Shown here piece after piece: positions 1 through 64,000 of a DNA stretch of 64,000 nt. The position numbers were made by a program, and so were the translations under genes. The notes beneath the pieces were generated by a model. The model was not told where the DNA came from. It made no database searches and saw only the letters and a program-made list of their open reading frames with translations. How positions within the stretch are numbered: the stretch's first letter is position 1; every line of letters starts with the position of its first letter. Source of the DNA: Nitrosopumilaceae archaeon. GTDB taxonomy: Archaea; Thermoproteota; Nitrososphaeria; Nitrososphaerales; Nitrosopumilaceae. The stretch lies in contig CBDBCR010000003.1 of assembly GCA_965203465.1 (NCBI GenBank), positions 576,001-640,000 of the forward strand, written 5' to 3'.

Positions 1-3000
1 CACGTACACGGCCGGCCCCGCGCCCCCGTCGCCCACCGCGATGCCCGTGTACTGGGTCTCCTCGGTCCTGACCGGCTCCGAATAGTGCACGTACAGCGAG
101 TTGCTGCCCGCCAGCGAGGCGGAGACGTATTCTGGCGCGGCGTTGTCTATGGAGACCGAGCCGGAGGCGTCCGAGGGGCCGAACGAGGAGGCCCCTCCCC
201 GCTCGCCGGCGGAGTGTATGGTCACTGAGACGTCGGCCGGCCCGTCCTCGTCGGAGCTCGACACCGTGTACTTTGCGACCAGGCTGCGCGAGCCCGACTC
301 CACCCGGGCCTCGTTGGAGTTGACCGTGACCGATGCCGAATCTATGGCCGCGTCGGTCTTCATCTTTACCGTTATCGTGTCGCCCGATCTCGCGTACTCT
401 GGGGACAGCGCGTTGTCCGACTCGATGGTGAACGATTCGGCGCCGGCGAACAAAAGGTCGTTTGGCGCGTCGACGTACGGCGGCTCGCCGCTGGTGCGAG
501 CCAGGTTGCCGTTCTCGTCTGCCACGTTGCCGACCAGCTCCACGCGCAGCGACTTGCCGTCCGACGAGCGTATGCGCTCCTGCACTGTCAGCGTCACGGT
601 CCCGCCGTCCTCGGACGCGCCGGCCACGCCGCTGCCGCCCACCTCAAAGTCCGAGGCCGACACGGACGGATCGTGCAGGTCCTCGCTGAACTGCACCGAT
701 ATCCGGTCGGGGCCCGATATGGACGCGGACGCCATGTACGGGGGCACCCTGTCGCGCAGCCGCTCGACCTGCGCCGTGCCGGCGGGCGACGCGTTGCCCG
801 AGGTGTCCTCCGCCGCGCCTGCGTCTGCGCGCAGCGACAGCTCGTGCCAGTCCGAGATGGCGCTGCGCTGCTTTAGTGTCAGCTGGACGGGCGACGAGGC
901 GCCGTCGGCGGGGAGCGCCTGCGCGCCCGAAAGGTTTTGTTCAGAACCGGAGGGCCCGAGCAGCGCCAGCCCCGACGCGTCCAGCTCCTCCACCCGCTCG
1001 GTGAACTCGATGGTGAGCAGCCCGCTGCCCAGATCCAGCGAGGCCGATTCGAGCGACGGGCCGAGCACGTCGGCCGCGTCGGTCTCGACGCCCAGCACGT
1101 GCTGGCCCCCCACGGGGTTTGCCGAGGCGTCGCGCGCCGAGCCCGGATCCAGTTTCAGCCAGAGCGGCGCCCCGTGCGATATCACCCACTGCCGCTGACG
1201 CTCGTCCAGCCTTATCGACACGTCGTGGCCGTTTATGGCAGAGACCGACGCGCTGACGCTAGGCGTCTTTAGCGGTATGGCCGCCCCGCCCGACCGCAGC
1301 GAGAGCGCCTCCAGGTCCACGCTGCCCGGCGAGGGATCCATCGGCTCGTCGAACGATATCGCCAAAAGGCCGGTCCCCGCGTCGAGCGAGGCCGAGCTCG
1401 GCTCGGGCGGCCGGCTGTCGCCCGAGACCGAGGCCCGCACCGAGCCGCGCTCGCTGGCGTTGCCGGCAAGGTCGCGCGCGGCGCCGGCCGACATCTCCAG
1501 CACGGCCGCGGTCCGGAACGACGAGACGTCCAGTTTCTGCGGCTGCGTGAGCGTTATCCGGGCGGAGTTGCCCTCGATCTCGTAGGGGGCCGAGGCGTAC
1601 ATCCGCACGCGGTGGGACGAGTGGCCCTCCTCGAGCAGCGAAAGGTAGGCGGGGGCCAGCCGGCCGACCGGCTCGTCGAACTCGGCGGTCAGCACGCCGC
1701 TCGCCGCGTTGATGTACGCGTGTACCAGGCGCGGGGGCTGCGCGTCCGGGCGCGCCTCGACTTGGAGGGACTGTGCGGGCAGCGGGTTGCCCGACAGGTC
1801 CGAGACGGCGCCTTCCCCGATGCCCAGCTCGAAGCCCGAGCCCGGCGCCGAGAGGCGCGCCTCTCCCACAAAGACGACCAAGTCGTAGCCGTCCGAGCCG
1901 GGGATCTCCGCCGAAAGGTCCGCGCCCCACTCGCCCGAGCTCAGGCGCATGCCGCCGACGTCGGCGCCGTACGCGTCGATGTGCTCGTCGAACTTTATCC
2001 TCAGGCTGCCGTCGCCAAGATCCAGCACCGGCGCCCCGAGCACGCCGGGGGGCGCCGCGTCGGGCACGACCCGCACCTTGCCGCCCTGCGCGCCGCCGGC
2101 GATGCCGAGGCCCGCCGCGTCGCGCGCGCCCGAATCGATGCGGACCGTGTCCAGTACTTGGCCCGCCGAGGGGCGCTCGAACGCAGAGACGGGCCGCAGG
2201 CGCGCCTCGCCAAAGTCTGGATCGGTGGCCGCCGCCTTTTGCGGCCCGGTAAGCTCCAGCACGACGCGGTTCGCGTACCCGTCCGCGTCCACCGAGGCCC
2301 CCTCCAGGCTCACCTTCCGGGCGCCCTCTTCGTCTCCGACGGACACGGCCGCCGGATCGATTGAAGAGGCGTCTATGTATTCGCTGAATACCAGCGTCAG
2401 CGTGCCGGCCCCCAGATCCAGCGCCGATTCGGACCAGGCCGCCTCCGGGGGAGTGCGGTCCGGCGTCACGCCAGCGCCCAGCTGCGCGCGGGCCGACGCG
2501 TTGCCCGCCGCGTCTTGGAACGCGCCCGCCTCTGCGGCGATCGAGATCTCGCGCAGCGCGGACAGTTTCGAGCGCGCCTGCTCCCCGAGATCCAGGCGCG
2601 CCTCGCCGCCGTCCAGGGCCGGCCGGCCCGACAGCGCGATCCCGGCCGCCTTTACGAGCGGCGCGTCCAGCCTTCCGACCGCCTCGTCGAACTTTAGCAG
2701 CGCGGTCCCCGCGTCCAAGTCCAGGTGCGCCGACAGCAGCGAGGGCGGCTGCCCGTCGCCGGCCGACGCGGACGCGTCCTGCATGCGGTGCTCGTGCCCG
2801 CCGCCGGTCCAGGCCGCCTCGTACACGTGGAACCGCGCCTCGGCGTCGACTGCCGCGGCCGGGCCGTCGAACGAGACGGTGTGGGAGTTTCCGCTTTCGG
2901 AGACTGACACGACGCTCCTCGCGCCGCCCGGAAAGAGCACCAGATCCGAATAGGACGCCCCGGCGCAGTCAGAGCAGCCCTGGTCGGCCCCGAACAGCCC

Positions 3001-3129
3001 CGAGTACGTCACGGTGATCTCGTTGGGCCCGCTGACCGAGGCCCCCGACACGTGGACGCTGCCCGTGTGGGCCCACGCCGGGGACGCGGCCGCCATCGCG
3101 CACAGGGCCGCGCACGCCAAGAGCTTCAC
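1..3129 (-). CDS. Large secreted surface protein with repeated beta-sandwich (Ig-like) modules; 3'-truncated by the window edge
   Basis: Not in the ORF track because it runs off the edge. GTG at 3129 gives signal peptide MKLLACAALCAMAAASPAWAH. Recurrent motifs such as LDLGAGTLTLVFSEYID, FDEHID and FDEPMD. The + strand shadow ORFs 101, 1235, 1949 and 3014 share one register, consistent with a single continuous minus-strand frame. Confidence 0.8.
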   Translation of the reverse strand, partial: MKLLACAALCAMAAASPAWAHTGSVHVSGASVSGPNEITVTYSGLFGADQGCSDCAGASYSDLVLFPGGARSVVSVSESGNSHTVSFDGPAAAVDAEARFHVYEAAWTGGGHEHRMQDASASAGDGQPPSLLSAHLDLDAGTALLKFDEAVGRLDAPLVKAAGIALSGRPALDGGEARLDLGEQARSKLSALREISIAAEAGAFQDAAGNASARAQLGAGVTPDRTPPEAAWSESALDLGAGTLTLVFSEYIDASSIDPAAVSVGDEEGARKVSLEGASVDADGYANRVVLELTGPQKAAATDPDFGEARLRPVSAFERPSAGQVLDTVRIDSGARDAAGLGIAGGAQGGKVRVVPDAAPPGVLGAPVLDLGDGSLRIKFDEHIDAYGADVGGMRLSSGEWGADLSAEIPGSDGYDLVVFVGEARLSAPGSGFELGIGEGAVSDLSGNPLPAQSLQVEARPDAQPPRLVHAYINAASGVLTAEFDEPVGRLAPAYLSLLEEGHSSHRVRMYASAPYEIEGNSARITLTQPQKLDVSSFRTAAVLEMSAGAARDLAGNASERGSVRASVSGDSRPPEPSSASLDAGTGLLAISFDEPMDPSPGSVDLEALSLRSGGAAIPLKTPSVSASVSAINGHDVSIRLDERQRQWVISHGAPLWLKLDPGSARDASANPVGGQHVLGVETDAADVLGPSLESASLDLGSGLLTIEFTERVEELDASGLALLGPSGSEQNLSGAQALPADGASSPVQLTLKQRSAISDWHELSLRADAGAAEDTSGNASPAGTAQVERLRDRVPPYMASASISGPDRISVQFSEDLHDPSVSASDFEVGGSGVAGASEDGGTVTLTVQERIRSSDGKSLRVELVGNVADENGNLARTSGEPPYVDAPNDLLFAGAESFTIESDNALSPEYARSGDTITVKMKTDAAIDSASVTVNSNEARVESGSRSLVAKYTVSSSDEDGPADVSVTIHSAGERGGASSFGPSDASGSVSIDNAAPEYVSASLAGSNSLYVHYSEPVRTEETQYTGIAVGDGGAGPAVYV

Positions 3130-3167
3130 GGAGCGCCCCCCTCGCGCACTCGTAAAAAAACGTGCCG

Positions 3168-3944
3168 TCACGCCGCCGACCTCGCGATGGAGGCCGCGAC
3201 GGCGCCGGCCGCTATCCCGTTGTCTATGTTGACCACGGCCAGGCCCAGCGAGCAGCTCTGCAGCATGGACGAAAGGGCCCCCTCGCCGCCGCCGCCGTGC
3301 CCGTAGCCCACCGAGACGGGCAGGCCTATGACCGGCACGTCCACCAGGGAGGCCGTCACGGTCGCCAGGGCCCCCTCCATGCCTGCCGCCGCCACGACGG
3401 CCGAGGCGCCGCCCTCGACGAACTTTTTGAGCTCGGGCAGCAGGCGGTGCAGGCCGGCCACGCCCACGTCGTACGAGGTCAGGCAGGCGCACCCCATGGC
3501 GCCGGCCATCAGGCGCGCCTCCTCTGCCACCCCCACGTCCGAGGTGCCCGCCGCCAGTATCCCGACGGTGCCGCGCGGGCTCGGCGGCTCGCCCGAGCGC
3601 ACGTGTATGGTCGAGCAGCGCAGGCCCGTCTCGACGCGGCCCAGCGTGCGCGCGTGCGAGACCGCCTCGTCCATGTGCTCGGGCCGTATCCGGGAGACGA
3701 CCGCCGAGCCGCAGGCCTCCACGACGCGCGACATTATCGACAGCGTGTCGGGCAGCTCCTTCGACTCTGCGTACACCACCTCGGGCGCGCCGCTGCGGTT
3801 CTGCCTGCCCGTGTCAAGCTTTGCCATCTCCTGTATCCGGTCTATCGAATGCAGGTTTATGCGCTTTTTGGCCTCGTCCACGCCGATGCTGCCCGACGAG
3901 AGCTCGCGCAGTATCTCGTCGAGCGGCCCGCCCCGGCTAGCCAA
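3168..3944 (-). CDS. larB: Nickel pincer cofactor biosynthesis protein LarB (PurE-like)
   Basis: Motifs [52 protein letters not shown]. Confidence 0.93.
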
Positions 3945-4848
3945 GGCCCGATACTGCTTCCCTGACGCTGGCCGCGGCCTTGTCGAAGGCCTCCTTTTCG
4001 GGGCCGTCCAGATCCAGTTCTATTATCTTGCGCACGCCGCCCCTGCCCACGACCGCCGGCACGCCGACTGTCACGCCGGAGTGGCCGTACTCGCCGTCCA
4101 GGAGCGTCGAGACGGGCATGACGCTCTTTTCGTCGCGCTTTACGGCCGCTATCATCGACGATATCGCGTTGCCCGGCGCGTGCACCGTGGCCCCCTTGCG
4201 CTCTATGACCTTGGCTGCCGCCTGCTTTGTGTCGCGCACCAGCCCGTCGAGGCTCTCGGGCGGCAGCAGCGAGACGAGAGGTATGCCCGAGACCGACGAA
4301 AAGCGCGGCAGCGGCACCATGTGCTCGCCGTGCTCGCCTATCACCATCGCCCTTATCGAGCCGCGCGAGTGCCCGGTGGCCTCGTGTATGAACTGCACGA
4401 ACCGCGACAGGTCCAGCATGCCGCCCATCCCGAGCACGCGCGACCTCTCAAAGCCGGAGACCTTCTGCGCGACGTGCGTCATGGGGTCTAGCGGGTTGGT
4501 GACAGGGATCAGCACGGCGTCGGGCGCGTGCCTCTTGACCTGCTCGGCGACCGACTTTACCACGCCCGAGTTGGTCTTTAGCAGGTCCATGCGGGTCATG
4601 CCCGGCTTGCGCCCCGAGCCGGCCACGACGACCACTATGTCGGAGCCGCGCATCTGCCCGTAGTCGTTGGAGCCGCGCACCTCCACGTCGATGCCGAGCT
4701 CGGAGAGCGCGTGGCCGATGTCCATGGCCTCGCCCTGCGGGAGCCCCTCGGCTATGTCGAGCAGCAGCACCTGATCGTCGAGGCGCTTGAGCGCCGTAAA
4801 GAGCGCCGCGTCCCCGCCCACCTTGCCGGAGCCGACTATGGTTATCAA
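3937..4848 (-). CDS. mdh: Malate dehydrogenase (LDH-like)
   Basis: GSGKVG Rossmann motif, [27 protein letters not shown]. Confidence 0.93.
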
Positions 4849-4894
4849 CTGGGCGCCCCGCGGCCGTTTGTTAATTAAACCTAGATCGGGCGGC

Positions 4895-5379
4895 GGCCGC
4901 TAGGAGCGCCGCGATCCTGGACGTGTTCTTTCCGTTCTTCGAGGCGCCCCCGACGTCCGGCGGGGGTGCCGGGCGCGCGAGGCGCGGCGAAGCGGCGCGG
5001 GCCGGCACGGCGCTGCGCGGCCGGTCCGCGGGGCTTCCCCGCAGGGCCGAACGCGCGCCGCCCGGCGCGGATCTGGCGCGCCGGATGGAGGACGAGGCGA
5101 TCGCGTCAGGATGCGGCTCGCCTGGGGAGGGCAAGCCGGACACGGGGCCGGAAAACGCGGCGCCGTGCCTCTACGTGCGCATCCGGAACTGCGCCCTACG
5201 AGCGAGGCCGAAAGGACGCTCCGCCCCATCGCGATCCAGCGCCTGATCGGGAAGCGCCACGTGGCCGAGGGGACGGGCGCGTTCAGCGCGATCATGGCCT
5301 GCGCGCCGACCCGGCGCAAGCGGGGCCTGAACGTCCACGGCGAGTTCTGCCGGCGCCTATCGACGGCCCGGCCGCTTAC
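4895..5379 (+). mobile_element. Degenerate IS66-family transposase fragment with right terminal inverted repeat
   Basis: Frameshifted remnants AAILDVFFPF and HPELRPTSEAERTLRPIAIQRLIGK...CAPTRRKRGLNVHGEF resemble the IS66 TnpC C-terminus. Ends in ...GGCCGCTTAC (GTAAGCG on the other strand, the IS66-type terminus). Left boundary approximate. Confidence 0.7.
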
Positions 5380-5427
5380 CCGCGTGCTTCCAGAAGGCTA
5401 TTTAATGCAGAATGCGAGGCGGCGCCG

Positions 5428-5646
5428 TTGGCAACAATACACGTGTCCGAAGAATCTATGGGGAGGTGGGAGTCCAACAGGCGTCCGGGGGAAACGGTGG
5501 AGCAGATGATCAACAGGGTGCTCGACGACGCCGAGGACGAGAGATCGGCAGAGCAGTATATTCTGGATGCGAAAGAGGCGAGAAAAGATCTAGCGGAAGG
5601 CCGGTGCGTCTCGCACGAGGAAGTCAAGCGAATGTACGGATCATAA
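5428..5646 (+). CDS. Antitoxin, RelB-like archaeal RHH type
   Basis: TTG start about 25 nt after the TATA-like TATTTAA. MATIHVSEES...GETVEQMINRVLD...EARKDLAEGRCVSHEEVK is a typical antitoxin pattern. Directly upstream of a RelE-like sequence. Confidence 0.75.
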   Translation: MATIHVSEESMGRWESNRRPGETVEQMINRVLDDAEDERSAEQYILDAKEARKDLAEGRCVSHEEVKRMYGS

Positions 5647-5890
5647 CTTGGAATGTACGGTGGACTAAAAAGCACTCAAAGAGATTGGCCAGATTGCGAG
5701 CCGCGACGTTGACCGCATTCTGCAAAGCACCGAATACGTCTTGGAAGAGCCTGCCAAAAATTTGGAAAAACTGACAAACTCCCCGTACAAGTACAGGGTG
5801 GGAGATTGCCGCGTCGTCGCAGATGTTATCCACGACCAGCAACTTCTGCCAGTGACAAGGGTCAGAAAATGCGCCAGGGCGTACGGATGA
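5643..5890 (+). pseudogene. RelE/StbE-family toxin, disrupted (ATA in place of ATG; frameshift in A5 run at 5667-5671)
   Basis: Joining the frames gives (I)TWNVRWTKKALKEIGQIASRDVDRILQ...NLEKLTNSPYKYRVGDCRVVADV...VTRVRKCARAYG, which matches the RelE pattern (Y-R-V-G-D-Y-R-V). Confidence 0.75.
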
Positions 5891-6236
5891 TCCCTCGAAA
5901 AAGAAAAGCGGGCGGGGCGGCCGGGCCGGCGCCCAAGACGGGTGGGGACGCTGCGGCAGCCCGAACCGGGCGGCGGCGCTGGCCCCGGCCGGGGGCTGCG
6001 CGCAGGACGGGGCCGGCCGCCTGGCGAGCGAGGCCGTTGCGCCCAGCCCGGCAGCGTTTGCGATCGGGAACCGTCCGCCCGTAGGCCGAATTTTTGGGCC
6101 AAACGGACGCGTGCGCTCGCCCCTTCCAGACCGGCCGCGCCTAGCGATCGGATCTCGTGCGCGGCAAAACGGGATTCGGCTAGCCAAGCTCGCACCCTCC
6201 GGCGCAACTTATATCCATTTCAGGGCGCGCCTCCGC

Positions 6237-7433
6237 GTGGTGATCGTCATAGACCCGTCGGTGGCAGGCGTCTCGGGGGACATGCTGCTCTGCGCCCTTG
6301 TGGACGCGGGCGCCGGCGCGGGCGCCGTCTCCGAGGCGTGCTCGCAGGCGGCCCTCTGCCTGCCCGGCACCCGCTCGGCGGAGGTGGGGTTCGTAAAGTC
6401 CTCGAGGCGCGGCGTGGCGTGCACCTGCATTGAACTGAAGATAGACGAGGACGGCGTAGCGCGCCCGGCCTCCGAGGTGGTCGCGGCGGTGCGCCAAGCT
6501 TCGGAAAAGATCCTGACCGAAAGGCCCGCCGCGTACGCGGTCTCGTGCGCCGAGAGGCTCGCGCGCGCCGAGGCCGGCGTGCACGGGGGCCAGAGCGCCC
6601 ACCTGCACGAGGCCGCCGGCGCCGACACGCTCGTCGACATAGTGGGGTGCGCCTTTGCGCTCGAACAGCTGGGCGCGTTCGAAGACGAGATAGCGTGCAT
6701 GCCCGTGGCGCTCGGCTCCGGCACGGTCGAGTTTTCCCACGGCACCTCGCCGTGCCCCGCCTACGCGGTGCTCGAGATACTGAAAGGCACCGGCATAGAG
6801 TCGCACGGGACGCCGGCGCGCGCCGAGCTTGCCACGCCGACCGGCGCGGCGCTGCTCGCGGGGCTGGTGGAATCCAGCTCCAGGTTCTACCCGCCCGTGT
6901 CCGCAGAGGCGGTCGGGTACGGCGGCGGCGCGCGCGACTTTGTGGAGTTTGCGAACGTGCTGCGCGTGGTGCGCGGCCGGCCGTCGTGGCGGGGAGGATC
7001 GGTGACGGTGCTCGAGACCAGCATAGACGACGCCACCGGCGAGCAGGTCGGCGCCATGATAGAAAAGCTGCAGGGCACGGTGCTCGACGTCTCGGTGGTC
7101 CCGGCCGTCTCCAAAAAGAACCGCCCGTCGTACTGCGTCTGGATAGTCTGCGAGCACCAAGACGCTCAGCGCGCGGCCGGCGTTCTGCACGCGTCCACGG
7201 GGACGCTGGGCGTCAGGGCGCGCAGGACCGAGCGCATGGAATACGCGCGCTCTGAAAAGTCCGAAAGGGTGCGCGTGCGCGGAAAAGAGTTCGACGTGCG
7301 GTTCAAGTCCGGCGCGGGCGGGGAGATAGTAAAGCCCGAGTTCGAGGACGTGCGGCGCGTCTCCGAAGAGTGCGGCCTGACGCTGCGCGAGGCGGACGCG
7401 GCGGTGCGCGCTGCGCTGGGGGGCCGGGCTTGA
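6237..7433 (+). CDS. larC: Nickel insertion protein LarC
   Basis: AGVSGDML, AEAGVHG, HLHEAAGADTLVDI, ELATPTGAA, VLETSIDD, KPEFEDV. Start trimmed to the GTG downstream of TTATAT. Confidence 0.92.
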   Translation: MVIVIDPSVAGVSGDMLLCALVDAGAGAGAVSEACSQAALCLPGTRSAEVGFVKSSRRGVACTCIELKIDEDGVARPASEVVAAVRQASEKILTERPAAYAVSCAERLARAEAGVHGGQSAHLHEAAGADTLVDIVGCAFALEQLGAFEDEIACMPVALGSGTVEFSHGTSPCPAYAVLEILKGTGIESHGTPARAELATPTGAALLAGLVESSSRFYPPVSAEAVGYGGGARDFVEFANVLRVVRGRPSWRGGSVTVLETSIDDATGEQVGAMIEKLQGTVLDVSVVPAVSKKNRPSYCVWIVCEHQDAQRAAGVLHASTGTLGVRARRTERMEYARSEKSERVRVRGKEFDVRFKSGAGGEIVKPEFEDVRRVSEECGLTLREADAAVRAALGGRA

Positions 7434-8203
7434 GCCTCCGGTCGTGGTTCGAGGGGAGGGGGCGGGTCTTGGTGGCCCTTTCGGGCGGCGTGGACAGCGC
7501 CCTCGTCGCGCACGCGGCGCGCTCTGCGCTAGGCGGCGGGGCACTGGCCGTCACGGCCGACTACCAGACGCTGGCCTCCGAGGAGCTGGCCTCGGCCCGG
7601 CAGGTGGCAGGGCAGATAGGCATAGAGCACCAGGTCGTCCGGTACAGCGAGCTGGAAGACGAGGTGTTTGCGCGCAACGGCAAGGACAGGTGCTTCCACT
7701 GCAGGACGGCCCTCGGCGGGCGGCTGCTGGAGATGGCCGCGGGCCGCGGCATCGGTACCGTGGTGGACGGCACGCACGCGGGCGACGAGGGCGAGTACCG
7801 GCCCGGCATCGAGGCGATGCGCGGCGCCGGCGTGCGCAGCCCGCTCGCCGAGCTCGGCATCGCAAAGCCGCAGGTGCGCAGGATGGCGAGGGAGGCTGGC
7901 CTCGAGGTGCACGACCGCCCGTCCAACTCTTGCCTGGCCTCCCGGATACCCTGGGGGCGGCGCGTGACCGCAGAGCGCCTGCTGCGCGTGGAGCTCGGCG
8001 AGCGGATGGTGCGCGAAAAGTTCGGCCTGCGGCAGGTGCGCGTGCGGGACGCGGGCGGGCGGGCGCGCATAGAGGTGATGCCCCCCGACGTGGAGCGCGT
8101 GAGCGCCGGGCGCAGCGCGCTGGAAAACGGGTTCGCCGCGCTGGGTTTTTCGTCGCTCGAAGTCGACCCGCGCGGGTACTCGCCGGGGGGCGCCAACGCT
8201 TGA
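7430..8203 (+). CDS. larE: PP-loop sulfur transferase LarE
   Basis: SGGVDS PP-loop, RCFHCR, YRPG, SNSCLASRIP. Start overlaps the larC stop. Confidence 0.92.
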   Translation: MSLRSWFEGRGRVLVALSGGVDSALVAHAARSALGGGALAVTADYQTLASEELASARQVAGQIGIEHQVVRYSELEDEVFARNGKDRCFHCRTALGGRLLEMAAGRGIGTVVDGTHAGDEGEYRPGIEAMRGAGVRSPLAELGIAKPQVRRMAREAGLEVHDRPSNSCLASRIPWGRRVTAERLLRVELGERMVREKFGLRQVRVRDAGGRARIEVMPPDVERVSAGRSALENGFAALGFSSLEVDPRGYSPGGANA

Positions 8204-9339
8204 TCTACATGGACAGCGCGGCCTCCACGCCGGTGGATCCGCGCGTGCTCGAAGAGATGGCGCCGTACATGTCCGGGCAGTTCGGCAACCCCTCGTCGGT
8301 CCACCGCATGGGCCGCCAGGCCGCAAGGGCCGTCGGCGCGGCGCGCAGGGAGGTGGCAGAACTGATAAACGCCGATCCCTCCGAGATAGTGTTCACGTCC
8401 GGCGGCACCGAATCGGACAACACCGCCCTGCGCTCGGCGCGCGGCAAAATAGTCACCTCCCAGATAGAGCACGAGGCGGTCTTGGCCGCCTGCAGGCGCC
8501 TCGAGTCCGAGGGCGCAAAAGTCTCGTACCTGCCCGTCGACGGCGCCGGAATGGTGGACATGGGGGCGCTGCGCCGCGAGGCGCCCGGCGCCGCGCTTGT
8601 CAGCATAATGCTGGCGAACAACGAGGTCGGCACGGTCCAGCCCATGGCCCAGATATCGCGCGTCTGCAAGGAGGCCGGCGCCCTCTTGCACACCGACGCG
8701 GTGCAGGCCGTCGGCAGGATGCCCGTCGACGTGCGGGAGCTCGGAGTCGACATGCTCTCGCTTTCGGGCCACAAGCTCAACGGGCCCAAGGGGTGCGGCG
8801 CCCTCTACGTGAGGAGGGGCGCCCGGGCCGCGCCGCTGCTCGAAGGCGGCGGCCAGGAGGGAGGGCTGCGCTCCGGCACGGAGAACGTGCCGGCCATAGT
8901 CGGCCTGGGGGCCGCGTGCAGGATCTGCCGCCAGGAGATGGACGCGAGGGTCGCGGGGTGCGATCGGGTGCGGGCCCGCATGTCCGGGCGCATACTCTCC
9001 GAGGTGCCCCTCTCTGTGCTCAACGGCGACGCCGGGCGGCGCGTGCCCGGGAACATGCACTTTTCCTTCCCGGGCGTCGAGGGCGAGGACTTGGTGGTAA
9101 AGCTGGACGAGTACGGCGTGGCCGCCTCGACCGGCTCGGCGTGCGCCGTCAACCGGCAGTCCGAATCCCACGTGCTGCTGGCCATGGGGCTGGGCCGCGA
9201 GATGGTCGCCGGATCGCTGCGGCTCACGCCGGGCGCGCAGACGAGCGACGCCGAGGCCGACGAGGCGGTCGAGGCGGTCAAGCGCGCCGTATCAGAGCTG
9301 CGGCGCGTCTCGCCGCTGCGCGCAAAGTACGGGTTCTGA
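8200..9339 (+). CDS. iscS: Cysteine desulfurase (IscS/NifS group I)
   Basis: IYMDSAASTP, GNPSSVH, FTSGGTESDN, DAVQA, SGHK (PLP lysine), STGSAC. Confidence 0.93.
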   Translation: MIYMDSAASTPVDPRVLEEMAPYMSGQFGNPSSVHRMGRQAARAVGAARREVAELINADPSEIVFTSGGTESDNTALRSARGKIVTSQIEHEAVLAACRRLESEGAKVSYLPVDGAGMVDMGALRREAPGAALVSIMLANNEVGTVQPMAQISRVCKEAGALLHTDAVQAVGRMPVDVRELGVDMLSLSGHKLNGPKGCGALYVRRGARAAPLLEGGGQEGGLRSGTENVPAIVGLGAACRICRQEMDARVAGCDRVRARMSGRILSEVPLSVLNGDAGRRVPGNMHFSFPGVEGEDLVVKLDEYGVAASTGSACAVNRQSESHVLLAMGLGREMVAGSLRLTPGAQTSDAEADEAVEAVKRAVSELRRVSPLRAKYGF

Positions 9340-10150
9340 GGCGCGCGGCGGCCGCCGGCAGCGCCGAGGCCGCGAGGATCGCCCCGGCCGCGCCGAACTC
9401 GGGCACCACGCAGGTTCCTATCACCTCTACTTCCTGGGCGCCGCGCTCAAAGTCGGCCTCGACGGTGCGGTGCGTCGGCGTGGATTCCAGCTGCCGGTGC
9501 TGCACCTGCTCGCCGTCCACGCGCACGATGTAGGTGTCGTCGGGCCCGTCGCACCCGCCCGTCCCCGATTCGCTGCCGCTGATGCGCGCGTCTATCGACC
9601 GCCTCGGCAGCTCGAGGCGGAGCGTGCCGTCGGAGGGCGACGAGATGCCCACCTTCAGCGAGAGGCCCTGCTCGTCTACGGACATCGAGTCCACCGCGCC
9701 GCCGGCCACCGTGTAGCCGACGCCGAACGAGGAGAGCGGATCGGGCATGATCACCTCGTATATGTCCGTCACCGGCACGACGTCGGCGTCGGGCTTGAAG
9801 CCGAACTGCCTCTCGGTGGAGCTGACCCCCCCGTAGGAGACCTTTACGGTGTAGGTGCCCTCTTTTTGCCACAGCGGCCCGCTCGCCAGCAGCGTGTAAA
9901 GGTACGTGCCGTCCTCGGCGGGCAGCTCTTGGTGCACCTCGCGCAGGTCGTCGGCGCCGTGGAATATCTGGATTATCACGGGCGTGTCGTCCAAGCGCAC
10001 GCCCACCTTGCCCGATATGACCACCACCTCGCCGGCGGTGTACTCTTCCTGCGAGAGGCTCAGCGTGACGCCCTGCTGCGAGGCGGCGTACGGGGCCGCG
10101 CCGAGCGCGGCCACGGCGAGCGCGGCCAGTATCGCAGCTGCTGCATTCAC
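9278..10150 (-). CDS. PEFG-CTERM sorting-domain surface protein
   Basis: Signal peptide from GTG 10150; C-terminal VVPEFG followed by a hydrophobic helix and basic tail. Confidence 0.85.
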   Translation of the reverse strand: MNAAAAILAALAVAALGAAPYAASQQGVTLSLSQEEYTAGEVVVISGKVGVRLDDTPVIIQIFHGADDLREVHQELPAEDGTYLYTLLASGPLWQKEGTYTVKVSYGGVSSTERQFGFKPDADVVPVTDIYEVIMPDPLSSFGVGYTVAGGAVDSMSVDEQGLSLKVGISSPSDGTLRLELPRRSIDARISGSESGTGGCDGPDDTYIVRVDGEQVQHRQLESTPTHRTVEADFERGAQEVEVIGTCVVPEFGAAGAILAASALPAAAARLRTRTLRAAARRAAALIRRA

Positions 10151-10308
10151 GCGGTTGCGGGCGGAGCATTCTATATCTCTTTTACTGTGGATTCGTGCGC
10201 GCCGGAGGCGGCCCCGGCTCCCGGCAAGGCCGCGGCTTTCCGGCGGCGCGCGGCCGATCCGAAAGCGCGCGGATCGCGCGCGGGCAAAAAATGAAAAAAA
10301 GAGAAGGC

Positions 10309-11142
10309 CTAGTACCTTGGAACCGGCGAGAGCCGGGATCTCGTGGTCGCGACTATGGCCACTACGGCCACTGCCAGAACCACCAAGGCGACTGCGCCAA
10401 ACTCTGGTATTACGAACCCTCCGTAAAACTCGATCTTTTCGGTGCCCGCGGGGAACGAGACTGTAATGTCGTTGCCCGACACGTCCACGTCGTCCCACAT
10501 CTCGCCGTCCACCAGCGCCGACGTGAAGTCCCTAAAGACTTCGGGCGTCGGGCTCAGCGTCAGCGTGCCCGCTCTGAACGGATCGACCATCACGATCAGG
10601 GCCTTGCCCTCATCCAGCATCGTGCCGGTCACGGCAGAGCCGGTGATGGTGTATGGCACGCAGTACTCGCCGAACGAGAGCTCGTCTGCCGAGCACTCTG
10701 CGGTTTCGGCCGGCGTCCTTCCGATCATGGTCGGCACGCCTCCGGTCAGCTCCACGAGCGTCTTGTTGTTGACGCTCTGGGCGCCGTACTGGACGCGTAT
10801 GGTGTACGTGCCGTCGTACTTCCAGAACTCGCCCGCCGTGCTGAGCTCGGTGCCGTACGTTCCTTCCTCGGACACCTTGAGCTGCGCGAACGAGACGATG
10901 TTGCCTGTCGGGCTGATGACCTGCAACGTCACATCTGTGCCGCGGCTGGCGTTTGCCACAGTACCGCTCACCATGATGGACGAGTCGTGGTCGTACGAGC
11001 CCTTGTCGGTGGTGATCGTGATCGGTACGCTTGCCGTCAGAAGCCTGTCTGCCTCGCTGGGAGAGTGGTCGTCCCCGAACGCCGGGGATGCGGCCGCCGC
11101 GCCCGCCAAGGCCAGGACAGCTACCAGTATGTGACTCTTCAT
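10309..11142 (-). CDS. PEFG-CTERM sorting-domain surface protein
   Basis: Signal peptide; ITITTDKGSY domain start; VIPEFG + TM + RSRL tail; TATA (TATAAATA) upstream. Confidence 0.9.
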   Translation of the reverse strand: MKSHILVAVLALAGAAAASPAFGDDHSPSEADRLLTASVPITITTDKGSYDHDSSIMVSGTVANASRGTDVTLQVISPTGNIVSFAQLKVSEEGTYGTELSTAGEFWKYDGTYTIRVQYGAQSVNNKTLVELTGGVPTMIGRTPAETAECSADELSFGEYCVPYTITGSAVTGTMLDEGKALIVMVDPFRAGTLTLSPTPEVFRDFTSALVDGEMWDDVDVSGNDITVSFPAGTEKIEFYGGFVIPEFGAVALVVLAVAVVAIVATTRSRLSPVPRY

Positions 11143-11242
11143 CTTGCCGGCACGCCTTCCAAGTCTCTATTTATATAATGCGGTGGGATCCGCGCCGAGG
11201 GCCCCTCCCGGCCGGGCCCGGTTTCGGCGCCGGGCGGGGCCG

Positions 11243-11998
11243 TTACGCGCGGCCCAGGCGCCTCCCGGCGGCCACCGCCGCGGCAAAGCCGGCGGCCGCG
11301 AGCGCGGCGGCCGAGCCGAACTCGGGCACCACCACCCCGCCGGATATCTCGATCTGCGCGCTGGCCTCGCGCGGGCCCTGGCTGGCATGCACCGTGTAGA
11401 GCCCGTCGCGCTCCCACAGCCGGCCCCCCGTCTGGAGCGGGGCCGAGAACGAGCCGTCGGCCAGCGGCTCGAGCGCGGCGACGGCTACGACTTGGCCGCC
11501 GGGCCCCCGCACCTCCACGCGCACAGGCAGATCCAGCGTGGCCGCCGTCCCCGACACCTCGACCAGGTCGGATCCGGGCTCGCCGTCGGCGCGCAGCTCC
11601 AAAACGCCGCCCGGCTCGGCCGGCTCTGCGATCTTTTCGAACGTAGACTGCGCCTCCTCGGTCTGGTGCGCCCTGCCGTCCGAGACGCGCACGCCGGCCG
11701 AGGCCGAGTACAGCGGCGCGCCCTGGTTTGCCCGCACAGAGTACACGCCGTCCTCGCGCCACAGCTCCGATATACGGAACTCTTTTTCGAACCCGCCGCC
11801 GGGGCCCGGCGTCGCCTGGTAGGCGTCGACGAGCGCGCCGGACGGCGATACCACCACGACGGTCACGTCGTGCTGCCTCGAGGTCGTGCCGTACACGTGC
11901 ACGGAGCGCGAGCCCTCGCCGGCCCACACGGTCAGCGTCATGCCGGCCTCGGCGGCCGGCGCCGAGGCGGCCAGGGCGGCGACGAGCAGTACCAGCAC
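11243..11998 (-). CDS. PEFG-CTERM sorting-domain surface protein
   Basis: Signal peptide; two LWxxDGxYxVxA modules; VVPEFG + TM. Confidence 0.85.
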   Translation of the reverse strand: MLVLLVAALAASAPAAEAGMTLTVWAGEGSRSVHVYGTTSRQHDVTVVVVSPSGALVDAYQATPGPGGGFEKEFRISELWREDGVYSVRANQGAPLYSASAGVRVSDGRAHQTEEAQSTFEKIAEPAEPGGVLELRADGEPGSDLVEVSGTAATLDLPVRVEVRGPGGQVVAVAALEPLADGSFSAPLQTGGRLWERDGLYTVHASQGPREASAQIEISGGVVVPEFGSAAALAAAGFAAAVAAGRRLGRA

Positions 11999-12073
11999 GC
12001 CGAAGCGCGGCGGCGCGCGTATTTATGCGCGCCGGCGGGCGCCGGCCGCGTGGCAAAAAAAGTAGAAAGAGGT

Positions 12074-12925
12074 CTAGTACCTTGGCGCGAGGCTGAGCCT
12101 TGACCTTGCAGTGACCGCGACTATTGCGATCACGGCGGCCGCGAGCACCACCACCGCCACGGCCCCGAACTCGGGAACCGCGCAAGTTCCAATGATCTCG
12201 ATCTCTTCAGAGTCTGCAAAGAACCCGATGGTCAGCGTGCGCGAGTCCGAGCTTACGGCCTCGCGGAACTCTTGCTCTTCGCGGTCGACTATCACGATGA
12301 ACTGGTCGTCGTCCCCTTCGCACCCGCTCATCTTGGCGTCTATGACGTCGCGCGGCAGCGTCAGCGACAGCTCCCCGTCGTCGGTCGGCGCGATGTTGAC
12401 TGTCAGCGAGCTGTACTCGCCGCTTATCGACATGCCCGTCACGCTGCCGCCGGTTATCGAATAGCCGATGTCGAACGCCCCGGCTTCGCCAGCCTGCAGC
12501 GTGAACATCGTGGTACCCGCGTCGGTCGGCGGCCTGGTCATTCCAGGCTCCGATCCGCCGAAGGCGAACGTAGTCTCCGCTACCCGGTTGGCGCCGTACT
12601 GGACGCGCACGGTGTAGTCGCCGGCCGCGGTCCAGAGGATGCCGCCGGCGGTCAGCTCGTTAAAGCTGAACGTCCGGTCGTCGTCGACGGTGGTCTGGCC
12701 CGCGCCCACGACGTTGTTGCCGTTGGGCGAGATGATCTGGTACGTGACCGACATCCCGCTGATGCGGTTTGCCACCTCTCCGGTTATCATGACGGCGTCG
12801 CCGTCCGAGTACGAGCTCTTGTCGGTGGAGACAGAGATGGGCTCTGCTATCTGCGCAAAGGCCTGCGTTGCAGCGCCCGCGACGATCGCCGCGGACAGCA
12901 GCATTACGTACAGGTGAATCCTCAT
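12074..12925 (-). CDS. PEFG-CTERM sorting-domain surface protein
   Basis: Signal peptide MRIHLYVMLL; ISVSTDKSSY; AVPEFG + TM + RSRL tail. Confidence 0.9.
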   Translation of the reverse strand: MRIHLYVMLLSAAIVAGAATQAFAQIAEPISVSTDKSSYSDGDAVMITGEVANRISGMSVTYQIISPNGNNVVGAGQTTVDDDRTFSFNELTAGGILWTAAGDYTVRVQYGANRVAETTFAFGGSEPGMTRPPTDAGTTMFTLQAGEAGAFDIGYSITGGSVTGMSISGEYSSLTVNIAPTDDGELSLTLPRDVIDAKMSGCEGDDDQFIVIVDREEQEFREAVSSDSRTLTIGFFADSEEIEIIGTCAVPEFGAVAVVVLAAAVIAIVAVTARSRLSLAPRY

Positions 12926-13092
12926 TGCCCGCGGTCTTGGCGTGAGGCTATTTAAGTTTGCCAAACAAAATTATTTAGCGGCGCGGTGTAATTTCCGTCC
13001 ACGATCCCCGAGTAGATATATATTAACGCCTCTGAGGGGCGGCACGCTTGGGTTCTGTCGCTCTAGGTCGCCATATCCGGGGGTGCCCCTGA

Positions 13093-13344
13093 GTGGCCGC
13101 CAAGAAAAAGGCCATACTGGTGCCCGACCACGACCTGGTTCCAAAGCACGAGATCATGACCCGCCAGGAGGCGCAGGAGGTGCTAGACAGGTTCCACTGC
13201 CAGCCCACCGACCTGCCCCTCATATTCGCCACCGATCCGGCCATAGTCGGCCTCGGCATAAAGCCGGGCGACATGATACGGATAACCCGCCAGAGCGCGA
13301 CGGCCGGCGAATCCGAATACTACAGGTACGTGGTGGAGGCATAG
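13093..13344 (+). CDS. rpoH: RNA polymerase subunit H (Rpo5)
   Basis: HDLVPKHEIM, LPLI, DP, GDMIRITRQSATAG, YYRYVV. Confidence 0.97.
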   Translation: MAAKKKAILVPDHDLVPKHEIMTRQEAQEVLDRFHCQPTDLPLIFATDPAIVGLGIKPGDMIRITRQSATAGESEYYRYVVEA

Positions 13345-16300
13345 TGGCGGATCCTTCCATCAAGCGCTGGCCCGTCGTTCAGGATATACTGCGGCGCGAA
13401 GGGATCGCCAGGCAGCACCTCAACTCGTTCGACGAGTTCCTCAAGCACGGCCTGCAGAGCATCATAGACGAGGCCGGCCAGATAGAGATAGACAACGCAG
13501 AGTACCCCTACAGGATACAGCTGGGCAAGATAAAGCTGCAGCGCCCGCGCATGATGGAGCTGGACGGCTCCATAACCCACGTGACTCCGGCCGAGGCGCG
13601 CCTGCGCAACGTCTCGTACGCGGCCCCCGTCATGATGGAGGCGAGCGTGATAGAGGACGGCAAAGTGCTCGAATCAAAGTTCGTCCACATCGGCGACGTG
13701 CCGGTGATGACGAAATCCACCGCGTGCATACTGAACAACTACTCTTCGCAAAAGCTCGTAGAGCACGGCGAGGATCCCAACGATCCGGGCGGCTACTTCA
13801 TCATACACGGATCCGAGCGCGTCGTGGTGGGGCTCGAGGACCTGTCGTACAACAAGATAATAGTGGACAGGGAGACCGTCGCGGGCAACCCCGTGTACAA
13901 GGCCAAGGTGTACTCTTCCATAGTGGGGTACCGCGCAAAGCTGGAGCTCATAATGAAGAACGACGGGCTCATGGTGGCGCGCATACCCGGATCGCCCGTG
14001 GACATACCGGTGGTCACGCTGATGCGCGCGCTCGGCGTGGAATCGGACAAGGACATAGCCGGCCTGGTCTCGCTGGTCGAGCAGGTGCAGGACGAGCTGG
14101 AGGGCTCTTTCGAAAAGTCCGGCGACGTGCAGACTTCAAAGGACGCCATAGTGTACATCAGCAAGAGGATAGCGCCGGGCATGCTCGAAGAGTTCCAGAT
14201 AAAGAGGGCCGAGACGCTGCTCGACTGGAGCCTGCTGCCGCACCTGGGCAAGCACCCCGAGAACCGCCGCGAAAAGACGCAGTTCCTCGGCGAGGCCGCC
14301 TGCAAGCTGCTCGAGCTAAAGATGGGCTGGATAGACGCCGACGACAAGGACCACTACGGCAACAAGGTGGTGAAGTTCGCCGGCCAGATGCTGGCAGACC
14401 TGTTCCGCACCGCCTTCCGCAACCTGATAAGGGACATGAAGTACCAGCTGGAGCGCTCGGGGCAGAAGCGCGGCATCAACGCGGTCGCGGCGGCCATACG
14501 CCCGGGCATAATCACCGACAAGCTCAACAACGCCATCGCCACGGGCAACTGGGGCAGGGGCCGCGTGGGCGTCACGCAGCTGCTAGACCGCACCAACTAC
14601 CTTTCGACCATCAGCCACCTGCGCAGGGTCCAGTCCCCGCTGAGCCGCACGCAGCCCAACTTCGAGGCGCGCGACCTGCACGCCACCCACTTCGGCCGCA
14701 TCTGCCCCAGCGAGACGCCCGAGGGGTCCAACTGCGGCCTGGTCAAGAACCTGGCGCTTTCGGCCATAATATCGGTCAACGTGCCCTCCGAGGAGATCGT
14801 CGAAAAGATGTACGACCTCGGCGCCGTCCCGGCCGGCGAGGCCGACGAGCGCGCAAAGGGCGAGGGCGCGCGCATCTTCGTCGACGGCCGCTTCGTCGGC
14901 TACTACGCGGGCGGCGACCAGCTGGTCGAAAAGCTGCGCCAGCTGCGCCGCAGCTACAAGATACACGCGCACATCGGCGTCTCGTACCACGCGCCGGCCC
15001 GCGAGGGCGCCACGCACCGCATATACGTAAGCTGCAACGCCGGCAGGGTGCTGCGCCCGCTCATCGTGGTGCGCGACGGCAGGTCGCTCCTGACCGCCGA
15101 GCTGCTCGAAAAGGTCGGCAAAAAGCTGCTCTCTTGGCAGGATCTGCTCCGCATGGGGGTCATAGAGCTGGTCGACGCCAACGAGGAAGAAAACTGCTAC
15201 GTGGCCCTCGACGAGCGCAGCGCCAAAAAGCACACGCACATGGAGATATTCCCGTCGGCGATACTGGGCGCGGGCGCCTCGATAATCCCGTACCCCGAGC
15301 ACAACCAGTCGCCGCGCAACACGTACGAATCGGCCATGGCCAAGCAGAGCCTTGGGTTCTCGACGCCCATGATGAACACCAGCACGTACGTGCGCCAGCA
15401 CTTCATGCTGTACCCGCAGACGCCCATCGTCAACACCAAGGCCATGAGCCTGCTAGGCCTCGAGGACAGGCCGGCGGGGCAGAACTGCGTGGTGGCCGTG
15501 CTACCCTTCGACGGCTACAACATAGAGGACGCCATAGTGGTCAGCAAGTCGTCGGTGGACAGGGGCCTCGGCAGGACGTTCTTTTACCGCATATACGACG
15601 CCGAATCAAAGCAGTACCCCGGCGGCGCGCGCGACCAGTTCGAGATACCCGACCCCGACTCCAACATACGCGCCTACAAGGGCGACAAGGCCTACAGGCT
15701 GCTAGACGACGACGGGGTCATATCGACCGAGGCCGCCGTCGAGGGCGGCGATGTGCTGATAGGCAAGACCAGCCCGCCCCGGTTCATGGAGGAGTTCCGC
15801 GAGTTCGACGCCTCGGGGCCGTACAGGCGCGACACGTCCATCGGCGTGAGGCCCTCGGAGAACGGCGTGGTGGACACCATAGTGATGACGCAGTCGAGCG
15901 AGGGCGGCAAGATGTACAAGATACGCGTGCGCGACGCGCGCATACCCGAGATAGGCGACAAGTTCGCCTCGCGCCACGGCCAAAAGGGCGTGCTCGGGAT
16001 ACTGGCCAACAACGAGGACCTGCCGTACACGGCCGACGGGGTCACGCCCGACGTGCTCATAAACCCGCACGCGTTCCCCTCGAGGATGACGGTCGGCATG
16101 TTCATGGAATCGATATGCGGCAAGTCCGCGGCGCTCCGCGGGAGCAAGTTCGACGGCTCGGCGTTCGTGGGCGAAAAGATGGACGAAGTCAGGCAGGCCA
16201 TGGAGGCCCGCGGCTTCCAGTACTCGGGCAAGGAGGAGATGTACGACGGGCGCACCGGCAAAAAGTTCCCCGCCGAGGTCTTCATCGGCGTGGTGTACTA

Positions 16301-16691
16301 CCAAAAGCTCCACCACATGGTAGCCGACAAGATACACGCGCGCGCCCGCGGGCAGGTGCAGATGCTCACGAAGCAGCCCACCGAGGGCAGGGCGCGCGGG
16401 GGCGGCCTGCGCTTCGGCGAGATGGAGCGCGACTGCCTGATAGCCTACGGCGCCTCGATGATACTCAAGGACAGGCTGCTCGACGAATCGGACAAGTCCG
16501 ACATTCTGGTCTGCGAGAGGTGCGGCCTGGTAGCGTACAAGGACGCAAAGCAGCGCAAGTACGTCTGCAGGGTCTGCGGCGACAAGGCCAAGATATCCGA
16601 GGTCTCGGTGGCCTACGCCTTCAAGCTGCTGCTGCAGGAGATGCAGAGCCTCAACGTGGCCCCGCGCCTGCTCATAAAGGAGAGGATCTGA
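13344..16691 (+). CDS. rpoB: RNA polymerase subunit B (Rpo2), unsplit
   Basis: GDKFASRHGQKG, QPTEGRARGGGLRFGEMERD, C-terminal Zn ribbon. Real start is the GTG overlapping the rpoH stop. Confidence 0.98.
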   Translation: MADPSIKRWPVVQDILRREGIARQHLNSFDEFLKHGLQSIIDEAGQIEIDNAEYPYRIQLGKIKLQRPRMMELDGSITHVTPAEARLRNVSYAAPVMMEASVIEDGKVLESKFVHIGDVPVMTKSTACILNNYSSQKLVEHGEDPNDPGGYFIIHGSERVVVGLEDLSYNKIIVDRETVAGNPVYKAKVYSSIVGYRAKLELIMKNDGLMVARIPGSPVDIPVVTLMRALGVESDKDIAGLVSLVEQVQDELEGSFEKSGDVQTSKDAIVYISKRIAPGMLEEFQIKRAETLLDWSLLPHLGKHPENRREKTQFLGEAACKLLELKMGWIDADDKDHYGNKVVKFAGQMLADLFRTAFRNLIRDMKYQLERSGQKRGINAVAAAIRPGIITDKLNNAIATGNWGRGRVGVTQLLDRTNYLSTISHLRRVQSPLSRTQPNFEARDLHATHFGRICPSETPEGSNCGLVKNLALSAIISVNVPSEEIVEKMYDLGAVPAGEADERAKGEGARIFVDGRFVGYYAGGDQLVEKLRQLRRSYKIHAHIGVSYHAPAREGATHRIYVSCNAGRVLRPLIVVRDGRSLLTAELLEKVGKKLLSWQDLLRMGVIELVDANEEENCYVALDERSAKKHTHMEIFPSAILGAGASIIPYPEHNQSPRNTYESAMAKQSLGFSTPMMNTSTYVRQHFMLYPQTPIVNTKAMSLLGLEDRPAGQNCVVAVLPFDGYNIEDAIVVSKSSVDRGLGRTFFYRIYDAESKQYPGGARDQFEIPDPDSNIRAYKGDKAYRLLDDDGVISTEAAVEGGDVLIGKTSPPRFMEEFREFDASGPYRRDTSIGVRPSENGVVDTIVMTQSSEGGKMYKIRVRDARIPEIGDKFASRHGQKGVLGILANNEDLPYTADGVTPDVLINPHAFPSRMTVGMFMESICGKSAALRGSKFDGSAFVGEKMDEVRQAMEARGFQYSGKEEMYDGRTGKKFPAEVFIGVVYYQKLHHMVADKIHARARGQVQMLTKQPTEGRARGGGLRFGEMERDCLIAYGASMILKDRLLDESDKSDILVCERCGLVAYKDAKQRKYVCRVCGDKAKISEVSVAYAFKLLLQEMQSLNVAPRLLIKERI

Positions 16692-16693
16692 GA

Positions 16694-19600
16694 ATGTCGG
16701 TGCAGACCGTAAAGGCCATAGACGGCATACGGTTCTCCATATGGTCGCCAAGCGAGATCCGCAGGTACTCGGTCGCCGAGATCACCGCCCCCGAGACCTA
16801 CGACGAGGACGGCCTGGCCGTGCAGGGGGGCCTGATGGACGGCAGGCTGGGCACGCTCGAGCCGGGCCAAAAGTGCCTGACGTGCGGCAACACCGCGGCG
16901 CGCTGCCCCGGGCATTTCGGCCACATGGAGCTGGCAGAGCCGGTGCTACACATCGCGTTCATCGACAACATACACAAGCTGCTCCTCTCGACGTGCCGCT
17001 CGTGCTCGCGCCTCAAGGTGCCGCAGGAGGACCTCGAGGAGTTCGCCCGCGTGAAAAAGCGCGAGGCCGCCTACACCATCATATCGCAGAAGCGCATACC
17101 CGAGCAGATACTCGAAAAGGCGCGCAAGGCAAAGACGTGCCCCCACTGCGGCAAGGAGCAGTACGAGCTCATATTCACAAAGCCGACCATATTCGTCGAA
17201 AAGACCGAGGTCGGCGAGCACCGCCTGCTGCCCATCACCATACGCGAGCGGTTCGCGCAGATACTCGACGAGGACCTGGATCTGCTGTCCTACGACTACA
17301 ACACGGCCAGGCCCGAGTGGTTCGTGCTGCAGGCGCTGCCCGTCCCGCCGGTCACCGTGCGCCCCTCCATAATACTCGAGACGGGCATAAGGTCAGAGGA
17401 CGACCTGACCCACAAGATGGTCGATATAATACGCGTCAACCAGCGCCTGAAGGAGAGCAAGGAGGCCGGCACCCCGCCCCTCATCGTGCAGGACCTGGTG
17501 GACCTGCTCCAGTACCACACCACCACATACTTCGACAACGAGGTCTCGGGGATACCCCAGGCGCACCACCGCTCCGGGAGGCCGCTCAAGACCCTCACGC
17601 AGAGGCTCAAGGGCAAGGAGGGCCGCTTCCGCGGCTCGCTGTCGGGCAAGCGCGTGGACTTTTCGAGCCGCACGGTCATATCCCCCGACCCCAACCTAGA
17701 TCTTTCCGAGGTGGGCGTGCCCGAGACCGTCGCCACCAAACTCACGATACCCGAGATAGTCACCGCCTGGAACGTCGAGCGCATGCGCAAGCTGGTCCTC
17801 AACGGGCCCTCGACGTACCCCGGCGTCAACTACATCATGAGGCCCGACGGCGTGAAGATACGCCTGGACTTCGTAGAGGACCGCTCCACCATAGCCGAGA
17901 CCCTCGAGACCGGCTACCTGGTCGAGAGGCACCTGTCCGACGGGGACATCGTCATGTTCAACCGCCAGCCCTCGCTCCACCAGATGTCGATAATGGCCCA
18001 CTACGTCAAGGTGCTGCCCGGCAAGACGTTCCGGCTGCACCCGTCGGTCTGCCCCCCCTACAACGCCGACTTTGACGGCGACGAGATGAACCTGCACGTG
18101 CCGCAGAGCGAGGAGGCGCGCGCCGAGGCCATACTGCTCATGCGCGTGCAGGATCAGATGATATCGCCGCGCTACGGCGGCCCCATAATCGGCGGCCTGC
18201 GCGACTTTATCACCGGCTCGTACCTGCTCACAAAGGACGACACGCGCCTGACCCCGCAGGAGTTCGCCAACCTGGCGATGCTCGGCGGCCACGATGGGGC
18301 CATGCCCGAGCCGGGCGCCAAGGACATGTACACCGGCAAGCAGATGTTCTCGCTGTTCCTCCCGGACGACTTCAACTACGTCATCACCTCAAAGTGGGCC
18401 AAGGGGACCTCGGGCAAGCGCAACGATGTGGTCATAAAGAACGGCGAGCTCATCAGCGGCGTCATCGACAAGTCCGCCATAGGCGCAGAAGAGCCCGAGA
18501 GCGTGCTGCACCGCGTGGCGAAGGACTACGGCAACGCGCGCGCCAAAAAGTTCCTAAACTCTGTCCTGGTGGTCGCAAAGCAGTTCATCACCCACTACGG
18601 GTTCAGCTACGGCTACGGGGACCTGGATCTTCCGGAGAACAAAAAGCAGGCCATACTGGCGGGCCTGCGCGAGAGCTACGACAGGGTCGACGAGCTGGTC
18701 TCGCAGTCCAAAAAGGGCACGCTGAAACTGACGCGCGGGCTCTCGCCCGAAGAGGCCCTCGAGGCTTACATCGTAAACGAGCTCTCAAAGGCGCGCGACC
18801 GCGCCGGCAACGAGGCAGACCAGTCGCTCGACGAGTCCAACTCGGCGCGCATCATGGCCACGACCGGCGCGCGCGGCTCGGCGCTCAACATAGGCCAGAT
18901 GGCCGGCGCCCTCGGCCAGCAGTCCAGGCGCGGGGCGCGCCTGCTGTCCGGCTACGCCAACCGCGCCCTGCCGCACTACCGCGAGCACGACAACGATCCT
19001 GACGCGCACGGCTTCGTAAAGACAAACTACCGCGAGGGGCTGACCGCGCTGGAGTTCTTTTTCCACGCCATGGGCGGCAGGGAGGGCCTGGTGGACACGG
19101 CCGTGCGCACGCAGCAGAGCGGGTACATGCAGCGCCGCCTGATCAACGCCCTCGAGCACATACGGCTGGAATACGACGGGACCGTGCGCGATCCGCACGG
19201 GCACATCATACAGTTCCTGTACGGCGAGGACGGCATAGACGTGGCAAAGAGCGACCACGGCGAGGCGTTCAACGTGGACCGCCTCATCGAATCCGAGCGC
19301 ATAGTGGATTCGGGGGCGCGCGCGACAAAGGAGGAGATAGCAAAGATAGCCGAAAAGTACGCCGGCACTTTCAACCCGCGCCTGCGCCGCACCGTCACCG
19401 AGGCCCTCCAAAAGTCGCGCCTGAGCAAGGCCGGCATCGAAAAGGTCGGCCGCAGGGGCCTGACGCTGTACGACAACGCGAAAGCAGAGCCGGGCCAGGC
19501 CGTCGGCATAGTGACCGCGCAGTCCATAGGCGAGCCGGGCACGCAGATGACGCTGCGCACCTTCCACTTTGCAGGCATCATGGAGCGCGACGTCACCCTC

Positions 19601-20482
19601 GGCCTGCCGCGCCTCATAGAGCTGGTCGACGCGCGCAAAAAGCCGGCCACCCCGACCATGGACATATACCTGGATCGCGAGCACGCCGAATCGCGCGACA
19701 AGGCCATCGAGGTGGCCCGCAACGTGCTCGAGACGAAGGTCTCGGCCCTCATAGCCAGCACCGAGACAGACTACAGCACGCAGATCACGCTGCACATGAG
19801 CGAGGCCGCGCTGCGCGACCGCGGCTGCACCATGGAGGACGTCGACGCCGCGCTGCTCCCGAACAAAAAGTTCGAGGCCGAGATACTCGGCAAGACCGCG
19901 GTCCTAAAGCTGGCAGAAGAGGGCGACGCGCAGTCGGTCATCGCCATACGCAACAAGGTGCTCAACACGACCGTAAAGGGCGTGCCCGACGTCAAGCGCG
20001 TGACCCTCGTGCAAAAGGACGACCAGTGGGTGGTGCAGACTACCGGCTCGAACCTGCCGCGCGTGCTAGGCGTCGCCGGCATCGACCGCAAAAAGGTGGG
20101 CACCAACAACGTCTCGGAGATCGCGGCCACCCTCGGCATAGAGGCCGCGCGCAACGCCCTCATACGGGAGCTGCGCGCCACGCTCGAAGACCAGGGCCTC
20201 GAAGTCGACCTGCGCTACATCATGCTCGTATCCGACCTCATGTGCTCGCGCGGCTACATGCAGCAGATAGGCAGGCACGGCATCGCCGGCACCAAGAACA
20301 GCGTGCTTGCACGGGCCGCTTTCGAGATAACGGTGCCCACCATAGCCCACGCGGCGCTCGGCGGCGAGATAGAGCGCCTGAAAGGCATAACGGAGAACGT
20401 CATCGTGGGCAGCAACATACCCATAGGCAGCGGGACAGTCGACCTGTACATGCAGGCCTCCAAAAAGCCGTCAAAGTCGTAG
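16694..20482 (+). CDS. rpoA: RNA polymerase subunit A (fused A'/A'', Rpo1)
   Basis: YNADFDGDEMN catalytic motif, CPGHFGH, AQSIGEPGTQMTLRTFH in one ORF. ATG at 16694. Confidence 0.98.
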   Translation: MSVQTVKAIDGIRFSIWSPSEIRRYSVAEITAPETYDEDGLAVQGGLMDGRLGTLEPGQKCLTCGNTAARCPGHFGHMELAEPVLHIAFIDNIHKLLLSTCRSCSRLKVPQEDLEEFARVKKREAAYTIISQKRIPEQILEKARKAKTCPHCGKEQYELIFTKPTIFVEKTEVGEHRLLPITIRERFAQILDEDLDLLSYDYNTARPEWFVLQALPVPPVTVRPSIILETGIRSEDDLTHKMVDIIRVNQRLKESKEAGTPPLIVQDLVDLLQYHTTTYFDNEVSGIPQAHHRSGRPLKTLTQRLKGKEGRFRGSLSGKRVDFSSRTVISPDPNLDLSEVGVPETVATKLTIPEIVTAWNVERMRKLVLNGPSTYPGVNYIMRPDGVKIRLDFVEDRSTIAETLETGYLVERHLSDGDIVMFNRQPSLHQMSIMAHYVKVLPGKTFRLHPSVCPPYNADFDGDEMNLHVPQSEEARAEAILLMRVQDQMISPRYGGPIIGGLRDFITGSYLLTKDDTRLTPQEFANLAMLGGHDGAMPEPGAKDMYTGKQMFSLFLPDDFNYVITSKWAKGTSGKRNDVVIKNGELISGVIDKSAIGAEEPESVLHRVAKDYGNARAKKFLNSVLVVAKQFITHYGFSYGYGDLDLPENKKQAILAGLRESYDRVDELVSQSKKGTLKLTRGLSPEEALEAYIVNELSKARDRAGNEADQSLDESNSARIMATTGARGSALNIGQMAGALGQQSRRGARLLSGYANRALPHYREHDNDPDAHGFVKTNYREGLTALEFFFHAMGGREGLVDTAVRTQQSGYMQRRLINALEHIRLEYDGTVRDPHGHIIQFLYGEDGIDVAKSDHGEAFNVDRLIESERIVDSGARATKEEIAKIAEKYAGTFNPRLRRTVTEALQKSRLSKAGIEKVGRRGLTLYDNAKAEPGQAVGIVTAQSIGEPGTQMTLRTFHFAGIMERDVTLGLPRLIELVDARKKPATPTMDIYLDREHAESRDKAIEVARNVLETKVSALIASTETDYSTQITLHMSEAALRDRGCTMEDVDAALLPNKKFEAEILGKTAVLKLAEEGDAQSVIAIRNKVLNTTVKGVPDVKRVTLVQKDDQWVVQTTGSNLPRVLGVAGIDRKKVGTNNVSEIAATLGIEAARNALIRELRATLEDQGLEVDLRYIMLVSDLMCSRGYMQQIGRHGIAGTKNSVLARAAFEITVPTIAHAALGGEIERLKGITENVIVGSNIPIGSGTVDLYMQASKKPSKS

Positions 20483-20564
20483 CGCGCTCAGCCTTTCCGC
20501 GTCCGTGGTACTGAAAGCGACCAAAGGCCTCCAAAAAGCCGTCAAAGTCGTAGCGCGCTCAGCC
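20454..20564 (+). repeat. Perfect 40-bp direct repeat (20454-20493 and 20525-20564) separated by 31 bp; includes the rpoA stop codon
   Basis: AGGCCTCCAAAAAGCCGTCAAAGTCGTAGCGCGCTCAGCC occurs twice. Confidence 0.95.
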
Positions 20565-21653
20565 CTAACGCAGGCTTGCCGGGGCTTGCGGCCGCGCCGT
20601 TTTGCGGCACGGGAACGCGTTCATCCGGGGGTAGCCAAAGCCGGCGGCGCTCCGGTAGTGCCAGTTGAGGTTCTTTCTGATGGATTCGACGGCGTCCTGC
20701 GAGATCTTGTCTTCCTCGAGGTAGCCGCGGTGGAGGCGCGCGACAGAATCGCGCAGGTCCTTGATCTTTGGATAGTACTCGCGGTTCTGCTCTATCAGGG
20801 CGTCTACGAATCTTTTGGGCGGCAGCCTGTCCAGCTTTGCGCAGTTGCACTGCTGGCACGCCAGCACGGCGTTCCAAAGCTCCGTCTCGCCCACGTAGTC
20901 GTACGGTATGACGTGATCGACGTGCGTTGTCCCGTCGAACTTTAGATCTTCGCCGCAGTAAAAGCACGCCTTTGATAGAGGCTCGAGCATCTTGACGAAC
21001 TTGCGCTGGTCGCGCGGGCCCCTGACCCGGGCCTCGACCTTCTTTGCGAGGTTGGGCGCACCGAAGTTTATGGACTCTAGGAACTTTACCCATTCCAGGA
21101 TGACGCTGTTGTACAGCGGGGCGAAGTTCCTCCTGAAAAAATCGACCGCCTTTGGGTTGAGCTGCATCGGCCTGTCAAGGTACAGTTTTTCGTTGCGGGC
21201 CGAGTCGTGGTATTCCTTGGACCAGTACCTGTAAAAGACGCACCGGTTGCGCCCGTCGACCCACTGGAAGCGCGGCACCACGTCCTTGAAGCACTTTTTG
21301 GTGATCCTGTCTGTGCAGTTTTTCACCTTGTCCGGCTCCGTCTCTTCGAGGTCGGAGAAATCCATAGGATAGACGTCCTTGTCGAACTCGCTCCGTATTA
21401 TGCTCACCACCAGCGGAACCTGGTTTTCCGGGCCCTGACGCAGCTTTGACTTGCACACGTGCGACCAATAGTACCTCAGGAAAGACCTGGCGATCTCTTC
21501 GTACGGGACTTCGCAGTGGTCGGGGTCGGACCTGCTGTGCTCGAGCAAAAACAGGGCCAGCGCGAACTTGTACGTGTTGTTCTTGCCGGCTTTTTTGATG
21601 ATGTTCATGAACATCTCGTGGAACTCGTAGTTGGTCTTTTTCGGGAACTGCAC
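20565..21653 (-). CDS. HNH endonuclease with an N-terminal NTYKFAL helical domain
   Basis: CFYC...HVDHVIP...WNAVLACQQCNCAK Zn-binding HNH core. Codon usage is more AT-rich than the flanks. Confidence 0.88.
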   Translation of the reverse strand: MQFPKKTNYEFHEMFMNIIKKAGKNNTYKFALALFLLEHSRSDPDHCEVPYEEIARSFLRYYWSHVCKSKLRQGPENQVPLVVSIIRSEFDKDVYPMDFSDLEETEPDKVKNCTDRITKKCFKDVVPRFQWVDGRNRCVFYRYWSKEYHDSARNEKLYLDRPMQLNPKAVDFFRRNFAPLYNSVILEWVKFLESINFGAPNLAKKVEARVRGPRDQRKFVKMLEPLSKACFYCGEDLKFDGTTHVDHVIPYDYVGETELWNAVLACQQCNCAKLDRLPPKRFVDALIEQNREYYPKIKDLRDSVARLHRGYLEEDKISQDAVESIRKNLNWHYRSAAGFGYPRMNAFPCRKTARPQAPASLR

Positions 21654-21756
21654 GGCCCGGGCCGGGCGGTCGGGTTATAAGCATTCCAAGAACGGGCGCC
21701 CCGGATGCGCGGCCCCAAAACATAGACCTATAAGGGAACCGGGGGGCCGCGCCTGC

Positions 21757-22137
21757 GTGCCCGCAAAAGTGCTCGAGAAGGCCCTAAAGGACGGTGCCAA
21801 GGAGTCGCGCTGCGTCTTTGGCGCAAAAGAGGTCTCTTCCGGGATAAAGGACGCAAAGTTGATCGTGCTCTCAAAGGGCCCGGCCTCCGACGCCGCCGAG
21901 GCGGCCGCAGAGGCGGCCGGCGTGACGGCCGTGCGCTTCGAGGGCAACTCGGTGGCGCTCGGCAAGGCGTGCGGGCGGCAGTTCCGCGTCTCGGCCGTCT
22001 CGTTCAAGGAGATCCCCGACGCCGGCGTATCGTCGATCGTGGCAGAATCGGGCGCCGTGAACAAGCCGGATCAGAATGCCTCTAACGGTTTAAATGAGGC
22101 GGGCCAGCCCCCGCCGGAAGGTACACCCGCCCCATGA
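21757..22137 (+). CDS. rpl30e: 50S ribosomal protein L30e
   Basis: FGAKEV, FEGNSVALGKACGRQFRVSAV; position between rpoA and nusA. Confidence 0.88.
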   Translation: MPAKVLEKALKDGAKESRCVFGAKEVSSGIKDAKLIVLSKGPASDAAEAAAEAAGVTAVRFEGNSVALGKACGRQFRVSAVSFKEIPDAGVSSIVAESGAVNKPDQNASNGLNEAGQPPPEGTPAP

Positions 22138-22592
22138 CGCCGTCCATAAAGATAACCGCCGACCAGCTGCGCCTGTTATCCCTCTTTGAAAGGATCGCAA
22201 AGACCAGCGCGCGCGACTGCATCGATTCGGACGAGGGCGTCATATTCGTCGTGGAGCCGGGCAAGATGGGCCTGGCCATAGGCAAGGGCGGCATGCACGT
22301 AAAGGCGCTGCGCGAAAAGATCAAAAAGCAGGTGGATCTTGTAGAGTACAACGAGGATCCGGCCAAGTTCCTGCGCTCCACGCTCAACGACAAGATGATC
22401 CGCGACGTCTCGGTCGAAAAGGGCGAGGACGGCGTAAAGCGCGCCGTCGTGGTGGTCGTACCGGGCAAAAAGGGCCTGGTGGTCGGGCGCGAGGGGCGCA
22501 ACGCCGAGAGGGCGCGCCTGCTGGCCAAGAGGTACTTTGACATAGCCCACGTGTCGATAAACAACCCGGAGAGGGCGACGCTGGAGATATGA
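22134..22592 (+). CDS. nusA: Archaeal NusA-like KH-domain transcription factor
   Basis: GLAIGKGG and [12 protein letters not shown] motifs; operon context. Confidence 0.95.
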
Positions 22593-23026
22593 CAAAGTCC
22601 CCGATGGGCCTCTTTGCGGGCCGCGTCCTAAAGTCGAAGCGCAAGCAGCAGCGCTGGTCCATATCCACCTACAAGCGGCGCGAGCTGGGCATCGACAAAA
22701 AGGCCGACCCGCTCGGCGGCGCCCCGCAGGCGCGCGGCATCGTGCTAGAAAAGGTCGGCATAGCCGCAAAGCAGCCCAACTCGGCCGTGCGCAAGTGCGT
22801 GCGCGTGCAGCTCATAAAGAACGGCAAGTCCATCACCGCCTTCCTGCCGCGCGACGGCGCGATGAACTTTATCGACGAGCACGACGAGGTGCACGTGGAG
22901 GGCATGGGCGCCACGCAGGGCGGCGCCATGGGGGATCTTCCCGGCGTGCGATTCAAGGTCTTCAAGGTAAACGGCACGTCGCTGCACGAGCTGGTCGTGG
23001 GCAAAAAGGAAAAGTCGAGGAGATGA
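22589..23026 (+). CDS. rps12: 30S ribosomal protein S12
   Basis: [26 protein letters not shown]. Confidence 0.98.
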
Positions 23027-23619
23027 CCGCGCAAAAGCTTCTGCTGTTCGGCAAGTGGGATCTCGAGCCGATCGAGGTCTCCGACATGGGCCTGAAGACG
23101 GCCATATCGCTGCGCCCCATGACGGTTCCGCTCACGTTCGGGCGCTCGGCGCTGAAGCGCTTCAACAAGGCCGACGTCAACATAGTCGAGAGGCTGGCCA
23201 ACAAGATGATGCACTTTGGCAAGCGCTACGCAAAGAACACCGGGCGCATGACCGGCAAGAAGATGAGCGTGTACAACACCGTAAAGTCGGCCTTTGAGAT
23301 AATACACCTAAAGACGGGGCGCAACCCCGTCGAGATGCTGGTGCGCGCCGTGGAAAACTCGGCGCCCAACGAGGACACCACGCGCATAGTCTACGGCGGG
23401 ACGGTGTACCACGTCTCGGTGGACGTGGCCCCCATACGGCGCGTGGACCTTGCCCTGCGCTTCATCGCCGACGGCGTGAAAGAGGCCACGTTCTCGAGCA
23501 CTCGCACCATAGAGGAGCACCTGGCGGACCACATCATCGTGGCGGCCAACAACGACCCCAACTCCCCGTCGGTCAAGAAAAAGAACGAGCTGGAGCGCAT
23601 AGCGCAGGCGTCTAGATAG
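23023..23619 (+). CDS. rps7: 30S ribosomal protein S7
   Basis: [37 protein letters not shown]. Confidence 0.97.
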
Positions 23620-23704
23620 CCCGAGGCAGATTCGAACTGCCGCCTCTGCCTATCCACTCTTGTGATCCAGAGGGCAGAATCCTTAACCGCTAGACTATCG
23701 GGCT
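23617..23704 (-). tRNA. tRNA-Gln(CTG) with a 15-nt intron at 37/38 (23652-23666)
   Basis: Reverse complement folds: acceptor AGCCCGA/TCGGGCT, anticodon arm CTGCC-CT-CTG-G[ATCACAAGAGTGGAT]A-GGCAG, T arm GGCAG-TTCGAAT-CTGCC. Confidence 0.92.
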
Positions 23705-23758
23705 TCGCCACCGCGCGCCGGCGCTGGAAATATAATCATTTGCCGCCCGCCCGGCTGG

Positions 23759-24079
23759 TCAGCCGCCCTTTGAGCGCACGCGCACCTCGGAGACTGCCGT
23801 GGCGTACCCGCACTCGGCGCCCAGCCTCATGTACGGTATCAGCCGGTAGTGTATGGAATACAGCCGGCCCTCCCTGCGGACGAGGTCGCGCTTCTGCAGG
23901 GACGCGAGGCCCCTAGAGGCCGAGTGCACGCTGACCCCCGAGCCGGCGCACGCCTCGTCGCGGGCCCGCTGGTACTGCTCGAGCGTGAACGCGGCGCTTC
24001 GGGTCCGGAGCACCAAGGGCCAGACTATGCGGGCCCAGACGAACCGCCTCTGCGCGGTCGCGGCCGCGTGCTTGCCCAT
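23759..24079 (-). CDS. Hypothetical basic protein, possibly winged-helix
   Basis: ORF with genome-like codon usage; SASRGLASL...LVRREGRLYSIHY resembles a wHTH. Confidence 0.65.
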   Translation of the reverse strand: MGKHAAATAQRRFVWARIVWPLVLRTRSAAFTLEQYQRARDEACAGSGVSVHSASRGLASLQKRDLVRREGRLYSIHYRLIPYMRLGAECGYATAVSEVRVRSKGG

Positions 24080-24124
24080 GCCCGCCAACATAAATAACGA
24101 GCGCGGCCGCGCCTTATCTGAACC

Positions 24125-24823
24125 TTGTCAGAGCAGCTGCGCGATTCCATGGACATGCTAGAGCGCGACTGGGAGGTCGACCCGCGCCTGCGCGAGTTCG
24201 TCCTCGGCGGCTCGGGCGCCACGGACGAGCAGATCAGGGTGGGCCCCACCACCTTCCACATACCGCGCATCTCGGATTCTGGCCTGTACGTGCTGTGGAA
24301 GTGCTACTGGCCCGACTGCCACAACTGCTGCGAGAGGCAGGGCAGGCTCCCGCTGACCTCGGCCGACCTGATACAGATAGGCGGGGCCATGGGGTACGCG
24401 CGCGCCTCGGACTTTGTCAAAGAGCAGACCAACGTGGCCGCCCACGCCGAGCCGTCCCCGTCGGGCGGCACGACGGTCATGACCACGATAAACCTAAAGA
24501 GATCCGAGGCCGAGACCGAGGCGCAGGACGGCACCCGCATACCGTGCAGGTTCCTAGACGGCTGCGGCTCGTGCACGCTGCACCCCGCGCGCCCGGGCGC
24601 CTGCGCCGCGTACCCGTTCTCGCCGTGGCTGGTCCTGGAGGGGGGCATGGCCCGCGCCCACGCGGCCTACCAGTTCACCGGCGACTGCCCCGGGTTCTAC
24701 CTCGCAGAATCGGTCGAGCCCATGCGCGAGGTGCTGGCCGAATACTCCCAAGTGCTGTACGGGTACGCGCTGGCCTCGGCGCGCACGGAGCGCGAAAAAT
24801 CCAGCTGCGTCTCGGTGCTCTAG
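24125..24823 (+). CDS. YkgJ-family (CxxCxxCC) cysteine-cluster protein
   Basis: CYWPDCHNCC, PCRFL...CTLHPARPGACAAYPF, C-terminal CPG. Confidence 0.85.
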   Translation: MSEQLRDSMDMLERDWEVDPRLREFVLGGSGATDEQIRVGPTTFHIPRISDSGLYVLWKCYWPDCHNCCERQGRLPLTSADLIQIGGAMGYARASDFVKEQTNVAAHAEPSPSGGTTVMTTINLKRSEAETEAQDGTRIPCRFLDGCGSCTLHPARPGACAAYPFSPWLVLEGGMARAHAAYQFTGDCPGFYLAESVEPMREVLAEYSQVLYGYALASARTEREKSSCVSVL

Positions 24824-25833
24824 CTGCGCGCCACCCGTATCAGGTCGGCGATGCGCACGTCCATGCCGAACCTGTCCTGGTTGGACCTCATGTACCTGAA
24901 TATGGCCAGAAAGTCCGGCAGCGAGCGGACCAGCGAAAAGTCGCGCCGTATCTTGGAGCGCACAAAGTTGAACACCCGGCCGTACACGCGGTAGTGCCGC
25001 TCGACGGCCCTCTCGTAGGCGTCCAGATCCGAGATGTTGCGAACGAACAGGTCGGCGCACTGCATGCTCGGTATGATGCCCTCGCCGAGCAGCGCGTACA
25101 CGGTGCCGATCGATTCCCCCACGCCGACGACCTTGCCGCGCCTGTACGGCTTGCACCTGTCCGGCGTGGCCAGCCGTATGGGGCGCCCCTTTGTCTTTAC
25201 GATGCGCCCCCCGTGCTTTCTTACGAACTCGTCGGTGGCGCGCACGTGGTTCTTGTTGTAGTCGCCGGCCCCCACGTGCGCCCACTTTTCGCCGAGCGGA
25301 AAGTACCAAAAGTACCCCGACATGCCCGGGAACGGCTCTATGTAAAAGTCGTCGTAGGGCACCCCGCCGTCGTACTCTACCTTGTACTCGTAGGTCGGCA
25401 GGAAAAAGTCCTCTTTCAGTTTCGGCAGGTAGCACCTGTGGAAGCCGGTGCAGTCCACCACCATGTCGTACTCGGATTCCAGGTCGGCGAGGGGCGGCGA
25501 TGCTCCGTACCTCACGTCCGAGCCCGATATGAAGTCCCTGATCAGCCCTATCTTGTCGTACGTGCACAGGCCGTGCAGGCCGATGTCGAACCGCCCGCCC
25601 TTTGGCATGCGCACGTACATCTTTTTGCCGTCGTGTATGACGTACTTTGAAAAGTCCACGCCCGCCTGCGAGCACAGGCCGTCGAGCACCGTGCGGATGG
25701 TGCCCCACGCGCATATCGAGTCGTGCCTTTCGCGCTCCATGCGCTCGTAGCCGACGGCCTCGTGCCCAGAGCCGCGCAGGCGCGCCATCACGTAAGAGCC
25801 TGCCACGCCCATGCCCATGACTGCTATCTTCAA
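24820..25833 (-). CDS. FAD-dependent oxidoreductase, geranylgeranyl-reductase-like
   Basis: KIAVMGMGVAG, CAWG, GYFWYFP, VGESIG...GEGI. Confidence 0.85.
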   Translation of the reverse strand: MKIAVMGMGVAGSYVMARLRGSGHEAVGYERMERERHDSICAWGTIRTVLDGLCSQAGVDFSKYVIHDGKKMYVRMPKGGRFDIGLHGLCTYDKIGLIRDFISGSDVRYGASPPLADLESEYDMVVDCTGFHRCYLPKLKEDFFLPTYEYKVEYDGGVPYDDFYIEPFPGMSGYFWYFPLGEKWAHVGAGDYNKNHVRATDEFVRKHGGRIVKTKGRPIRLATPDRCKPYRRGKVVGVGESIGTVYALLGEGIIPSMQCADLFVRNISDLDAYERAVERHYRVYGRVFNFVRSKIRRDFSLVRSLPDFLAIFRYMRSNQDRFGMDVRIADLIRVARS

Positions 25834-26175
25834 CGGCGCCCGCGGGGGCTCTTGGACTAATAAACTCATCACGCAGAGTGCCGTGCGTCCCCGGCTGCCC
25901 CGGCCCGCGCGGCCGCCCGCGTCTGTGCCGGCGATCGCGGGCTTTGGCAGTATGCCGGCCTCGCCCGCATGGGCTGCCGCGGCATGTCGGGCGCCGTCGT
26001 AAGCGCGCCGCCGTCCGGATCCGGCGCCCCGATCTTCGGGGCCCGCCTAGCGCTGCCCGTTGATGCCCCGGTACCCGGACAGCTGTTCGAAGAGCAACGC
26101 GGCCCTGTGCCGCTCTGCCAGTGCCGCCTCGCGCAGGAGCGCGCCGTCCGGCGCGGTCTCCGGCACGCCGTCCGG

Positions 26176-29100
26176 CTACGGCGTCATCGCCTCGAGCGCC
26201 TCTTGGGCGGCGAGCACCTGCGCGTGCAGGTAGTCGCGGAACTGCGGATCGGAGCGGTCGTAGCCCTGCTTCGGTACCCCGTCGTACACGTACATCGATT
26301 CGTCTATTTCGTGGTAGAGACGCGACTGGTTGGAGAGCGGCACATAGTCCCCGTCGGGCGACATTTTGAACAGGTGGCCCTGTTCGTCCATCATGACGTC
26401 GGTGCTCGCAGAGCCCGCCGAAATGGGATACAGCACCATCCCGTTCACCCGTATTCCGGGCTGCGGGTCGAGCGGCTCGCCCGATACGCGTATGCCGTGG
26501 TTGTAGTAGTTCTGCCAAGAGTTGCGCTCCCTGTCCCACACGTCGGTGCCCACGATGTCGAATTCGAGCGGCGCGCGGAACGTGTGGTTTATCGTAACCG
26601 AGAGGCACTCCAGCTCCGAGCCCGCCGAGCACTGCACCGTCTCGTGCCCGGCCGACAGCGCATCCAAGTCGATGGCGCCGTCCGGATCTATTACCGATAC
26701 CGAGCCGGTCCCGTCGAAGGCAATGTCGTAGTTTATGACCGCCTTGCTTTCGGATATCACCTCGCCGGAGCGCAGGCCGAAGGCCACGGACACGTGCTCT
26801 ACGTTGCCGGGCCCCTCGTTTTCGTATATCTTCAGGGACACCGTGTTTTGCCTCGCCACCTCGGATTCTATCAGGGGGTACGGGGTGAAAAAGTACTCTA
26901 CGTCAGAGGACAGGCCGTTGTAGGAGAACCCTTCGTCGACCAGCCTCGCCCCGTACGAATCCAGCCCGAGCGTGGGCGGCGTGCAGTCGTCGCATTCCGA
27001 GCCGCCCGACTGCGGGTACGAGACGCCGAAGACCGAAAAGTGCAGCGTCCAGACCGAATTTTCAGAGACGCACGCGAGCGGATCGTACGTCTCGGCCGGC
27101 CAGCTCTCCGGCGCGTCCTGCTCGAGCGGCAGCTCTCCTCCGTATCCCTCGGCGCACGCAGGTATCGGCAGCACGGCGCCCGCCGCGTCGACCGAAAAGA
27201 CCAGCCCCGAGAGCGGTATGTCGAACTCCATGCGGACCGGCTTGCTGAACGCAATGTCGGCTACCGGGCTCCCTATCAGGACCGCCGTGGCCGGGTTGCG
27301 CAGGGCGGGGTACGCCTCGAGCGCCGGCGAGCCGGCGGGCACCTCGTATTCGGAGGGGGCCACGATGAGCGCGGCCTCTAGGCTCACGTCGGCAACAGTG
27401 AGCCCCGCCAGGCCGCCCACCTGCGTGTCTTCCTGGAAGAACACGTCTGGCAGGCCCGGCTCTTGCGTGATTATGCTCAGCGGGTTTGCGAACGCCGCGG
27501 TCCGGCCGCCGGCGAACGAGACGCGCGGATCCGTGATGCTCGCAGAGGACAGCTCGAGGGCCGGCTCGATGCCGGCCGGCACCGAGACTGTGCGCAGGGT
27601 GGTCCCCTTTGCGACGGGCAGCACGCCGGTCGGGCCCGGCGAGGCGGAATCCAAAGATGGGCCCACCCCCACCTGGCCGCCGGCTGCCGCGTTGCCGGCC
27701 AGATCCCGCACGGCCAGGCCGCGCAGCACAGCCGAGGCGGGCACCGTCCCGTCCCCGTCCCAAGATATCAGTATCGTCTCGCTGCCCGAAGCCGCCACCG
27801 ATGCCGAATACGTGCCAGAGCTGGTCGCCACCGATGCGCCGGAGACGTCGGCCGCCACCCGCTCAGAGTACCTTATCGTGGTCGAATCCTCCCCGCTTGC
27901 CGACGCCGAGACGACCGACGGGGGCGTGTTGTCCACCGATACGTTGGCGCCGGTCAGCTCGGCGGGGCCGGCGGTAAAGGGGATCCCGAACTCGTCTGTC
28001 ACGCGTATGGCAAACTGCAGCGGCCCGTCGGCCGCGCCGGCCGGGACTGCCAGGGACGCGGACAGCCCAAGGCCGCCGGCGTCCACCGAGGCGGACTCGG
28101 ACGCGCTCGATATCTGGACCGACGCCTGCGCGATGCGCGCGCCCGACGGGGCGGCCTCGAGGCGCAGCGTGACCGTGTCGCCGGCGCGTACCAGGCCGCG
28201 CTCCGTATCGTCCGAATTGAACGCGTTGCGCGCCGCGTTGTTGCTAGAGACCGTCAGTTCCCGCACGGCCACGCGGACGACCTCGTACTCTGCGGTCAGA
28301 GTCGTGGGCTCGAGCGCGTTGCCGAACCTGTCCTCTATGCCGGAGCCGGCCGAGACCTGCACGCGGCTCCCCTCGGCGAATGTCCCCGTTATGGTGATGC
28401 TGACCGTGGTGCCGTCGGCGGCCAGCGAGACCGAGCTTATCTGGTATCCAGACACCTCAAAGTCCGAAGCCTGCGGGGCCGCGAGTATGTCGTCAAAGAC
28501 GGCCCGCACTACCGAATCTGATATGACGGTGGCAGAGACGAACGCCGGCGCGGTGTCGTCGGTCACGCTCAGGGCCACCGTGGAGGCGCGGGCCGCGATG
28601 CCCGACGTGTCCGATATGCCCGAATTGTTCCCGATGCTGACGCGCACGCCGGCGCCCCCCGCGATTCGGATCTCTGAAAGGCTCAGATCGTACGACACGC
28701 GGGTGCGATCCCCGAGGAGCTGCGGCGTCGTATCCGCAAGGGCCGTCTCGGTTCCTCCCGAGACGAGGCTGACAGAGCCGGACGCGGCGGCCCGCACGTG
28801 CTCGTCGAATTCCAGTATCAGCACGCGCTGCGTCGCGTTGGCAAACGCCATGGTCAGCTCGGGGGGCACCAGATCCGAAGAGTCGTCGATCTCGGCGCCG
28901 GCCGTCTGCGCGACCGGCCTGTCCGACAGATCCCTCACGGCGCCCGCGTCGAGTGCCACGTGCGGCCTCGCGTATCCGATGGCCGCCTGCCGGAGGGCCT
29001 CGGTCAGCCTTACCGTGACTTGCGCGTCCGTATCGGTCGACGAGGCCACCGACGAGCCGGTCAGCGGCTCGCCGCCGGTCCCCGAGCCGTCGCGTATGCG

Positions 29101-32100
29101 GATCTTTGCCAGGTCTACGCCGGCGCCGTCCCGTACCGATTCGTTGAACGTGAGCGTCAATATGCCGGTGCCCTCGTCGAGATCGGGCCCGTCCGCGCCG
29201 CTCGCCACGAGGGCCGGGGCCGTCGTGTCCAGCGTCTGGCCGATGTCGGTGCCTGCCGCGTTTGCCGCGATTCCGTTCAGGGCGAGATCTTCGATCGCGC
29301 CGGCCGCGATGTACAGGTGCGGATCGTTCAGCAGTATGGCGCCGCGCCTGCTGGCCTCGGACAGCTCGAATACGAACGTCGTGCCGTCGGACTGGCCCGC
29401 CCGCATCTCGCCGTCGGACAGCGTGACCTCGCCCGAGGAACCGTCTTGAGAGTTTGCGCCCTCGCGCAGCTCAAAGCCGGTGCCGCTGCCCGCTCTCGAT
29501 ACGTCGATAGTCTCGTCGAACGTTATGGTCAGCACGCCGGTCTCTTCGTCGAGGGCCGCCGACGAGACCGCGGGCGGCGTGGTGTCGGTGACCTTTCTTA
29601 TCTCCGTGCTCGTCGTGGACGCAGCGATGTCCTGGTCGGACAGGTCCTTTACGGCGCCGGCGGCAAAGAGCAGGTGGGGCGCGGCATATCCGACGACTGC
29701 CTGGCTGAGCGTCGAGTGCAACGTTATGGTTATTTCGGCGTCGGTATCTGCCGTGGACGTCACCGTGGAGGTGGCCGTAGAGACGGACAGCGCGGTGCCG
29801 TCTGCCGTGGCGGTGAACGAGCCGTCGGCCACGAAGATCTTTTCCAGGTCGACGTTGGCCGGGCCGTCCTTTACCGATTCGCTGAACACGACGGTCAGCA
29901 CGCCGGTCGGCACGTGGAAGACCGGCTGCGTGGACGCGCTGATCGCCGGCGCCGTAGTGTCGGCCGTGTCGGTTATCTCGGTGCTGGCACTGAACGCCAC
30001 GATGGCCACGTCCGACAGGTCCGTCACGGCGCCCGAATCTAGCAGCAGGTGCGGCGTCGTATATCCGATGGCGGTCTTGCGCAGCGCCTCGGTGAGCTTT
30101 ACGGTGACTTGTGCGTCCGTATCGGCGGTGGACGTCACGGCAGATCCGGTCAGGGGGGTGCCGCCGGTCCCCGAGCCGTCGCGTATGCGGATCTTGGACG
30201 CGTCGGCAGAGCCGTCCTTTACGGATTCGTCAAAGTTGAGAGTCAATACGCCGGTCGCCTCGTCGAGGGCCGGCGCGGGCGCGGCCAGCGCCGGGGCGAC
30301 GGTGTCGGCCGCGTCGTTTATCTCTGTGCTGACGGCCGACGCCGCGATGTCCTGATCCGACAGGTCCTTGACGGCTCCCGAGTCGAGGCGCAGGTGCGGC
30401 GTGGCGTATCCGATGATTTCCTTGCGCAGCGCCTCGGTGAGCCGCACGGTTACGACCGCGTCCGTATCGACCGAGGAGGTCACCGAAGAGCCGGTCAGCG
30501 CGGTGCCGCCCGTGTTGAACGGGTCGTTGTCGACAAAGATCTTGGCCAAGTCTGCTTGGCCGTCCTTTACCGATTCGTCGAACGTCATGGTCAGTACGCC
30601 CGTCTCCTCGTCCAGCGAGGGCCTGTTGGGCCCGGTCGCCACGAGCGCGGGGGCCGTCGTGTCGGCCGTGTCGTCGATCTCGGCAGCTGCGGTCGATGCC
30701 GCGGCGTTCTGGTCGGACAGGTCCTTGACGGCGCCCGAGGTAAAGTACACGTACGGCGTCGCGTGTCCGATGGCCGCCTTCCTGGCCGCCTCGCGCAGTT
30801 TTATCGTTATTTCAGAGTCGGTATCGGCCGTGGATGTTACCTCGGAGGCGTCCCCCGAGACGCTCAAAGCCGTTCCGCCGCTGGCGGTCGCGCTGCCCGT
30901 AATGAAGATCTTTTCCAGGTCGACGTCCGATCCCTCCTTTACGGACTCGCTGAACGTCAGGGTCAGTATTCCGGTGCCCTCGTCGAGCGCGGGCTCGCTG
31001 CCCGCGGCGGTCACCAGTGTCGGAGCCGTCGTGTCGGCCGTGACGGTGAACACGTGCGATACCGCCGAGATGTTCCCGCCGGCGCCGCCCGTCACGAGGC
31101 CGGCCGGAACGCGCGCCCACAGCGTCCCCATGGCTATTGCCTTTTTGCGGTCCGGCTCCGAGAGGGTGAACGTCAGCTCGTTCCCCGACACGGTCGCATC
31201 CGAGACTGCCACCCGCACGTGCACGGTCGGATCGTATGTGGCCGAATTGGTCTGCGTGATGTCCATGCTGCCGGTCCCCGCAGAGACGGCGTACGAGAAC
31301 GTTATGGTGACGGCCCCGGTGCCGATGTCGACGGCCGCCGACGATACGACCGGCGCCGTGATCGAAAGGCTCACGTCGTGGGCCGCGTTCGTAAGCCCCG
31401 AGACGGTCGCGGCGTTGGCCTCGGCGTACAGCCTCGGGCTGGTCATGGCCAGCACCCTGGCAAGCTCGGTAGCCGTGATCGTGGCGGTGTGGGTGGCCGC
31501 GGCGGTGCCCGACAGCGTCAGCCGCACGTCTGTCCCCGAGGTGAACCCGTCGGCATCGCCCGCGGAGGCCACGTACACGTTGCCGGGGCTGGTCGCGGGC
31601 GCCGTGACCGATTCGCTGAACGTGGCGCTCAGCATCCTAGTCGCCGGCACCAGCGAGGAAGAGGTGATCCTTGGCGAGAGCACCGCGTCCTGCCCGGCGG
31701 TCAGCGCGTCGTTGGCCGTGCCCCCGGCAGTGACCACCGAGGAGGCAAGGTACACGTGCGGGCTGGCCATCGCGTTGACCTTTGCCAGATCCGCCGAAGA
31801 GAGCGTGAACGTGACCGCCGAGCCGGACGCGGATACCGAATTGGCGCTTGCGGCCACCCGCACGTCCCTCGACGAGCTGTGGGTGGCCGAGCTGCCCTCG
31901 CGTATGTCGATGTTGCCGGTGCTCTTTGTGACGGAATTGTCGAAGGTGAGCGTGACGACACCCGAGCTCCGGTCTATGGTGGAGCTGCTCAGCTCCGGCG
32001 CCGAGCTGGCGATCGTCATCGCCCTGGCGATTTTGACGTTGTCCGCCCCGCCCGAGTCGGTCACCGCCCCGGCGTTCAAATGCAGGTGCGGCGTGGCCAT

Positions 32101-33201
32101 GCCCTGCACCTTCGTGACGTCCGAGGCCGAAAGCGTGGCAGAGCCGGCGGTTCCCGAGACTGTGCTCAGCGTGCCGCTCACGTCGGTTCCCGAATCGTAC
32201 GCCCCCGTGGCGCTGTCGCGTATGTAAAAGGTGCCTGATTTTTTGGTTACCGTCTCGTCGAACGTGACCGACAGGGCCCGCGTGGCGGCGGTCATCTCCG
32301 CGGCGGTAAAGATGGGCAGGACGTTCAGCGGCTTTACGATGACGGCGTTTTTTGCTACGACGATATCGGAGTAGTCGTTTCTGAGGCCCGCAAAGGCGCC
32401 CGCGTCTACGTACAGGTGCGGGTTGGTGTACCCGGCGAGCGTGTCGCGGTTGGCGTCGGTGAGGATGAACTGTATCTGGTGCCGGGGGTGCGAGCCGGGC
32501 AGGCTGGGGGTGTCGGTGGAGCTCAGGTCTATGCCGCTGGTCGCCGACGGACCATCGCGTATGTGGAACTTGGTGGCGTTACTCGAGTGCAGGGTCGTCG
32601 GAAAGACCGCGTCGTCGGACTGCGTTTTGTAAGTGCCGTATTCCAAGGATTCGTCTGCTACGATGTGCAGCCTCTTGCTGTCCCTGTCGAACGTGGCGGA
32701 GGCGACCTTGGGGGAGGCGGTGTCGTCGCTCCAGACGACGTTGCTGCCCGCGTTCCGGCCCAGCCCCCCGACCTGCCCGAGCGCGGTGCTCGTATCTGCG
32801 GACTTTAGCGCCGTGTTCGATATGTAAAGGAGGACGGCAGACTGCGTCATCAGCCTCATGTCCTCCTCCTGCCCCGGCAGGTAGCGTATTAGTACAGAGT
32901 TTCCGCTGAACTCTATGGCAGAGCCCGTGATTTGGGAGGCGCCCTTTGTGTTACTGCTGCCGGTGCTCCTGTGGAGCACGATATCCTGCAGCGAATCTGC
33001 TTGGCTGGTATGGACCTGCATCGGGGTGTTGAAGTTTATGGTCAGGGTGGCGGCCCACGTGCCGTCGTTGATCATGTTCATGCTCGCCGCCCTGCCGGTT
33101 GCGGGATCGACCACCGAGGGCACGGTGGCCTCGGCTGCCGGCACCGCCGCGCAGCCTAGCGCCGCGGCCGCTACAACCAACAGGCCCCAAGATCTACCCA
33201 C
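26176..33201 (-). CDS. Giant (2341 aa) secreted surface protein with tandem ~115-125-aa beta-rich repeats
   Basis: Signal peptide; repeats DTTAPAL...LDExTGxLTLTFxESVKDG...GAVxDLSD; C-terminal ECDDCTPPTLG...KIYENEGP domain. Confidence 0.92.
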   Translation of the reverse strand: MGRSWGLLVVAAAALGCAAVPAAEATVPSVVDPATGRAASMNMINDGTWAATLTINFNTPMQVHTSQADSLQDIVLHRSTGSSNTKGASQITGSAIEFSGNSVLIRYLPGQEEDMRLMTQSAVLLYISNTALKSADTSTALGQVGGLGRNAGSNVVWSDDTASPKVASATFDRDSKRLHIVADESLEYGTYKTQSDDAVFPTTLHSSNATKFHIRDGPSATSGIDLSSTDTPSLPGSHPRHQIQFILTDANRDTLAGYTNPHLYVDAGAFAGLRNDYSDIVVAKNAVIVKPLNVLPIFTAAEMTAATRALSVTFDETVTKKSGTFYIRDSATGAYDSGTDVSGTLSTVSGTAGSATLSASDVTKVQGMATPHLHLNAGAVTDSGGADNVKIARAMTIASSAPELSSSTIDRSSGVVTLTFDNSVTKSTGNIDIREGSSATHSSSRDVRVAASANSVSASGSAVTFTLSSADLAKVNAMASPHVYLASSVVTAGGTANDALTAGQDAVLSPRITSSSLVPATRMLSATFSESVTAPATSPGNVYVASAGDADGFTSGTDVRLTLSGTAAATHTATITATELARVLAMTSPRLYAEANAATVSGLTNAAHDVSLSITAPVVSSAAVDIGTGAVTITFSYAVSAGTGSMDITQTNSATYDPTVHVRVAVSDATVSGNELTFTLSEPDRKKAIAMGTLWARVPAGLVTGGAGGNISAVSHVFTVTADTTAPTLVTAAGSEPALDEGTGILTLTFSESVKEGSDVDLEKIFITGSATASGGTALSVSGDASEVTSTADTDSEITIKLREAARKAAIGHATPYVYFTSGAVKDLSDQNAAASTAAAEIDDTADTTAPALVATGPNRPSLDEETGVLTMTFDESVKDGQADLAKIFVDNDPFNTGGTALTGSSVTSSVDTDAVVTVRLTEALRKEIIGYATPHLRLDSGAVKDLSDQDIAASAVSTEINDAADTVAPALAAPAPALDEATGVLTLNFDESVKDGSADASKIRIRDGSGTGGTPLTGSAVTSTADTDAQVTVKLTEALRKTAIGYTTPHLLLDSGAVTDLSDVAIVAFSASTEITDTADTTAPAISASTQPVFHVPTGVLTVVFSESVKDGPANVDLEKIFVADGSFTATADGTALSVSTATSTVTSTADTDAEITITLHSTLSQAVVGYAAPHLLFAAGAVKDLSDQDIAASTTSTEIRKVTDTTPPAVSSAALDEETGVLTITFDETIDVSRAGSGTGFELREGANSQDGSSGEVTLSDGEMRAGQSDGTTFVFELSEASRRGAILLNDPHLYIAAGAIEDLALNGIAANAAGTDIGQTLDTTAPALVASGADGPDLDEGTGILTLTFNESVRDGAGVDLAKIRIRDGSGTGGEPLTGSSVASSTDTDAQVTVRLTEALRQAAIGYARPHVALDAGAVRDLSDRPVAQTAGAEIDDSSDLVPPELTMAFANATQRVLILEFDEHVRAAASGSVSLVSGGTETALADTTPQLLGDRTRVSYDLSLSEIRIAGGAGVRVSIGNNSGISDTSGIAARASTVALSVTDDTAPAFVSATVISDSVVRAVFDDILAAPQASDFEVSGYQISSVSLAADGTTVSITITGTFAEGSRVQVSAGSGIEDRFGNALEPTTLTAEYEVVRVAVRELTVSSNNAARNAFNSDDTERGLVRAGDTVTLRLEAAPSGARIAQASVQISSASESASVDAGGLGLSASLAVPAGAADGPLQFAIRVTDEFGIPFTAGPAELTGANVSVDNTPPSVVSASASGEDSTTIRYSERVAADVSGASVATSSGTYSASVAASGSETILISWDGDGTVPASAVLRGLAVRDLAGNAAAGGQVGVGPSLDSASPGPTGVLPVAKGTTLRTVSVPAGIEPALELSSASITDPRVSFAGGRTAAFANPLSIITQEPGLPDVFFQEDTQVGGLAGLTVADVSLEAALIVAPSEYEVPAGSPALEAYPALRNPATAVLIGSPVADIAFSKPVRMEFDIPLSGLVFSVDAAGAVLPIPACAEGYGGELPLEQDAPESWPAETYDPLACVSENSVWTLHFSVFGVSYPQSGGSECDDCTPPTLGLDSYGARLVDEGFSYNGLSSDVEYFFTPYPLIESEVARQNTVSLKIYENEGPGNVEHVSVAFGLRSGEVISESKAVINYDIAFDGTGSVSVIDPDGAIDLDALSAGHETVQCSAGSELECLSVTINHTFRAPLEFDIVGTDVWDRERNSWQNYYNHGIRVSGEPLDPQPGIRVNGMVLYPISAGSASTDVMMDEQGHLFKMSPDGDYVPLSNQSRLYHEIDESMYVYDGVPKQGYDRSDPQFRDYLHAQVLAAQEALEAMTP
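28860..31045 (-). repeat. About six tandem ~350-bp intragenic repeat units
   Basis: Recurrent DNA blocks such as GTCCGACAGGTCC, TTTACxGATTCG and GCGTATCCGATG, spaced about 350-370 bp apart. Boundaries approximate. Confidence 0.8.
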
Positions 33202-33209
33202 CCTCTAGG

Positions 33210-33245
33210 TCACCGCCCCCCCCCCCCCCCCGCATATTATATAAA
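33210..33245 (-). promoter_or_regulatory. Promoter of the giant surface protein: TATA box, G16 tract, SD-like GGTGA
   Basis: Minus strand reads TTTATATA-ATATGC-G16-C-GGTGA-CCTAGAGG-GTG(start). C16 on + at 33216-33231. Confidence 0.8.
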
Positions 33246-33263
33246 CCAAACATGCCCCAAACT

Positions 33264-33790
33264 GTAAGCGGCCGGGTCGCCGATAGGAACAGGTAGAACT
33301 TGCCACAGGCATTCGGGCCCCGCTTGCGCCAGGTCAGCGCGCAGGTCAGGATCCTGCTTAACGCCCCCGCCCAAGTCACGCGGTGCTTGCTGATCAGGCG
33401 CTGTATCACGACGGGGCGGAGCGGCCCGGCGAACCGGTCGCGCAGCGCCGCGCCGGCCCGCAGCGCTTGGCTGCGTACCGCGTCGTCCCCACGCCCACGT
33501 CCGGCCGGGCTTGTCCAGCTCGCCCTTTGCCTTGCCGGCGCTTTTTTGGTTTCGGCCGCTTGTATCTCCAAGTTCACGGACGCCGCCCCGATCGGGCGCC
33601 CGGCGGTGCTTTTTGCCGTGCGCATGCCATGGATTTTGAGCATGCCGCGCACGGCGTCGACTCTTGCCGCACGACATGGTGGGCGCCGCCGGACCCATCG
33701 GCGTGCCGGGTATCTCAGGATCCGGCGCCTGCGTGTGCGCCGCATTCGACGCAGGCGTGCGCCGCGCCGCCAAAAACGCCCGCTTGGGGC
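33264..33790 (-). mobile_element. Second degenerate IS66-family transposase fragment with terminal IR
   Basis: LRPVVIQRLISK...ILTCALTWRKRGPNACGKF; GTAAGCGGCCGGG terminus at 33264; clear DNA similarity to 5220-5379. Far boundary approximate. Confidence 0.72.
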
Positions 33791-33873
33791 ACGTGTGGAA
33801 AAACACGCCGGATCTGGCAGCTTGCCGTACGCCCGACGCTACCCATATAATCGACCGGGCGCCGCGCGGCGGC

Positions 33874-36555
33874 ATGGACGGAGCTGACGGGGGGCCGGCC
33901 GTGCCGGCTACAGGGGATGTCGTCTATGCGCTGCTGCGCGACAACGCGCCGCTGGTGCGCAAGCTGCTCGAGGCCTCGCCGTTCATAGATCCCCGCGGGC
34001 GCATCGGCGCCCCGCAGGGCGAGTTTTTCTCGGCGTACGGCGAGTTCGACCACGCCGCGACGGCGCTCGGGCAGGTGCAGAACCGGTTCCGCGTCTGGGC
34101 AGAGTCGGTCGTCAACGGGTTCGATTACGGGCTCAACGGCAGCATCGGCGCCCATCCGGGCAGGTTCACGCCCGCCGAGCTGGACTGCGCCAACCTGCTG
34201 TTCTGGCTGGACGGCCTCGAGGAGGCAGGATGCGGCATGCCCGGCGTGCGCGAAGCCGTGGCGCGCATGGACGGCAGCGTCGCCGTCCGGGACGCAGCAG
34301 AGGCCGTAGCCGAGTTTTACGCGCTCCTGCCCGGCGCGGCAAAGGACGCCAAAGCAAGGACCGTGGAAGAGACCGTCGCCCCCCCCCCCCCCCGGCTTGA
34401 GGCGGGCTCGCTGGGGGCCGTCGACGCCCACGCCGCACCGGCAGACGAGTTCCTCGCGCACGTAAAGGGCGAGGCCGGGTGGGCGTTTGAGTTTCTGGTG
34501 CTGCACGGCAGCTATGCGACGGGCGACTATGTGCGCGGCTGCTCGGATCTGGACACGTTCGGGATCCTGCGCGAAGACACCGCCGCGTCGGCAGACGAGC
34601 TGCTGCGCCTGCGCGGCGCGGTGCTGCCCGCCTGGAGGCACCTGTACAGGATAGACCCGCTGCAACACCACGGCGTCATGCTCGCCTCGGCCCAGGACGC
34701 CGGCTTTTACGCGCAGCATTTTTTCCCGCTAGAGCTGTTCGGGCACGCAAAGACGGTCGCGGGCGGGCGCTCGTCGTTTGGCGTGCGCGACGGCAGGTTC
34801 GACGAGCTCGTAATCATGCACCAGACGCTGCACGGCCTGCTCTGCGCCGGGCCGGGGTCGCTCGACGCCCTGTCCGTCCACCGGCTCAAGTGGCGCCTAC
34901 AGCTCGTCCTGCTGCTGCCGGCCCTGTCGTTCATGACGGAGGGGCGCTACATGTACAAGCGCGACTCGTTCAAAGAGATCGAAAAGGCGCTCGACGGGGA
35001 CGAGCTGCGCTCGCTGCGCGCGTGCAGCCGGGCACGCAGCGAAAACATGTACGGCGAGAGCGAGTTTGCCTGGAATCCGGACGGCGAGATCGGCGCCCAG
35101 CTGTCCGCCTACCGGGAAAGCGTGCTGGACGGGCCGCCTCCCCCGGCCCTCGCAGCCGCGGTGGACGACGGCTTTTTGCAAGGCCTGCGCGACTTGGCCG
35201 CGCGCCTGGCGGCCAGGATGATATCCGGGCTATTCGGCAAGAGGTACCCGTACATGCAGGCCGCCTTCGAATGGGAGGACGGGCCGTCGCCGGCCGAACC
35301 GCGCGAGTACGACGAGGCCGCAGCGTCGATAGCCGCCAAGATCTCCGCAAGGTACCGCAATGTCTCGGTGCTCCGCCACGGGGGCGTGGAGGCGCCCGGG
35401 ATATCGGATCTCGACCTAGTCGTGCTCGTGGATGGCCCGACCGACGCGGGGAATCTGGCAGAGGACTGGGAGGGCATGCTCGATTCGCGCCAAAAGTACC
35501 TGTGCTCCCACGCCCCGTTCATGATACCGGCCGGGCTGCTCGGGCGCATCCAGGAGGTGTGGCCGGTGAGCCGCCTCGCCGAGCCGGACGGCTCGCCGGT
35601 CGGCGGCGTCCCGTACGAGCCCGACTGGAAGGCCCACGTGCCCACCTTGGCGGAGCTGTACGTGTTCGTCAACCCGCTCGCCGGATATTGCGAGGCGTTC
35701 GCGACCGGAAGGATCGGGGAGCGCGCCGCGCTCTCGGCCCTAAAGTCTCTGACGTACACGCTGGCCATACTCGGAGCAAACGGCGCCGAGCTGGGCGCGG
35801 GGTTCGGAAAGGAGGTAGACGGCCTGCGCGCGTCCTGGTTCGGCGCGGACGTGGCGGCGCGCAGGACGCACCTGCTTGACCTGTATGTCAGGTCGCTCGG
35901 AATACACCTGGGCGCCATGGAAGCAGTCCGCCGCAGGATGGCTCGGGACGCGGGGCGCGCGTCCCGCGTCGCCGGATCCGCGTTCGATCAGATCGCGTTC
36001 GTGCCGGACTGGTCGCCGCAGGCGGCCCTGGACTGCATCTCCGAGCAGATGTACAGGGCCGATTCCCACCTCCAGGCGATGCCGGCAGAGTTTCTGGCGC
36101 AGCTTTGCGCGTACGCAGGCCGGCCCGGCCCGCTCTCGCGGTACCTGTCGGGGCACGTCGAGCGCAGCCCGGATCAGGAGGCCGCGCCCGGAGGGCCGTC
36201 CGAGCGCCGCGCGGCCCTGCTGGACGGGGCCCTGAGGGATCTGGAGGGCATGGGCGTAAAGACCCCGGTGCTCCCCGCGTTCGCGGTCAGGGAGGCCCCC
36301 GACTACGGCGGCATGCGGCGCCACCTGATGTCCATGGTCTCCGATCCGGGCGGGGCCGCGCGGGCGGCCTGCAGGGCCGAGCGCGCCCATTACGAGCTGC
36401 GCGGGGAGAACGCGCAAGAGCTGCGCCGGAGCCGCGACGGGCTGTCCGAGACGCTCGAGGGCATATACGCGAGCAGGACGTGGCGGGCGCTGCGCGCGCT
36501 CGACTCCGTTGCCGAAAAGATGCCCTTCCGCCCCTCGGGGCGGCGCGGTTCCTAG
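33874..36555 (+). CDS. 893-aa protein with two Pol-beta-type nucleotidyltransferase domains and a C-terminal coiled coil; contains an in-frame C15 tract
   Basis: HGSYATGDYVRGCSDLD and HGGVEAPGISDLDLVV match hG[GS]x(n)DhD; tail YASRTWRALRALD. ATG 24 nt after CATATAA. Confidence 0.8.
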   Translation: MDGADGGPAVPATGDVVYALLRDNAPLVRKLLEASPFIDPRGRIGAPQGEFFSAYGEFDHAATALGQVQNRFRVWAESVVNGFDYGLNGSIGAHPGRFTPAELDCANLLFWLDGLEEAGCGMPGVREAVARMDGSVAVRDAAEAVAEFYALLPGAAKDAKARTVEETVAPPPPRLEAGSLGAVDAHAAPADEFLAHVKGEAGWAFEFLVLHGSYATGDYVRGCSDLDTFGILREDTAASADELLRLRGAVLPAWRHLYRIDPLQHHGVMLASAQDAGFYAQHFFPLELFGHAKTVAGGRSSFGVRDGRFDELVIMHQTLHGLLCAGPGSLDALSVHRLKWRLQLVLLLPALSFMTEGRYMYKRDSFKEIEKALDGDELRSLRACSRARSENMYGESEFAWNPDGEIGAQLSAYRESVLDGPPPPALAAAVDDGFLQGLRDLAARLAARMISGLFGKRYPYMQAAFEWEDGPSPAEPREYDEAAASIAAKISARYRNVSVLRHGGVEAPGISDLDLVVLVDGPTDAGNLAEDWEGMLDSRQKYLCSHAPFMIPAGLLGRIQEVWPVSRLAEPDGSPVGGVPYEPDWKAHVPTLAELYVFVNPLAGYCEAFATGRIGERAALSALKSLTYTLAILGANGAELGAGFGKEVDGLRASWFGADVAARRTHLLDLYVRSLGIHLGAMEAVRRRMARDAGRASRVAGSAFDQIAFVPDWSPQAALDCISEQMYRADSHLQAMPAEFLAQLCAYAGRPGPLSRYLSGHVERSPDQEAAPGGPSERRAALLDGALRDLEGMGVKTPVLPAFAVREAPDYGGMRRHLMSMVSDPGGAARAACRAERAHYELRGENAQELRRSRDGLSETLEGIYASRTWRALRALDSVAEKMPFRPSGRRGS

Positions 36556-36653
36556 CCGCTGGTCTTCCCGGCAGGCAAGGCGTACGCGAAGCCGCGCACT
36601 GCAAAAACCGGGCCGGCCGCAAGGACTATTTGGATCGTCCCCCCGAGACCGGC

Positions 36654-36953
36654 ATGGACGCGGGCGAGGCTGCAAAGATGCTGCTTGCCGGCGCCACGCT
36701 GGCCGCGCAGCCCTGCCCGTACTGCGGCGGCGTGCGCGTCATAAAGGACGGCGACGCGTTCTGCACCGGGTGCAATAGCGCCCCGGCCGAGGGCCCCGCG
36801 CGCACGGGCGGGGCCGCCGAGGCGCTCGAGAGGAGCATAAGCGAGCTCTCGCTGAAAGTCGCCGCCGAGACCGACGGGGCAAGGCGCGCAGAGCTGGTCT
36901 CGTCCATAGACCGGCTCTCCTCGGCGCTCGAGAGGTTGCGCAAGACAGGTTAA
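36654..36953 (+). CDS. Zn-ribbon protein, autoantigen p27 / UPF0148-like
   Basis: AAKMLLAGATL..PCPYCGG......GDAFCTGC followed by a helical tail. Confidence 0.82.
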   Translation: MDAGEAAKMLLAGATLAAQPCPYCGGVRVIKDGDAFCTGCNSAPAEGPARTGGAAEALERSISELSLKVAAETDGARRAELVSSIDRLSSALERLRKTG

Positions 36954-36980
36954 TATTGTATTATGGCAGAATGCGCCACT

Positions 36981-38339
36981 ATGTGGGCGGTCTTTGTAGC
37001 AGCGGCGCTGGTCGCGGTTGCAGGCATCGCCGCGCCGGCCATGGGCGCCCAGTTGATAGCGTCGGTCAACCCGAGCGCCGGCGAATCCGAGTTCAACATG
37101 AGGTACCTGAGCACCGTCTCGGTCCAGTACCCCGACGGCGGCCAGGTCGCCGACCTGCTGCGCGGCCACCAGGCCCAGATGTCCGCGTTCGTGGCAGCCG
37201 GCACGCCCGAATCCGAGGCGGTGGCCGAGATGATCACGGCCACGATGCTGGCCAACGGCAGCCAGGCGCGCGTGCAGGACATCGACGTAGAGTACACGGC
37301 CACCCTGCAGGGCAGGCAAGACGCCGCCTCGATAGACTACAAGGTCGAGATAGACGGGACCCTTGCGGGCTACGTCATACGCCCGCTGGAGGGCAGCAAC
37401 CCGGCCGTAGTCGACATGGGCTGGAGGGACATGAGCGTAAGCGGGCCGGTCATGCTGGGCGGCACCGAGATAAACATCCCCATGTCGTTCATAGAGGCCG
37501 AGGTGCCCGGGCTCGCGAGGGCCATGTCCGGCTCCGAGGCAGAGGCGCTACTGCGCGCTCCGCTCATGGATTCTTCTTTCATACTAGAGCAGCCGCTGGC
37601 CAACTGGCACTCGCTGTTCGATCCCACGGGGGTGAACGTGGACGCCGCTACGTTCGGCATCAGCGACGAGATAGCCGGGTTCGTCGTCACCGCGTACACC
37701 ATGGGCGAGAGCAGCTTTAGGGAGGGCATACAGATAGAAAGGATACAGAACGCGCCGTTTGAGGCCGACCGCGAGTACAACGTAAAGGTGACGCAGTCGG
37801 CCGACAACGGGAACGTCGGCGTGATCGGCTTTGCGCAGCTCGATTCCATAGACGGCCTGGAGATAGTCGGGGTGTTCCCGACGGCTCCGGCCAACACGGC
37901 CGACACGTCGACGGGCGACTTTCCGGTGTTCATCATGTACGGCATGGCCGGGGTGGCCGCGGTAGGCGCCGTGGCGTTCTTTGCGTTCAGCAGCAGGCAG
38001 ATGAAAAAGGAACAGGGCCAGGGCCAGACCGGCATAGACCCCTCGAGGCTGGTCGGCCGCCAGACTAGCGAGAGCTCCGGGGGCTACCACACAAACCGCG
38101 GCGAGGCCCAGCTTGCCGAAGAATCTCAGTACCAAAAGACCAGGAGCGTCTACGACGACCCCGACGCGGGCGAGCAGCCCAGCCTGCCAGCCGAGCCGTC
38201 CCAAGAGGCGGCGTGCGGGTGCGCCGCCTCGGCCGAGATGGGCTCCGAGTGCGACTGCCAGATGCAGGGCTCGTGCCTGTGCGATTCGTCGTGCGGGTGC
38301 GCGATCGAGGTGTGCGTAGAGCACGCTCGCGAGTTTTAG
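36981..38339 (+). CDS. Single-pass membrane protein with a cytoplasmic Cys-rich tail
   Basis: Signal peptide; TM FPVFIMYGMAGVAAVGAVAFFAF; C-terminus CGC...CDC...CLC...CGC...C. Confidence 0.82.
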   Translation: MWAVFVAAALVAVAGIAAPAMGAQLIASVNPSAGESEFNMRYLSTVSVQYPDGGQVADLLRGHQAQMSAFVAAGTPESEAVAEMITATMLANGSQARVQDIDVEYTATLQGRQDAASIDYKVEIDGTLAGYVIRPLEGSNPAVVDMGWRDMSVSGPVMLGGTEINIPMSFIEAEVPGLARAMSGSEAEALLRAPLMDSSFILEQPLANWHSLFDPTGVNVDAATFGISDEIAGFVVTAYTMGESSFREGIQIERIQNAPFEADREYNVKVTQSADNGNVGVIGFAQLDSIDGLEIVGVFPTAPANTADTSTGDFPVFIMYGMAGVAAVGAVAFFAFSSRQMKKEQGQGQTGIDPSRLVGRQTSESSGGYHTNRGEAQLAEESQYQKTRSVYDDPDAGEQPSLPAEPSQEAACGCAASAEMGSECDCQMQGSCLCDSSCGCAIEVCVEHAREF

Positions 38340-38345
38340 TGGCGT

Positions 38346-38618
38346 GCTGGGAGTAACCCTCCTCTTGTTTTCCGCGGCATTTCGCTTTGCGGCCCACCCC
38401 GACCGGGCACGGGCACCCGAGGTCGCGTTCGGCCTTGCTCCGCGCGGGTCGGACCTTCCACTCCGCCTCCCGGGAACCTCAGGCTCTTGCCATCACCGTG
38501 CCCCGGGCCGGATTGCTTTCTGTTCCGTCGCCGGCCGTCTCCGGCCGCCCGTCTCCGGGCCGCGCATCCCGTGAGGAGGAAGGAGTTTCCTCTGCCACAG
38601 CAGCGCTCGCGCTCCAGC
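38346..38618 (-). ncRNA. rnpB: Archaeal RNase P RNA
   Basis: Reverse complement contains GAGGAAACTCC (P4 5' strand), ACAGAAA, GAGCAAGGCC and AACAAGAGGAGGGTTA (P4 3' strand); terminal GCTGG/CCAGC pairing. Confidence 0.9.
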
Positions 38619-38670
38619 TCGCCGGCGCGGCGCGGCAAATCCTCTTATTTGAAAGTGTCCCCCCGGCAGC

Positions 38671-39288
38671 GTGGACGCCGGGCGCGCCTTTGACCGGTGG
38701 GCGCGCGACGGGCGCGCCGAAAGGATGGAGCGCGGCCACTCCGGGACCGCCGTCCCGTTCCTGCGCCGGACGCTGCCAGGCGGCCGCTTTTCGTTCCTCG
38801 ACGTGGGGTGCGGCAACGGGTGGGCCTGCCGGCTGGCAGCCTCGCACGCGCGCTGCTCGCGCGCCGTCGGCATAGACGCCAGCGCCGGGATGGTGCGCCG
38901 CGCGCGGGCGCGCGCCTCGCCCAAGGAATCCTACGAGGTCTCCGAGATATCCGCGTGGAAGACGCGCAGAAGGTTCGACTATGCGTTCGCCATGGAATCG
39001 ATATACTACGCGGCCTCGCCGGCCGCGGCCGTCGCGCGCGTCTTTGGGCTCTTGCGGCCCGGCGGCGCGTTCGCGTGCGGGACGGACTTTTACGCCGAGA
39101 ACGCGGCCACGCGCAGGTGGGCGCGCACGACCGGCCTGCCCATGCACCTGCTCTCGCGCAGGCGGTGGAAAAAGACGTTCGAGGAGGCAGGATTCGAGGC
39201 GCGCACCGTCTCGGTCCGCGACCCCTCCTCGCCCGAGGCCTGGAAGCGCGACATGGGCACGCTCTTCGTGATCGGCTCCAAAGAGTGA
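38671..39288 (+). CDS. Class I SAM-dependent methyltransferase
   Basis: FLDVGCGNGW, GIDAS, LLRPGG. Confidence 0.9.
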   Translation: MDAGRAFDRWARDGRAERMERGHSGTAVPFLRRTLPGGRFSFLDVGCGNGWACRLAASHARCSRAVGIDASAGMVRRARARASPKESYEVSEISAWKTRRRFDYAFAMESIYYAASPAAAVARVFGLLRPGGAFACGTDFYAENAATRRWARTTGLPMHLLSRRRWKKTFEEAGFEARTVSVRDPSSPEAWKRDMGTLFVIGSKE

Positions 39289-39363
39289 GGCGTTGCCGGC
39301 CAGGGCCGCGGCTAGGCCGCCGCGGCAGCTGCTTTCCAGATTGCGTTTTGTGCCACTGCGGGA

Positions 39364-40722
39364 TCAGGGCGCGGCGTCTTTGGGCGACGGATCCGACACC
39401 TCCCCCATGAACAGCACCAAGCCGCTCTGCTCGTCGTATATGGCAAACAGGAACGGCCGGTCGGCGTTGAAGTGGGGCGGCATGGATTCAATCGCAATCA
39501 CGATCGTAGTGACGGCCGCCGCCTCGGTCCCCTCTTCGTTCACCTTTACGTACGCGTCGTGCTTTGCCTTGTCGACGTAAAGGTTGCCTCGCAGAAGAGA
39601 AAGGTCGGCGATCCCGCTCAGATCTGCAAGTCTCTTATCAAAGGCGTCGGGCATCCCCATCTGTATGAGGCTGGATTTCAAATCGTAGCCCGTCTTGATC
39701 TCGAATTTTGGCAGCGACACCACGACCTCTTGCGGCGCCAGCATCCCGATATACTCGGACATTTTCCCGGCGGACAGTTCCAGTTGTTCGAGGCCGCCCT
39801 GCCCGCTAGGCAGCACAGCCAGCATGGAGAGCCTGTCCCCTTCGTACGGCAGCCGGAGAACTTGGGCGTCCCCCGTGTCGGCATAGTCAAATATGTCCGT
39901 CACGTGCATAAAGTCCGCGTCGACGACGTCCTTCCCGTCTTTCCAAAACTGGCCCTCTCGCGTGTTTTCTTTGGGGAACTGTACAAGCCAAGTCCCCTTG
40001 AAGTAGACGGCGTTGGTGATCACAGCGGCGGTGTCCCTGTCGACGTCCCTGTCGGACAGCACCTTTTGGATCTTGTCGCGCGTCTTTTCGGCGGCCCAGG
40101 CGTTCACCTTTTTGACGCCGGGTTTTCCCTCCCCCGCAAAGTCGACTTTTTCGGCCGTGGCAAGGTACGTCCGGCGCGCTATGTCCAGGTACTGCTCGTA
40201 CGGCTCGAACCAGTCCGCCAGCCACAGCGCGTTGGCCATCTCCAGTACCGCGTGCGGGTCTTCGGCGTTGAGCGCGGCCATCATGTGCGCGGAGGCCGCG
40301 TGACGTGTCGCAGCGTCCGGCTCGAACCCGAACACGCCCAGCATCTGCTCTGCCGTGCTGCCGCGCGCCCCCTCGTACAGCACGGAAAAGGCGGCATAGA
40401 TGCTGACCGGCGAGAAAAAGATGTTGGTTTCTTTCTCGGGCTCTTCTGAGTCCTCTCGTTCCTCGGACGCTTTTCTGTAAAAGTCAAAGGCGAATTCGTT
40501 GACCGATTCTGCAATACGCGGGAGCACCTCGGGCGAGCCGATGTCAGACGCGGATAGCACCTCGACGGGTTCGGGAGGTTCACTTGCAGGATCCTGCGCC
40601 ACTTTCGGCGCGGGCGCCGGCGGCGCGTCGGACGGCCCCGGAGAACTTTCAAGCGCGAACGCAAAGACGGCGACCGACGCCGCGGCCGCGATCGCAAGCA
40701 AGGCGACATGGACGCCCTTCAT
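39364..40722 (-). CDS. Secreted or membrane-anchored serpin
   Basis: NIFFSPVSI, NAVYFKGTW, VNEEGTEAAA hinge, FNADRPFLF; hydrophobic N-terminus and Pro-rich linker. Confidence 0.95.
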   Translation of the reverse strand: MKGVHVALLAIAAAASVAVFAFALESSPGPSDAPPAPAPKVAQDPASEPPEPVEVLSASDIGSPEVLPRIAESVNEFAFDFYRKASEEREDSEEPEKETNIFFSPVSIYAAFSVLYEGARGSTAEQMLGVFGFEPDAATRHAASAHMMAALNAEDPHAVLEMANALWLADWFEPYEQYLDIARRTYLATAEKVDFAGEGKPGVKKVNAWAAEKTRDKIQKVLSDRDVDRDTAAVITNAVYFKGTWLVQFPKENTREGQFWKDGKDVVDADFMHVTDIFDYADTGDAQVLRLPYEGDRLSMLAVLPSGQGGLEQLELSAGKMSEYIGMLAPQEVVVSLPKFEIKTGYDLKSSLIQMGMPDAFDKRLADLSGIADLSLLRGNLYVDKAKHDAYVKVNEEGTEAAAVTTIVIAIESMPPHFNADRPFLFAIYDEQSGLVLFMGEVSDPSPKDAAP

Positions 40723-41015
40723 AGTACCGCCGCCGGCTGTTCGCGCCCGGGCTCTACGCCCGAAGGCACCGGACGAGACGCGCGCGCCGGGCCGCGGTAC
40801 TGCCTGCAGGCGGGCGCGATCGGGATCAACGCTTAGGCCGGGGCCCGCTGCGTTATAACGTAATCAGAGGTTTCTTGCGCAAGCTGCCCGGCCCGCGCCC
40901 GCTGCGCGCGGCGAATCCAGGCGGCGCCGGCAGGGGCAGCCTTTACGCCCGTTCTACAGAACCAAAAGTACGAGTCCTTCCCAAGGCTTAATTACGAGCG
41001 CGGCGCCGTCGGCCC

Positions 41016-43898
41016 ATGAAACCCGTCGTGCTCGCTTGTGCGGCGCTCATGCTAGTGCCAGCGCTGGCGTCCGCCCAGTCCACCGACCAGATTGTGATAC
41101 AGCAGGGCCCCGACGCGTACGCGCGCGGCGAGGCCGCGTTCGTCTTTGGCAGCGTGGGCACGCAGGACGACGGCCTGCGCATAGCCGTACAGGTGGTCAA
41201 CCCGTCGGGCGACATGTGCAACGTGCAGCAGACCGCGCCGCTCGACGACGGCTCGTTCGTCAGCGAGCCAGTGCGCCTCTCCGGGCCCGTCTGCGGCCAG
41301 GCGGGCGACTACCAGATCCGCGTCTTTTACGGCGACAGCACGGAGACCGCCGCCTTCCAAGTCTCGGCGACTCCGGCCGCGCCCGGGCTGGAGCCGGCGG
41401 ACTTGGTGGACGAAAAGATATCCGACCTGCGCGAGGCCGGCATCGACGTATCTCAGCAGCGCCGGAGCGGCAGCCTGCACGATCAGTACGTGGACTTGTG
41501 GGACCGCTACAACGCGCCCGACGCCATGCTGGGCGTCTCGGTGCAGGCGAGGCCGGCCGTCCAGGCGGCCCTAGACGCCAGCGCCCGCCTCTTGGAGTCG
41601 GGCGGCATAGAGTACGACCGCTCAAAGCAGATAGACCGCGCCGTGTACTCTGCCATATTCAACTACGAGACCGGCCAGCGCGCCGAGGGCATAGGCCTGC
41701 TCAGCGAGGCGTTCGGGATGCTGCGCGAATCGGGGGCCACGCAGTCGGGCGCCCGGATCACCTTCGACGACCTCGAAGAGACGCTGGCCAACCTGATGGT
41801 AAAGAACGACACGATACTGAGCGGCCAGGTAAAGGAGAGCCTGGCCTTCGTGCTGGCCCGCGGCACGGCCCCGCTGGTCGCCGGCCAGCTGGCAGACACG
41901 GTGGACATGCTCACGAAGGCGCGCTACCTGGACGTGGTCTCGCGCAACGACTCTGCCCTGTACAGGCTGGTCAGCTCCGAGTGGGACCGCCTGCGGCTCA
42001 CCATGGTCGAGCGCACCTCGCTCGACTCGCTCTTGGAATCAAAGCCGGGCGTGGACCGGCTCCACGAGGCGGCCATCCTGCTGCGCCAGCTAGACGGCGT
42101 CGAGAGGTTCCTGCCGGACGGCGCGCAGGACGGCGAGATAGAGGCGCTCATCAGGCCCTCGTGGGAGGCGCTTGACGGCAGGATATCGGGCGCCGGCTCG
42201 GTCGCCGACATACTCGAAATGAGGGAGGAGATCGAGCGCATGAAAGAGGTCATCGACATATCCTCGCGCATATCGAGGACCGTGCAGATAGCCTCCTCGA
42301 CCGGCCTGGATCCGGGGTACTCGTCGGGCTGGAACCGGATGCTGGAGCGCGTCTCGCAGGCCTCGTCGCTGGCCCAGATAGAGGGGATAATATCGGAGTT
42401 CGAGCAGAGCATAATCGATCTGCGCGAGAACCGCAGCCCGCTAGCCCACCTGCGCCTCGAATACGAGAGGCTCAGGCAGCAGGCGCAGCTGAGGGACGAC
42501 ACGGCCAGCCTCGTCGACATCGAGAGGGCCCTGCGCATAATAAAGTCGGCCGAAAACACCGGCCACGGCACCTCGCAGGTGGACAGCATAGAGGTTCTCC
42601 TCGCGTGGGCCAGCCAGAGGGCGCCGGTCATACAGGCCTCGCTGAGCACGACGAGCAGCGCCGAGGCCACCAGGGAGCGCACCGCCGACATCCTGCAGCG
42701 CATACAGTCGCTGGACAATTTGGTGGAGCTGAGCATCGTAAAGAGCAGGTTCCTGCCCGGCTTTGTGGACTTTACCAGATCCGTGGAAGATGGCATAAAG
42801 GAGGCGCGCCAGAAGGTCATCGACGGCGACCTGGCCTCGGCCGACGCGCAGATACGCGAGCTGTTCTCGGAGTGGCGCACCGTGACTGCCGCCTACGAAA
42901 AGGAGCCGGGCATGTCCCACTCGCTCGACGATCTCAAGCGCAGGGACTACGGCGAGCGGCTCGACGAGTACGAGGAGGCGGCCGGCAACTTCGACAGCCC
43001 CGGGTTCGACGAGCACGAGCAGGGGTACGAGGACATGGACAGAAGGGCCCGGAGCATGCTGGAATACGGCAACTTTGCCGACGCCGAGCTGGAGATAAAC
43101 CGCATAGGGGACTACCTGGCCGAGAACCTGGCGCTAAAGCACCCCGGCATATTCTTCGAGATCGAGTACGAGGGCGACGCGTGGACGCTTTCGGGCGCCG
43201 TCGACAAGGACTACAACGAGCGCGAAAAGATAACCGTGAGCATATACGACGAGAACCGCGAAAGGCAGGGCGTCCTGGAGATGTTCGACACGCGCCAGGG
43301 CACGTTCTTCACCAGGTGGGAAGAGCCCGTCGAGCCGGGCCTGTACGTGGTCATGCTCCAGTACCGCGACAGGGAGGCATCCAACATCGTGCACGTCGAG
43401 GAGGACATAGTCCACGAGCCGGACGCCGGCGAGCTGGACGTGCAGGTCTTTTCGCGCGAGTTCACCGAGCTCGAGAGGTTCATGCGCGAGTACGGCGGCG
43501 ATCGCGCGTCCAACCCGCGCATAGCAGAGGCGGGCGAAAAGGTGCGAGAGGGACTGGCCGAGCGCGATCAGGCGGCCGTCTCGTCGGGCATGCAGGACCT
43601 GCAGATGCTCATCGAGAGGTACCTGCCGGTCAGGCACAGGGACGCGGTGATCGACGCGGCCTACGGGCCCGGCGGCCTCGAGATGTCCGGCGCCGTGCGC
43701 AAGTCCGTCGCGTTCAGCGAGGACCTGTTCGTCGACGTGCGCGACCAGCGCGGCGACTTGGTCGCCTCGGTGGCGCTAAAGGACGACGCGGCCGGCATGT
43801 TTTCTGCCAGCGTCGCAGAGAGCCTAGATCCGGGCATGCACGTGGTCCTGCTCGAATACCACGACATCACCGTGACCGACTTTTTCTCAGTCCGCTGA
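41016..43898 (+). CDS. Large secreted hypothetical protein (beta domain, long helical region, beta domains)
   Basis: Signal peptide, 960-aa ORF with typical codon usage. Confidence 0.8.
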   Translation: MKPVVLACAALMLVPALASAQSTDQIVIQQGPDAYARGEAAFVFGSVGTQDDGLRIAVQVVNPSGDMCNVQQTAPLDDGSFVSEPVRLSGPVCGQAGDYQIRVFYGDSTETAAFQVSATPAAPGLEPADLVDEKISDLREAGIDVSQQRRSGSLHDQYVDLWDRYNAPDAMLGVSVQARPAVQAALDASARLLESGGIEYDRSKQIDRAVYSAIFNYETGQRAEGIGLLSEAFGMLRESGATQSGARITFDDLEETLANLMVKNDTILSGQVKESLAFVLARGTAPLVAGQLADTVDMLTKARYLDVVSRNDSALYRLVSSEWDRLRLTMVERTSLDSLLESKPGVDRLHEAAILLRQLDGVERFLPDGAQDGEIEALIRPSWEALDGRISGAGSVADILEMREEIERMKEVIDISSRISRTVQIASSTGLDPGYSSGWNRMLERVSQASSLAQIEGIISEFEQSIIDLRENRSPLAHLRLEYERLRQQAQLRDDTASLVDIERALRIIKSAENTGHGTSQVDSIEVLLAWASQRAPVIQASLSTTSSAEATRERTADILQRIQSLDNLVELSIVKSRFLPGFVDFTRSVEDGIKEARQKVIDGDLASADAQIRELFSEWRTVTAAYEKEPGMSHSLDDLKRRDYGERLDEYEEAAGNFDSPGFDEHEQGYEDMDRRARSMLEYGNFADAELEINRIGDYLAENLALKHPGIFFEIEYEGDAWTLSGAVDKDYNEREKITVSIYDENRERQGVLEMFDTRQGTFFTRWEEPVEPGLYVVMLQYRDREASNIVHVEEDIVHEPDAGELDVQVFSREFTELERFMREYGGDRASNPRIAEAGEKVREGLAERDQAAVSSGMQDLQMLIERYLPVRHRDAVIDAAYGPGGLEMSGAVRKSVAFSEDLFVDVRDQRGDLVASVALKDDAAGMFSASVAESLDPGMHVVLLEYHDITVTDFFSVR

Positions 43899-45069
43899 GC
43901 CCGAGGCCCCTTGCCAGCAGGCCGGGGTGGCGCAGGGCCGCGCGGGCCGCTTGCGAAAACCCGAAATCGGCGCGTATGAACGATTCGAGCTCGCCTGCGT
44001 CCAGATCGGTTATGGCGTCGAGCTCGGCGTCCCACTGCCCGTCGTCGAGGCCTATCCAGCGCGACTGTATGCGGCCGGCCCTGCGCAGGCTCGAGCCTAT
44101 GTGGCGCTTCCACTCTTTTTCGTAGGGGAGCAGGGCGCGCGCCGAGCCCGACGGCAGCGCGGCGGCGGCCGCGCGCCCGGCCAGCGCGCCGAACCGCACC
44201 GCGTACCTGATCCCCTCCAGGACGAGCGGGTTTGCGTGGCCGGCCGCGTCGCCGACCATCATCAGGCCGTCGGCTACGGTGCGGCCGGCCGGCCCGTCGT
44301 TGGGTATCAGGCCGTAGTGGTACTCTGTCTTTTCCAGCCTGCCCAGATCCCCTACCGGCCCCGTCCCTTGCGAGATCAGCCTATCCAGTATCTCCTTCGG
44401 GTCGGCGCCCGATTCGGGCCTGCCCACCCCGACGCCGACGCGCGCGCGCCCGCCGCCCAGCGGGAAGATCCACGCGTACCCGGCGGGCGAGTACTTTCTT
44501 CCCACCATCAGGTGCCACGTGTCGTCGCGCACCGACTCTGCGCGCACCTCGTACTCGGCGCCGGCCCCGAACCTCTTCCAGCGCCCCGCCGCGCCGGCCG
44601 AGCGCGAGAGCACCCGGGCAAAGCCGCCCGCGTCTATGGTCACGCGCGCCCTGATCTCGGACGTGTTTCCGCCGCGCACCACCGAGGCCCCCACGACGCG
44701 CCCGCCCGAGACGAGCGCCCCCGAGGCCGCGGCCGACGTGATTATCCGGGCGCCGGCCTTTTGCGCGGCGGCGGCAAGCCACCTGTACGTGCCGCGCACG
44801 TCTAGCACCGCGGCCCGCTCCTTTCCGTCGCCTGCGACCACGGTTTTGGACGGCGAGCAGAACGAAAAGCGGCTAACCGGGTTGTACAGGCTGCGCGGTA
44901 CGCCGAACTCGCGCACGTCCCTCATCCACGTCACGCCGCTTGTCCGCACTGTCTGGGCTATGGACGCCTCCTTTTCGATCAGCACCGTATCGGCGCCTGC
45001 CGCGGCCGCCTCGCGCGCGGCGCACGAGCCGGCCGGCCCGCCGCCTATTACCAGCACGTCGCACTCCAA
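43867..45069 (-). CDS. Geranylgeranyl reductase family (archaeal lipid saturation)
   Basis: DVLVIGGGPAG, PAGYAWIFP, VGDAAG..NPL..EGI. Confidence 0.88.
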   Translation of the reverse strand: MECDVLVIGGGPAGSCAAREAAAAGADTVLIEKEASIAQTVRTSGVTWMRDVREFGVPRSLYNPVSRFSFCSPSKTVVAGDGKERAAVLDVRGTYRWLAAAAQKAGARIITSAAASGALVSGGRVVGASVVRGGNTSEIRARVTIDAGGFARVLSRSAGAAGRWKRFGAGAEYEVRAESVRDDTWHLMVGRKYSPAGYAWIFPLGGGRARVGVGVGRPESGADPKEILDRLISQGTGPVGDLGRLEKTEYHYGLIPNDGPAGRTVADGLMMVGDAAGHANPLVLEGIRYAVRFGALAGRAAAAALPSGSARALLPYEKEWKRHIGSSLRRAGRIQSRWIGLDDGQWDAELDAITDLDAGELESFIRADFGFSQAARAALRHPGLLARGLGLSGLRKSRSR

Positions 45070-45102
45070 CCTGTACCGCGTTCGGCGCCCCCGTATATTG
45101 AA

Positions 45103-45309
45103 CTATTTGAGGACGGGCTTGCCGTCCCCGTCGCTCTTGCGCTCCTGATCGAAGATGTCGGGGTGGGCCGCGTCGCGGTGCATGTAGCTGTGCGACTGAC
45201 CCGGGGCCTTGCGGCAGAACTTTTTGTGCACGGCCTCTTCTATCTTGAGCGTGGTCTCGTTTTCGTGGAACATGCGCTTGCCGCACTCGGTGCAGGCCGA
45301 CTCTGGCAT
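45103..45309 (-). CDS. Small Zn-finger-like protein
   Basis: CTECGK...HKKFC; fits the gap between dys and GGR. Confidence 0.65.
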   Translation of the reverse strand: MPESACTECGKRMFHENETTLKIEEAVHKKFCRKAPGQSHSYMHRDAAHPDIFDQERKSDGDGKPVLK

Positions 45310-45330
45310 GCCCGCGGGCCCGGGCCCAAT

Positions 45331-46269
45331 CTATTTAGTCGTTTGGCGCGAGACCAGCGCCGCGTGCAAAAACGGCAGCACGGTCGTGGCCTCGGCGTGG
45401 ACGGTCACCTGGCGGGCGTCCTTCCTTACCTTGCCCCAGGACACGGCCTCGCGCACGTGCGCCCCGCTCAGGCTCCCGTCGAACTCCTGCGCGGTGGTCA
45501 CGTAGACGGCCCTGTCCAGGCCGCCGCGGTACTGGTTCCACCACAGCGTGTGGTGCTTTGATATGCCGCCGCCGAGCATCAGGGCGCCCGAGCTCTTGGC
45601 GCCGAAGACCCTGCCGGCCAGCAGGTCGGCGTCTGCCAGAACGTCGAGCCTAAAGTCTGGGTGCTTTTGCGCAAAGAGCCAGACCTGGCTGCCCACCGCG
45701 CCGTCCATGATGCCTGGCACCACCACGTCCACCCCGCGGTCGCGGGCGCGCCGCAGCAGGGAATCTGTCCCCAGGCCGGCACCGAGCACCCCGCACAGCT
45801 GCGCGGTCGAGAGCGAGCGGGTTCCCGAGGCGTACTCTGCCTCGAGCAGCTCCTGCACCTTTTCCTCGATGAGCGGCCCGTAGCTGGGCTGCGGCACCAC
45901 CACGTTGCCCAGCCGGTGCATCCCCGCGTCGGCAAGCTCGGCGTCGTCCATGGTGAACGAGCCCTCGAGGTACTCCGAGTGGTGCCTCGCTATGTCGTGG
46001 TCGAGGGCGCCGCACGTCGTTATCACCACGTCGAACCACCCGCGGCCTATCATGTCGCGCAGCACGCCGCGCAGGCCGGTCGAGACCAGCGCCCCGACGA
46101 ACGAGAGGAACCGCAGCTGTTCGCCGTCGCGCACCATGGAATCGAGTATCTCGAGGGCCGACGAGAGCGCCGGCGACTGGAACCCGCCCGACCGCGCCAT
46201 CTGATCGAAGACGCCGCCGATGTCCGTAGCCTCCCCCATGTCGCGCACGGGCCCGCCCGGTTCGGCCAT
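45331..46269 (-). CDS. dys: Deoxyhypusine synthase
   Basis: GALVSTGLRG, HRLGNV, LGGGISKHH, DGSLSGA..REAVSWGK. Confidence 0.95.
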   Translation of the reverse strand: MAEPGGPVRDMGEATDIGGVFDQMARSGGFQSPALSSALEILDSMVRDGEQLRFLSFVGALVSTGLRGVLRDMIGRGWFDVVITTCGALDHDIARHHSEYLEGSFTMDDAELADAGMHRLGNVVVPQPSYGPLIEEKVQELLEAEYASGTRSLSTAQLCGVLGAGLGTDSLLRRARDRGVDVVVPGIMDGAVGSQVWLFAQKHPDFRLDVLADADLLAGRVFGAKSSGALMLGGGISKHHTLWWNQYRGGLDRAVYVTTAQEFDGSLSGAHVREAVSWGKVRKDARQVTVHAEATTVLPFLHAALVSRQTTK

Positions 46270-46554
46270 GCGCGCGCGGCTCCCCGGCGCCTATAAAACT
46301 CACGCGAGTTTTGGCCGGCGCGCCAAAGCGCGTCCGGGCCTGGCCGAAAAGATCCGCCCGCTCAAGGAGCGCGTTCTGTGTACGACGGCCCGCCCTGCGG
46401 AAATGCGCGGGCGCGCGATCGCGTCCACGCCCTCGGCGCCGATCACGCCTTTGGCGGCATCCACGCGTTGCGTGGAGGCTGCGCGTGCAGAGGCCGCCCG
46501 CAGGCATGGAGGGCGCGCAAATCCTTTTAACCGAACCGGGCGGTCTTGCGCCCT

Positions 46555-47949
46555 ATGGCGGTAGGCATAGACGACATCGCGCTGTACGTGCCCAGGCTGT
46601 ACGTGGACGCGGCAGACTTTGCGGCCGCGCGCGGCCTGGATCCGTCAAAGCTGCAAAAGGGCCTCGGCGTCTCGCAGATGGCCATAGTAGATTCGAACCA
46701 AGATCCGGCGTGCCTGGCCGCCAACGCGTGCCTCAAGATAATGCGCGACAACCGCCTCTCGCCGGAGGACATCGGGCGCCTGTACGTCTCGACGGAATCC
46801 TCGTTCGACGAATCAAAGGCCATGAACGCGTTCGTAATCGGCATGCTAGAGCAGGTCTACGGGCAGGGCGCCTTTGAGCACTGCGGCGGCGTCGAGACAA
46901 AGTTCGCCTGCGTGAGCGGCTCGTACGCCCTGTACGACAACGTAAACTGGATACGGGCCGGCGAGGCCGAGGGCAAGGCCGCCCTGGTGGTCGTCTCGGA
47001 CATCGCAAAGTACGACATGGGCTCGAGCGGCGAGATGACGCAGGGGGCCGGCGCGGTCGCCATGCTGCTCAACGACAGGCCCCGCCTGCTCGGATTCGAT
47101 CCGCGCGTGACGGCCACGTCCATACGCGACGAGTACGACTTTTACCGGCCGTTCGGCAAAGAGACCCCCATAGTCCACGGCCAGTACTCCAACCTGCTGT
47201 ACCTGATACAGATGCGCAAGGCCCTCGACCTGTACAAGAAAAAGGCCCACGATGCGGGCATCATACGGCCCGCCGAGGGCGAGTCGGTCCTGGATCACAT
47301 AGACTACATCAACATGCACCTGCCCTACAGCAACATGGGCCGCAAGGCCCTCGCGTACCTCGTCCGGCACGAGTGGCGCGACCTGCCCGTCTGGCGCGAG
47401 ATAATAAAAGAGACGGGCATGGAGGAGCCCATGCCGCGCGACCCGCGCGGCACCGTGGAGTCGGTGCTGGGCGACCACGAGTTCATGGAGCGCGACCACG
47501 AGTTCACGCGCAGGTTCATCGCCACCCGAGAGTACCGCAGCCTGTACGAGCAAAAGCTGGCAAGCTCCCTGGTGGCATCAAAGATGATAGGCAACCTGTA
47601 CACCGCGTCGCTGTACTTGGGGTTCAGGAGCAGCCTCGAGTTCGAGCACCGCAAGGGCGCCGAGCTTGCCGGCAAGAGGATAGGCTTCGGCTCGTACGGC
47701 TCGGGGAGCAGCGCCATGGTCTTCAGCGGGACGGTGCAGCCCGGGTACCTGGAGGTGGTCGAAAAGATGGACCTGGAGGCCGAGATCGGCCCGCGCACGC
47801 GCCTCAGCCTGCAAGAGTACGAGGACTTGCACGAGAACAGGCGCTCGCCGGACAGGCCGCTGCTGGAGGCGAGCAAGGAGTTCGTCCTCATAGACATAAA
47901 GACGGCCCCGGATTCGCGCGGGGAAAGAAGGTACGGGTTCTGCGAGTGA
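46555..47949 (+). CDS. Hydroxymethylglutaryl-CoA synthase
   Basis: VGIDDI, TESSFDESK, KFACVSG (catalytic Cys), TQGAGA, HLPY, GNLYTASL, SYGSG. Confidence 0.93.
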   Translation: MAVGIDDIALYVPRLYVDAADFAAARGLDPSKLQKGLGVSQMAIVDSNQDPACLAANACLKIMRDNRLSPEDIGRLYVSTESSFDESKAMNAFVIGMLEQVYGQGAFEHCGGVETKFACVSGSYALYDNVNWIRAGEAEGKAALVVVSDIAKYDMGSSGEMTQGAGAVAMLLNDRPRLLGFDPRVTATSIRDEYDFYRPFGKETPIVHGQYSNLLYLIQMRKALDLYKKKAHDAGIIRPAEGESVLDHIDYINMHLPYSNMGRKALAYLVRHEWRDLPVWREIIKETGMEEPMPRDPRGTVESVLGDHEFMERDHEFTRRFIATREYRSLYEQKLASSLVASKMIGNLYTASLYLGFRSSLEFEHRKGAELAGKRIGFGSYGSGSSAMVFSGTVQPGYLEVVEKMDLEAEIGPRTRLSLQEYEDLHENRRSPDRPLLEASKEFVLIDIKTAPDSRGERRYGFCE

Positions 47950-48434
47950 GCGCAAAAGAGGCGGTCTACGCCGCCCTGCCGGCCGATGCCGAGGTGGTGC
48001 GCGCCTACGGGGAGGGGCGCCTCGAAGGGATCGTCGGAAGGGTGCTGGACGGCTGCGCGGGGCTCGACGAGACAGAGCTGTACACGGTCGTGCTGCACTA
48101 CCTGCTCGCCGTCACGGGCGTGCCCTCGCAGCGCAAGGTCGAGGCTGGCGGGGCGCAGATAGACATCGTGGTGCCCGACCTTGCTACTCTCCGGCGCCGG
48201 CCGTCGGCCGCCCTCGTCGTATGCGTGTGCGGGGCAGCCGGGGCGGAAGGCCGGGCGCGCGAGGCCGCCCGCGTCCAGCCGGATCCGCGCAACGTGTGGA
48301 TGGCCTGCCCCGAGGCCGTGCCCGGGTACATGACGTTCTCGGGCCCCCGCATCGGGGCGCTTCCGGGAGAGGCGGCCCGTTTTTTGGAGCGCGCCGGCTC
48401 CGGGCGGCTGCGCATACTGGGCGCTAGGGGCTGA
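47946..48434 (+). CDS. Hypothetical protein
   Basis: GTG overlaps the HMGS stop; PSQRKV...IDIVVPD. Confidence 0.65.
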   Translation: MSAKEAVYAALPADAEVVRAYGEGRLEGIVGRVLDGCAGLDETELYTVVLHYLLAVTGVPSQRKVEAGGAQIDIVVPDLATLRRRPSAALVVCVCGAAGAEGRAREAARVQPDPRNVWMACPEAVPGYMTFSGPRIGALPGEAARFLERAGSGRLRILGARG

Positions 48435-49113
48435 GCATGGCCCGTATGTCCACCTGCTCGGCCGCGTCGGCCAAGTCTTCGGGGTCGGCCGAGTTTGCCG
48501 TGCCGCACACGCCGGACACCGGCAGCCCCATGTCCTTCAGATCGTCGGCGAGCTGATCTCCGTCGTAGCCCCCCTCGGATCTGCCGCCGCCCACCACGAG
48601 CCCCGCCAGCCGGACGCCCGCCGCGCCGCACGCCCTCGTGGCCGCCGCGGCCTGCCCCTGCGCGCCCATCCTGCGCGAGACGACCACCGCCACGGGCATC
48701 CCCGCCTGGCGCGCGAGGTCGCACGCGTTGTAGTCCGCCTGTATGGGGGACATCGCGCCGCCTATCCCCTCCACTATGACCGCCTCGTGCGCGGCGCGCA
48801 TGCGCGCGAGCGCCTCTAGCGCGGCGCCCACGTCCACGCGGCAGCCGTGCCGCTTTTGCGCCGAAAACGGCGAGCACGGGTGCGGGAAAAACTGCGGGCA
48901 GACATCCTCGGGCGCCTCCCGGGAGCGCGCGGCCTCCATCAGCATCCGCACGTCGGCCGAGCGGTATTTGGTGCCGTCCGGCGCGCCGGAAGCGAACGGC
49001 TTCATCACCCCCACGTCGGTCCCGCCCCGGAGCAGGGCGCGCGCGGCGCCGGCGGCAAACCACGTCTTGCCCACGCCGGTGTCGGTCCCCAATACGAAAA
49101 GCGCGCCGGTCAT
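48424..49113 (-). CDS. bioD: Dethiobiotin synthase
   Basis: GTDTGVGKT, VGVMKP, VEGIGG. Confidence 0.92.
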   Translation of the reverse strand: MTGALFVLGTDTGVGKTWFAAGAARALLRGGTDVGVMKPFASGAPDGTKYRSADVRMLMEAARSREAPEDVCPQFFPHPCSPFSAQKRHGCRVDVGAALEALARMRAAHEAVIVEGIGGAMSPIQADYNACDLARQAGMPVAVVVSRRMGAQGQAAAATRACGAAGVRLAGLVVGGGRSEGGYDGDQLADDLKDMGLPVSGVCGTANSADPEDLADAAEQVDIRAMLSP

Positions 49114-49328
49114 TCCGAGCCCTGCACGTACCATTCCAGGTACGGCCGGAGCGGCGCGCACGCCTCGCGGGTCGGATCCTCCCTCGCGGAGGCTATCTTT
49201 TTGGAAAGGTACTCTTTTACCGGCCCGGTGCGCACCGTCCCGGCCACCTCCTCGAGCGCGTCCAGAATCTTTGACGGATCGGCCGACCCGTACTCTTTCA
49301 GAATCCTGCGCGCCTCGGCCGCGTCCAC
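49110..49328 (-). CDS. Hypothetical protein
   Basis: Stop overlaps the bioD start; helical ORF ending LRPYLEWYVQG. Confidence 0.6.
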   Translation of the reverse strand: MDAAEARRILKEYGSADPSKILDALEEVAGTVRTGPVKEYLSKKIASAREDPTREACAPLRPYLEWYVQGSE

Positions 49329-49352
49329 GGCCGGCGGCCCCGGGGCCCACCT

Positions 49353-49559
49353 TTATTCGTAGTGCAGCCGCTCGCCGACCAGTCCCAGCAGCAGGCCGGC
49401 TATGACGGCGCCTATCCCCAGCAGCCCGACGAACGTGCCCCCGTGCCGTGCCACGTCGGCCGCGTACGACGGGGGCGCCGACTGCCCCGCGAAGAACATG
49501 GCCAGGCCGGCCGCGACCATGGCCAGGCCGGCCGCGGCGGTGGCAGGTCCGGCCTTCAT
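49353..49559 (-). CDS. Small two-TM membrane protein
   Basis: Two hydrophobic helices around RHGGTF; TTTTAT about 25 nt upstream. Confidence 0.65.
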   Translation of the reverse strand: MKAGPATAAAGLAMVAAGLAMFFAGQSAPPSYAADVARHGGTFVGLLGIGAVIAGLLLGLVGERLHYE

Positions 49560-49821
49560 GGGGGCGGGGCCGGGGCGGGGCGCATAAAACCCATGCGAGC
49601 GGCCAAGGCGCGGTCTGCGTCTGCCGGTTTGGCCGGCCTGCCGCGCACACGATCTTGCGCGACGTTCCGGAAAACCAGCTTCGGGGGCCGGCCCGGGCGG
49701 GCGCCCCGGGTAGACGGAGTGCGAGTTTTTGCCGAATCCGGGGTTGCCGCGCAAATCCCCGAGCGGCTGAATTGCTCAACCCCGCCGAATCCCAAATGCA
49801 TGTACTCAAGACGGCCGGGTA

Positions 49822-50388
49822 TTGGCCAAGGAGATGAAATCTGCAGAACGGGATCCGCCCAAGACCGCACAGGCGATGCGCGCCAGCACGCAAGGAGGCA
49901 CTCTGCGGAAACACGGAAAGGCCGCAACGGCTCCCGGAGCTTTGCGAAAAGCCCCCAGCAAACGCGCGCCGCGGACTCTGGCCGCCTCAGACAGGATGCG
50001 GGCGTTGGAGGAGAGAATGGCCCGCCAAGAGCAGGCCGTTGAAGATTTGCAGCTTCGGCTTAACGCCGGATCCCTGTAGGATCGTCTGGGCGAGATCGTA
50101 GAAGGCATGAAAAACGCGTTTGAAAAACTGGAGCACGTGATCCAAGTCCGTTACGCCGTCTTGCAGGACGGAACCTTTCACGTAGTCGTGATTCACGTCC
50201 TGGACGACATGGGCTCGGCGTTGCGGACGGTCTGCAAGAAATCCATAGAGAACGAGGGCGCATTTCCGGACGTAGAGATTGAGCCTTTGGTGCTGCATAA
50301 AGACGAAGTGCTCGACGAGCATCTCGCAGGCACCAGGCCGGTGTTTTCAAAGACGGAGCAACGGATCAAAAATGAGCTGGCGCACTAG
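49822..50388 (+). pseudogene. Putative antitoxin (degenerate MNT-like), split by one in-frame TAG at 50077-50079
   Basis: ORFs 49822-50079 and 50107-50388 are in the same frame with a single stop between them; alpha/beta pattern; overlaps the HEPN gene. The downstream part may be an independent gene. Confidence 0.45.
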
Positions 50389-50716
50389 GCAGAGCTGGCA
50401 CAACCGCGATGCCCAACGTTACCTCTCAGGGTCTGTGCAGTACGTCGACTGGGAAATCATCGCTCTGTTCTATTCGGTCATTCACGTGATGGACGAGTAC
50501 TTGTCATCCACGGCTGACAAGGCCCCGCGCAACCACCGAGAGCGCAGAGATTTAGTCAAGCTCAAACTCCGGCACATATATGAGGACTATCGCGATCTTT
50601 ATGCACTTGGCAGAAGGGCAAGATGCGTCATACCGTTTGACTCCGTACGTGAAAAGGACAGACAGGTGGCCATCCGCCTGCACGACTCTATACTCGCCAA
50701 CATACGGTCCCCGTAG
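50372..50716 (+). CDS. HEPN-domain protein
   Basis: HN...YVDWEIIALFYSVIH...PRNH...LYALGRRARC matches the HEPN pattern W...FYS.H...H...R.ARY; AT-richer than the flanks. Confidence 0.7.
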   Translation: MSWRTRQSWHNRDAQRYLSGSVQYVDWEIIALFYSVIHVMDEYLSSTADKAPRNHRERRDLVKLKLRHIYEDYRDLYALGRRARCVIPFDSVREKDRQVAIRLHDSILANIRSP

Positions 50717-50891
50717 CCGCCTGCCCCCGTCCCGCCACATACGGGGCGATCCGGAAAGGCATAGATCGAGCCTAGCGCGCTCGTGCCTAAGATCCGCGCG
50801 CGGAGCGCGCGGCCTGGGTCTGTTTTTCTGGCCCTTTTGTCAGATCTTTTTGTCCTGAAAATTATATAACGAGACCGGCGAGGGGGCTACC

Positions 50892-52013
50892 GTGGAAAGG
50901 CCCCAGGTCTCGATAATACTGCCCACCTACAACGAGTCGATGAACATACTCGGCACGCTGCGCTCCATCGCGGAATCGGTGCCCAAGCGCCTCTCGTTCG
51001 AGACCATAGTGGTAGACGACAACTCGCCGGACGGCACCGCCGGCATCGTCGAAGAGTACGCCGCTGCCGTGCGCGAGCTGGCAGTCAGCGTGGTGCGCCG
51101 CAGCGCAAAGGGCGGCCTGTCCTCGGCCATACTCGCCGGGGTGCAGCGCGCCGCCGGCGAGACGATAGTGGTGATGGACAGCGACATGTCGCACCCGGCC
51201 TCGGTGATACCGAGGCTGCTCGAGGCGCTAAAGTCGCGCTGCGACATAGCCGTGGCCTCGCGCTATTCGCGCGGCGGCGCGGTCTCGGGCTGGAACTCGA
51301 GGCGCCGCCTGATGAGCAGGGTGGCCACCAAGATAGCCCGCTCCGGCCTGCGCGTCGACGTTCAGGATCCGATGTCGGGTTTCTTTGCGTTCCGGCGCCG
51401 CGTCATAGACGACCTAAAGTTCGAGGCCATCGGCTACAAGATGCTCCTAGAAGTCCTCGTAAAGGCGCGCGGCGCGCGCGTCGCGGAGATCCCCTACACG
51501 TTCACCGACAGGGCGCGCGGCTCGAGCAAGCTGGGCGCCTCGACGGTGCTCGACTACGCGCGGCTGGTCTGGCGCCTGTACCGCGGCGGGGCGCGCGGCG
51601 GCGCGCGCCGCTCGGCCGCGTTCCTCTCCAAGGCGGCCCGCTTCTTCACGGTCGGCGCCTCGGGCCTGGCGGTCAACTACGCCGTCTCCCTGCTGCTGGC
51701 CGGCGCCGGCGCGTGGTACGTGCACGCCAACCTTGCCGGCATACTGGTTTCCGTGAGCACCAACTTTACGCTCAACAAGTACTGGACGTTCGGGGACCGC
51801 GACTTTTCCGCGCGCCGCGCCGCCTGGCAGTACGCAAAGTTCGTCGCGTTCAGCTCTTTCGGCGCCGCCGCGCAGCTGGGCATGGTCTTCGGGCTGGTGG
51901 ACGGCGGCCACATGGGGTACCCCGCCGCGCTCGTGCTCTCGGTGGGCGCCTCGGCGATGGCCAACTACGTTCTGAACAAGAGGCTGACGTTCGGCGAGCG
52001 CGTCTGGGGCTAG
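50892..52013 (+). CDS. Dolichol-phosphate mannosyltransferase-like GT2 fused to a GtrA domain
   Basis: SIILPTYNE, VVDDNSPDGT, MDSDMSH, DPMSGFF; C-terminal GtrA (NFTLNKYWTF). Confidence 0.9.
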   Translation: MERPQVSIILPTYNESMNILGTLRSIAESVPKRLSFETIVVDDNSPDGTAGIVEEYAAAVRELAVSVVRRSAKGGLSSAILAGVQRAAGETIVVMDSDMSHPASVIPRLLEALKSRCDIAVASRYSRGGAVSGWNSRRRLMSRVATKIARSGLRVDVQDPMSGFFAFRRRVIDDLKFEAIGYKMLLEVLVKARGARVAEIPYTFTDRARGSSKLGASTVLDYARLVWRLYRGGARGGARRSAAFLSKAARFFTVGASGLAVNYAVSLLLAGAGAWYVHANLAGILVSVSTNFTLNKYWTFGDRDFSARRAAWQYAKFVAFSSFGAAAQLGMVFGLVDGGHMGYPAALVLSVGASAMANYVLNKRLTFGERVWG

Positions 52014-52768
52014 CTCCCCATCCGCCTCGCGATGATGAACGGCGTGGCCAGCAGGACCGGTATCGAGACTGCTATCAGGACGGTCTGGAGTTGCGCCAGC
52101 GCGGCCGCTGCCAGTATGCCGCCGGTGGTCCCCGCGAAGAACGACAGGAAAGTGCCGGCGCACGTGGGGCAGGCGATGAACAGGCCGGTGGCGGCCCCCA
52201 CGGTCCCGCGCGCGGCCGAGATGGCCCCGACTGCCAGCGCCATGTTGAGGCCCACCAGGTACGAGACTGCCAGCTGCAGCACCAGGTTTACCGGCACCAC
52301 CTGCAGCCCGACGTTGTCCGTAATGTACGCGATGGCCGTCGGCATGTAGCCAGGCCTGTCGCAGCAGGGGGCCACGAAGGCCGACGGGATCTCGGCCCCG
52401 TAGTGGTACGAAAACGAGATCTCCGGCTGGTAGACCAGCGTGCCCGACGAGAGCGAAAACAGCACCCCGTACACGGCGAACGTGGCGGCGAATATGCGCC
52501 TGCTCCGGCCGTTCCACGTGGCGCGCGCTATGGTCCCCAGCAGGCCCGGCGGGCCGAGCGCCCTGGCGCGGTGGTACCGGTACAGGCCGCAGGCGACGGC
52601 GCCCAGCGATACTGCCAGCACCACGTAGAACATGTACGCCATGCGGACCAGCGGGCCGGCCGCGTCGGGCGTGAACAGAGCCGGATCCTGGTACCTGGCG
52701 TACAGCACGAAGAGCGAGGCTATGGCCGCGGCCCCCGCGGCGGACAGCCCGAGGCCCGGCGGCAGCAT
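52010..52768 (-). CDS. Multi-pass membrane protein with CC and CPTC motifs
   Basis: Hydrophobic helices; APCC and IACPTCAG. Confidence 0.75.
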   Translation of the reverse strand: MLPPGLGLSAAGAAAIASLFVLYARYQDPALFTPDAAGPLVRMAYMFYVVLAVSLGAVACGLYRYHRARALGPPGLLGTIARATWNGRSRRIFAATFAVYGVLFSLSSGTLVYQPEISFSYHYGAEIPSAFVAPCCDRPGYMPTAIAYITDNVGLQVVPVNLVLQLAVSYLVGLNMALAVGAISAARGTVGAATGLFIACPTCAGTFLSFFAGTTGGILAAAALAQLQTVLIAVSIPVLLATPFIIARRMGS

Positions 52769-52802
52769 CGGTCCGGGCGGGCGGCGCGCCGAATTAATGT
52801 AT

Positions 52803-54623
52803 TCACGTGCTCAGTTTTGGCACGAAGATGTACACCAGCGCGATTATCTCCAGGCGCCCTATTATCATCACGAAGGCCAGCGCCACCTTGGTGGCCGGAT
52901 CCGTCTCGGGCGTGATGATGCCGGCAGACAGCCCGCCGGTGGTTATCACGCCGACTGCCTCGAACAGCGAATCCTGCAGCGTGGCGTCGTGCGTGGCCGA
53001 CAGGTGGGCCGCCGTCACCAGCGCTATGCACGGAAACGAGGCCAGTATTATTATCGTGGTGGCCGCCTCCTTGCGCCCCTGCGCGTCGACGAGCCTGCGG
53101 GTGCGCGCGCCGACGGACCTGGCCGCGTCGCGCAGGTGGAAGAACCGGTAGATCTTGATGCCGCCGGCAGTCGAGAACCCGCAGCCGCCTATCACCATGA
53201 GCACCATCAGCACAGAGTGCGCCCACCCGTTGAGGCCGCCGAGCGTGCCAAGCTGCAGGCCGGCCGTCGTGCTAGCCGAGACGGGGTAAAAGGCAGAGAG
53301 CACCGGATCAAAGTCGGTCAGCGCCGAGAACAGCGCCACGCCGGCGCCGAGCACCCCAAAGTACACCAGCACCTCCTTGCCCAGCTTTGGCGAGACGAAC
53401 TTTTTGCGCACGAACCCGTAGTGGAAGGTGAACGGCAGGGCGCCGAGTATCATGGCGGCCATCAGCACCAGGTGCTCCTGCCAGACCAGGTCCTGCAGTA
53501 TGGTGGAGCTCGGAAGGAAGCCGCCGGTGGCCAGCGTGCTCATGGCCAGCGATATGTTGTCTATGATGTTGCGCGAGCCGAACAGGTACAGCAGCGCGGC
53601 CACGATGGCGATGTAGAGCGTGAATATGACCGTGATGGTGCCGAACAGCTCGCGCATGTGCAGCGTCCTGCCCGAGATGAACCCGCGCATGGACTTTAGC
53701 TTGCTCTCCGGGTAAAAGGCGGTCATCACCAGGTATATGAAACTCATGCCGCCGACGAGCTGCGTGAAACTGCGGTAGAACGTAAAGCTCTGCGGCAGCT
53801 GCTCCGGCTCGGGGTACAGCGATATGCCCCCCGTGGTAAAGCCGGCGGCGCTGGAAAAAAAGCTGCTCGCGAACGACTCCACGCTGGTCTCGCCCGAGAT
53901 GTGGGCCACGTACAGGTACGGTATGGTCCCGAACAGCGTCAGTATGAAGAGGCTGGCGAAGACCAGGATCGAGGCCTGCCTCATGTCCAGGCTGGCCTTT
54001 TCGCCGTACGAATTCAGGAAGAACCCGGTGACCAGCAGCAGCACGGTCGTCGAGTATATGCCGGTGGCGGTCTGCGGATCGTTGAGCACTATGGTGGCCA
54101 CTATGGCGGGGACCAGCAGCAGCACCCCGGCGAACTGCAGCACGAACCCCAGGTTGCCCAGCACGGCCTTGACCGGCGGGCTGAGCAGGCGCGGCGGCAC
54201 CGCGTTTGCCTCGCGCACGGCGGAGGCTATGCGCGCCTGCCGTATGATGCCTATTATCCCGCTCTCCTTGGAGACCACCAAGAGCTTGCGTATGCCGTGC
54301 CTGTGCATCACCTCGAGGGCCTCGCGCAGGCTGGCCTTGTCGTGTATGGTGACGAGCTCGGAGCTCATCAAGTCCCCTATCCGGGTGTGCTCGGCGGTCA
54401 CGCTCGTGTCGCCCACCTTGTCGAGTATGTCGTGGTCGGTGACTATGCCCACCGGCGTGCCCCCGTCGGTGACCACGATGTCGTCGCGCTGCGTCTGCTG
54501 GAGGCGGCTGGCCGCCTCGCTGGTGGGCGTGGCGCGGTCCATCGTGACCAGTTCTCGGTCCATGTAGCGCGAGACCGGCCTGGACAGGACGTACTGCACT
54601 GACTTTGCCTGGCCGGCGGACAC
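52803..54623 (-). CDS. trkH: TrkH-type K+ uptake membrane protein with an N-terminal CBS pair
   Basis: GIVTDHD CBS motif; pore loops FTTGG, LATGG, TTAG, ITTGG; STAGGIK; IGRLEI. Confidence 0.9.
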   Translation of the reverse strand: MSAGQAKSVQYVLSRPVSRYMDRELVTMDRATPTSEAASRLQQTQRDDIVVTDGGTPVGIVTDHDILDKVGDTSVTAEHTRIGDLMSSELVTIHDKASLREALEVMHRHGIRKLLVVSKESGIIGIIRQARIASAVREANAVPPRLLSPPVKAVLGNLGFVLQFAGVLLLVPAIVATIVLNDPQTATGIYSTTVLLLVTGFFLNSYGEKASLDMRQASILVFASLFILTLFGTIPYLYVAHISGETSVESFASSFFSSAAGFTTGGISLYPEPEQLPQSFTFYRSFTQLVGGMSFIYLVMTAFYPESKLKSMRGFISGRTLHMRELFGTITVIFTLYIAIVAALLYLFGSRNIIDNISLAMSTLATGGFLPSSTILQDLVWQEHLVLMAAMILGALPFTFHYGFVRKKFVSPKLGKEVLVYFGVLGAGVALFSALTDFDPVLSAFYPVSASTTAGLQLGTLGGLNGWAHSVLMVLMVIGGCGFSTAGGIKIYRFFHLRDAARSVGARTRRLVDAQGRKEAATTIIILASFPCIALVTAAHLSATHDATLQDSLFEAVGVITTGGLSAGIITPETDPATKVALAFVMIIGRLEIIALVYIFVPKLST

Positions 54624-54697
54624 GCGGGCCGAGGCCGCTCCTCTCTTTAAATAACCTTGGCGGGCCGTTTAATAATGCAGGCATCGCCCGCCCGCGC

Positions 54698-55120
54698 GTG
54701 GAGATAGACCAGCCCCCCGAGCCCGGCTACGACTGCGTCAGCGTCGGCCAGATAGGCGTGCTGGGGCCCGAGGCAGTCGAGGGCGTGCTGGTGCTGCGCT
54801 CCGAATCTGGCCTGGAGTTCCCCATGGCCAGCTTTTCGGCCGAGGTGGCGGCGCAGATAGCCGAATCCATGGAGGGCAGGCAGCCGGGGCAGCCCTCGGC
54901 GTACGGCATGATAGAGGAGCTGTGCGACAACAACGAGCAGTTCCTCGTAAAGGTCAAGATATACCAGAGCGGCGAGGCCATGCGGGCCAGCCTCTACTTC
55001 GCGGGCCGCCGCGAGCTGGTCCTGCGCAACCACCGCGCCTCGGACGCCATCGCCCTGGCGATGCGCTGCGGCGCCCCCATCCTGATGCGCGAGGACCTGC
55101 TGCGCGGCATCGAGCCCTAG
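54698..55120 (+). CDS. Bifunctional nuclease (DUF151) family
   Basis: RASDAIALAMRCGAPI motif. Confidence 0.82.
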   Translation: MEIDQPPEPGYDCVSVGQIGVLGPEAVEGVLVLRSESGLEFPMASFSAEVAAQIAESMEGRQPGQPSAYGMIEELCDNNEQFLVKVKIYQSGEAMRASLYFAGRRELVLRNHRASDAIALAMRCGAPILMREDLLRGIEP

Positions 55121-56199
55121 GTGACCAGCTCGGCCAGCCTCTCCTGCCGCAGAGCCTCGGATATTTCCATGGCCAGGCGCCTGCCCACGCCGAACGTCGA
55201 GCCGTACTGGTACTTTGTGTAGGGGCTCGTCGTCGCCAGTATGGGGTTGCCCGGCACCCGGAGCGAGACGTCGTACACGACTATGTCCATGTCCGTGGTG
55301 ATGATGCCCTGCAGCGAAAAGGGCCCTATTATCCCCGGCGGGTACTCTTTTCTGCAGGCCGCCGAGAACCGCTCGCCCATCGACATTATCTGCTCGAGGA
55401 ACGATTCCCTGACGCTGGCCGGCGTGTGGCCGACCTCGATGTTCTGAAGCTCCACGTCAAGTTCCAGCTGCTCCCTCGCCGGCATCGCCGCGTACCCCGA
55501 GACGTTGGTCTGAAGGCGCCTCTCTATTCCCATAAAGTCGCACTGGCCGGTCAGCGGCGATGCGAAAAAGTTGAAGTTCATGTGCGCGCCTATCACGAAC
55601 TCCTCCACCGTGGCAGAGGCCAGCGCGGCGCGCGAGACCAGGCCCGAGCGCACGCGCTTTTCGCACTTTTCGAGGTAGTCCTTTTCCGAAGAGGCCGTGA
55701 AGAAGGCGCGCTCCAGCCTGCGCTTCTTCTCCTGCACCTTTACTATCACGGGCCCGCGCACGGAGCGCACTATCCGGGGGTGCCGTATGCGGGCCCTGCG
55801 CAGCAGGTGGTACTGGTCGCGCGGCCCGCCCCTCTCTTCTGCCCTCAGCAGCGAGCGGTTGCCCAGCAGCGGCACGCGCAGGCGATCCTCGACCCCGCCG
55901 TAGCCCAGGTACGCGGTAAGGGCGCGGTGCGGCACCAGCAGCGTCTGCGTGCGGAGCAGCATCTTTTGGAAGCGCGCGCCGAGCATCGCCGAAAACTTGC
56001 CGAGCACCTCGACCTCGTCGGCCAGCCTAGAGTACCGCAGGTACGGGCCCTCCCTCCCGCGCTGGCAGACCACGAGCGTCTCGAGCCCCTCGTCCTTGGC
56101 CCCGTCCATGATCTCGAGGGCCGAGTGGCTCCCGAGCACGCCCACGCGCGGCGAGCCGTACGATCCGGCGATCTCTTGCATCCGTTCGCGCCGTATCAC
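55117..56199 (-). CDS. purP: PurP-family ATP-grasp (FAICAR synthetase-like)
   Basis: GSHSALEIMDGAKDEG, RRLQTN, IGPFSLQ, DVSLRVPG, GRRLAMEI. Confidence 0.9.
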   Translation of the reverse strand: MIRRERMQEIAGSYGSPRVGVLGSHSALEIMDGAKDEGLETLVVCQRGREGPYLRYSRLADEVEVLGKFSAMLGARFQKMLLRTQTLLVPHRALTAYLGYGGVEDRLRVPLLGNRSLLRAEERGGPRDQYHLLRRARIRHPRIVRSVRGPVIVKVQEKKRRLERAFFTASSEKDYLEKCEKRVRSGLVSRAALASATVEEFVIGAHMNFNFFASPLTGQCDFMGIERRLQTNVSGYAAMPAREQLELDVELQNIEVGHTPASVRESFLEQIMSMGERFSAACRKEYPPGIIGPFSLQGIITTDMDIVVYDVSLRVPGNPILATTSPYTKYQYGSTFGVGRRLAMEISEALRQERLAELVT

Positions 56200-56252
56200 G
56201 GCGCGCGCGCCCCCCGGCGGGTATAAATCCGTGGCGGGCCCGCCCCCCGCGC

Positions 56253-56390
56253 GTGGCGTTCAGTTTCGAGATGGTCATGGCCGGCGCCATACTGCTCTCG
56301 GCGATGGCCGTCGGCGGCATAGCCGTGCTGCGTCGTGCCAAGAGCGGCCAGCCAACAGATAAAAGCGCCGGCGCCCCGACAGAGCCGTGA
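56253..56390 (+). CDS. 45-aa single-TM small protein
   Basis: MAFSFEMVMAGAILLSAMAVGGIAVLRRAKSG...; TATAAA about 25 nt upstream; stop overlaps the ubiX start (GTGA). Confidence 0.65.
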   Translation: MAFSFEMVMAGAILLSAMAVGGIAVLRRAKSGQPTDKSAGAPTEP

Positions 56391-56941
56391 AGATCATAGT
56401 CGCCATGACCGGCAGCACGGGCGCCATCTACGGCATACGGATGCTCGAGGTTCTCAAGGACATGGGCGTCGAGACGCACTTGGTCATGAGCGAGTGGGCC
56501 TCCAAGTGCATACTGATGGAGACGCAGCACAGCATCGACACCGTAAAGTCCATGGCCACGCACGTCTACGACGTCTCCAACATGGCCGCGTCCATCTCGA
56601 GCGGCACGTTCCGCATCGACGGGATGGCCGTGGCCCCGTGCAGCATGAAGACGCTCTCTAGCATAGCGAGCGGCTACGACGAGAACCTCGTGTCGCGCGC
56701 GGCAGGCGTCGCGCTCAAGGAGGGCCGCAGGCTCGTGCTGATGGCGCGCGAGACGCCGCTGTCGGCCATACACCTGGAGAACATGCTCAAACTCGCGAGG
56801 CTGGGGGCCGTCATGCTGCCGCCGGTCACCGAGTTTTACACGAAGCCCGAGACCGTCGGCGACATCATCGACCACGGCGTCGGCAAGTGCCTGGATCAGT
56901 TCGGCCTGGACCACGGGCTGTACCGCCGGTGGGGAACATGA
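56387..56941 (+). CDS. ubiX: Flavin prenyltransferase
   Basis: IIVAMTGSTG, ISSG, APCSMKTL, LKEGR, RETPL. Confidence 0.95.
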   Translation: MKIIVAMTGSTGAIYGIRMLEVLKDMGVETHLVMSEWASKCILMETQHSIDTVKSMATHVYDVSNMAASISSGTFRIDGMAVAPCSMKTLSSIASGYDENLVSRAAGVALKEGRRLVLMARETPLSAIHLENMLKLARLGAVMLPPVTEFYTKPETVGDIIDHGVGKCLDQFGLDHGLYRRWGT

Positions 56942-56945
56942 CGGC

Positions 56946-57386
56946 TTGGCCCGCCTCGAGTGCTCTGTGCTGATCCGCGCCCCGCCGGAGCCGGTCTTCG
57001 AGCTTGCCACCGACTACGAGGCGTTCGCCGAGCTGATGCCCCGCCGCTTCGTAGAGGTGAGGGTAAGATCACGCCGCGGCCCGGTGGCCGTCGTCGAGGA
57101 GCGCGTCAGGATGGGCGGGCGCACGCTGCACATGCTCACGCGCCACGAGGCCTCGGGCATGACGCACTCGGCCTCTGTGCTAGGCGGCCCCGCGCGCGGC
57201 AGCGTCTTCGTCGAAAAGTATTCGGGGGCCGAGGGCGGCACGCTGATGAGCCTCGATGCGAGCGTGCGCCTGCGAGGCGCCTGGGCGCTGGCAGCCCCGT
57301 TCGCCGGCGGCCGGATACGCCGCGAGATAGAGAGCGCCGCGAGGGAGTTCGCCGAGGCCGCCGAGGCCCGGCTCTGCCGGTCTTGA
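56946..57386 (+). CDS. SRPBCC/START-fold protein
   Basis: IRAPPEPVFELATDYEAFAELMP N-terminal motif. Confidence 0.8.
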   Translation: MARLECSVLIRAPPEPVFELATDYEAFAELMPRRFVEVRVRSRRGPVAVVEERVRMGGRTLHMLTRHEASGMTHSASVLGGPARGSVFVEKYSGAEGGTLMSLDASVRLRGAWALAAPFAGGRIRREIESAAREFAEAAEARLCRS

Positions 57387-57407
57387 ACTTTTCAGATCTT
57401 TGCTCGG

Positions 57408-57626
57408 TCAGTCGGGCCGAGTTTGGCCGGCGCCGCCGTCGTTGTCCTTGAATTTTTTGAGCTCTTTTTCGCCCTCCAGCTTGCCCTGCTCGTACTCGCC
57501 GCGGGCCTTGCCGAATGTCTTTGCGAGCTCTGGTATCTTTTTGGCGCCAAAGATGAATATGACCGCCACGATGATGACGATTATCCACTCCTGCCCCTGG
57601 ATGAACCCGGCCAAGCCCCCTAGCAT
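57408..57626 (-). CDS. tatA: Twin-arginine translocase TatA
   Basis: EWIIVII...IFGAKKIPELAKTFGKA. Confidence 0.93.
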   Translation of the reverse strand: MLGGLAGFIQGQEWIIVIIVAVIFIFGAKKIPELAKTFGKARGEYEQGKLEGEKELKKFKDNDGGAGQTRPD

Positions 57627-57718
57627 GCCCCGGGTGCGGGGCGCCGGATTTTTAAGTGTTTGAAAGCGCGGCCCCGATCCGCGGCGCCCGGGTTCGCGCC
57701 CACATGATTTGCAAAGCC

Positions 57719-57800
57719 CGCCAGGTAAGGGATTCGAACCCCTGAGCGCTTGCGCGCAGCCGCTCTCGAGGCGGCCGCCGTACCACTTGGCTAACCTGGC
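57719..57800 (-). tRNA. tRNA-Ser(CGA)
   Basis: GCCAGGT/ACCTGGC acceptor, GCCGC-CTCGAGA-GCGGC anticodon arm, long variable arm, GTTCGAATC. Confidence 0.93.
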
Positions 57801-57843
57801 GGAGGGGGCACGGCCGGCGCCCTTTATATAGCAAGCCGGAAGC

Positions 57844-58191
57844 TCACGCGGATCCGAACATCGATTCGAGCAGATCCATAGTCTGCGAAAAGCGCTCCTT
57901 GCTCTGCTCGAGCGCCGCCTGCGGGTATTCGGGTATGGGGTAGACGCGCTGCGCCCCGAACTCGGGCACCAGCACGCCCCCGGAGGTGACCTGCTGCTCC
58001 ACGACGTGCCCCTCGGCGACGGTGCAGACTATCTCCTCGTGCGAATCGTCCTGCTCCTCGACCGTCTGCCGGTACAGCACCACGGGCCTGCCCGTCTTGG
58101 ATACCGCCTCGGAGGCCGAGCGCAGCAGCTCCTCCATCCTCCCCAGCTGCCAAGAGTCGAGCGGCACCTGCCGCTTTCTTGCCCCGCGCAT
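57844..58191 (-). CDS. Hypothetical protein
   Basis: Starts immediately after the dps stop; typical codon usage. Confidence 0.7.
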   Translation of the reverse strand: MRGARKRQVPLDSWQLGRMEELLRSASEAVSKTGRPVVLYRQTVEEQDDSHEEIVCTVAEGHVVEQQVTSGGVLVPEFGAQRVYPIPEYPQAALEQSKERFSQTMDLLESMFGSA

Positions 58192-58767
58192 CTACACGTC
58201 GAGGGCGCGCGAGTGCCTGCGGGTGTGCGGGCGCTCGCCCGAGTACTTGCGCCGCATGTGGCCCGAGGGCCGCCCGTAGAGCAGCTCCAAAAACCACGAT
58301 TCGTGCTCGACCTCTTCGGCCAGTATGTCCTTGGCTATGTCGTAGGTCACCGGATCCTTGCCCAGCGTCATCTTGCATATCTTGTCCCAGTTGACGATGG
58401 CGCCCTGCTCGGCCTTTAGGCACTTTTGCAGTATCGCCTTGAGATCCGTCGGCTTTGCGGGAAGCTGGAGGAACTCGCACCCGGACATCCTTATGAACTC
58501 GGTGGCGTCCTTGGGCAGCGCCCCGCCCAGCTGGTGTATCCTCTCGATGCACGATTCAAAGTGGCTCAAGTCCTCCAGGCGCGCGTCCTCGATTATGCCC
58601 TTTACGCCCTCGCCCTCCATGCCGGTGCAGTGGGTGCGCAGGTTGGTGAAGTAGTAGTAGGCCGTGAACTCGACGGCCGCGTTGGTCACCAGCTCCTTTA
58701 CCAGCTTTGGCACGTCGACGCCGTTCTTTTCGAGGACCGCGACCCCGACGACCTTGGGCTTTGCCAC
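58192..58767 (-). CDS. Ferritin-like DPS-like (DpsL) protein
   Basis: EFTAYYY, EDLSH, SGC, EEVEHE, GRPSGH. Confidence 0.9.
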   Translation of the reverse strand: MAKPKVVGVAVLEKNGVDVPKLVKELVTNAAVEFTAYYYFTNLRTHCTGMEGEGVKGIIEDARLEDLSHFESCIERIHQLGGALPKDATEFIRMSGCEFLQLPAKPTDLKAILQKCLKAEQGAIVNWDKICKMTLGKDPVTYDIAKDILAEEVEHESWFLELLYGRPSGHMRRKYSGERPHTRRHSRALDV

Positions 58768-58932
58768 GCGCGGCCCGCGCGGCCAGACATTATAAGTTGT
58801 GTGCAGGGTTCCCGGATCGTGCTATCGTGTCCCCCGGCCCTGACTCGCGCAGTATCACGGGCACAGTAGCCATAGGCCTCCCTGGGCTCTCTGGCCGGGG
58901 CCGCCCATGTGCCGCGCGTGGGTGACCGGGAG

Positions 58933-60588
58933 TCACGCCTGGGCCGTCCGGCCCGCTCTTCCCCGTCCGTCCGCGCGGTTGCTCTTGTGGGCGCCGCGCC
59001 CGCCGCCCGCGTCAAATATTAACCCTAGATCGACCTCGAAGCCGGCGGCCGGCACGCGCAGCCGGTGTGCCGAGGCCACCTCCGAGGCGATCTCGCCGAC
59101 TTTTCCCACCGTCCTGTTTTTGGCCACGAGCCGCGCGGCCCTGCCCTCCTGCAGCGCCGGATCGGAAAAGGCGCGCGTGGACGCGGAGGCGCCGAGGGCC
59201 GCAAGCGCCGCCACGGCGGCCGACTTTGCCTCGCTGAAGCCGGCGCCCGCGTGCGCCGAGACGGAGGCCAGCACGAGCCGCTCGCGCACGGGCCGTCCGC
59301 GCTCAAATGCCGCGCCCGTCTCGAATATCCTCTGCGGGTACGGCCTGTGCACGTTGGCCGACAGCGTGGCCGCGAGGCCCGGCAGCAGCGAGCCCCTCAA
59401 AAAGGCGCCGCCCTCCTTGGGGTCGGCCACGCGCAGCAGCCCGCCTGACGAGCCGGGCAGATCGGGTGCGAGGCACGTGTTGAGCACCTCGGTGTACCCG
59501 AGCCCCACCATGGCCAGCGCCGCGCGCTCCAGCATGACGGTCTGCGCGTCCCGGCCGCCCGGCGCCGACCAGGCGGGCATCCGCGGCTCCAGCCTCCAGA
59601 CGCCGTACCCTAGCGCGGCCTCTTCTGCCAGGTCGCGCGAATTGCGCACGTCGAAGCGGTGGCGCGGCACGACGCACGCGATTCTGGAGCCTGCCGCCGA
59701 GGCGTCCAGCCGGGCGCGGCGCAGGCACCGCGCGGCCTCGGCGGCCGATACTTCGACCCCGAGCACCGACGAGATCTCCGCCGCGTCGACGGACAGGCGC
59801 CTGCCGGCCAGCGAGGCGCCGGGCAGGCGTCCGACCTCGAAGCCCGCTCTGCCTAGCGTAAAGGCCACCACGGAGAGCGCGTCCTCGACGCGCGCCTTTT
59901 CGTGCCCGGTCACCTCCACGAACAGCGAGCGCGTGCCCTCGCGCACCGCGGTGCGCTCGGAATTGACGACCGGCGGCAGCGATATTATGCGGCCGTCCGC
60001 GTCGCGCAGCACCGGCACCGGGCCCGCGCCCAGCAGGCCCGAGTATTTGCGGCCCTGCTCGGTGCGGCGCAGCGCCTCGGCCAGGCTCATCTCTTCGGCG
60101 CCCAGCGGCGCGAACCGGGCCGAGCGGCGCGCTGCCTGCTCGTAGGTCAGCGGGAACCTCACCCGGTCCATGTCGTGGATTCCTATGGAAGAGCGGCGCC
60201 TGCCCCTGCCCATCCCCGCGTCCAGATCGTCCTGCATCGAGATAAGCTGCCGTATCATGCGCCCGTCCACGCGCGCCCCGGAAGCGCACGCGCCCACGAT
60301 GACGGGCCTCGCGGCCGGCTTTTTGTTGCGCAGCCGGGCCCGGGCGGCGCGCGGGGCCGCGGCCGCCGGGCCGTCGGCCTCGCCGAGCAGCCCCTCGAGG
60401 CCGGCGGCGATCCCGTACTCTGTCGAATAGTCCGGCCGGTTGGGGCTGTACTCCACCCGCACCGAATCGCCCGACGCGGACTCTATGTCGAGGCCCAAGT
60501 AGGGCAGCGCCTCGACGATGCGGCCGCGCGCGGGCCGGCCCCGGACCTGCGCGCGCAGGCCGGACAGGCTCAGCTCCACTACCGGCAA
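58933..60588 (-). CDS. pheT: Phenylalanyl-tRNA synthetase beta subunit
   Basis: YSPNRPD, SIGIHD, SLPPVVNS, DLAEE, LRGSLLPGL, IFETG. Confidence 0.93.
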   Translation of the reverse strand: MPVVELSLSGLRAQVRGRPARGRIVEALPYLGLDIESASGDSVRVEYSPNRPDYSTEYGIAAGLEGLLGEADGPAAAAPRAARARLRNKKPAARPVIVGACASGARVDGRMIRQLISMQDDLDAGMGRGRRRSSIGIHDMDRVRFPLTYEQAARRSARFAPLGAEEMSLAEALRRTEQGRKYSGLLGAGPVPVLRDADGRIISLPPVVNSERTAVREGTRSLFVEVTGHEKARVEDALSVVAFTLGRAGFEVGRLPGASLAGRRLSVDAAEISSVLGVEVSAAEAARCLRRARLDASAAGSRIACVVPRHRFDVRNSRDLAEEAALGYGVWRLEPRMPAWSAPGGRDAQTVMLERAALAMVGLGYTEVLNTCLAPDLPGSSGGLLRVADPKEGGAFLRGSLLPGLAATLSANVHRPYPQRIFETGAAFERGRPVRERLVLASVSAHAGAGFSEAKSAAVAALAALGASASTRAFSDPALQEGRAARLVAKNRTVGKVGEIASEVASAHRLRVPAAGFEVDLGLIFDAGGGRGAHKSNRADGRGRAGRTAQA

Positions 60589-61937
60589 CGCAGCCACTCC
60601 AGGTCGTTTTCGTAGAACGCGCGCACGTCCGATACGCCCATCTTGAGCATCGCTATGCGCTCTATGCCCCCTCCCCAGGCCAGCACGCCGCCGTCCGAGC
60701 CGAGAGATTCGCGGCGCAGCATCCCCATGCCGAACAGTTCCACCCAGCGGCCCCCGGGGCCGCGCACCATCGCCTGCAGGGACGGCTCGGTGTACGGAAA
60801 GAACGTGGGCCAGAACGTCACCTCGCCTAGGCCCAGCTTTGCGTACAGCTCCGACTGCATCCCCACCAGGTCCCTCAGGCCCAGGCCGGGGGCGCGCACG
60901 AGCCCCTCCACCTGGTGGAACTCGGAGAGGTGCTTGCGGCTGGCCTTTTCGTTGCGGAACACGCGCCCCATCGAAAAAACCCGCACGTCGCCGTCGGACT
61001 CGTCTAGGTGCCTGACCGTCACGCACGTGGTGTGCGTGCGCATGACCATCCTGCGCGAGGGCCCCTCTTTCCACTCGTACCCCCACCCGCGCCGGTGGGC
61101 CTCCGAGACGCGCGCCACCTGGCCGGGCGAGGCCACCGAGCCGAGGCGCGCGCCGGGCCCGTCGAGGAAGAACGTGTCCTGCATCTCGCGCGCCGGGTGA
61201 TCCTGCGGCGTGTACAGCGCGTCAAAGTTCCAAAAGCTGGCCTGCGCCAGATCTCCGCGTATCTCGGAAAACCCCATCGAGACGAGCGCCTCGCGCATCT
61301 CGGCCATCGTCTCCGTAAGCGGGTGCCTCCTCGCGGGAAACGCGACGGGCGCGTCGGCCTCGACGTCGATGGCCCCCTCCACGGACTTTTCCGGCACCGC
61401 GGCGGACGCGGAGAGCGAGAACGTGCGGCGGGATCTCCGGCGTTCGGCCGCGAGGCCGCGTGAGACCAGTACTTGCAGCGCCTTTGTGTCGGCGAGGCCG
61501 GCCGCCATGCCGGTCGTCCCTATCTCGTAGAGAAGCTTTTCGTAGGGCGGCGCGTCATGCCGGCCGGACGCGCGCAGCGTTTTCCCGTCGACGCTTATCC
61601 AGCCGGCCCTGCGCGCGGCCCCCATGGCGACGCCGAACTCGTCGCCCATCGACTCGCGCGCTTGCGCCATGTCGGCGGCGCCGGACAGCACCAGCTCCAG
61701 AAGCCGCCTCTCGGGCAGTTTCGCCTCGAGCGATTCGGCGCCCCTCGGCTCTAGCCGTACGAGCGACTCGGTCTTTTCTTCGGCGTTCACCAGTCTCTTT
61801 CCCAGCAGCCACTCGACGCCGCGGCGCGCCTGGTCTTTGGACACGCCCGCGCGCTCCGCCAAGTCTTCGAGCTCCGCGGGGCCCGAGCCGCGCAGCGCTC
61901 CCACTATCCTCCTCTCTATGTCGTGGAGGACTGCCAA
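60579..61937 (-). CDS. pheS: Phenylalanyl-tRNA synthetase alpha subunit
   Basis: FWNFDAL.TPQDHPAREMQDTF, RTHTT, FRNE, FPYTEPS. Confidence 0.95.
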   Translation of the reverse strand: MAVLHDIERRIVGALRGSGPAELEDLAERAGVSKDQARRGVEWLLGKRLVNAEEKTESLVRLEPRGAESLEAKLPERRLLELVLSGAADMAQARESMGDEFGVAMGAARRAGWISVDGKTLRASGRHDAPPYEKLLYEIGTTGMAAGLADTKALQVLVSRGLAAERRRSRRTFSLSASAAVPEKSVEGAIDVEADAPVAFPARRHPLTETMAEMREALVSMGFSEIRGDLAQASFWNFDALYTPQDHPAREMQDTFFLDGPGARLGSVASPGQVARVSEAHRRGWGYEWKEGPSRRMVMRTHTTCVTVRHLDESDGDVRVFSMGRVFRNEKASRKHLSEFHQVEGLVRAPGLGLRDLVGMQSELYAKLGLGEVTFWPTFFPYTEPSLQAMVRGPGGRWVELFGMGMLRRESLGSDGGVLAWGGGIERIAMLKMGVSDVRAFYENDLEWLRCR

Positions 61938-61990
61938 CGCGGCGGAGCACCCGAAAAGACTTTTTAAACCTTGAGCGGCCCGCGCGGAAA

Positions 61991-63112
61991 ATGCCCGCCG
62001 ATGAGAGCGGCTTTGTCGTGACGCCGTGGCACGTCGAGGGCCGGATAGACTACGACAGGCTTGTGGAAAAGTTCGGCACCGAGAGGATGACCGAGCGGAT
62101 GCGCGAGAGCATACGCGAGGCTGCCGGCGAGGATCATTTCATGCTGCGGCGCGGCGTGTTCTTTTCCCACCGCGACATGGGGCAGATACTCGATTCGCAC
62201 GCGCGCGGCGACGGCTTTTTCCTGTACACCGGGCGCGGCCCCTCCGGGCACACGCACATAGGGCACCTGCTCCCCTGGGTCTTCGCGAAGTGGATCCAGG
62301 ACAGGTTCGGCGCGCGCATGTACTTTCAGCTCACCGACGACGAAAAGTTCTACGCAAAAGAGGGCCTCTCGCTGGAAAAGGCCTCCGAATTCGCCGCCGA
62401 GAACGCGCTCGACTTTGCCGCGCTCGGCTTCGATCCTGGCAGGACGCGCATCATAGTCAACACGCGCGACATCGCCAGGCTGTACCCGGCAGCCGCGCAG
62501 GCGGCCAAAAGGATAAACTTTTCCAACACAAAGGCCACGTTCGGGTTCTCGGGCCAGACCAACATAGGCATGGTGTTCTATACCGCCCTGCAGTCGGCCC
62601 CCTGCTTTCTGGAGGACATGCCGGTGCTCATACCGCTCGGCGTCGACCAGGATCCGCACTTTAGGCTCACGCGCGACGTGGCCCCGCGCATGGGCAGGCC
62701 CAAGCCCTCGCTGATACACAACGTGATGCTGCCGCCGCTAGGCGGCATGGGCGGCAAGATGTCCGCCTCGGATCCCAACGGCACCATATACACCACGGAC
62801 GGGCCCGGGCAGGTGCGCAGGAAGGTGCTAAAGTACGCGTTCTCCGGCGGCAGGGCCGACGCGGCCGAGCACAGGCGCCTCGGGGGGGATCCCGACGTGG
62901 ACGTGTCCTTTCAGTACCTTCGGATGTTCTTCGAGCCCGACGATTCGAGGCTGGAACATATACGCGAGCAGTACTCGTCGGGCAGCATGCTGACCGGCGA
63001 GCTCAAGCAGATACTGGTGGACAAGGCCAACGAGTTCCTCGCCGGGCACCAGGCCAGGCGCGAGCAGGCGCGCGGCAGCATCGGCGACTTCATGTGGGGG
63101 CCGGATGGATGA
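61991..63112 (+). CDS. trpS: Tryptophanyl-tRNA synthetase
   Basis: VTPW, YTGRGPS, HIGH, DQDPHF, KMSAS. Confidence 0.96.
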   Translation: MPADESGFVVTPWHVEGRIDYDRLVEKFGTERMTERMRESIREAAGEDHFMLRRGVFFSHRDMGQILDSHARGDGFFLYTGRGPSGHTHIGHLLPWVFAKWIQDRFGARMYFQLTDDEKFYAKEGLSLEKASEFAAENALDFAALGFDPGRTRIIVNTRDIARLYPAAAQAAKRINFSNTKATFGFSGQTNIGMVFYTALQSAPCFLEDMPVLIPLGVDQDPHFRLTRDVAPRMGRPKPSLIHNVMLPPLGGMGGKMSASDPNGTIYTTDGPGQVRRKVLKYAFSGGRADAAEHRRLGGDPDVDVSFQYLRMFFEPDDSRLEHIREQYSSGSMLTGELKQILVDKANEFLAGHQARREQARGSIGDFMWGPDG

Positions 63113-63387
63113 TCGCGGTGTTCGCCTGCCAGGACAGGTACGAGGCGCAAAAACTCGCGGGCTTGGTGTACGGCGCCGGCCAAAAGACGTACGTAGAGCG
63201 CATACTCAACGTCGTGGGCAGCGAGGTCGTCATGGGCGCCTCGGACATGTCCGCGCACAGCGTCATGATGCTGGATCACGACGAGGCCGAATCGATCGCC
63301 GGGTTCCTGCAGTCGGTGCTCGACGGCGAGCACGCCGTGGAAGGGGCCGAGATCTCGGGCGCGCGCGTGCGGATCTCAAAGTCCTAG
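63109..63387 (+). CDS. Hypothetical protein
   Basis: ATGA overlap with the trpS stop. Confidence 0.7.
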   Translation: MIAVFACQDRYEAQKLAGLVYGAGQKTYVERILNVVGSEVVMGASDMSAHSVMMLDHDEAESIAGFLQSVLDGEHAVEGAEISGARVRISKS

Positions 63388-63698
63388 CCGCTAGCGCGCA
63401 GCTGCTCGAGCACCCGCATAAAGTACACGCCCGTGGTGTACGGCATCCGAGGTATGCTTTCTTCGATGGCGCCTTCGAGGTACCTGACGGCCCGGCGCGA
63501 GACGTCGAGGCGGAACTTCATTGGCAGCACCGGATCCTGCCTCGCCGAGATCAGATCCCGGAGGTGCGCGGGGGCAGAGGCGCGCGCGTCCGAGACCACC
63601 TTTTCGTACCACGGCGCTATCCAGCGCGGCTGCAGCCCCTCCTGCATGACGGCCACGTCCGAGTCCAGCCTTTCGAGCATCCGGTCTATGACGGCCAC
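63384..63698 (-). CDS. Hypothetical protein (start uncertain)
   Basis: Protein-like stretch IDRMLERLD...MPYTTGVYFMRVLEQL downstream of coaD. Confidence 0.6.
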   Translation of the reverse strand: MAVIDRMLERLDSDVAVMQEGLQPRWIAPWYEKVVSDARASAPAHLRDLISARQDPVLPMKFRLDVSRRAVRYLEGAIEESIPRMPYTTGVYFMRVLEQLRASG

Positions 63699-63721
63699 GG
63701 CCCGGATCGCCGCGTCCGTAT

Positions 63722-64000
63722 TTAGGCGGGCGGGCCGCCGTCTGCCGAGATCTCGCCGCGCCGCACGCGCGTGCCCGATATGCGCGCGCCGTCGTGGGCG
63801 CGCGCCATCGGCACCACCACCGTCTCGACCGGCCCCAGCCCGAGCCGGGCGCGCAGACGGTTGAGCCGCTCGCCGGCCCCGGCGGTCTCCTCGCTTACCA
63901 CCAGCGCATCGACGCGCGGGCTCAGCGCCGCCGGCCCGAATTCGTCGTCCAGCCGGGCTATCTCCCACGAGCCGCCCAGCCTCCCGAGCAGCGCCCCGAG
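63722..64000 (-). CDS. coaD: Phosphopantetheine adenylyltransferase, 3' part (5'-truncated by the window edge)
   Basis: Manual translation LDDEFGPA...DALVVSEET...LNRLR...DGARISGTRVRRGEI*. Confidence 0.88.
   Translation of the reverse strand, partial: LGALLGRLGGSWEIARLDDEFGPAALSPRVDALVVSEETAGAGERLNRLRARLGLGPVETVVVPMARAHDGARISGTRVRRGEISADGGPPA

Follow-up and report, generated by a model that had tools for sequence, protein, structure and literature searches.

A divergent gene pair with two long homopolymers

We analysed a 64-kb stretch of contig C3 (the window) from the 2.26-Mb genome, with 65% G+C, of an ammonia-oxidising, AmoA-bearing thaumarchaeon from sponge metagenomes. Within it, a gene for a giant secreted or surface protein and a divergently oriented gene for a protein with a nucleotidyltransferase (NTase) fold are each associated with one long G/C homopolymer. 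The features of the locus are as follows.

26176..33201, minus strand: gene for a giant secreted/surface protein of 2341 aa (signal peptide at the N-terminus; Big_5 Ig-like domain)
33202..33215, minus strand: 14-nt spacer between tract and GTG start, containing a GGTGA complementary to the 16S rRNA 3' end
33216..33231, minus strand: poly-G16 (C16 on the plus strand), between the TATA-like box and the start codon of the giant gene
33234..33245, minus strand: TATA-like A/T run TTTATATAATAT (12 nt), 2 nt upstream of the tract
33264..33535, minus strand: putative degenerate IS66-family relic, by DNA similarity to other relics in the genome
33844..33851, plus strand: TATA-like box CATATAAT, 22 nt upstream of the NTase ATG
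33874..36555, plus strand: gene for a double NTase-fold protein of 893 aa (PF01909, 28.6 bits against a cut-off of 21)
34379..34393, plus strand: poly-C15 in the NTase coding sequence (codons 169-173, A-PPPP-R, in frame)

Both C16 at 33216-33231 and C15 at 34379-34393 are present in the sequence exactly as first claimed. The further claim that they are the only very long homopolymers also held, with no other G/C run of at least 10 nt in the 64-kb window; between 25500 and 37500, no other run exceeded 6 nt.

The C16 tract lies 14 nt upstream of the GTG start of the giant gene and is separated from it by an in-frame stop, which places it outside the coding sequence. The A/T run at 33234-33245 is the predicted TATA box of this gene. 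The GGTGA in the spacer at 33202-33215 is Shine-Dalgarno-like, as judged against the 16S 3' end (GGATCACCTCCT), and may function as such. The TATA-like run lies 21-23 nt from the start codon in four tract-bearing promoters and, similarly, 22 nt from it in the tract-free NTase promoter. The original prediction described the giant product as a repeat surface protein; the word repeat is not supported, as self-BLASTP at 1e-5 found no internal repeats. Rfam gave no match between the giant and NTase genes, and local repeats around both tracts were unremarkable.

The stretch at 33264-33535 shares 78-82% DNA identity with C3:967310-967940, window positions 4983-5379, C4:74052-74219 and C1:813239-813362. 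The relic at C3:967201-968100 matches IS66-like transposases at E 1e-10, while the window stretch itself reached only E 0.1 in its best blastx match and the ORFs between the giant and NTase genes had no Pfam match, DDE_Tnp_IS66 included. The stretch is a putative IS66 relic, identified only indirectly, through its similarity to these copies.

The NTase gene starts at ATG 33874 rather than at the TTG of a 963-aa ORF. The spacing of its TATA-like box at 33844-33851, a predicted promoter, is typical of leaderless mRNA. The product had been called a double NTase. One NTP_transf_2 domain was confirmed above the cut-off (PF01909, residues 208-238), and the second was seen only as an hG[GS]..DxD-like motif in the translation. 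A 48%-identical paralogue spans residues 14-887, which makes the first 168 aa a genuine part of the protein, and the C15 tract occupies a variable linker between this N-terminal domain and the first NTase domain. All four tract prolines are encoded by CCC (genome usage 0.37), and another PPPP of this gene, which is conserved, uses CCG-CCT-CCC-CCG. The one pointer to a possible surface-glycan role is a paralogue fused to glycosyltransferase domains.

Tract lengths across samples and public alleles

We compared 12 kb of the locus with contigs of four sequencing runs from four studies (X1, X4, X10 and X12). Three of the nine indel rows over the 12 kb fell on the 31 tract bases. The promoter tract was C16 in X10 and C12 (minus 4) in X12, with one contig for each length, and the coding tract was C15 in X10, C12 (minus 3) in X4 and C11 (minus 4) in X1. 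X10, possibly the source sample, reproduced both C16 and C15; contigs of the three further studies spanned the promoter tract (X12) or the coding tract (X1 and X4). The length comparison proposed with the original prediction thus returned different lengths between samples or strains (C16/C12 for the promoter; C15/C12/C11 for the coding sequence), all read from assembled contigs or gene models, some of the long contigs possibly from long reads, rather than from individual molecules. Assemblies err most often in the length of homopolymers. Contigs of X1 and X4 listed as ending on either side of the promoter tract were rejected as evidence, because missing cover proves nothing, and poly-C loose ends at 34393 in X1 were set aside as uninterpretable.

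Changing the NTase tract in silico gave products of 893 aa for C15, 892 aa for C12 and 195 aa for C11. The frame of the 893-aa protein is kept at lengths of 9, 12, 15 and 18, and other lengths lead to truncation at 173-197 aa, ahead of both catalytic domains. No relative was found when metagenome contigs were searched with the NTase, and the same query found no orthologue in 40 relatives. Public protein records for the NTase formed three 90% clusters from 15 contigs, including the window contig C3; records were assigned to a common contig by its length. Among the eight contigs of the strain-level cluster, four kept the frame across the tract (PPPP or PPP), three were split and one was unassigned; the split alleles break exactly at the tract (239+735, 261+685 and 214+685 aa). 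A cluster at about 80% identity (five contigs) held three alleles in frame and two broken at the tract. The gene was intact in both contigs of the cluster in which the proline run is interrupted (A-L-PPP), and the lineages with an uninterrupted tract had a frameshift there in 5 of 13 contigs. A change in length therefore toggles the reading frame both in silico and among public alleles. As read from these records, the NTase tract is a natural frameshift hot spot.

The genome-wide set of G/C runs

The original prediction treated the two tracts as one special locus. This part did not survive the genome scan, in which they appeared as independent members of a set of 49 G/C runs of 10-18 nt; extrapolating the decay of shorter runs predicts 1.75 runs of at least 10 nt. 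The length distribution was bimodal, with 20 runs of 8 nt, 3 of 9 nt and a second mode at 12-13 nt. As in simple-repeat loci, the two window tracts lie in a coding sequence and in a predicted core promoter, and the genome's runs are over-represented and longer than composition predicts.

The long runs were not distributed regardless of gene function, being found at the 5' ends of giant genes and in restriction-modification genes. Defining a 5'-end run as a G run on the coding strand between -150 and +60 from the start, we found one at 14 of the 15 genes of at least 2000 aa, which are signal-peptide giants, although several of their promoters are paralogous and the cases do not amount to 14 independent events. 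In the 1000-2000 aa class the count was 3 of 48, and among shorter genes it was 12 of 1992; comparing genes of at least 1000 aa with shorter ones for a tract at the start gave Fisher p = 7e-20. The bodies of the 15 largest genes were tract-free, while 14 of them carried a tract in this 210-nt start window; the sole tract within a long gene was a G10 at the 3' end of a 1877-aa gene. Among 20 tract genes of at least 400 aa elsewhere in the genome, 16 had a Pfam match at E <=0.001 and 4 had none, the matches being mainly of surface type (FG-GAP, Ig-like Big_5/12/13, LVIVD/EPTP and beta-helix). Tracts were also present in four N6/N4 DNA methyltransferase genes, one type IIG restriction-modification gene and IS66 elements.

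Several giant genes have their sole start codon ahead of the tract, which runs directly into the hydrophobic core of the signal peptide. This upstream start was out of frame with the signal peptide at C3:223043, C2:85243, C3:193317 and C2:113230, and in frame at C1:1010391. For the FG-GAP gene at C3:223043, the public model for this contig starts only after the signal peptide, as does an 82%-identical orthologue; this fits an OFF state but may also reflect the choice of the gene caller.

The N6_N4 methyltransferase family gave 14 matches in the genome, at about 12 loci, four of which carried a tract. At all four N6_N4_Mtase loci the ORF was otherwise intact and out of frame exactly at the tract, an interruption confined to a simple repeat as in phasevarion genes. 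Homologues at 72-74% identity each read as one ORF of 335-346 aa and lack a G run in that loop, and the orthologue in the same-genus genome G003 is open through that site and frameshifted at its own C10. A search for an ON allele with the N-terminal half recovered only full-length homologues that were at most 74% identical. For these four OFF methyltransferases, which lack a near-identical ON allele, decay would fit as well as switching.

Probable slipped-strand switching and competing explanations

Each check proposed with the original prediction came out in favour of phase variation, and we consider that both tracts are probably slipped-strand contingency loci of an archaeal 'phasome'. The strongest competitor, which we regard as unlikely, is that the tracts are a neutral by-product of mutation. 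Absence of MutS together with strand-specific slippage would expand G runs longer than about 9 nt to 12-15 nt; the runs would survive where harmless, in intergenic regions and dispensable surface, restriction-modification and IS genes, and broken alleles would represent gene decay. The orientation of the runs favours this explanation. Contig C1 carried 16 G runs and 1 C run and contig C3 carried 1 G run and 23 C runs, against a gene-strand bias of only 53-55%. Two switch points, with orc1/cdc6 at one of them, accommodate 38 of the 39 tracts in G003, and 10 of 12 tracts fit the strand rule in G016. The runs obey a replication-strand rule in these three genomes, and its strictness points to a mutational cause for the placement of the tracts.

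MutS_V was not found in any of the five genomes searched, which favours the neutral explanation. NucS was found in G000 and G003 and not in G016, G007 or G010, and across the five genomes these two repair genes showed no pattern dividing tract-bearing from tract-free genomes. Tracts in G003 lay mostly away from surface genes, with a signal-peptide-like ORF downstream of only 1-2 of 39 by a crude test and several tracts in repeat elements, so the link between tracts and surface genes is not conserved across the genus. The methyltransferases, out of frame in four of four cases, also agree with decay. However, tolerance fails to explain where the tracts lie, at 14 of 15 start windows of giant genes whose bodies are tract-free and whose ORFs, of up to 9057 aa, are uninterrupted on either side of the tracts. 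It also sits poorly with the NTase, for which ON and OFF alleles occur within one 90% cluster, and again in a second lineage, with breaks only at the tract.

We find it improbable that the G run is a fixed cis-element, that is, a constitutive part of the promoter or 5'-UTR of giant genes that drifts in length without switching. Candidate forms of such an element would be a spacer rich in G/C that dampens initiation, a lengthened Shine-Dalgarno sequence, a G-quadruplex, or a place where RNA polymerase slips or transcribes reiteratively. The presence of the run at nearly all giant genes, the uniformly long observed lengths (11-16 nt), and the adjoining SD-like GGTGA that matches the 16S 3' end would suit a fixed role, as would the tracts of G016, which lie upstream rather than downstream of TATA-like boxes. 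This explanation nevertheless gives no account of tracts within coding sequences whose length determines the reading frame, as in the NTase, in the methyltransferases and in signal-peptide n-regions, and a G/C-rich spacer needs no homopolymeric purity. Although errors are frequent in homopolymers and an exact length may be wrong by 1, a sequencing or assembly artefact, from two-colour poly-G read tails or long-read homopolymer noise, is hardly credible for tracts that are internal with unique flanks and strongly non-random in placement, that contigs of three further, independent studies span at lengths 3-4 nt apart (promoter in X12; coding sequence in X1 and X4), and whose proline run is retained at the same site in orthologous proteins from ENA, JGI and Logan.

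Under slipped-strand switching, polymerase slippage would change the length of these hypermutable mononucleotide repeats, and each change would be inherited. For the NTase, tract length would give ON or OFF alleles, both kinds of which are present in nature. At the giant gene, the G run appears to fill the interval from the TATA-like box to the predicted transcription start and to adjoin the Shine-Dalgarno-like GGTGA. Archaeal RNA polymerase initiates at a fixed distance from the TATA box, and so tract length would determine where the mRNA 5' end falls with respect to the start codon and ribosome-binding site, and hence the amount of protein. On this promoter geometry, the length of the promoter tract may set the output of the giant protein. 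With what seems to be the same device on nearly all giant surface proteins, four methyltransferases and IS66 elements, a population could hold many combinations of surface and restriction-modification states. More tentatively, we propose a multi-locus system in which the homopolymer between TATA box and start registers the transcription start against the start codon or Shine-Dalgarno sequence of leaderless or short-leader mRNAs, and in which every G run is oriented along fork movement from orc1/cdc6, such that strand-specific slippage of the replisome creates and drives the switches. To our knowledge, neither a homopolymer spacer between TATA box and start nor tracts locked to the replication strand have been described for bacteria.

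Poly-G/C tracts in the promoters and coding sequences of surface-structure genes cause slipped-strand phase variation in Campylobacter, Neisseria and Helicobacter. Like the phasomes of Campylobacter jejuni, Helicobacter and Neisseria, the archaeal set comprises tens of G/C mononucleotide runs in a small genome, concentrated in surface-structure, glycan-modifying and restriction-modification genes, with frameshift ON/OFF alleles among close strains. It differs in belonging to an archaeal sponge symbiont of 65% G+C rather than a pathogen, in its longer runs (mode 12-15 nt) with an orientation locked to the replication strand, and in their position, mostly ahead of genes for giant secreted proteins (2000-9000 aa) or within their initial codons. 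Poly-C/G spacers between the -35 and -10 boxes are known from bacterial promoters such as Neisseria opc/porA and Bordetella fim, and these are likewise core-promoter homopolymers whose length is expected to tune transcription. In contrast, the archaeal promoter is built on a TATA box instead of a -35/-10 pair, the run would occupy the interval from TATA box to start, and a change in length should shift the start relative to the Shine-Dalgarno sequence or start codon rather than alter sigma-factor fit.

In the Helicobacter pylori tlpB mRNA leader, a variable G-repeat is targeted by the sRNA RepG (excerpts of PMC8295292). The archaeal run is similarly a G run of variable length just before a start codon and may act at the RNA level, but no partner sRNA is known for it. 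Phasevarions are based on phase-variable DNA methyltransferases (excerpts of PMC5909438 and PMC13076061) and share with our genome methyltransferase genes that have a simple repeat in the coding sequence and are out of frame at it. In this case, however, the enzymes are archaeal N6_N4 (type II/III-like) and the genome shows OFF states only. In the accessible portions of the literature consulted, we found no description of a poly-G phasome or such a tract set in archaea; the available text of a 2025 preprint states, on the basis of works it cites, that descriptions exist of contingency loci in archaea.

Simple-repeat phase variation at multiple loci is regarded as a hallmark of host-adapted bacterial pathogens. 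Its apparent restriction to pathogens is treated as an open question in the available part of a 2025 review (PMC11868660). We report about 50 candidate loci, among them giant adhesin-like proteins and restriction-modification genes, in an ammonia-oxidising archaeal sponge symbiont, and since ON/OFF alleles are visible in public assemblies, this question is testable with existing sponge metagenomes. The tracts would also offer a natural handle on archaeal promoter geometry and transcription start, and on the fidelity with which the two strands are copied in archaeal replication. Finally, these findings suggest how symbionts might vary their surface against phages or a phagocytic host.

The two tracts of the window and their genes

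The genome that carries the window (2.26 Mb in four contigs, C1 to C4, with the window at C3:576001-640000; 65% G+C) encodes an archaeal AmoA, and six studies contributed sponge and marine metagenome runs that contain its DNA. Both homopolymers named in the original prediction were borne out by the sequence, and they are the only runs longer than 6 nt in the surrounding 12 kb; 36 homopolymers there measure 5-6 nt, and the range 7-14 nt is empty.

Features of the locus (window coordinates)
26176-33201, minus strand: giant gene, 2341 aa; GTG start, then a typical signal peptide
33216-33231: promoter tract of the giant gene, C16
33264-33535: candidate IS66 relic, between the giant gene and NTase
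33874-36555, plus strand: NTase, an enzyme gene divergent from the giant gene, 893 aa; ATG at 33874, 22 nt after CATATAAT
34379-34393: CDS tract of NTase, C15

The giant protein has one Big_5 Ig-like match and lacks a C-terminal membrane anchor; contrary to its earlier description as a repeat surface protein, self-BLAST gave no internal repeats. On the coding strand, a 12-nt A/T run (TTTATATAATAT) is followed by 2 nt, the G16 tract, 14 nt that include GGTGA, and the GTG start, with an in-frame stop between G16 and GTG that places the promoter tract outside the coding sequence. This GGTGA matches the complement of the 16S 3' end, GGATCACCTCCT. In archaea, transcription begins approximately 22-25 bp past the TATA box. 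For a G16 tract this predicts a start at the run's 3' edge, directly before the SD-like GGTGA; a G12 tract would shift it into this motif.

NTase has a single NTP_transf_2 domain by Pfam and, as a motif only, a further G-S...D-x-D around residue 510. A paralogue at C1:778287-782987, 48% identical, aligned over residues 14-887, and the 168 residues ahead of the tract therefore belong to the NTase protein. This paralogue runs on into GT4 and GT2 glycosyltransferase domains, and it is from this fusion that a glycan-related role of NTase appears plausible. The CDS tract codes for A-PPPP-R within a poorly conserved linker; its prolines are all CCC, and the other, invariant PPPP of the protein has mixed codons. 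Simulated tract lengths of 9, 12, 15 and 18 gave products of 891-894 aa, and every other length gave 173-197 aa.

The stretch at 33264-33535 shares 78-82% DNA identity with relics at five other places. Its candidate assignment as an IS66 relic is indirect: one DNA-similar relic matches IS66-like transposases (1e-10), but the window copy itself reached E 0.1 with no Pfam match. A second IS66-like relic, similar in DNA to the first, lies at 4923-5379. The window also contains tRNAs (23617-23704 and 57719-57800), an archaeal RNase P RNA (38342-38622, minus strand, 158.8 bits), where ORF-based gene calls are spurious, and a full-length serpin (39364-40722, minus strand, PF00079, E 5e-108), the latter being a eukaryote-like protein found here in a symbiont of sponges.

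A genome-wide set of tracts at gene starts

The two window tracts do not stand alone but are members of a genome-wide set of 49 G/C runs of at least 10 nt, against 1.75 extrapolated. Counts fall from 20 runs at 8 nt to 3 at 9 nt and then rise (4, 8, 10, 10, 7, 6, 2 and 2 at 10, 11, 12, 13, 14, 15, 16 and 18 nt); only two A/T runs reach 10 nt. These tracts are genuine, they are strongly over-represented, and gene starts are their preferred place. Among 2055 genes called in this analysis by codon bias, a G run on the coding strand between -150 and +60 was found at 14 of the 15 genes of at least 2000 aa, 3 of the 48 of 1000-2000 aa and 12 of the 1992 shorter ones. Products of the tract genes have signal peptides and FG-GAP, Ig-like, LVIVD/EPTP, beta-helix or PKD domains. 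Some tract promoters are clearly paralogous, and the flanks fall into at least eight distinct types.

Six genes have a stop codon that separates the tract from the start, and the tract there is therefore promoter or leader. At C4:5436, C3:519272, C1:1025001 and C3:442058, the start codon follows the TATA-like run at a spacing of 21-23 nt, the same as in the NTase promoter, which has no tract (22 nt); it looks as though the G run took up all of the spacer in a leaderless mRNA. In other genes the sole start codon is upstream of the tract and the signal-peptide hydrophobic core directly follows it, so that the tract codes for n-region glycines and sets the frame; the signal-peptide frame is out of phase at C3:223043, C2:85243, C3:193317 and C2:113230 and in phase at C1:1010391. 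A 608-aa gene with an N-terminal ..IIQNSLDA motif has a G18 tract (C1:261739-261756) 43 nt ahead of it; in the same-genus relative G003, a gene that shares this motif has a G11 tract (locus L045) 48 nt upstream, and the two may be one tract conserved at orthologous genes.

Tracts also occur in 4 of approximately 12 N6_N4 methyltransferase loci (14 family matches). All four genes are in two frames that break exactly at a tract of G11-G14, and apart from this break each half is intact. In G003, the orthologue of the gene at C3:313794-314900 lacks this tract and has a frameshift at a C10 of its own. In a type IIG Eco57I/MmeI-like gene, a tract lies at the 3' end.

Tract-split N6_N4 methyltransferases
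C3:313794-314900
C3:751700-752490
C1:337000-338440
C1:966250-967800

IS66-family transposase genes (PF03050) have at their upstream end a 110-nt repeat with a G12-13 tract, which reads poly-C on the coding strand of the transposase. Tracts also occur in another family of short repeats, ..GAGGAAGGCGCTCGGT-Gn-TGGAC.. (C1:584527, C1:903000, C3:85262); one copy precedes a Na+/H+ exchanger gene by 75 nt and one precedes a 9057-aa gene by 90 nt.

Copies of the 110-nt repeat
C1:812445-812555
C1:313594-313702
C1:689350-689460
C3:87229-87339
C3:385563-385646

Tract length in natural populations

Tract lengths differ between natural populations. Contigs of four metagenome runs (four studies) were aligned over 25500-37500, where three of nine indel rows fell on the tracts: the promoter tract was shorter by 4 in run X12, and the CDS tract by 3 in X4 and by 4 in X1, lengths taken from assembled contigs and gene models with a possible error of one nucleotide. 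Run X10 (98% of words; possibly the source sample) reproduced both C16 and C15.

The tract lengths of NTase yield full-length and truncated alleles. Public protein fragments, whose records may overlap with the four aligned runs, were paired when on contigs of identical size. The 90% cluster around the window's NTase has 12 members on eight contigs, of which four are in frame through the tract (PPPP or PPP; one of them is broken at another site), three break at the tract and one is not assignable. Where the gene breaks at the tract, the N-terminal fragment changes frame and stops a few residues past the prolines, and the C-terminal model restarts downstream. A second cluster (~80% identical) comprises three intact and two tract-broken contigs; in a third, with the proline run interrupted by leucine, both contigs are intact. 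Records P0012 and P0014 (contig of 703597 nt) represent one allele that is in frame through the tract and is split farther on, around residue 407, a little ahead of the second, conserved PPPP.

Strand rule and alternative explanations

To either side of orc1/cdc6, long tracts have their G on one given strand. Counts by contig are 16 G and 1 C on C1 and 1 G and 23 C on C3, with a gene-strand bias of only 53-55% and flat GC skew. All 15 tracts to the right of orc1/cdc6 (C1, 114 kb) read G; to its left, C16 at 61 kb fits the rule and G10 at 19 kb does not. In G003 (C2), two switch points account for 38 of 39 tracts, and orc1/cdc6 (901 kb) is within one of them; in G016 (C1) the rule is followed by 10 of 12, and a switch again contains orc1/cdc6 (1.42 Mb). 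The NTase and IS66 tracts are poly-C on their own coding strands, yet obey the rule. Assuming that orc1/cdc6 marks the origin, every G run would lie on the template of the lagging strand, which is the nascent leading strand. Among 40 relatives, only four same-genus genomes and G005, G016 and G021 have G runs of at least 12 nt, and the remaining 33 have none. G016, a complete 1.64-Mb genome of another genus, has the longest run seen (26 nt, C1:280081-280106); 4 of its 12 tracts precede signal-peptide ORFs, but upstream of TATA-like boxes.

Neutral strand-biased expansion, tolerated in dispensable genes, accounts for the strand rule and for the pattern in G003, where 1-2 of 39 tracts precede signal-peptide ORFs (crude test) and several are in repeat elements. 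We consider it unlikely, since it leaves unexplained the 5'-end placement, the intact giant ORFs and the recurrent ON and OFF alleles (frame kept or broken by tract length). That the tracts are a fixed promoter element is more improbable still, because such an element cannot account for those within coding sequence. Sequencing or assembly artefact is excluded by the contigs of independent studies that carry the tracts.

We infer instead that tract lengths change by slipped-strand mispairing, recurring in both directions; RNA-polymerase slippage on long runs may blur ON and OFF states. Of the systems known, those that come closest are the poly-G phasomes of Campylobacter and of other bacteria adapted to hosts, homopolymers in promoter spacers, the G-repeat in an H. 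pylori leader, and phasevarions. In the accessible portions of the literature searched, no archaeal G/C phasome was found; published surveys cover short A/T tracts in 18 archaeal genomes, archaeal surveys are said to be still wanted, and one preprint remarks that contingency loci have been described in archaea. By slipped-strand changes of tract length, the population would thereby mix surface and restriction-modification states.
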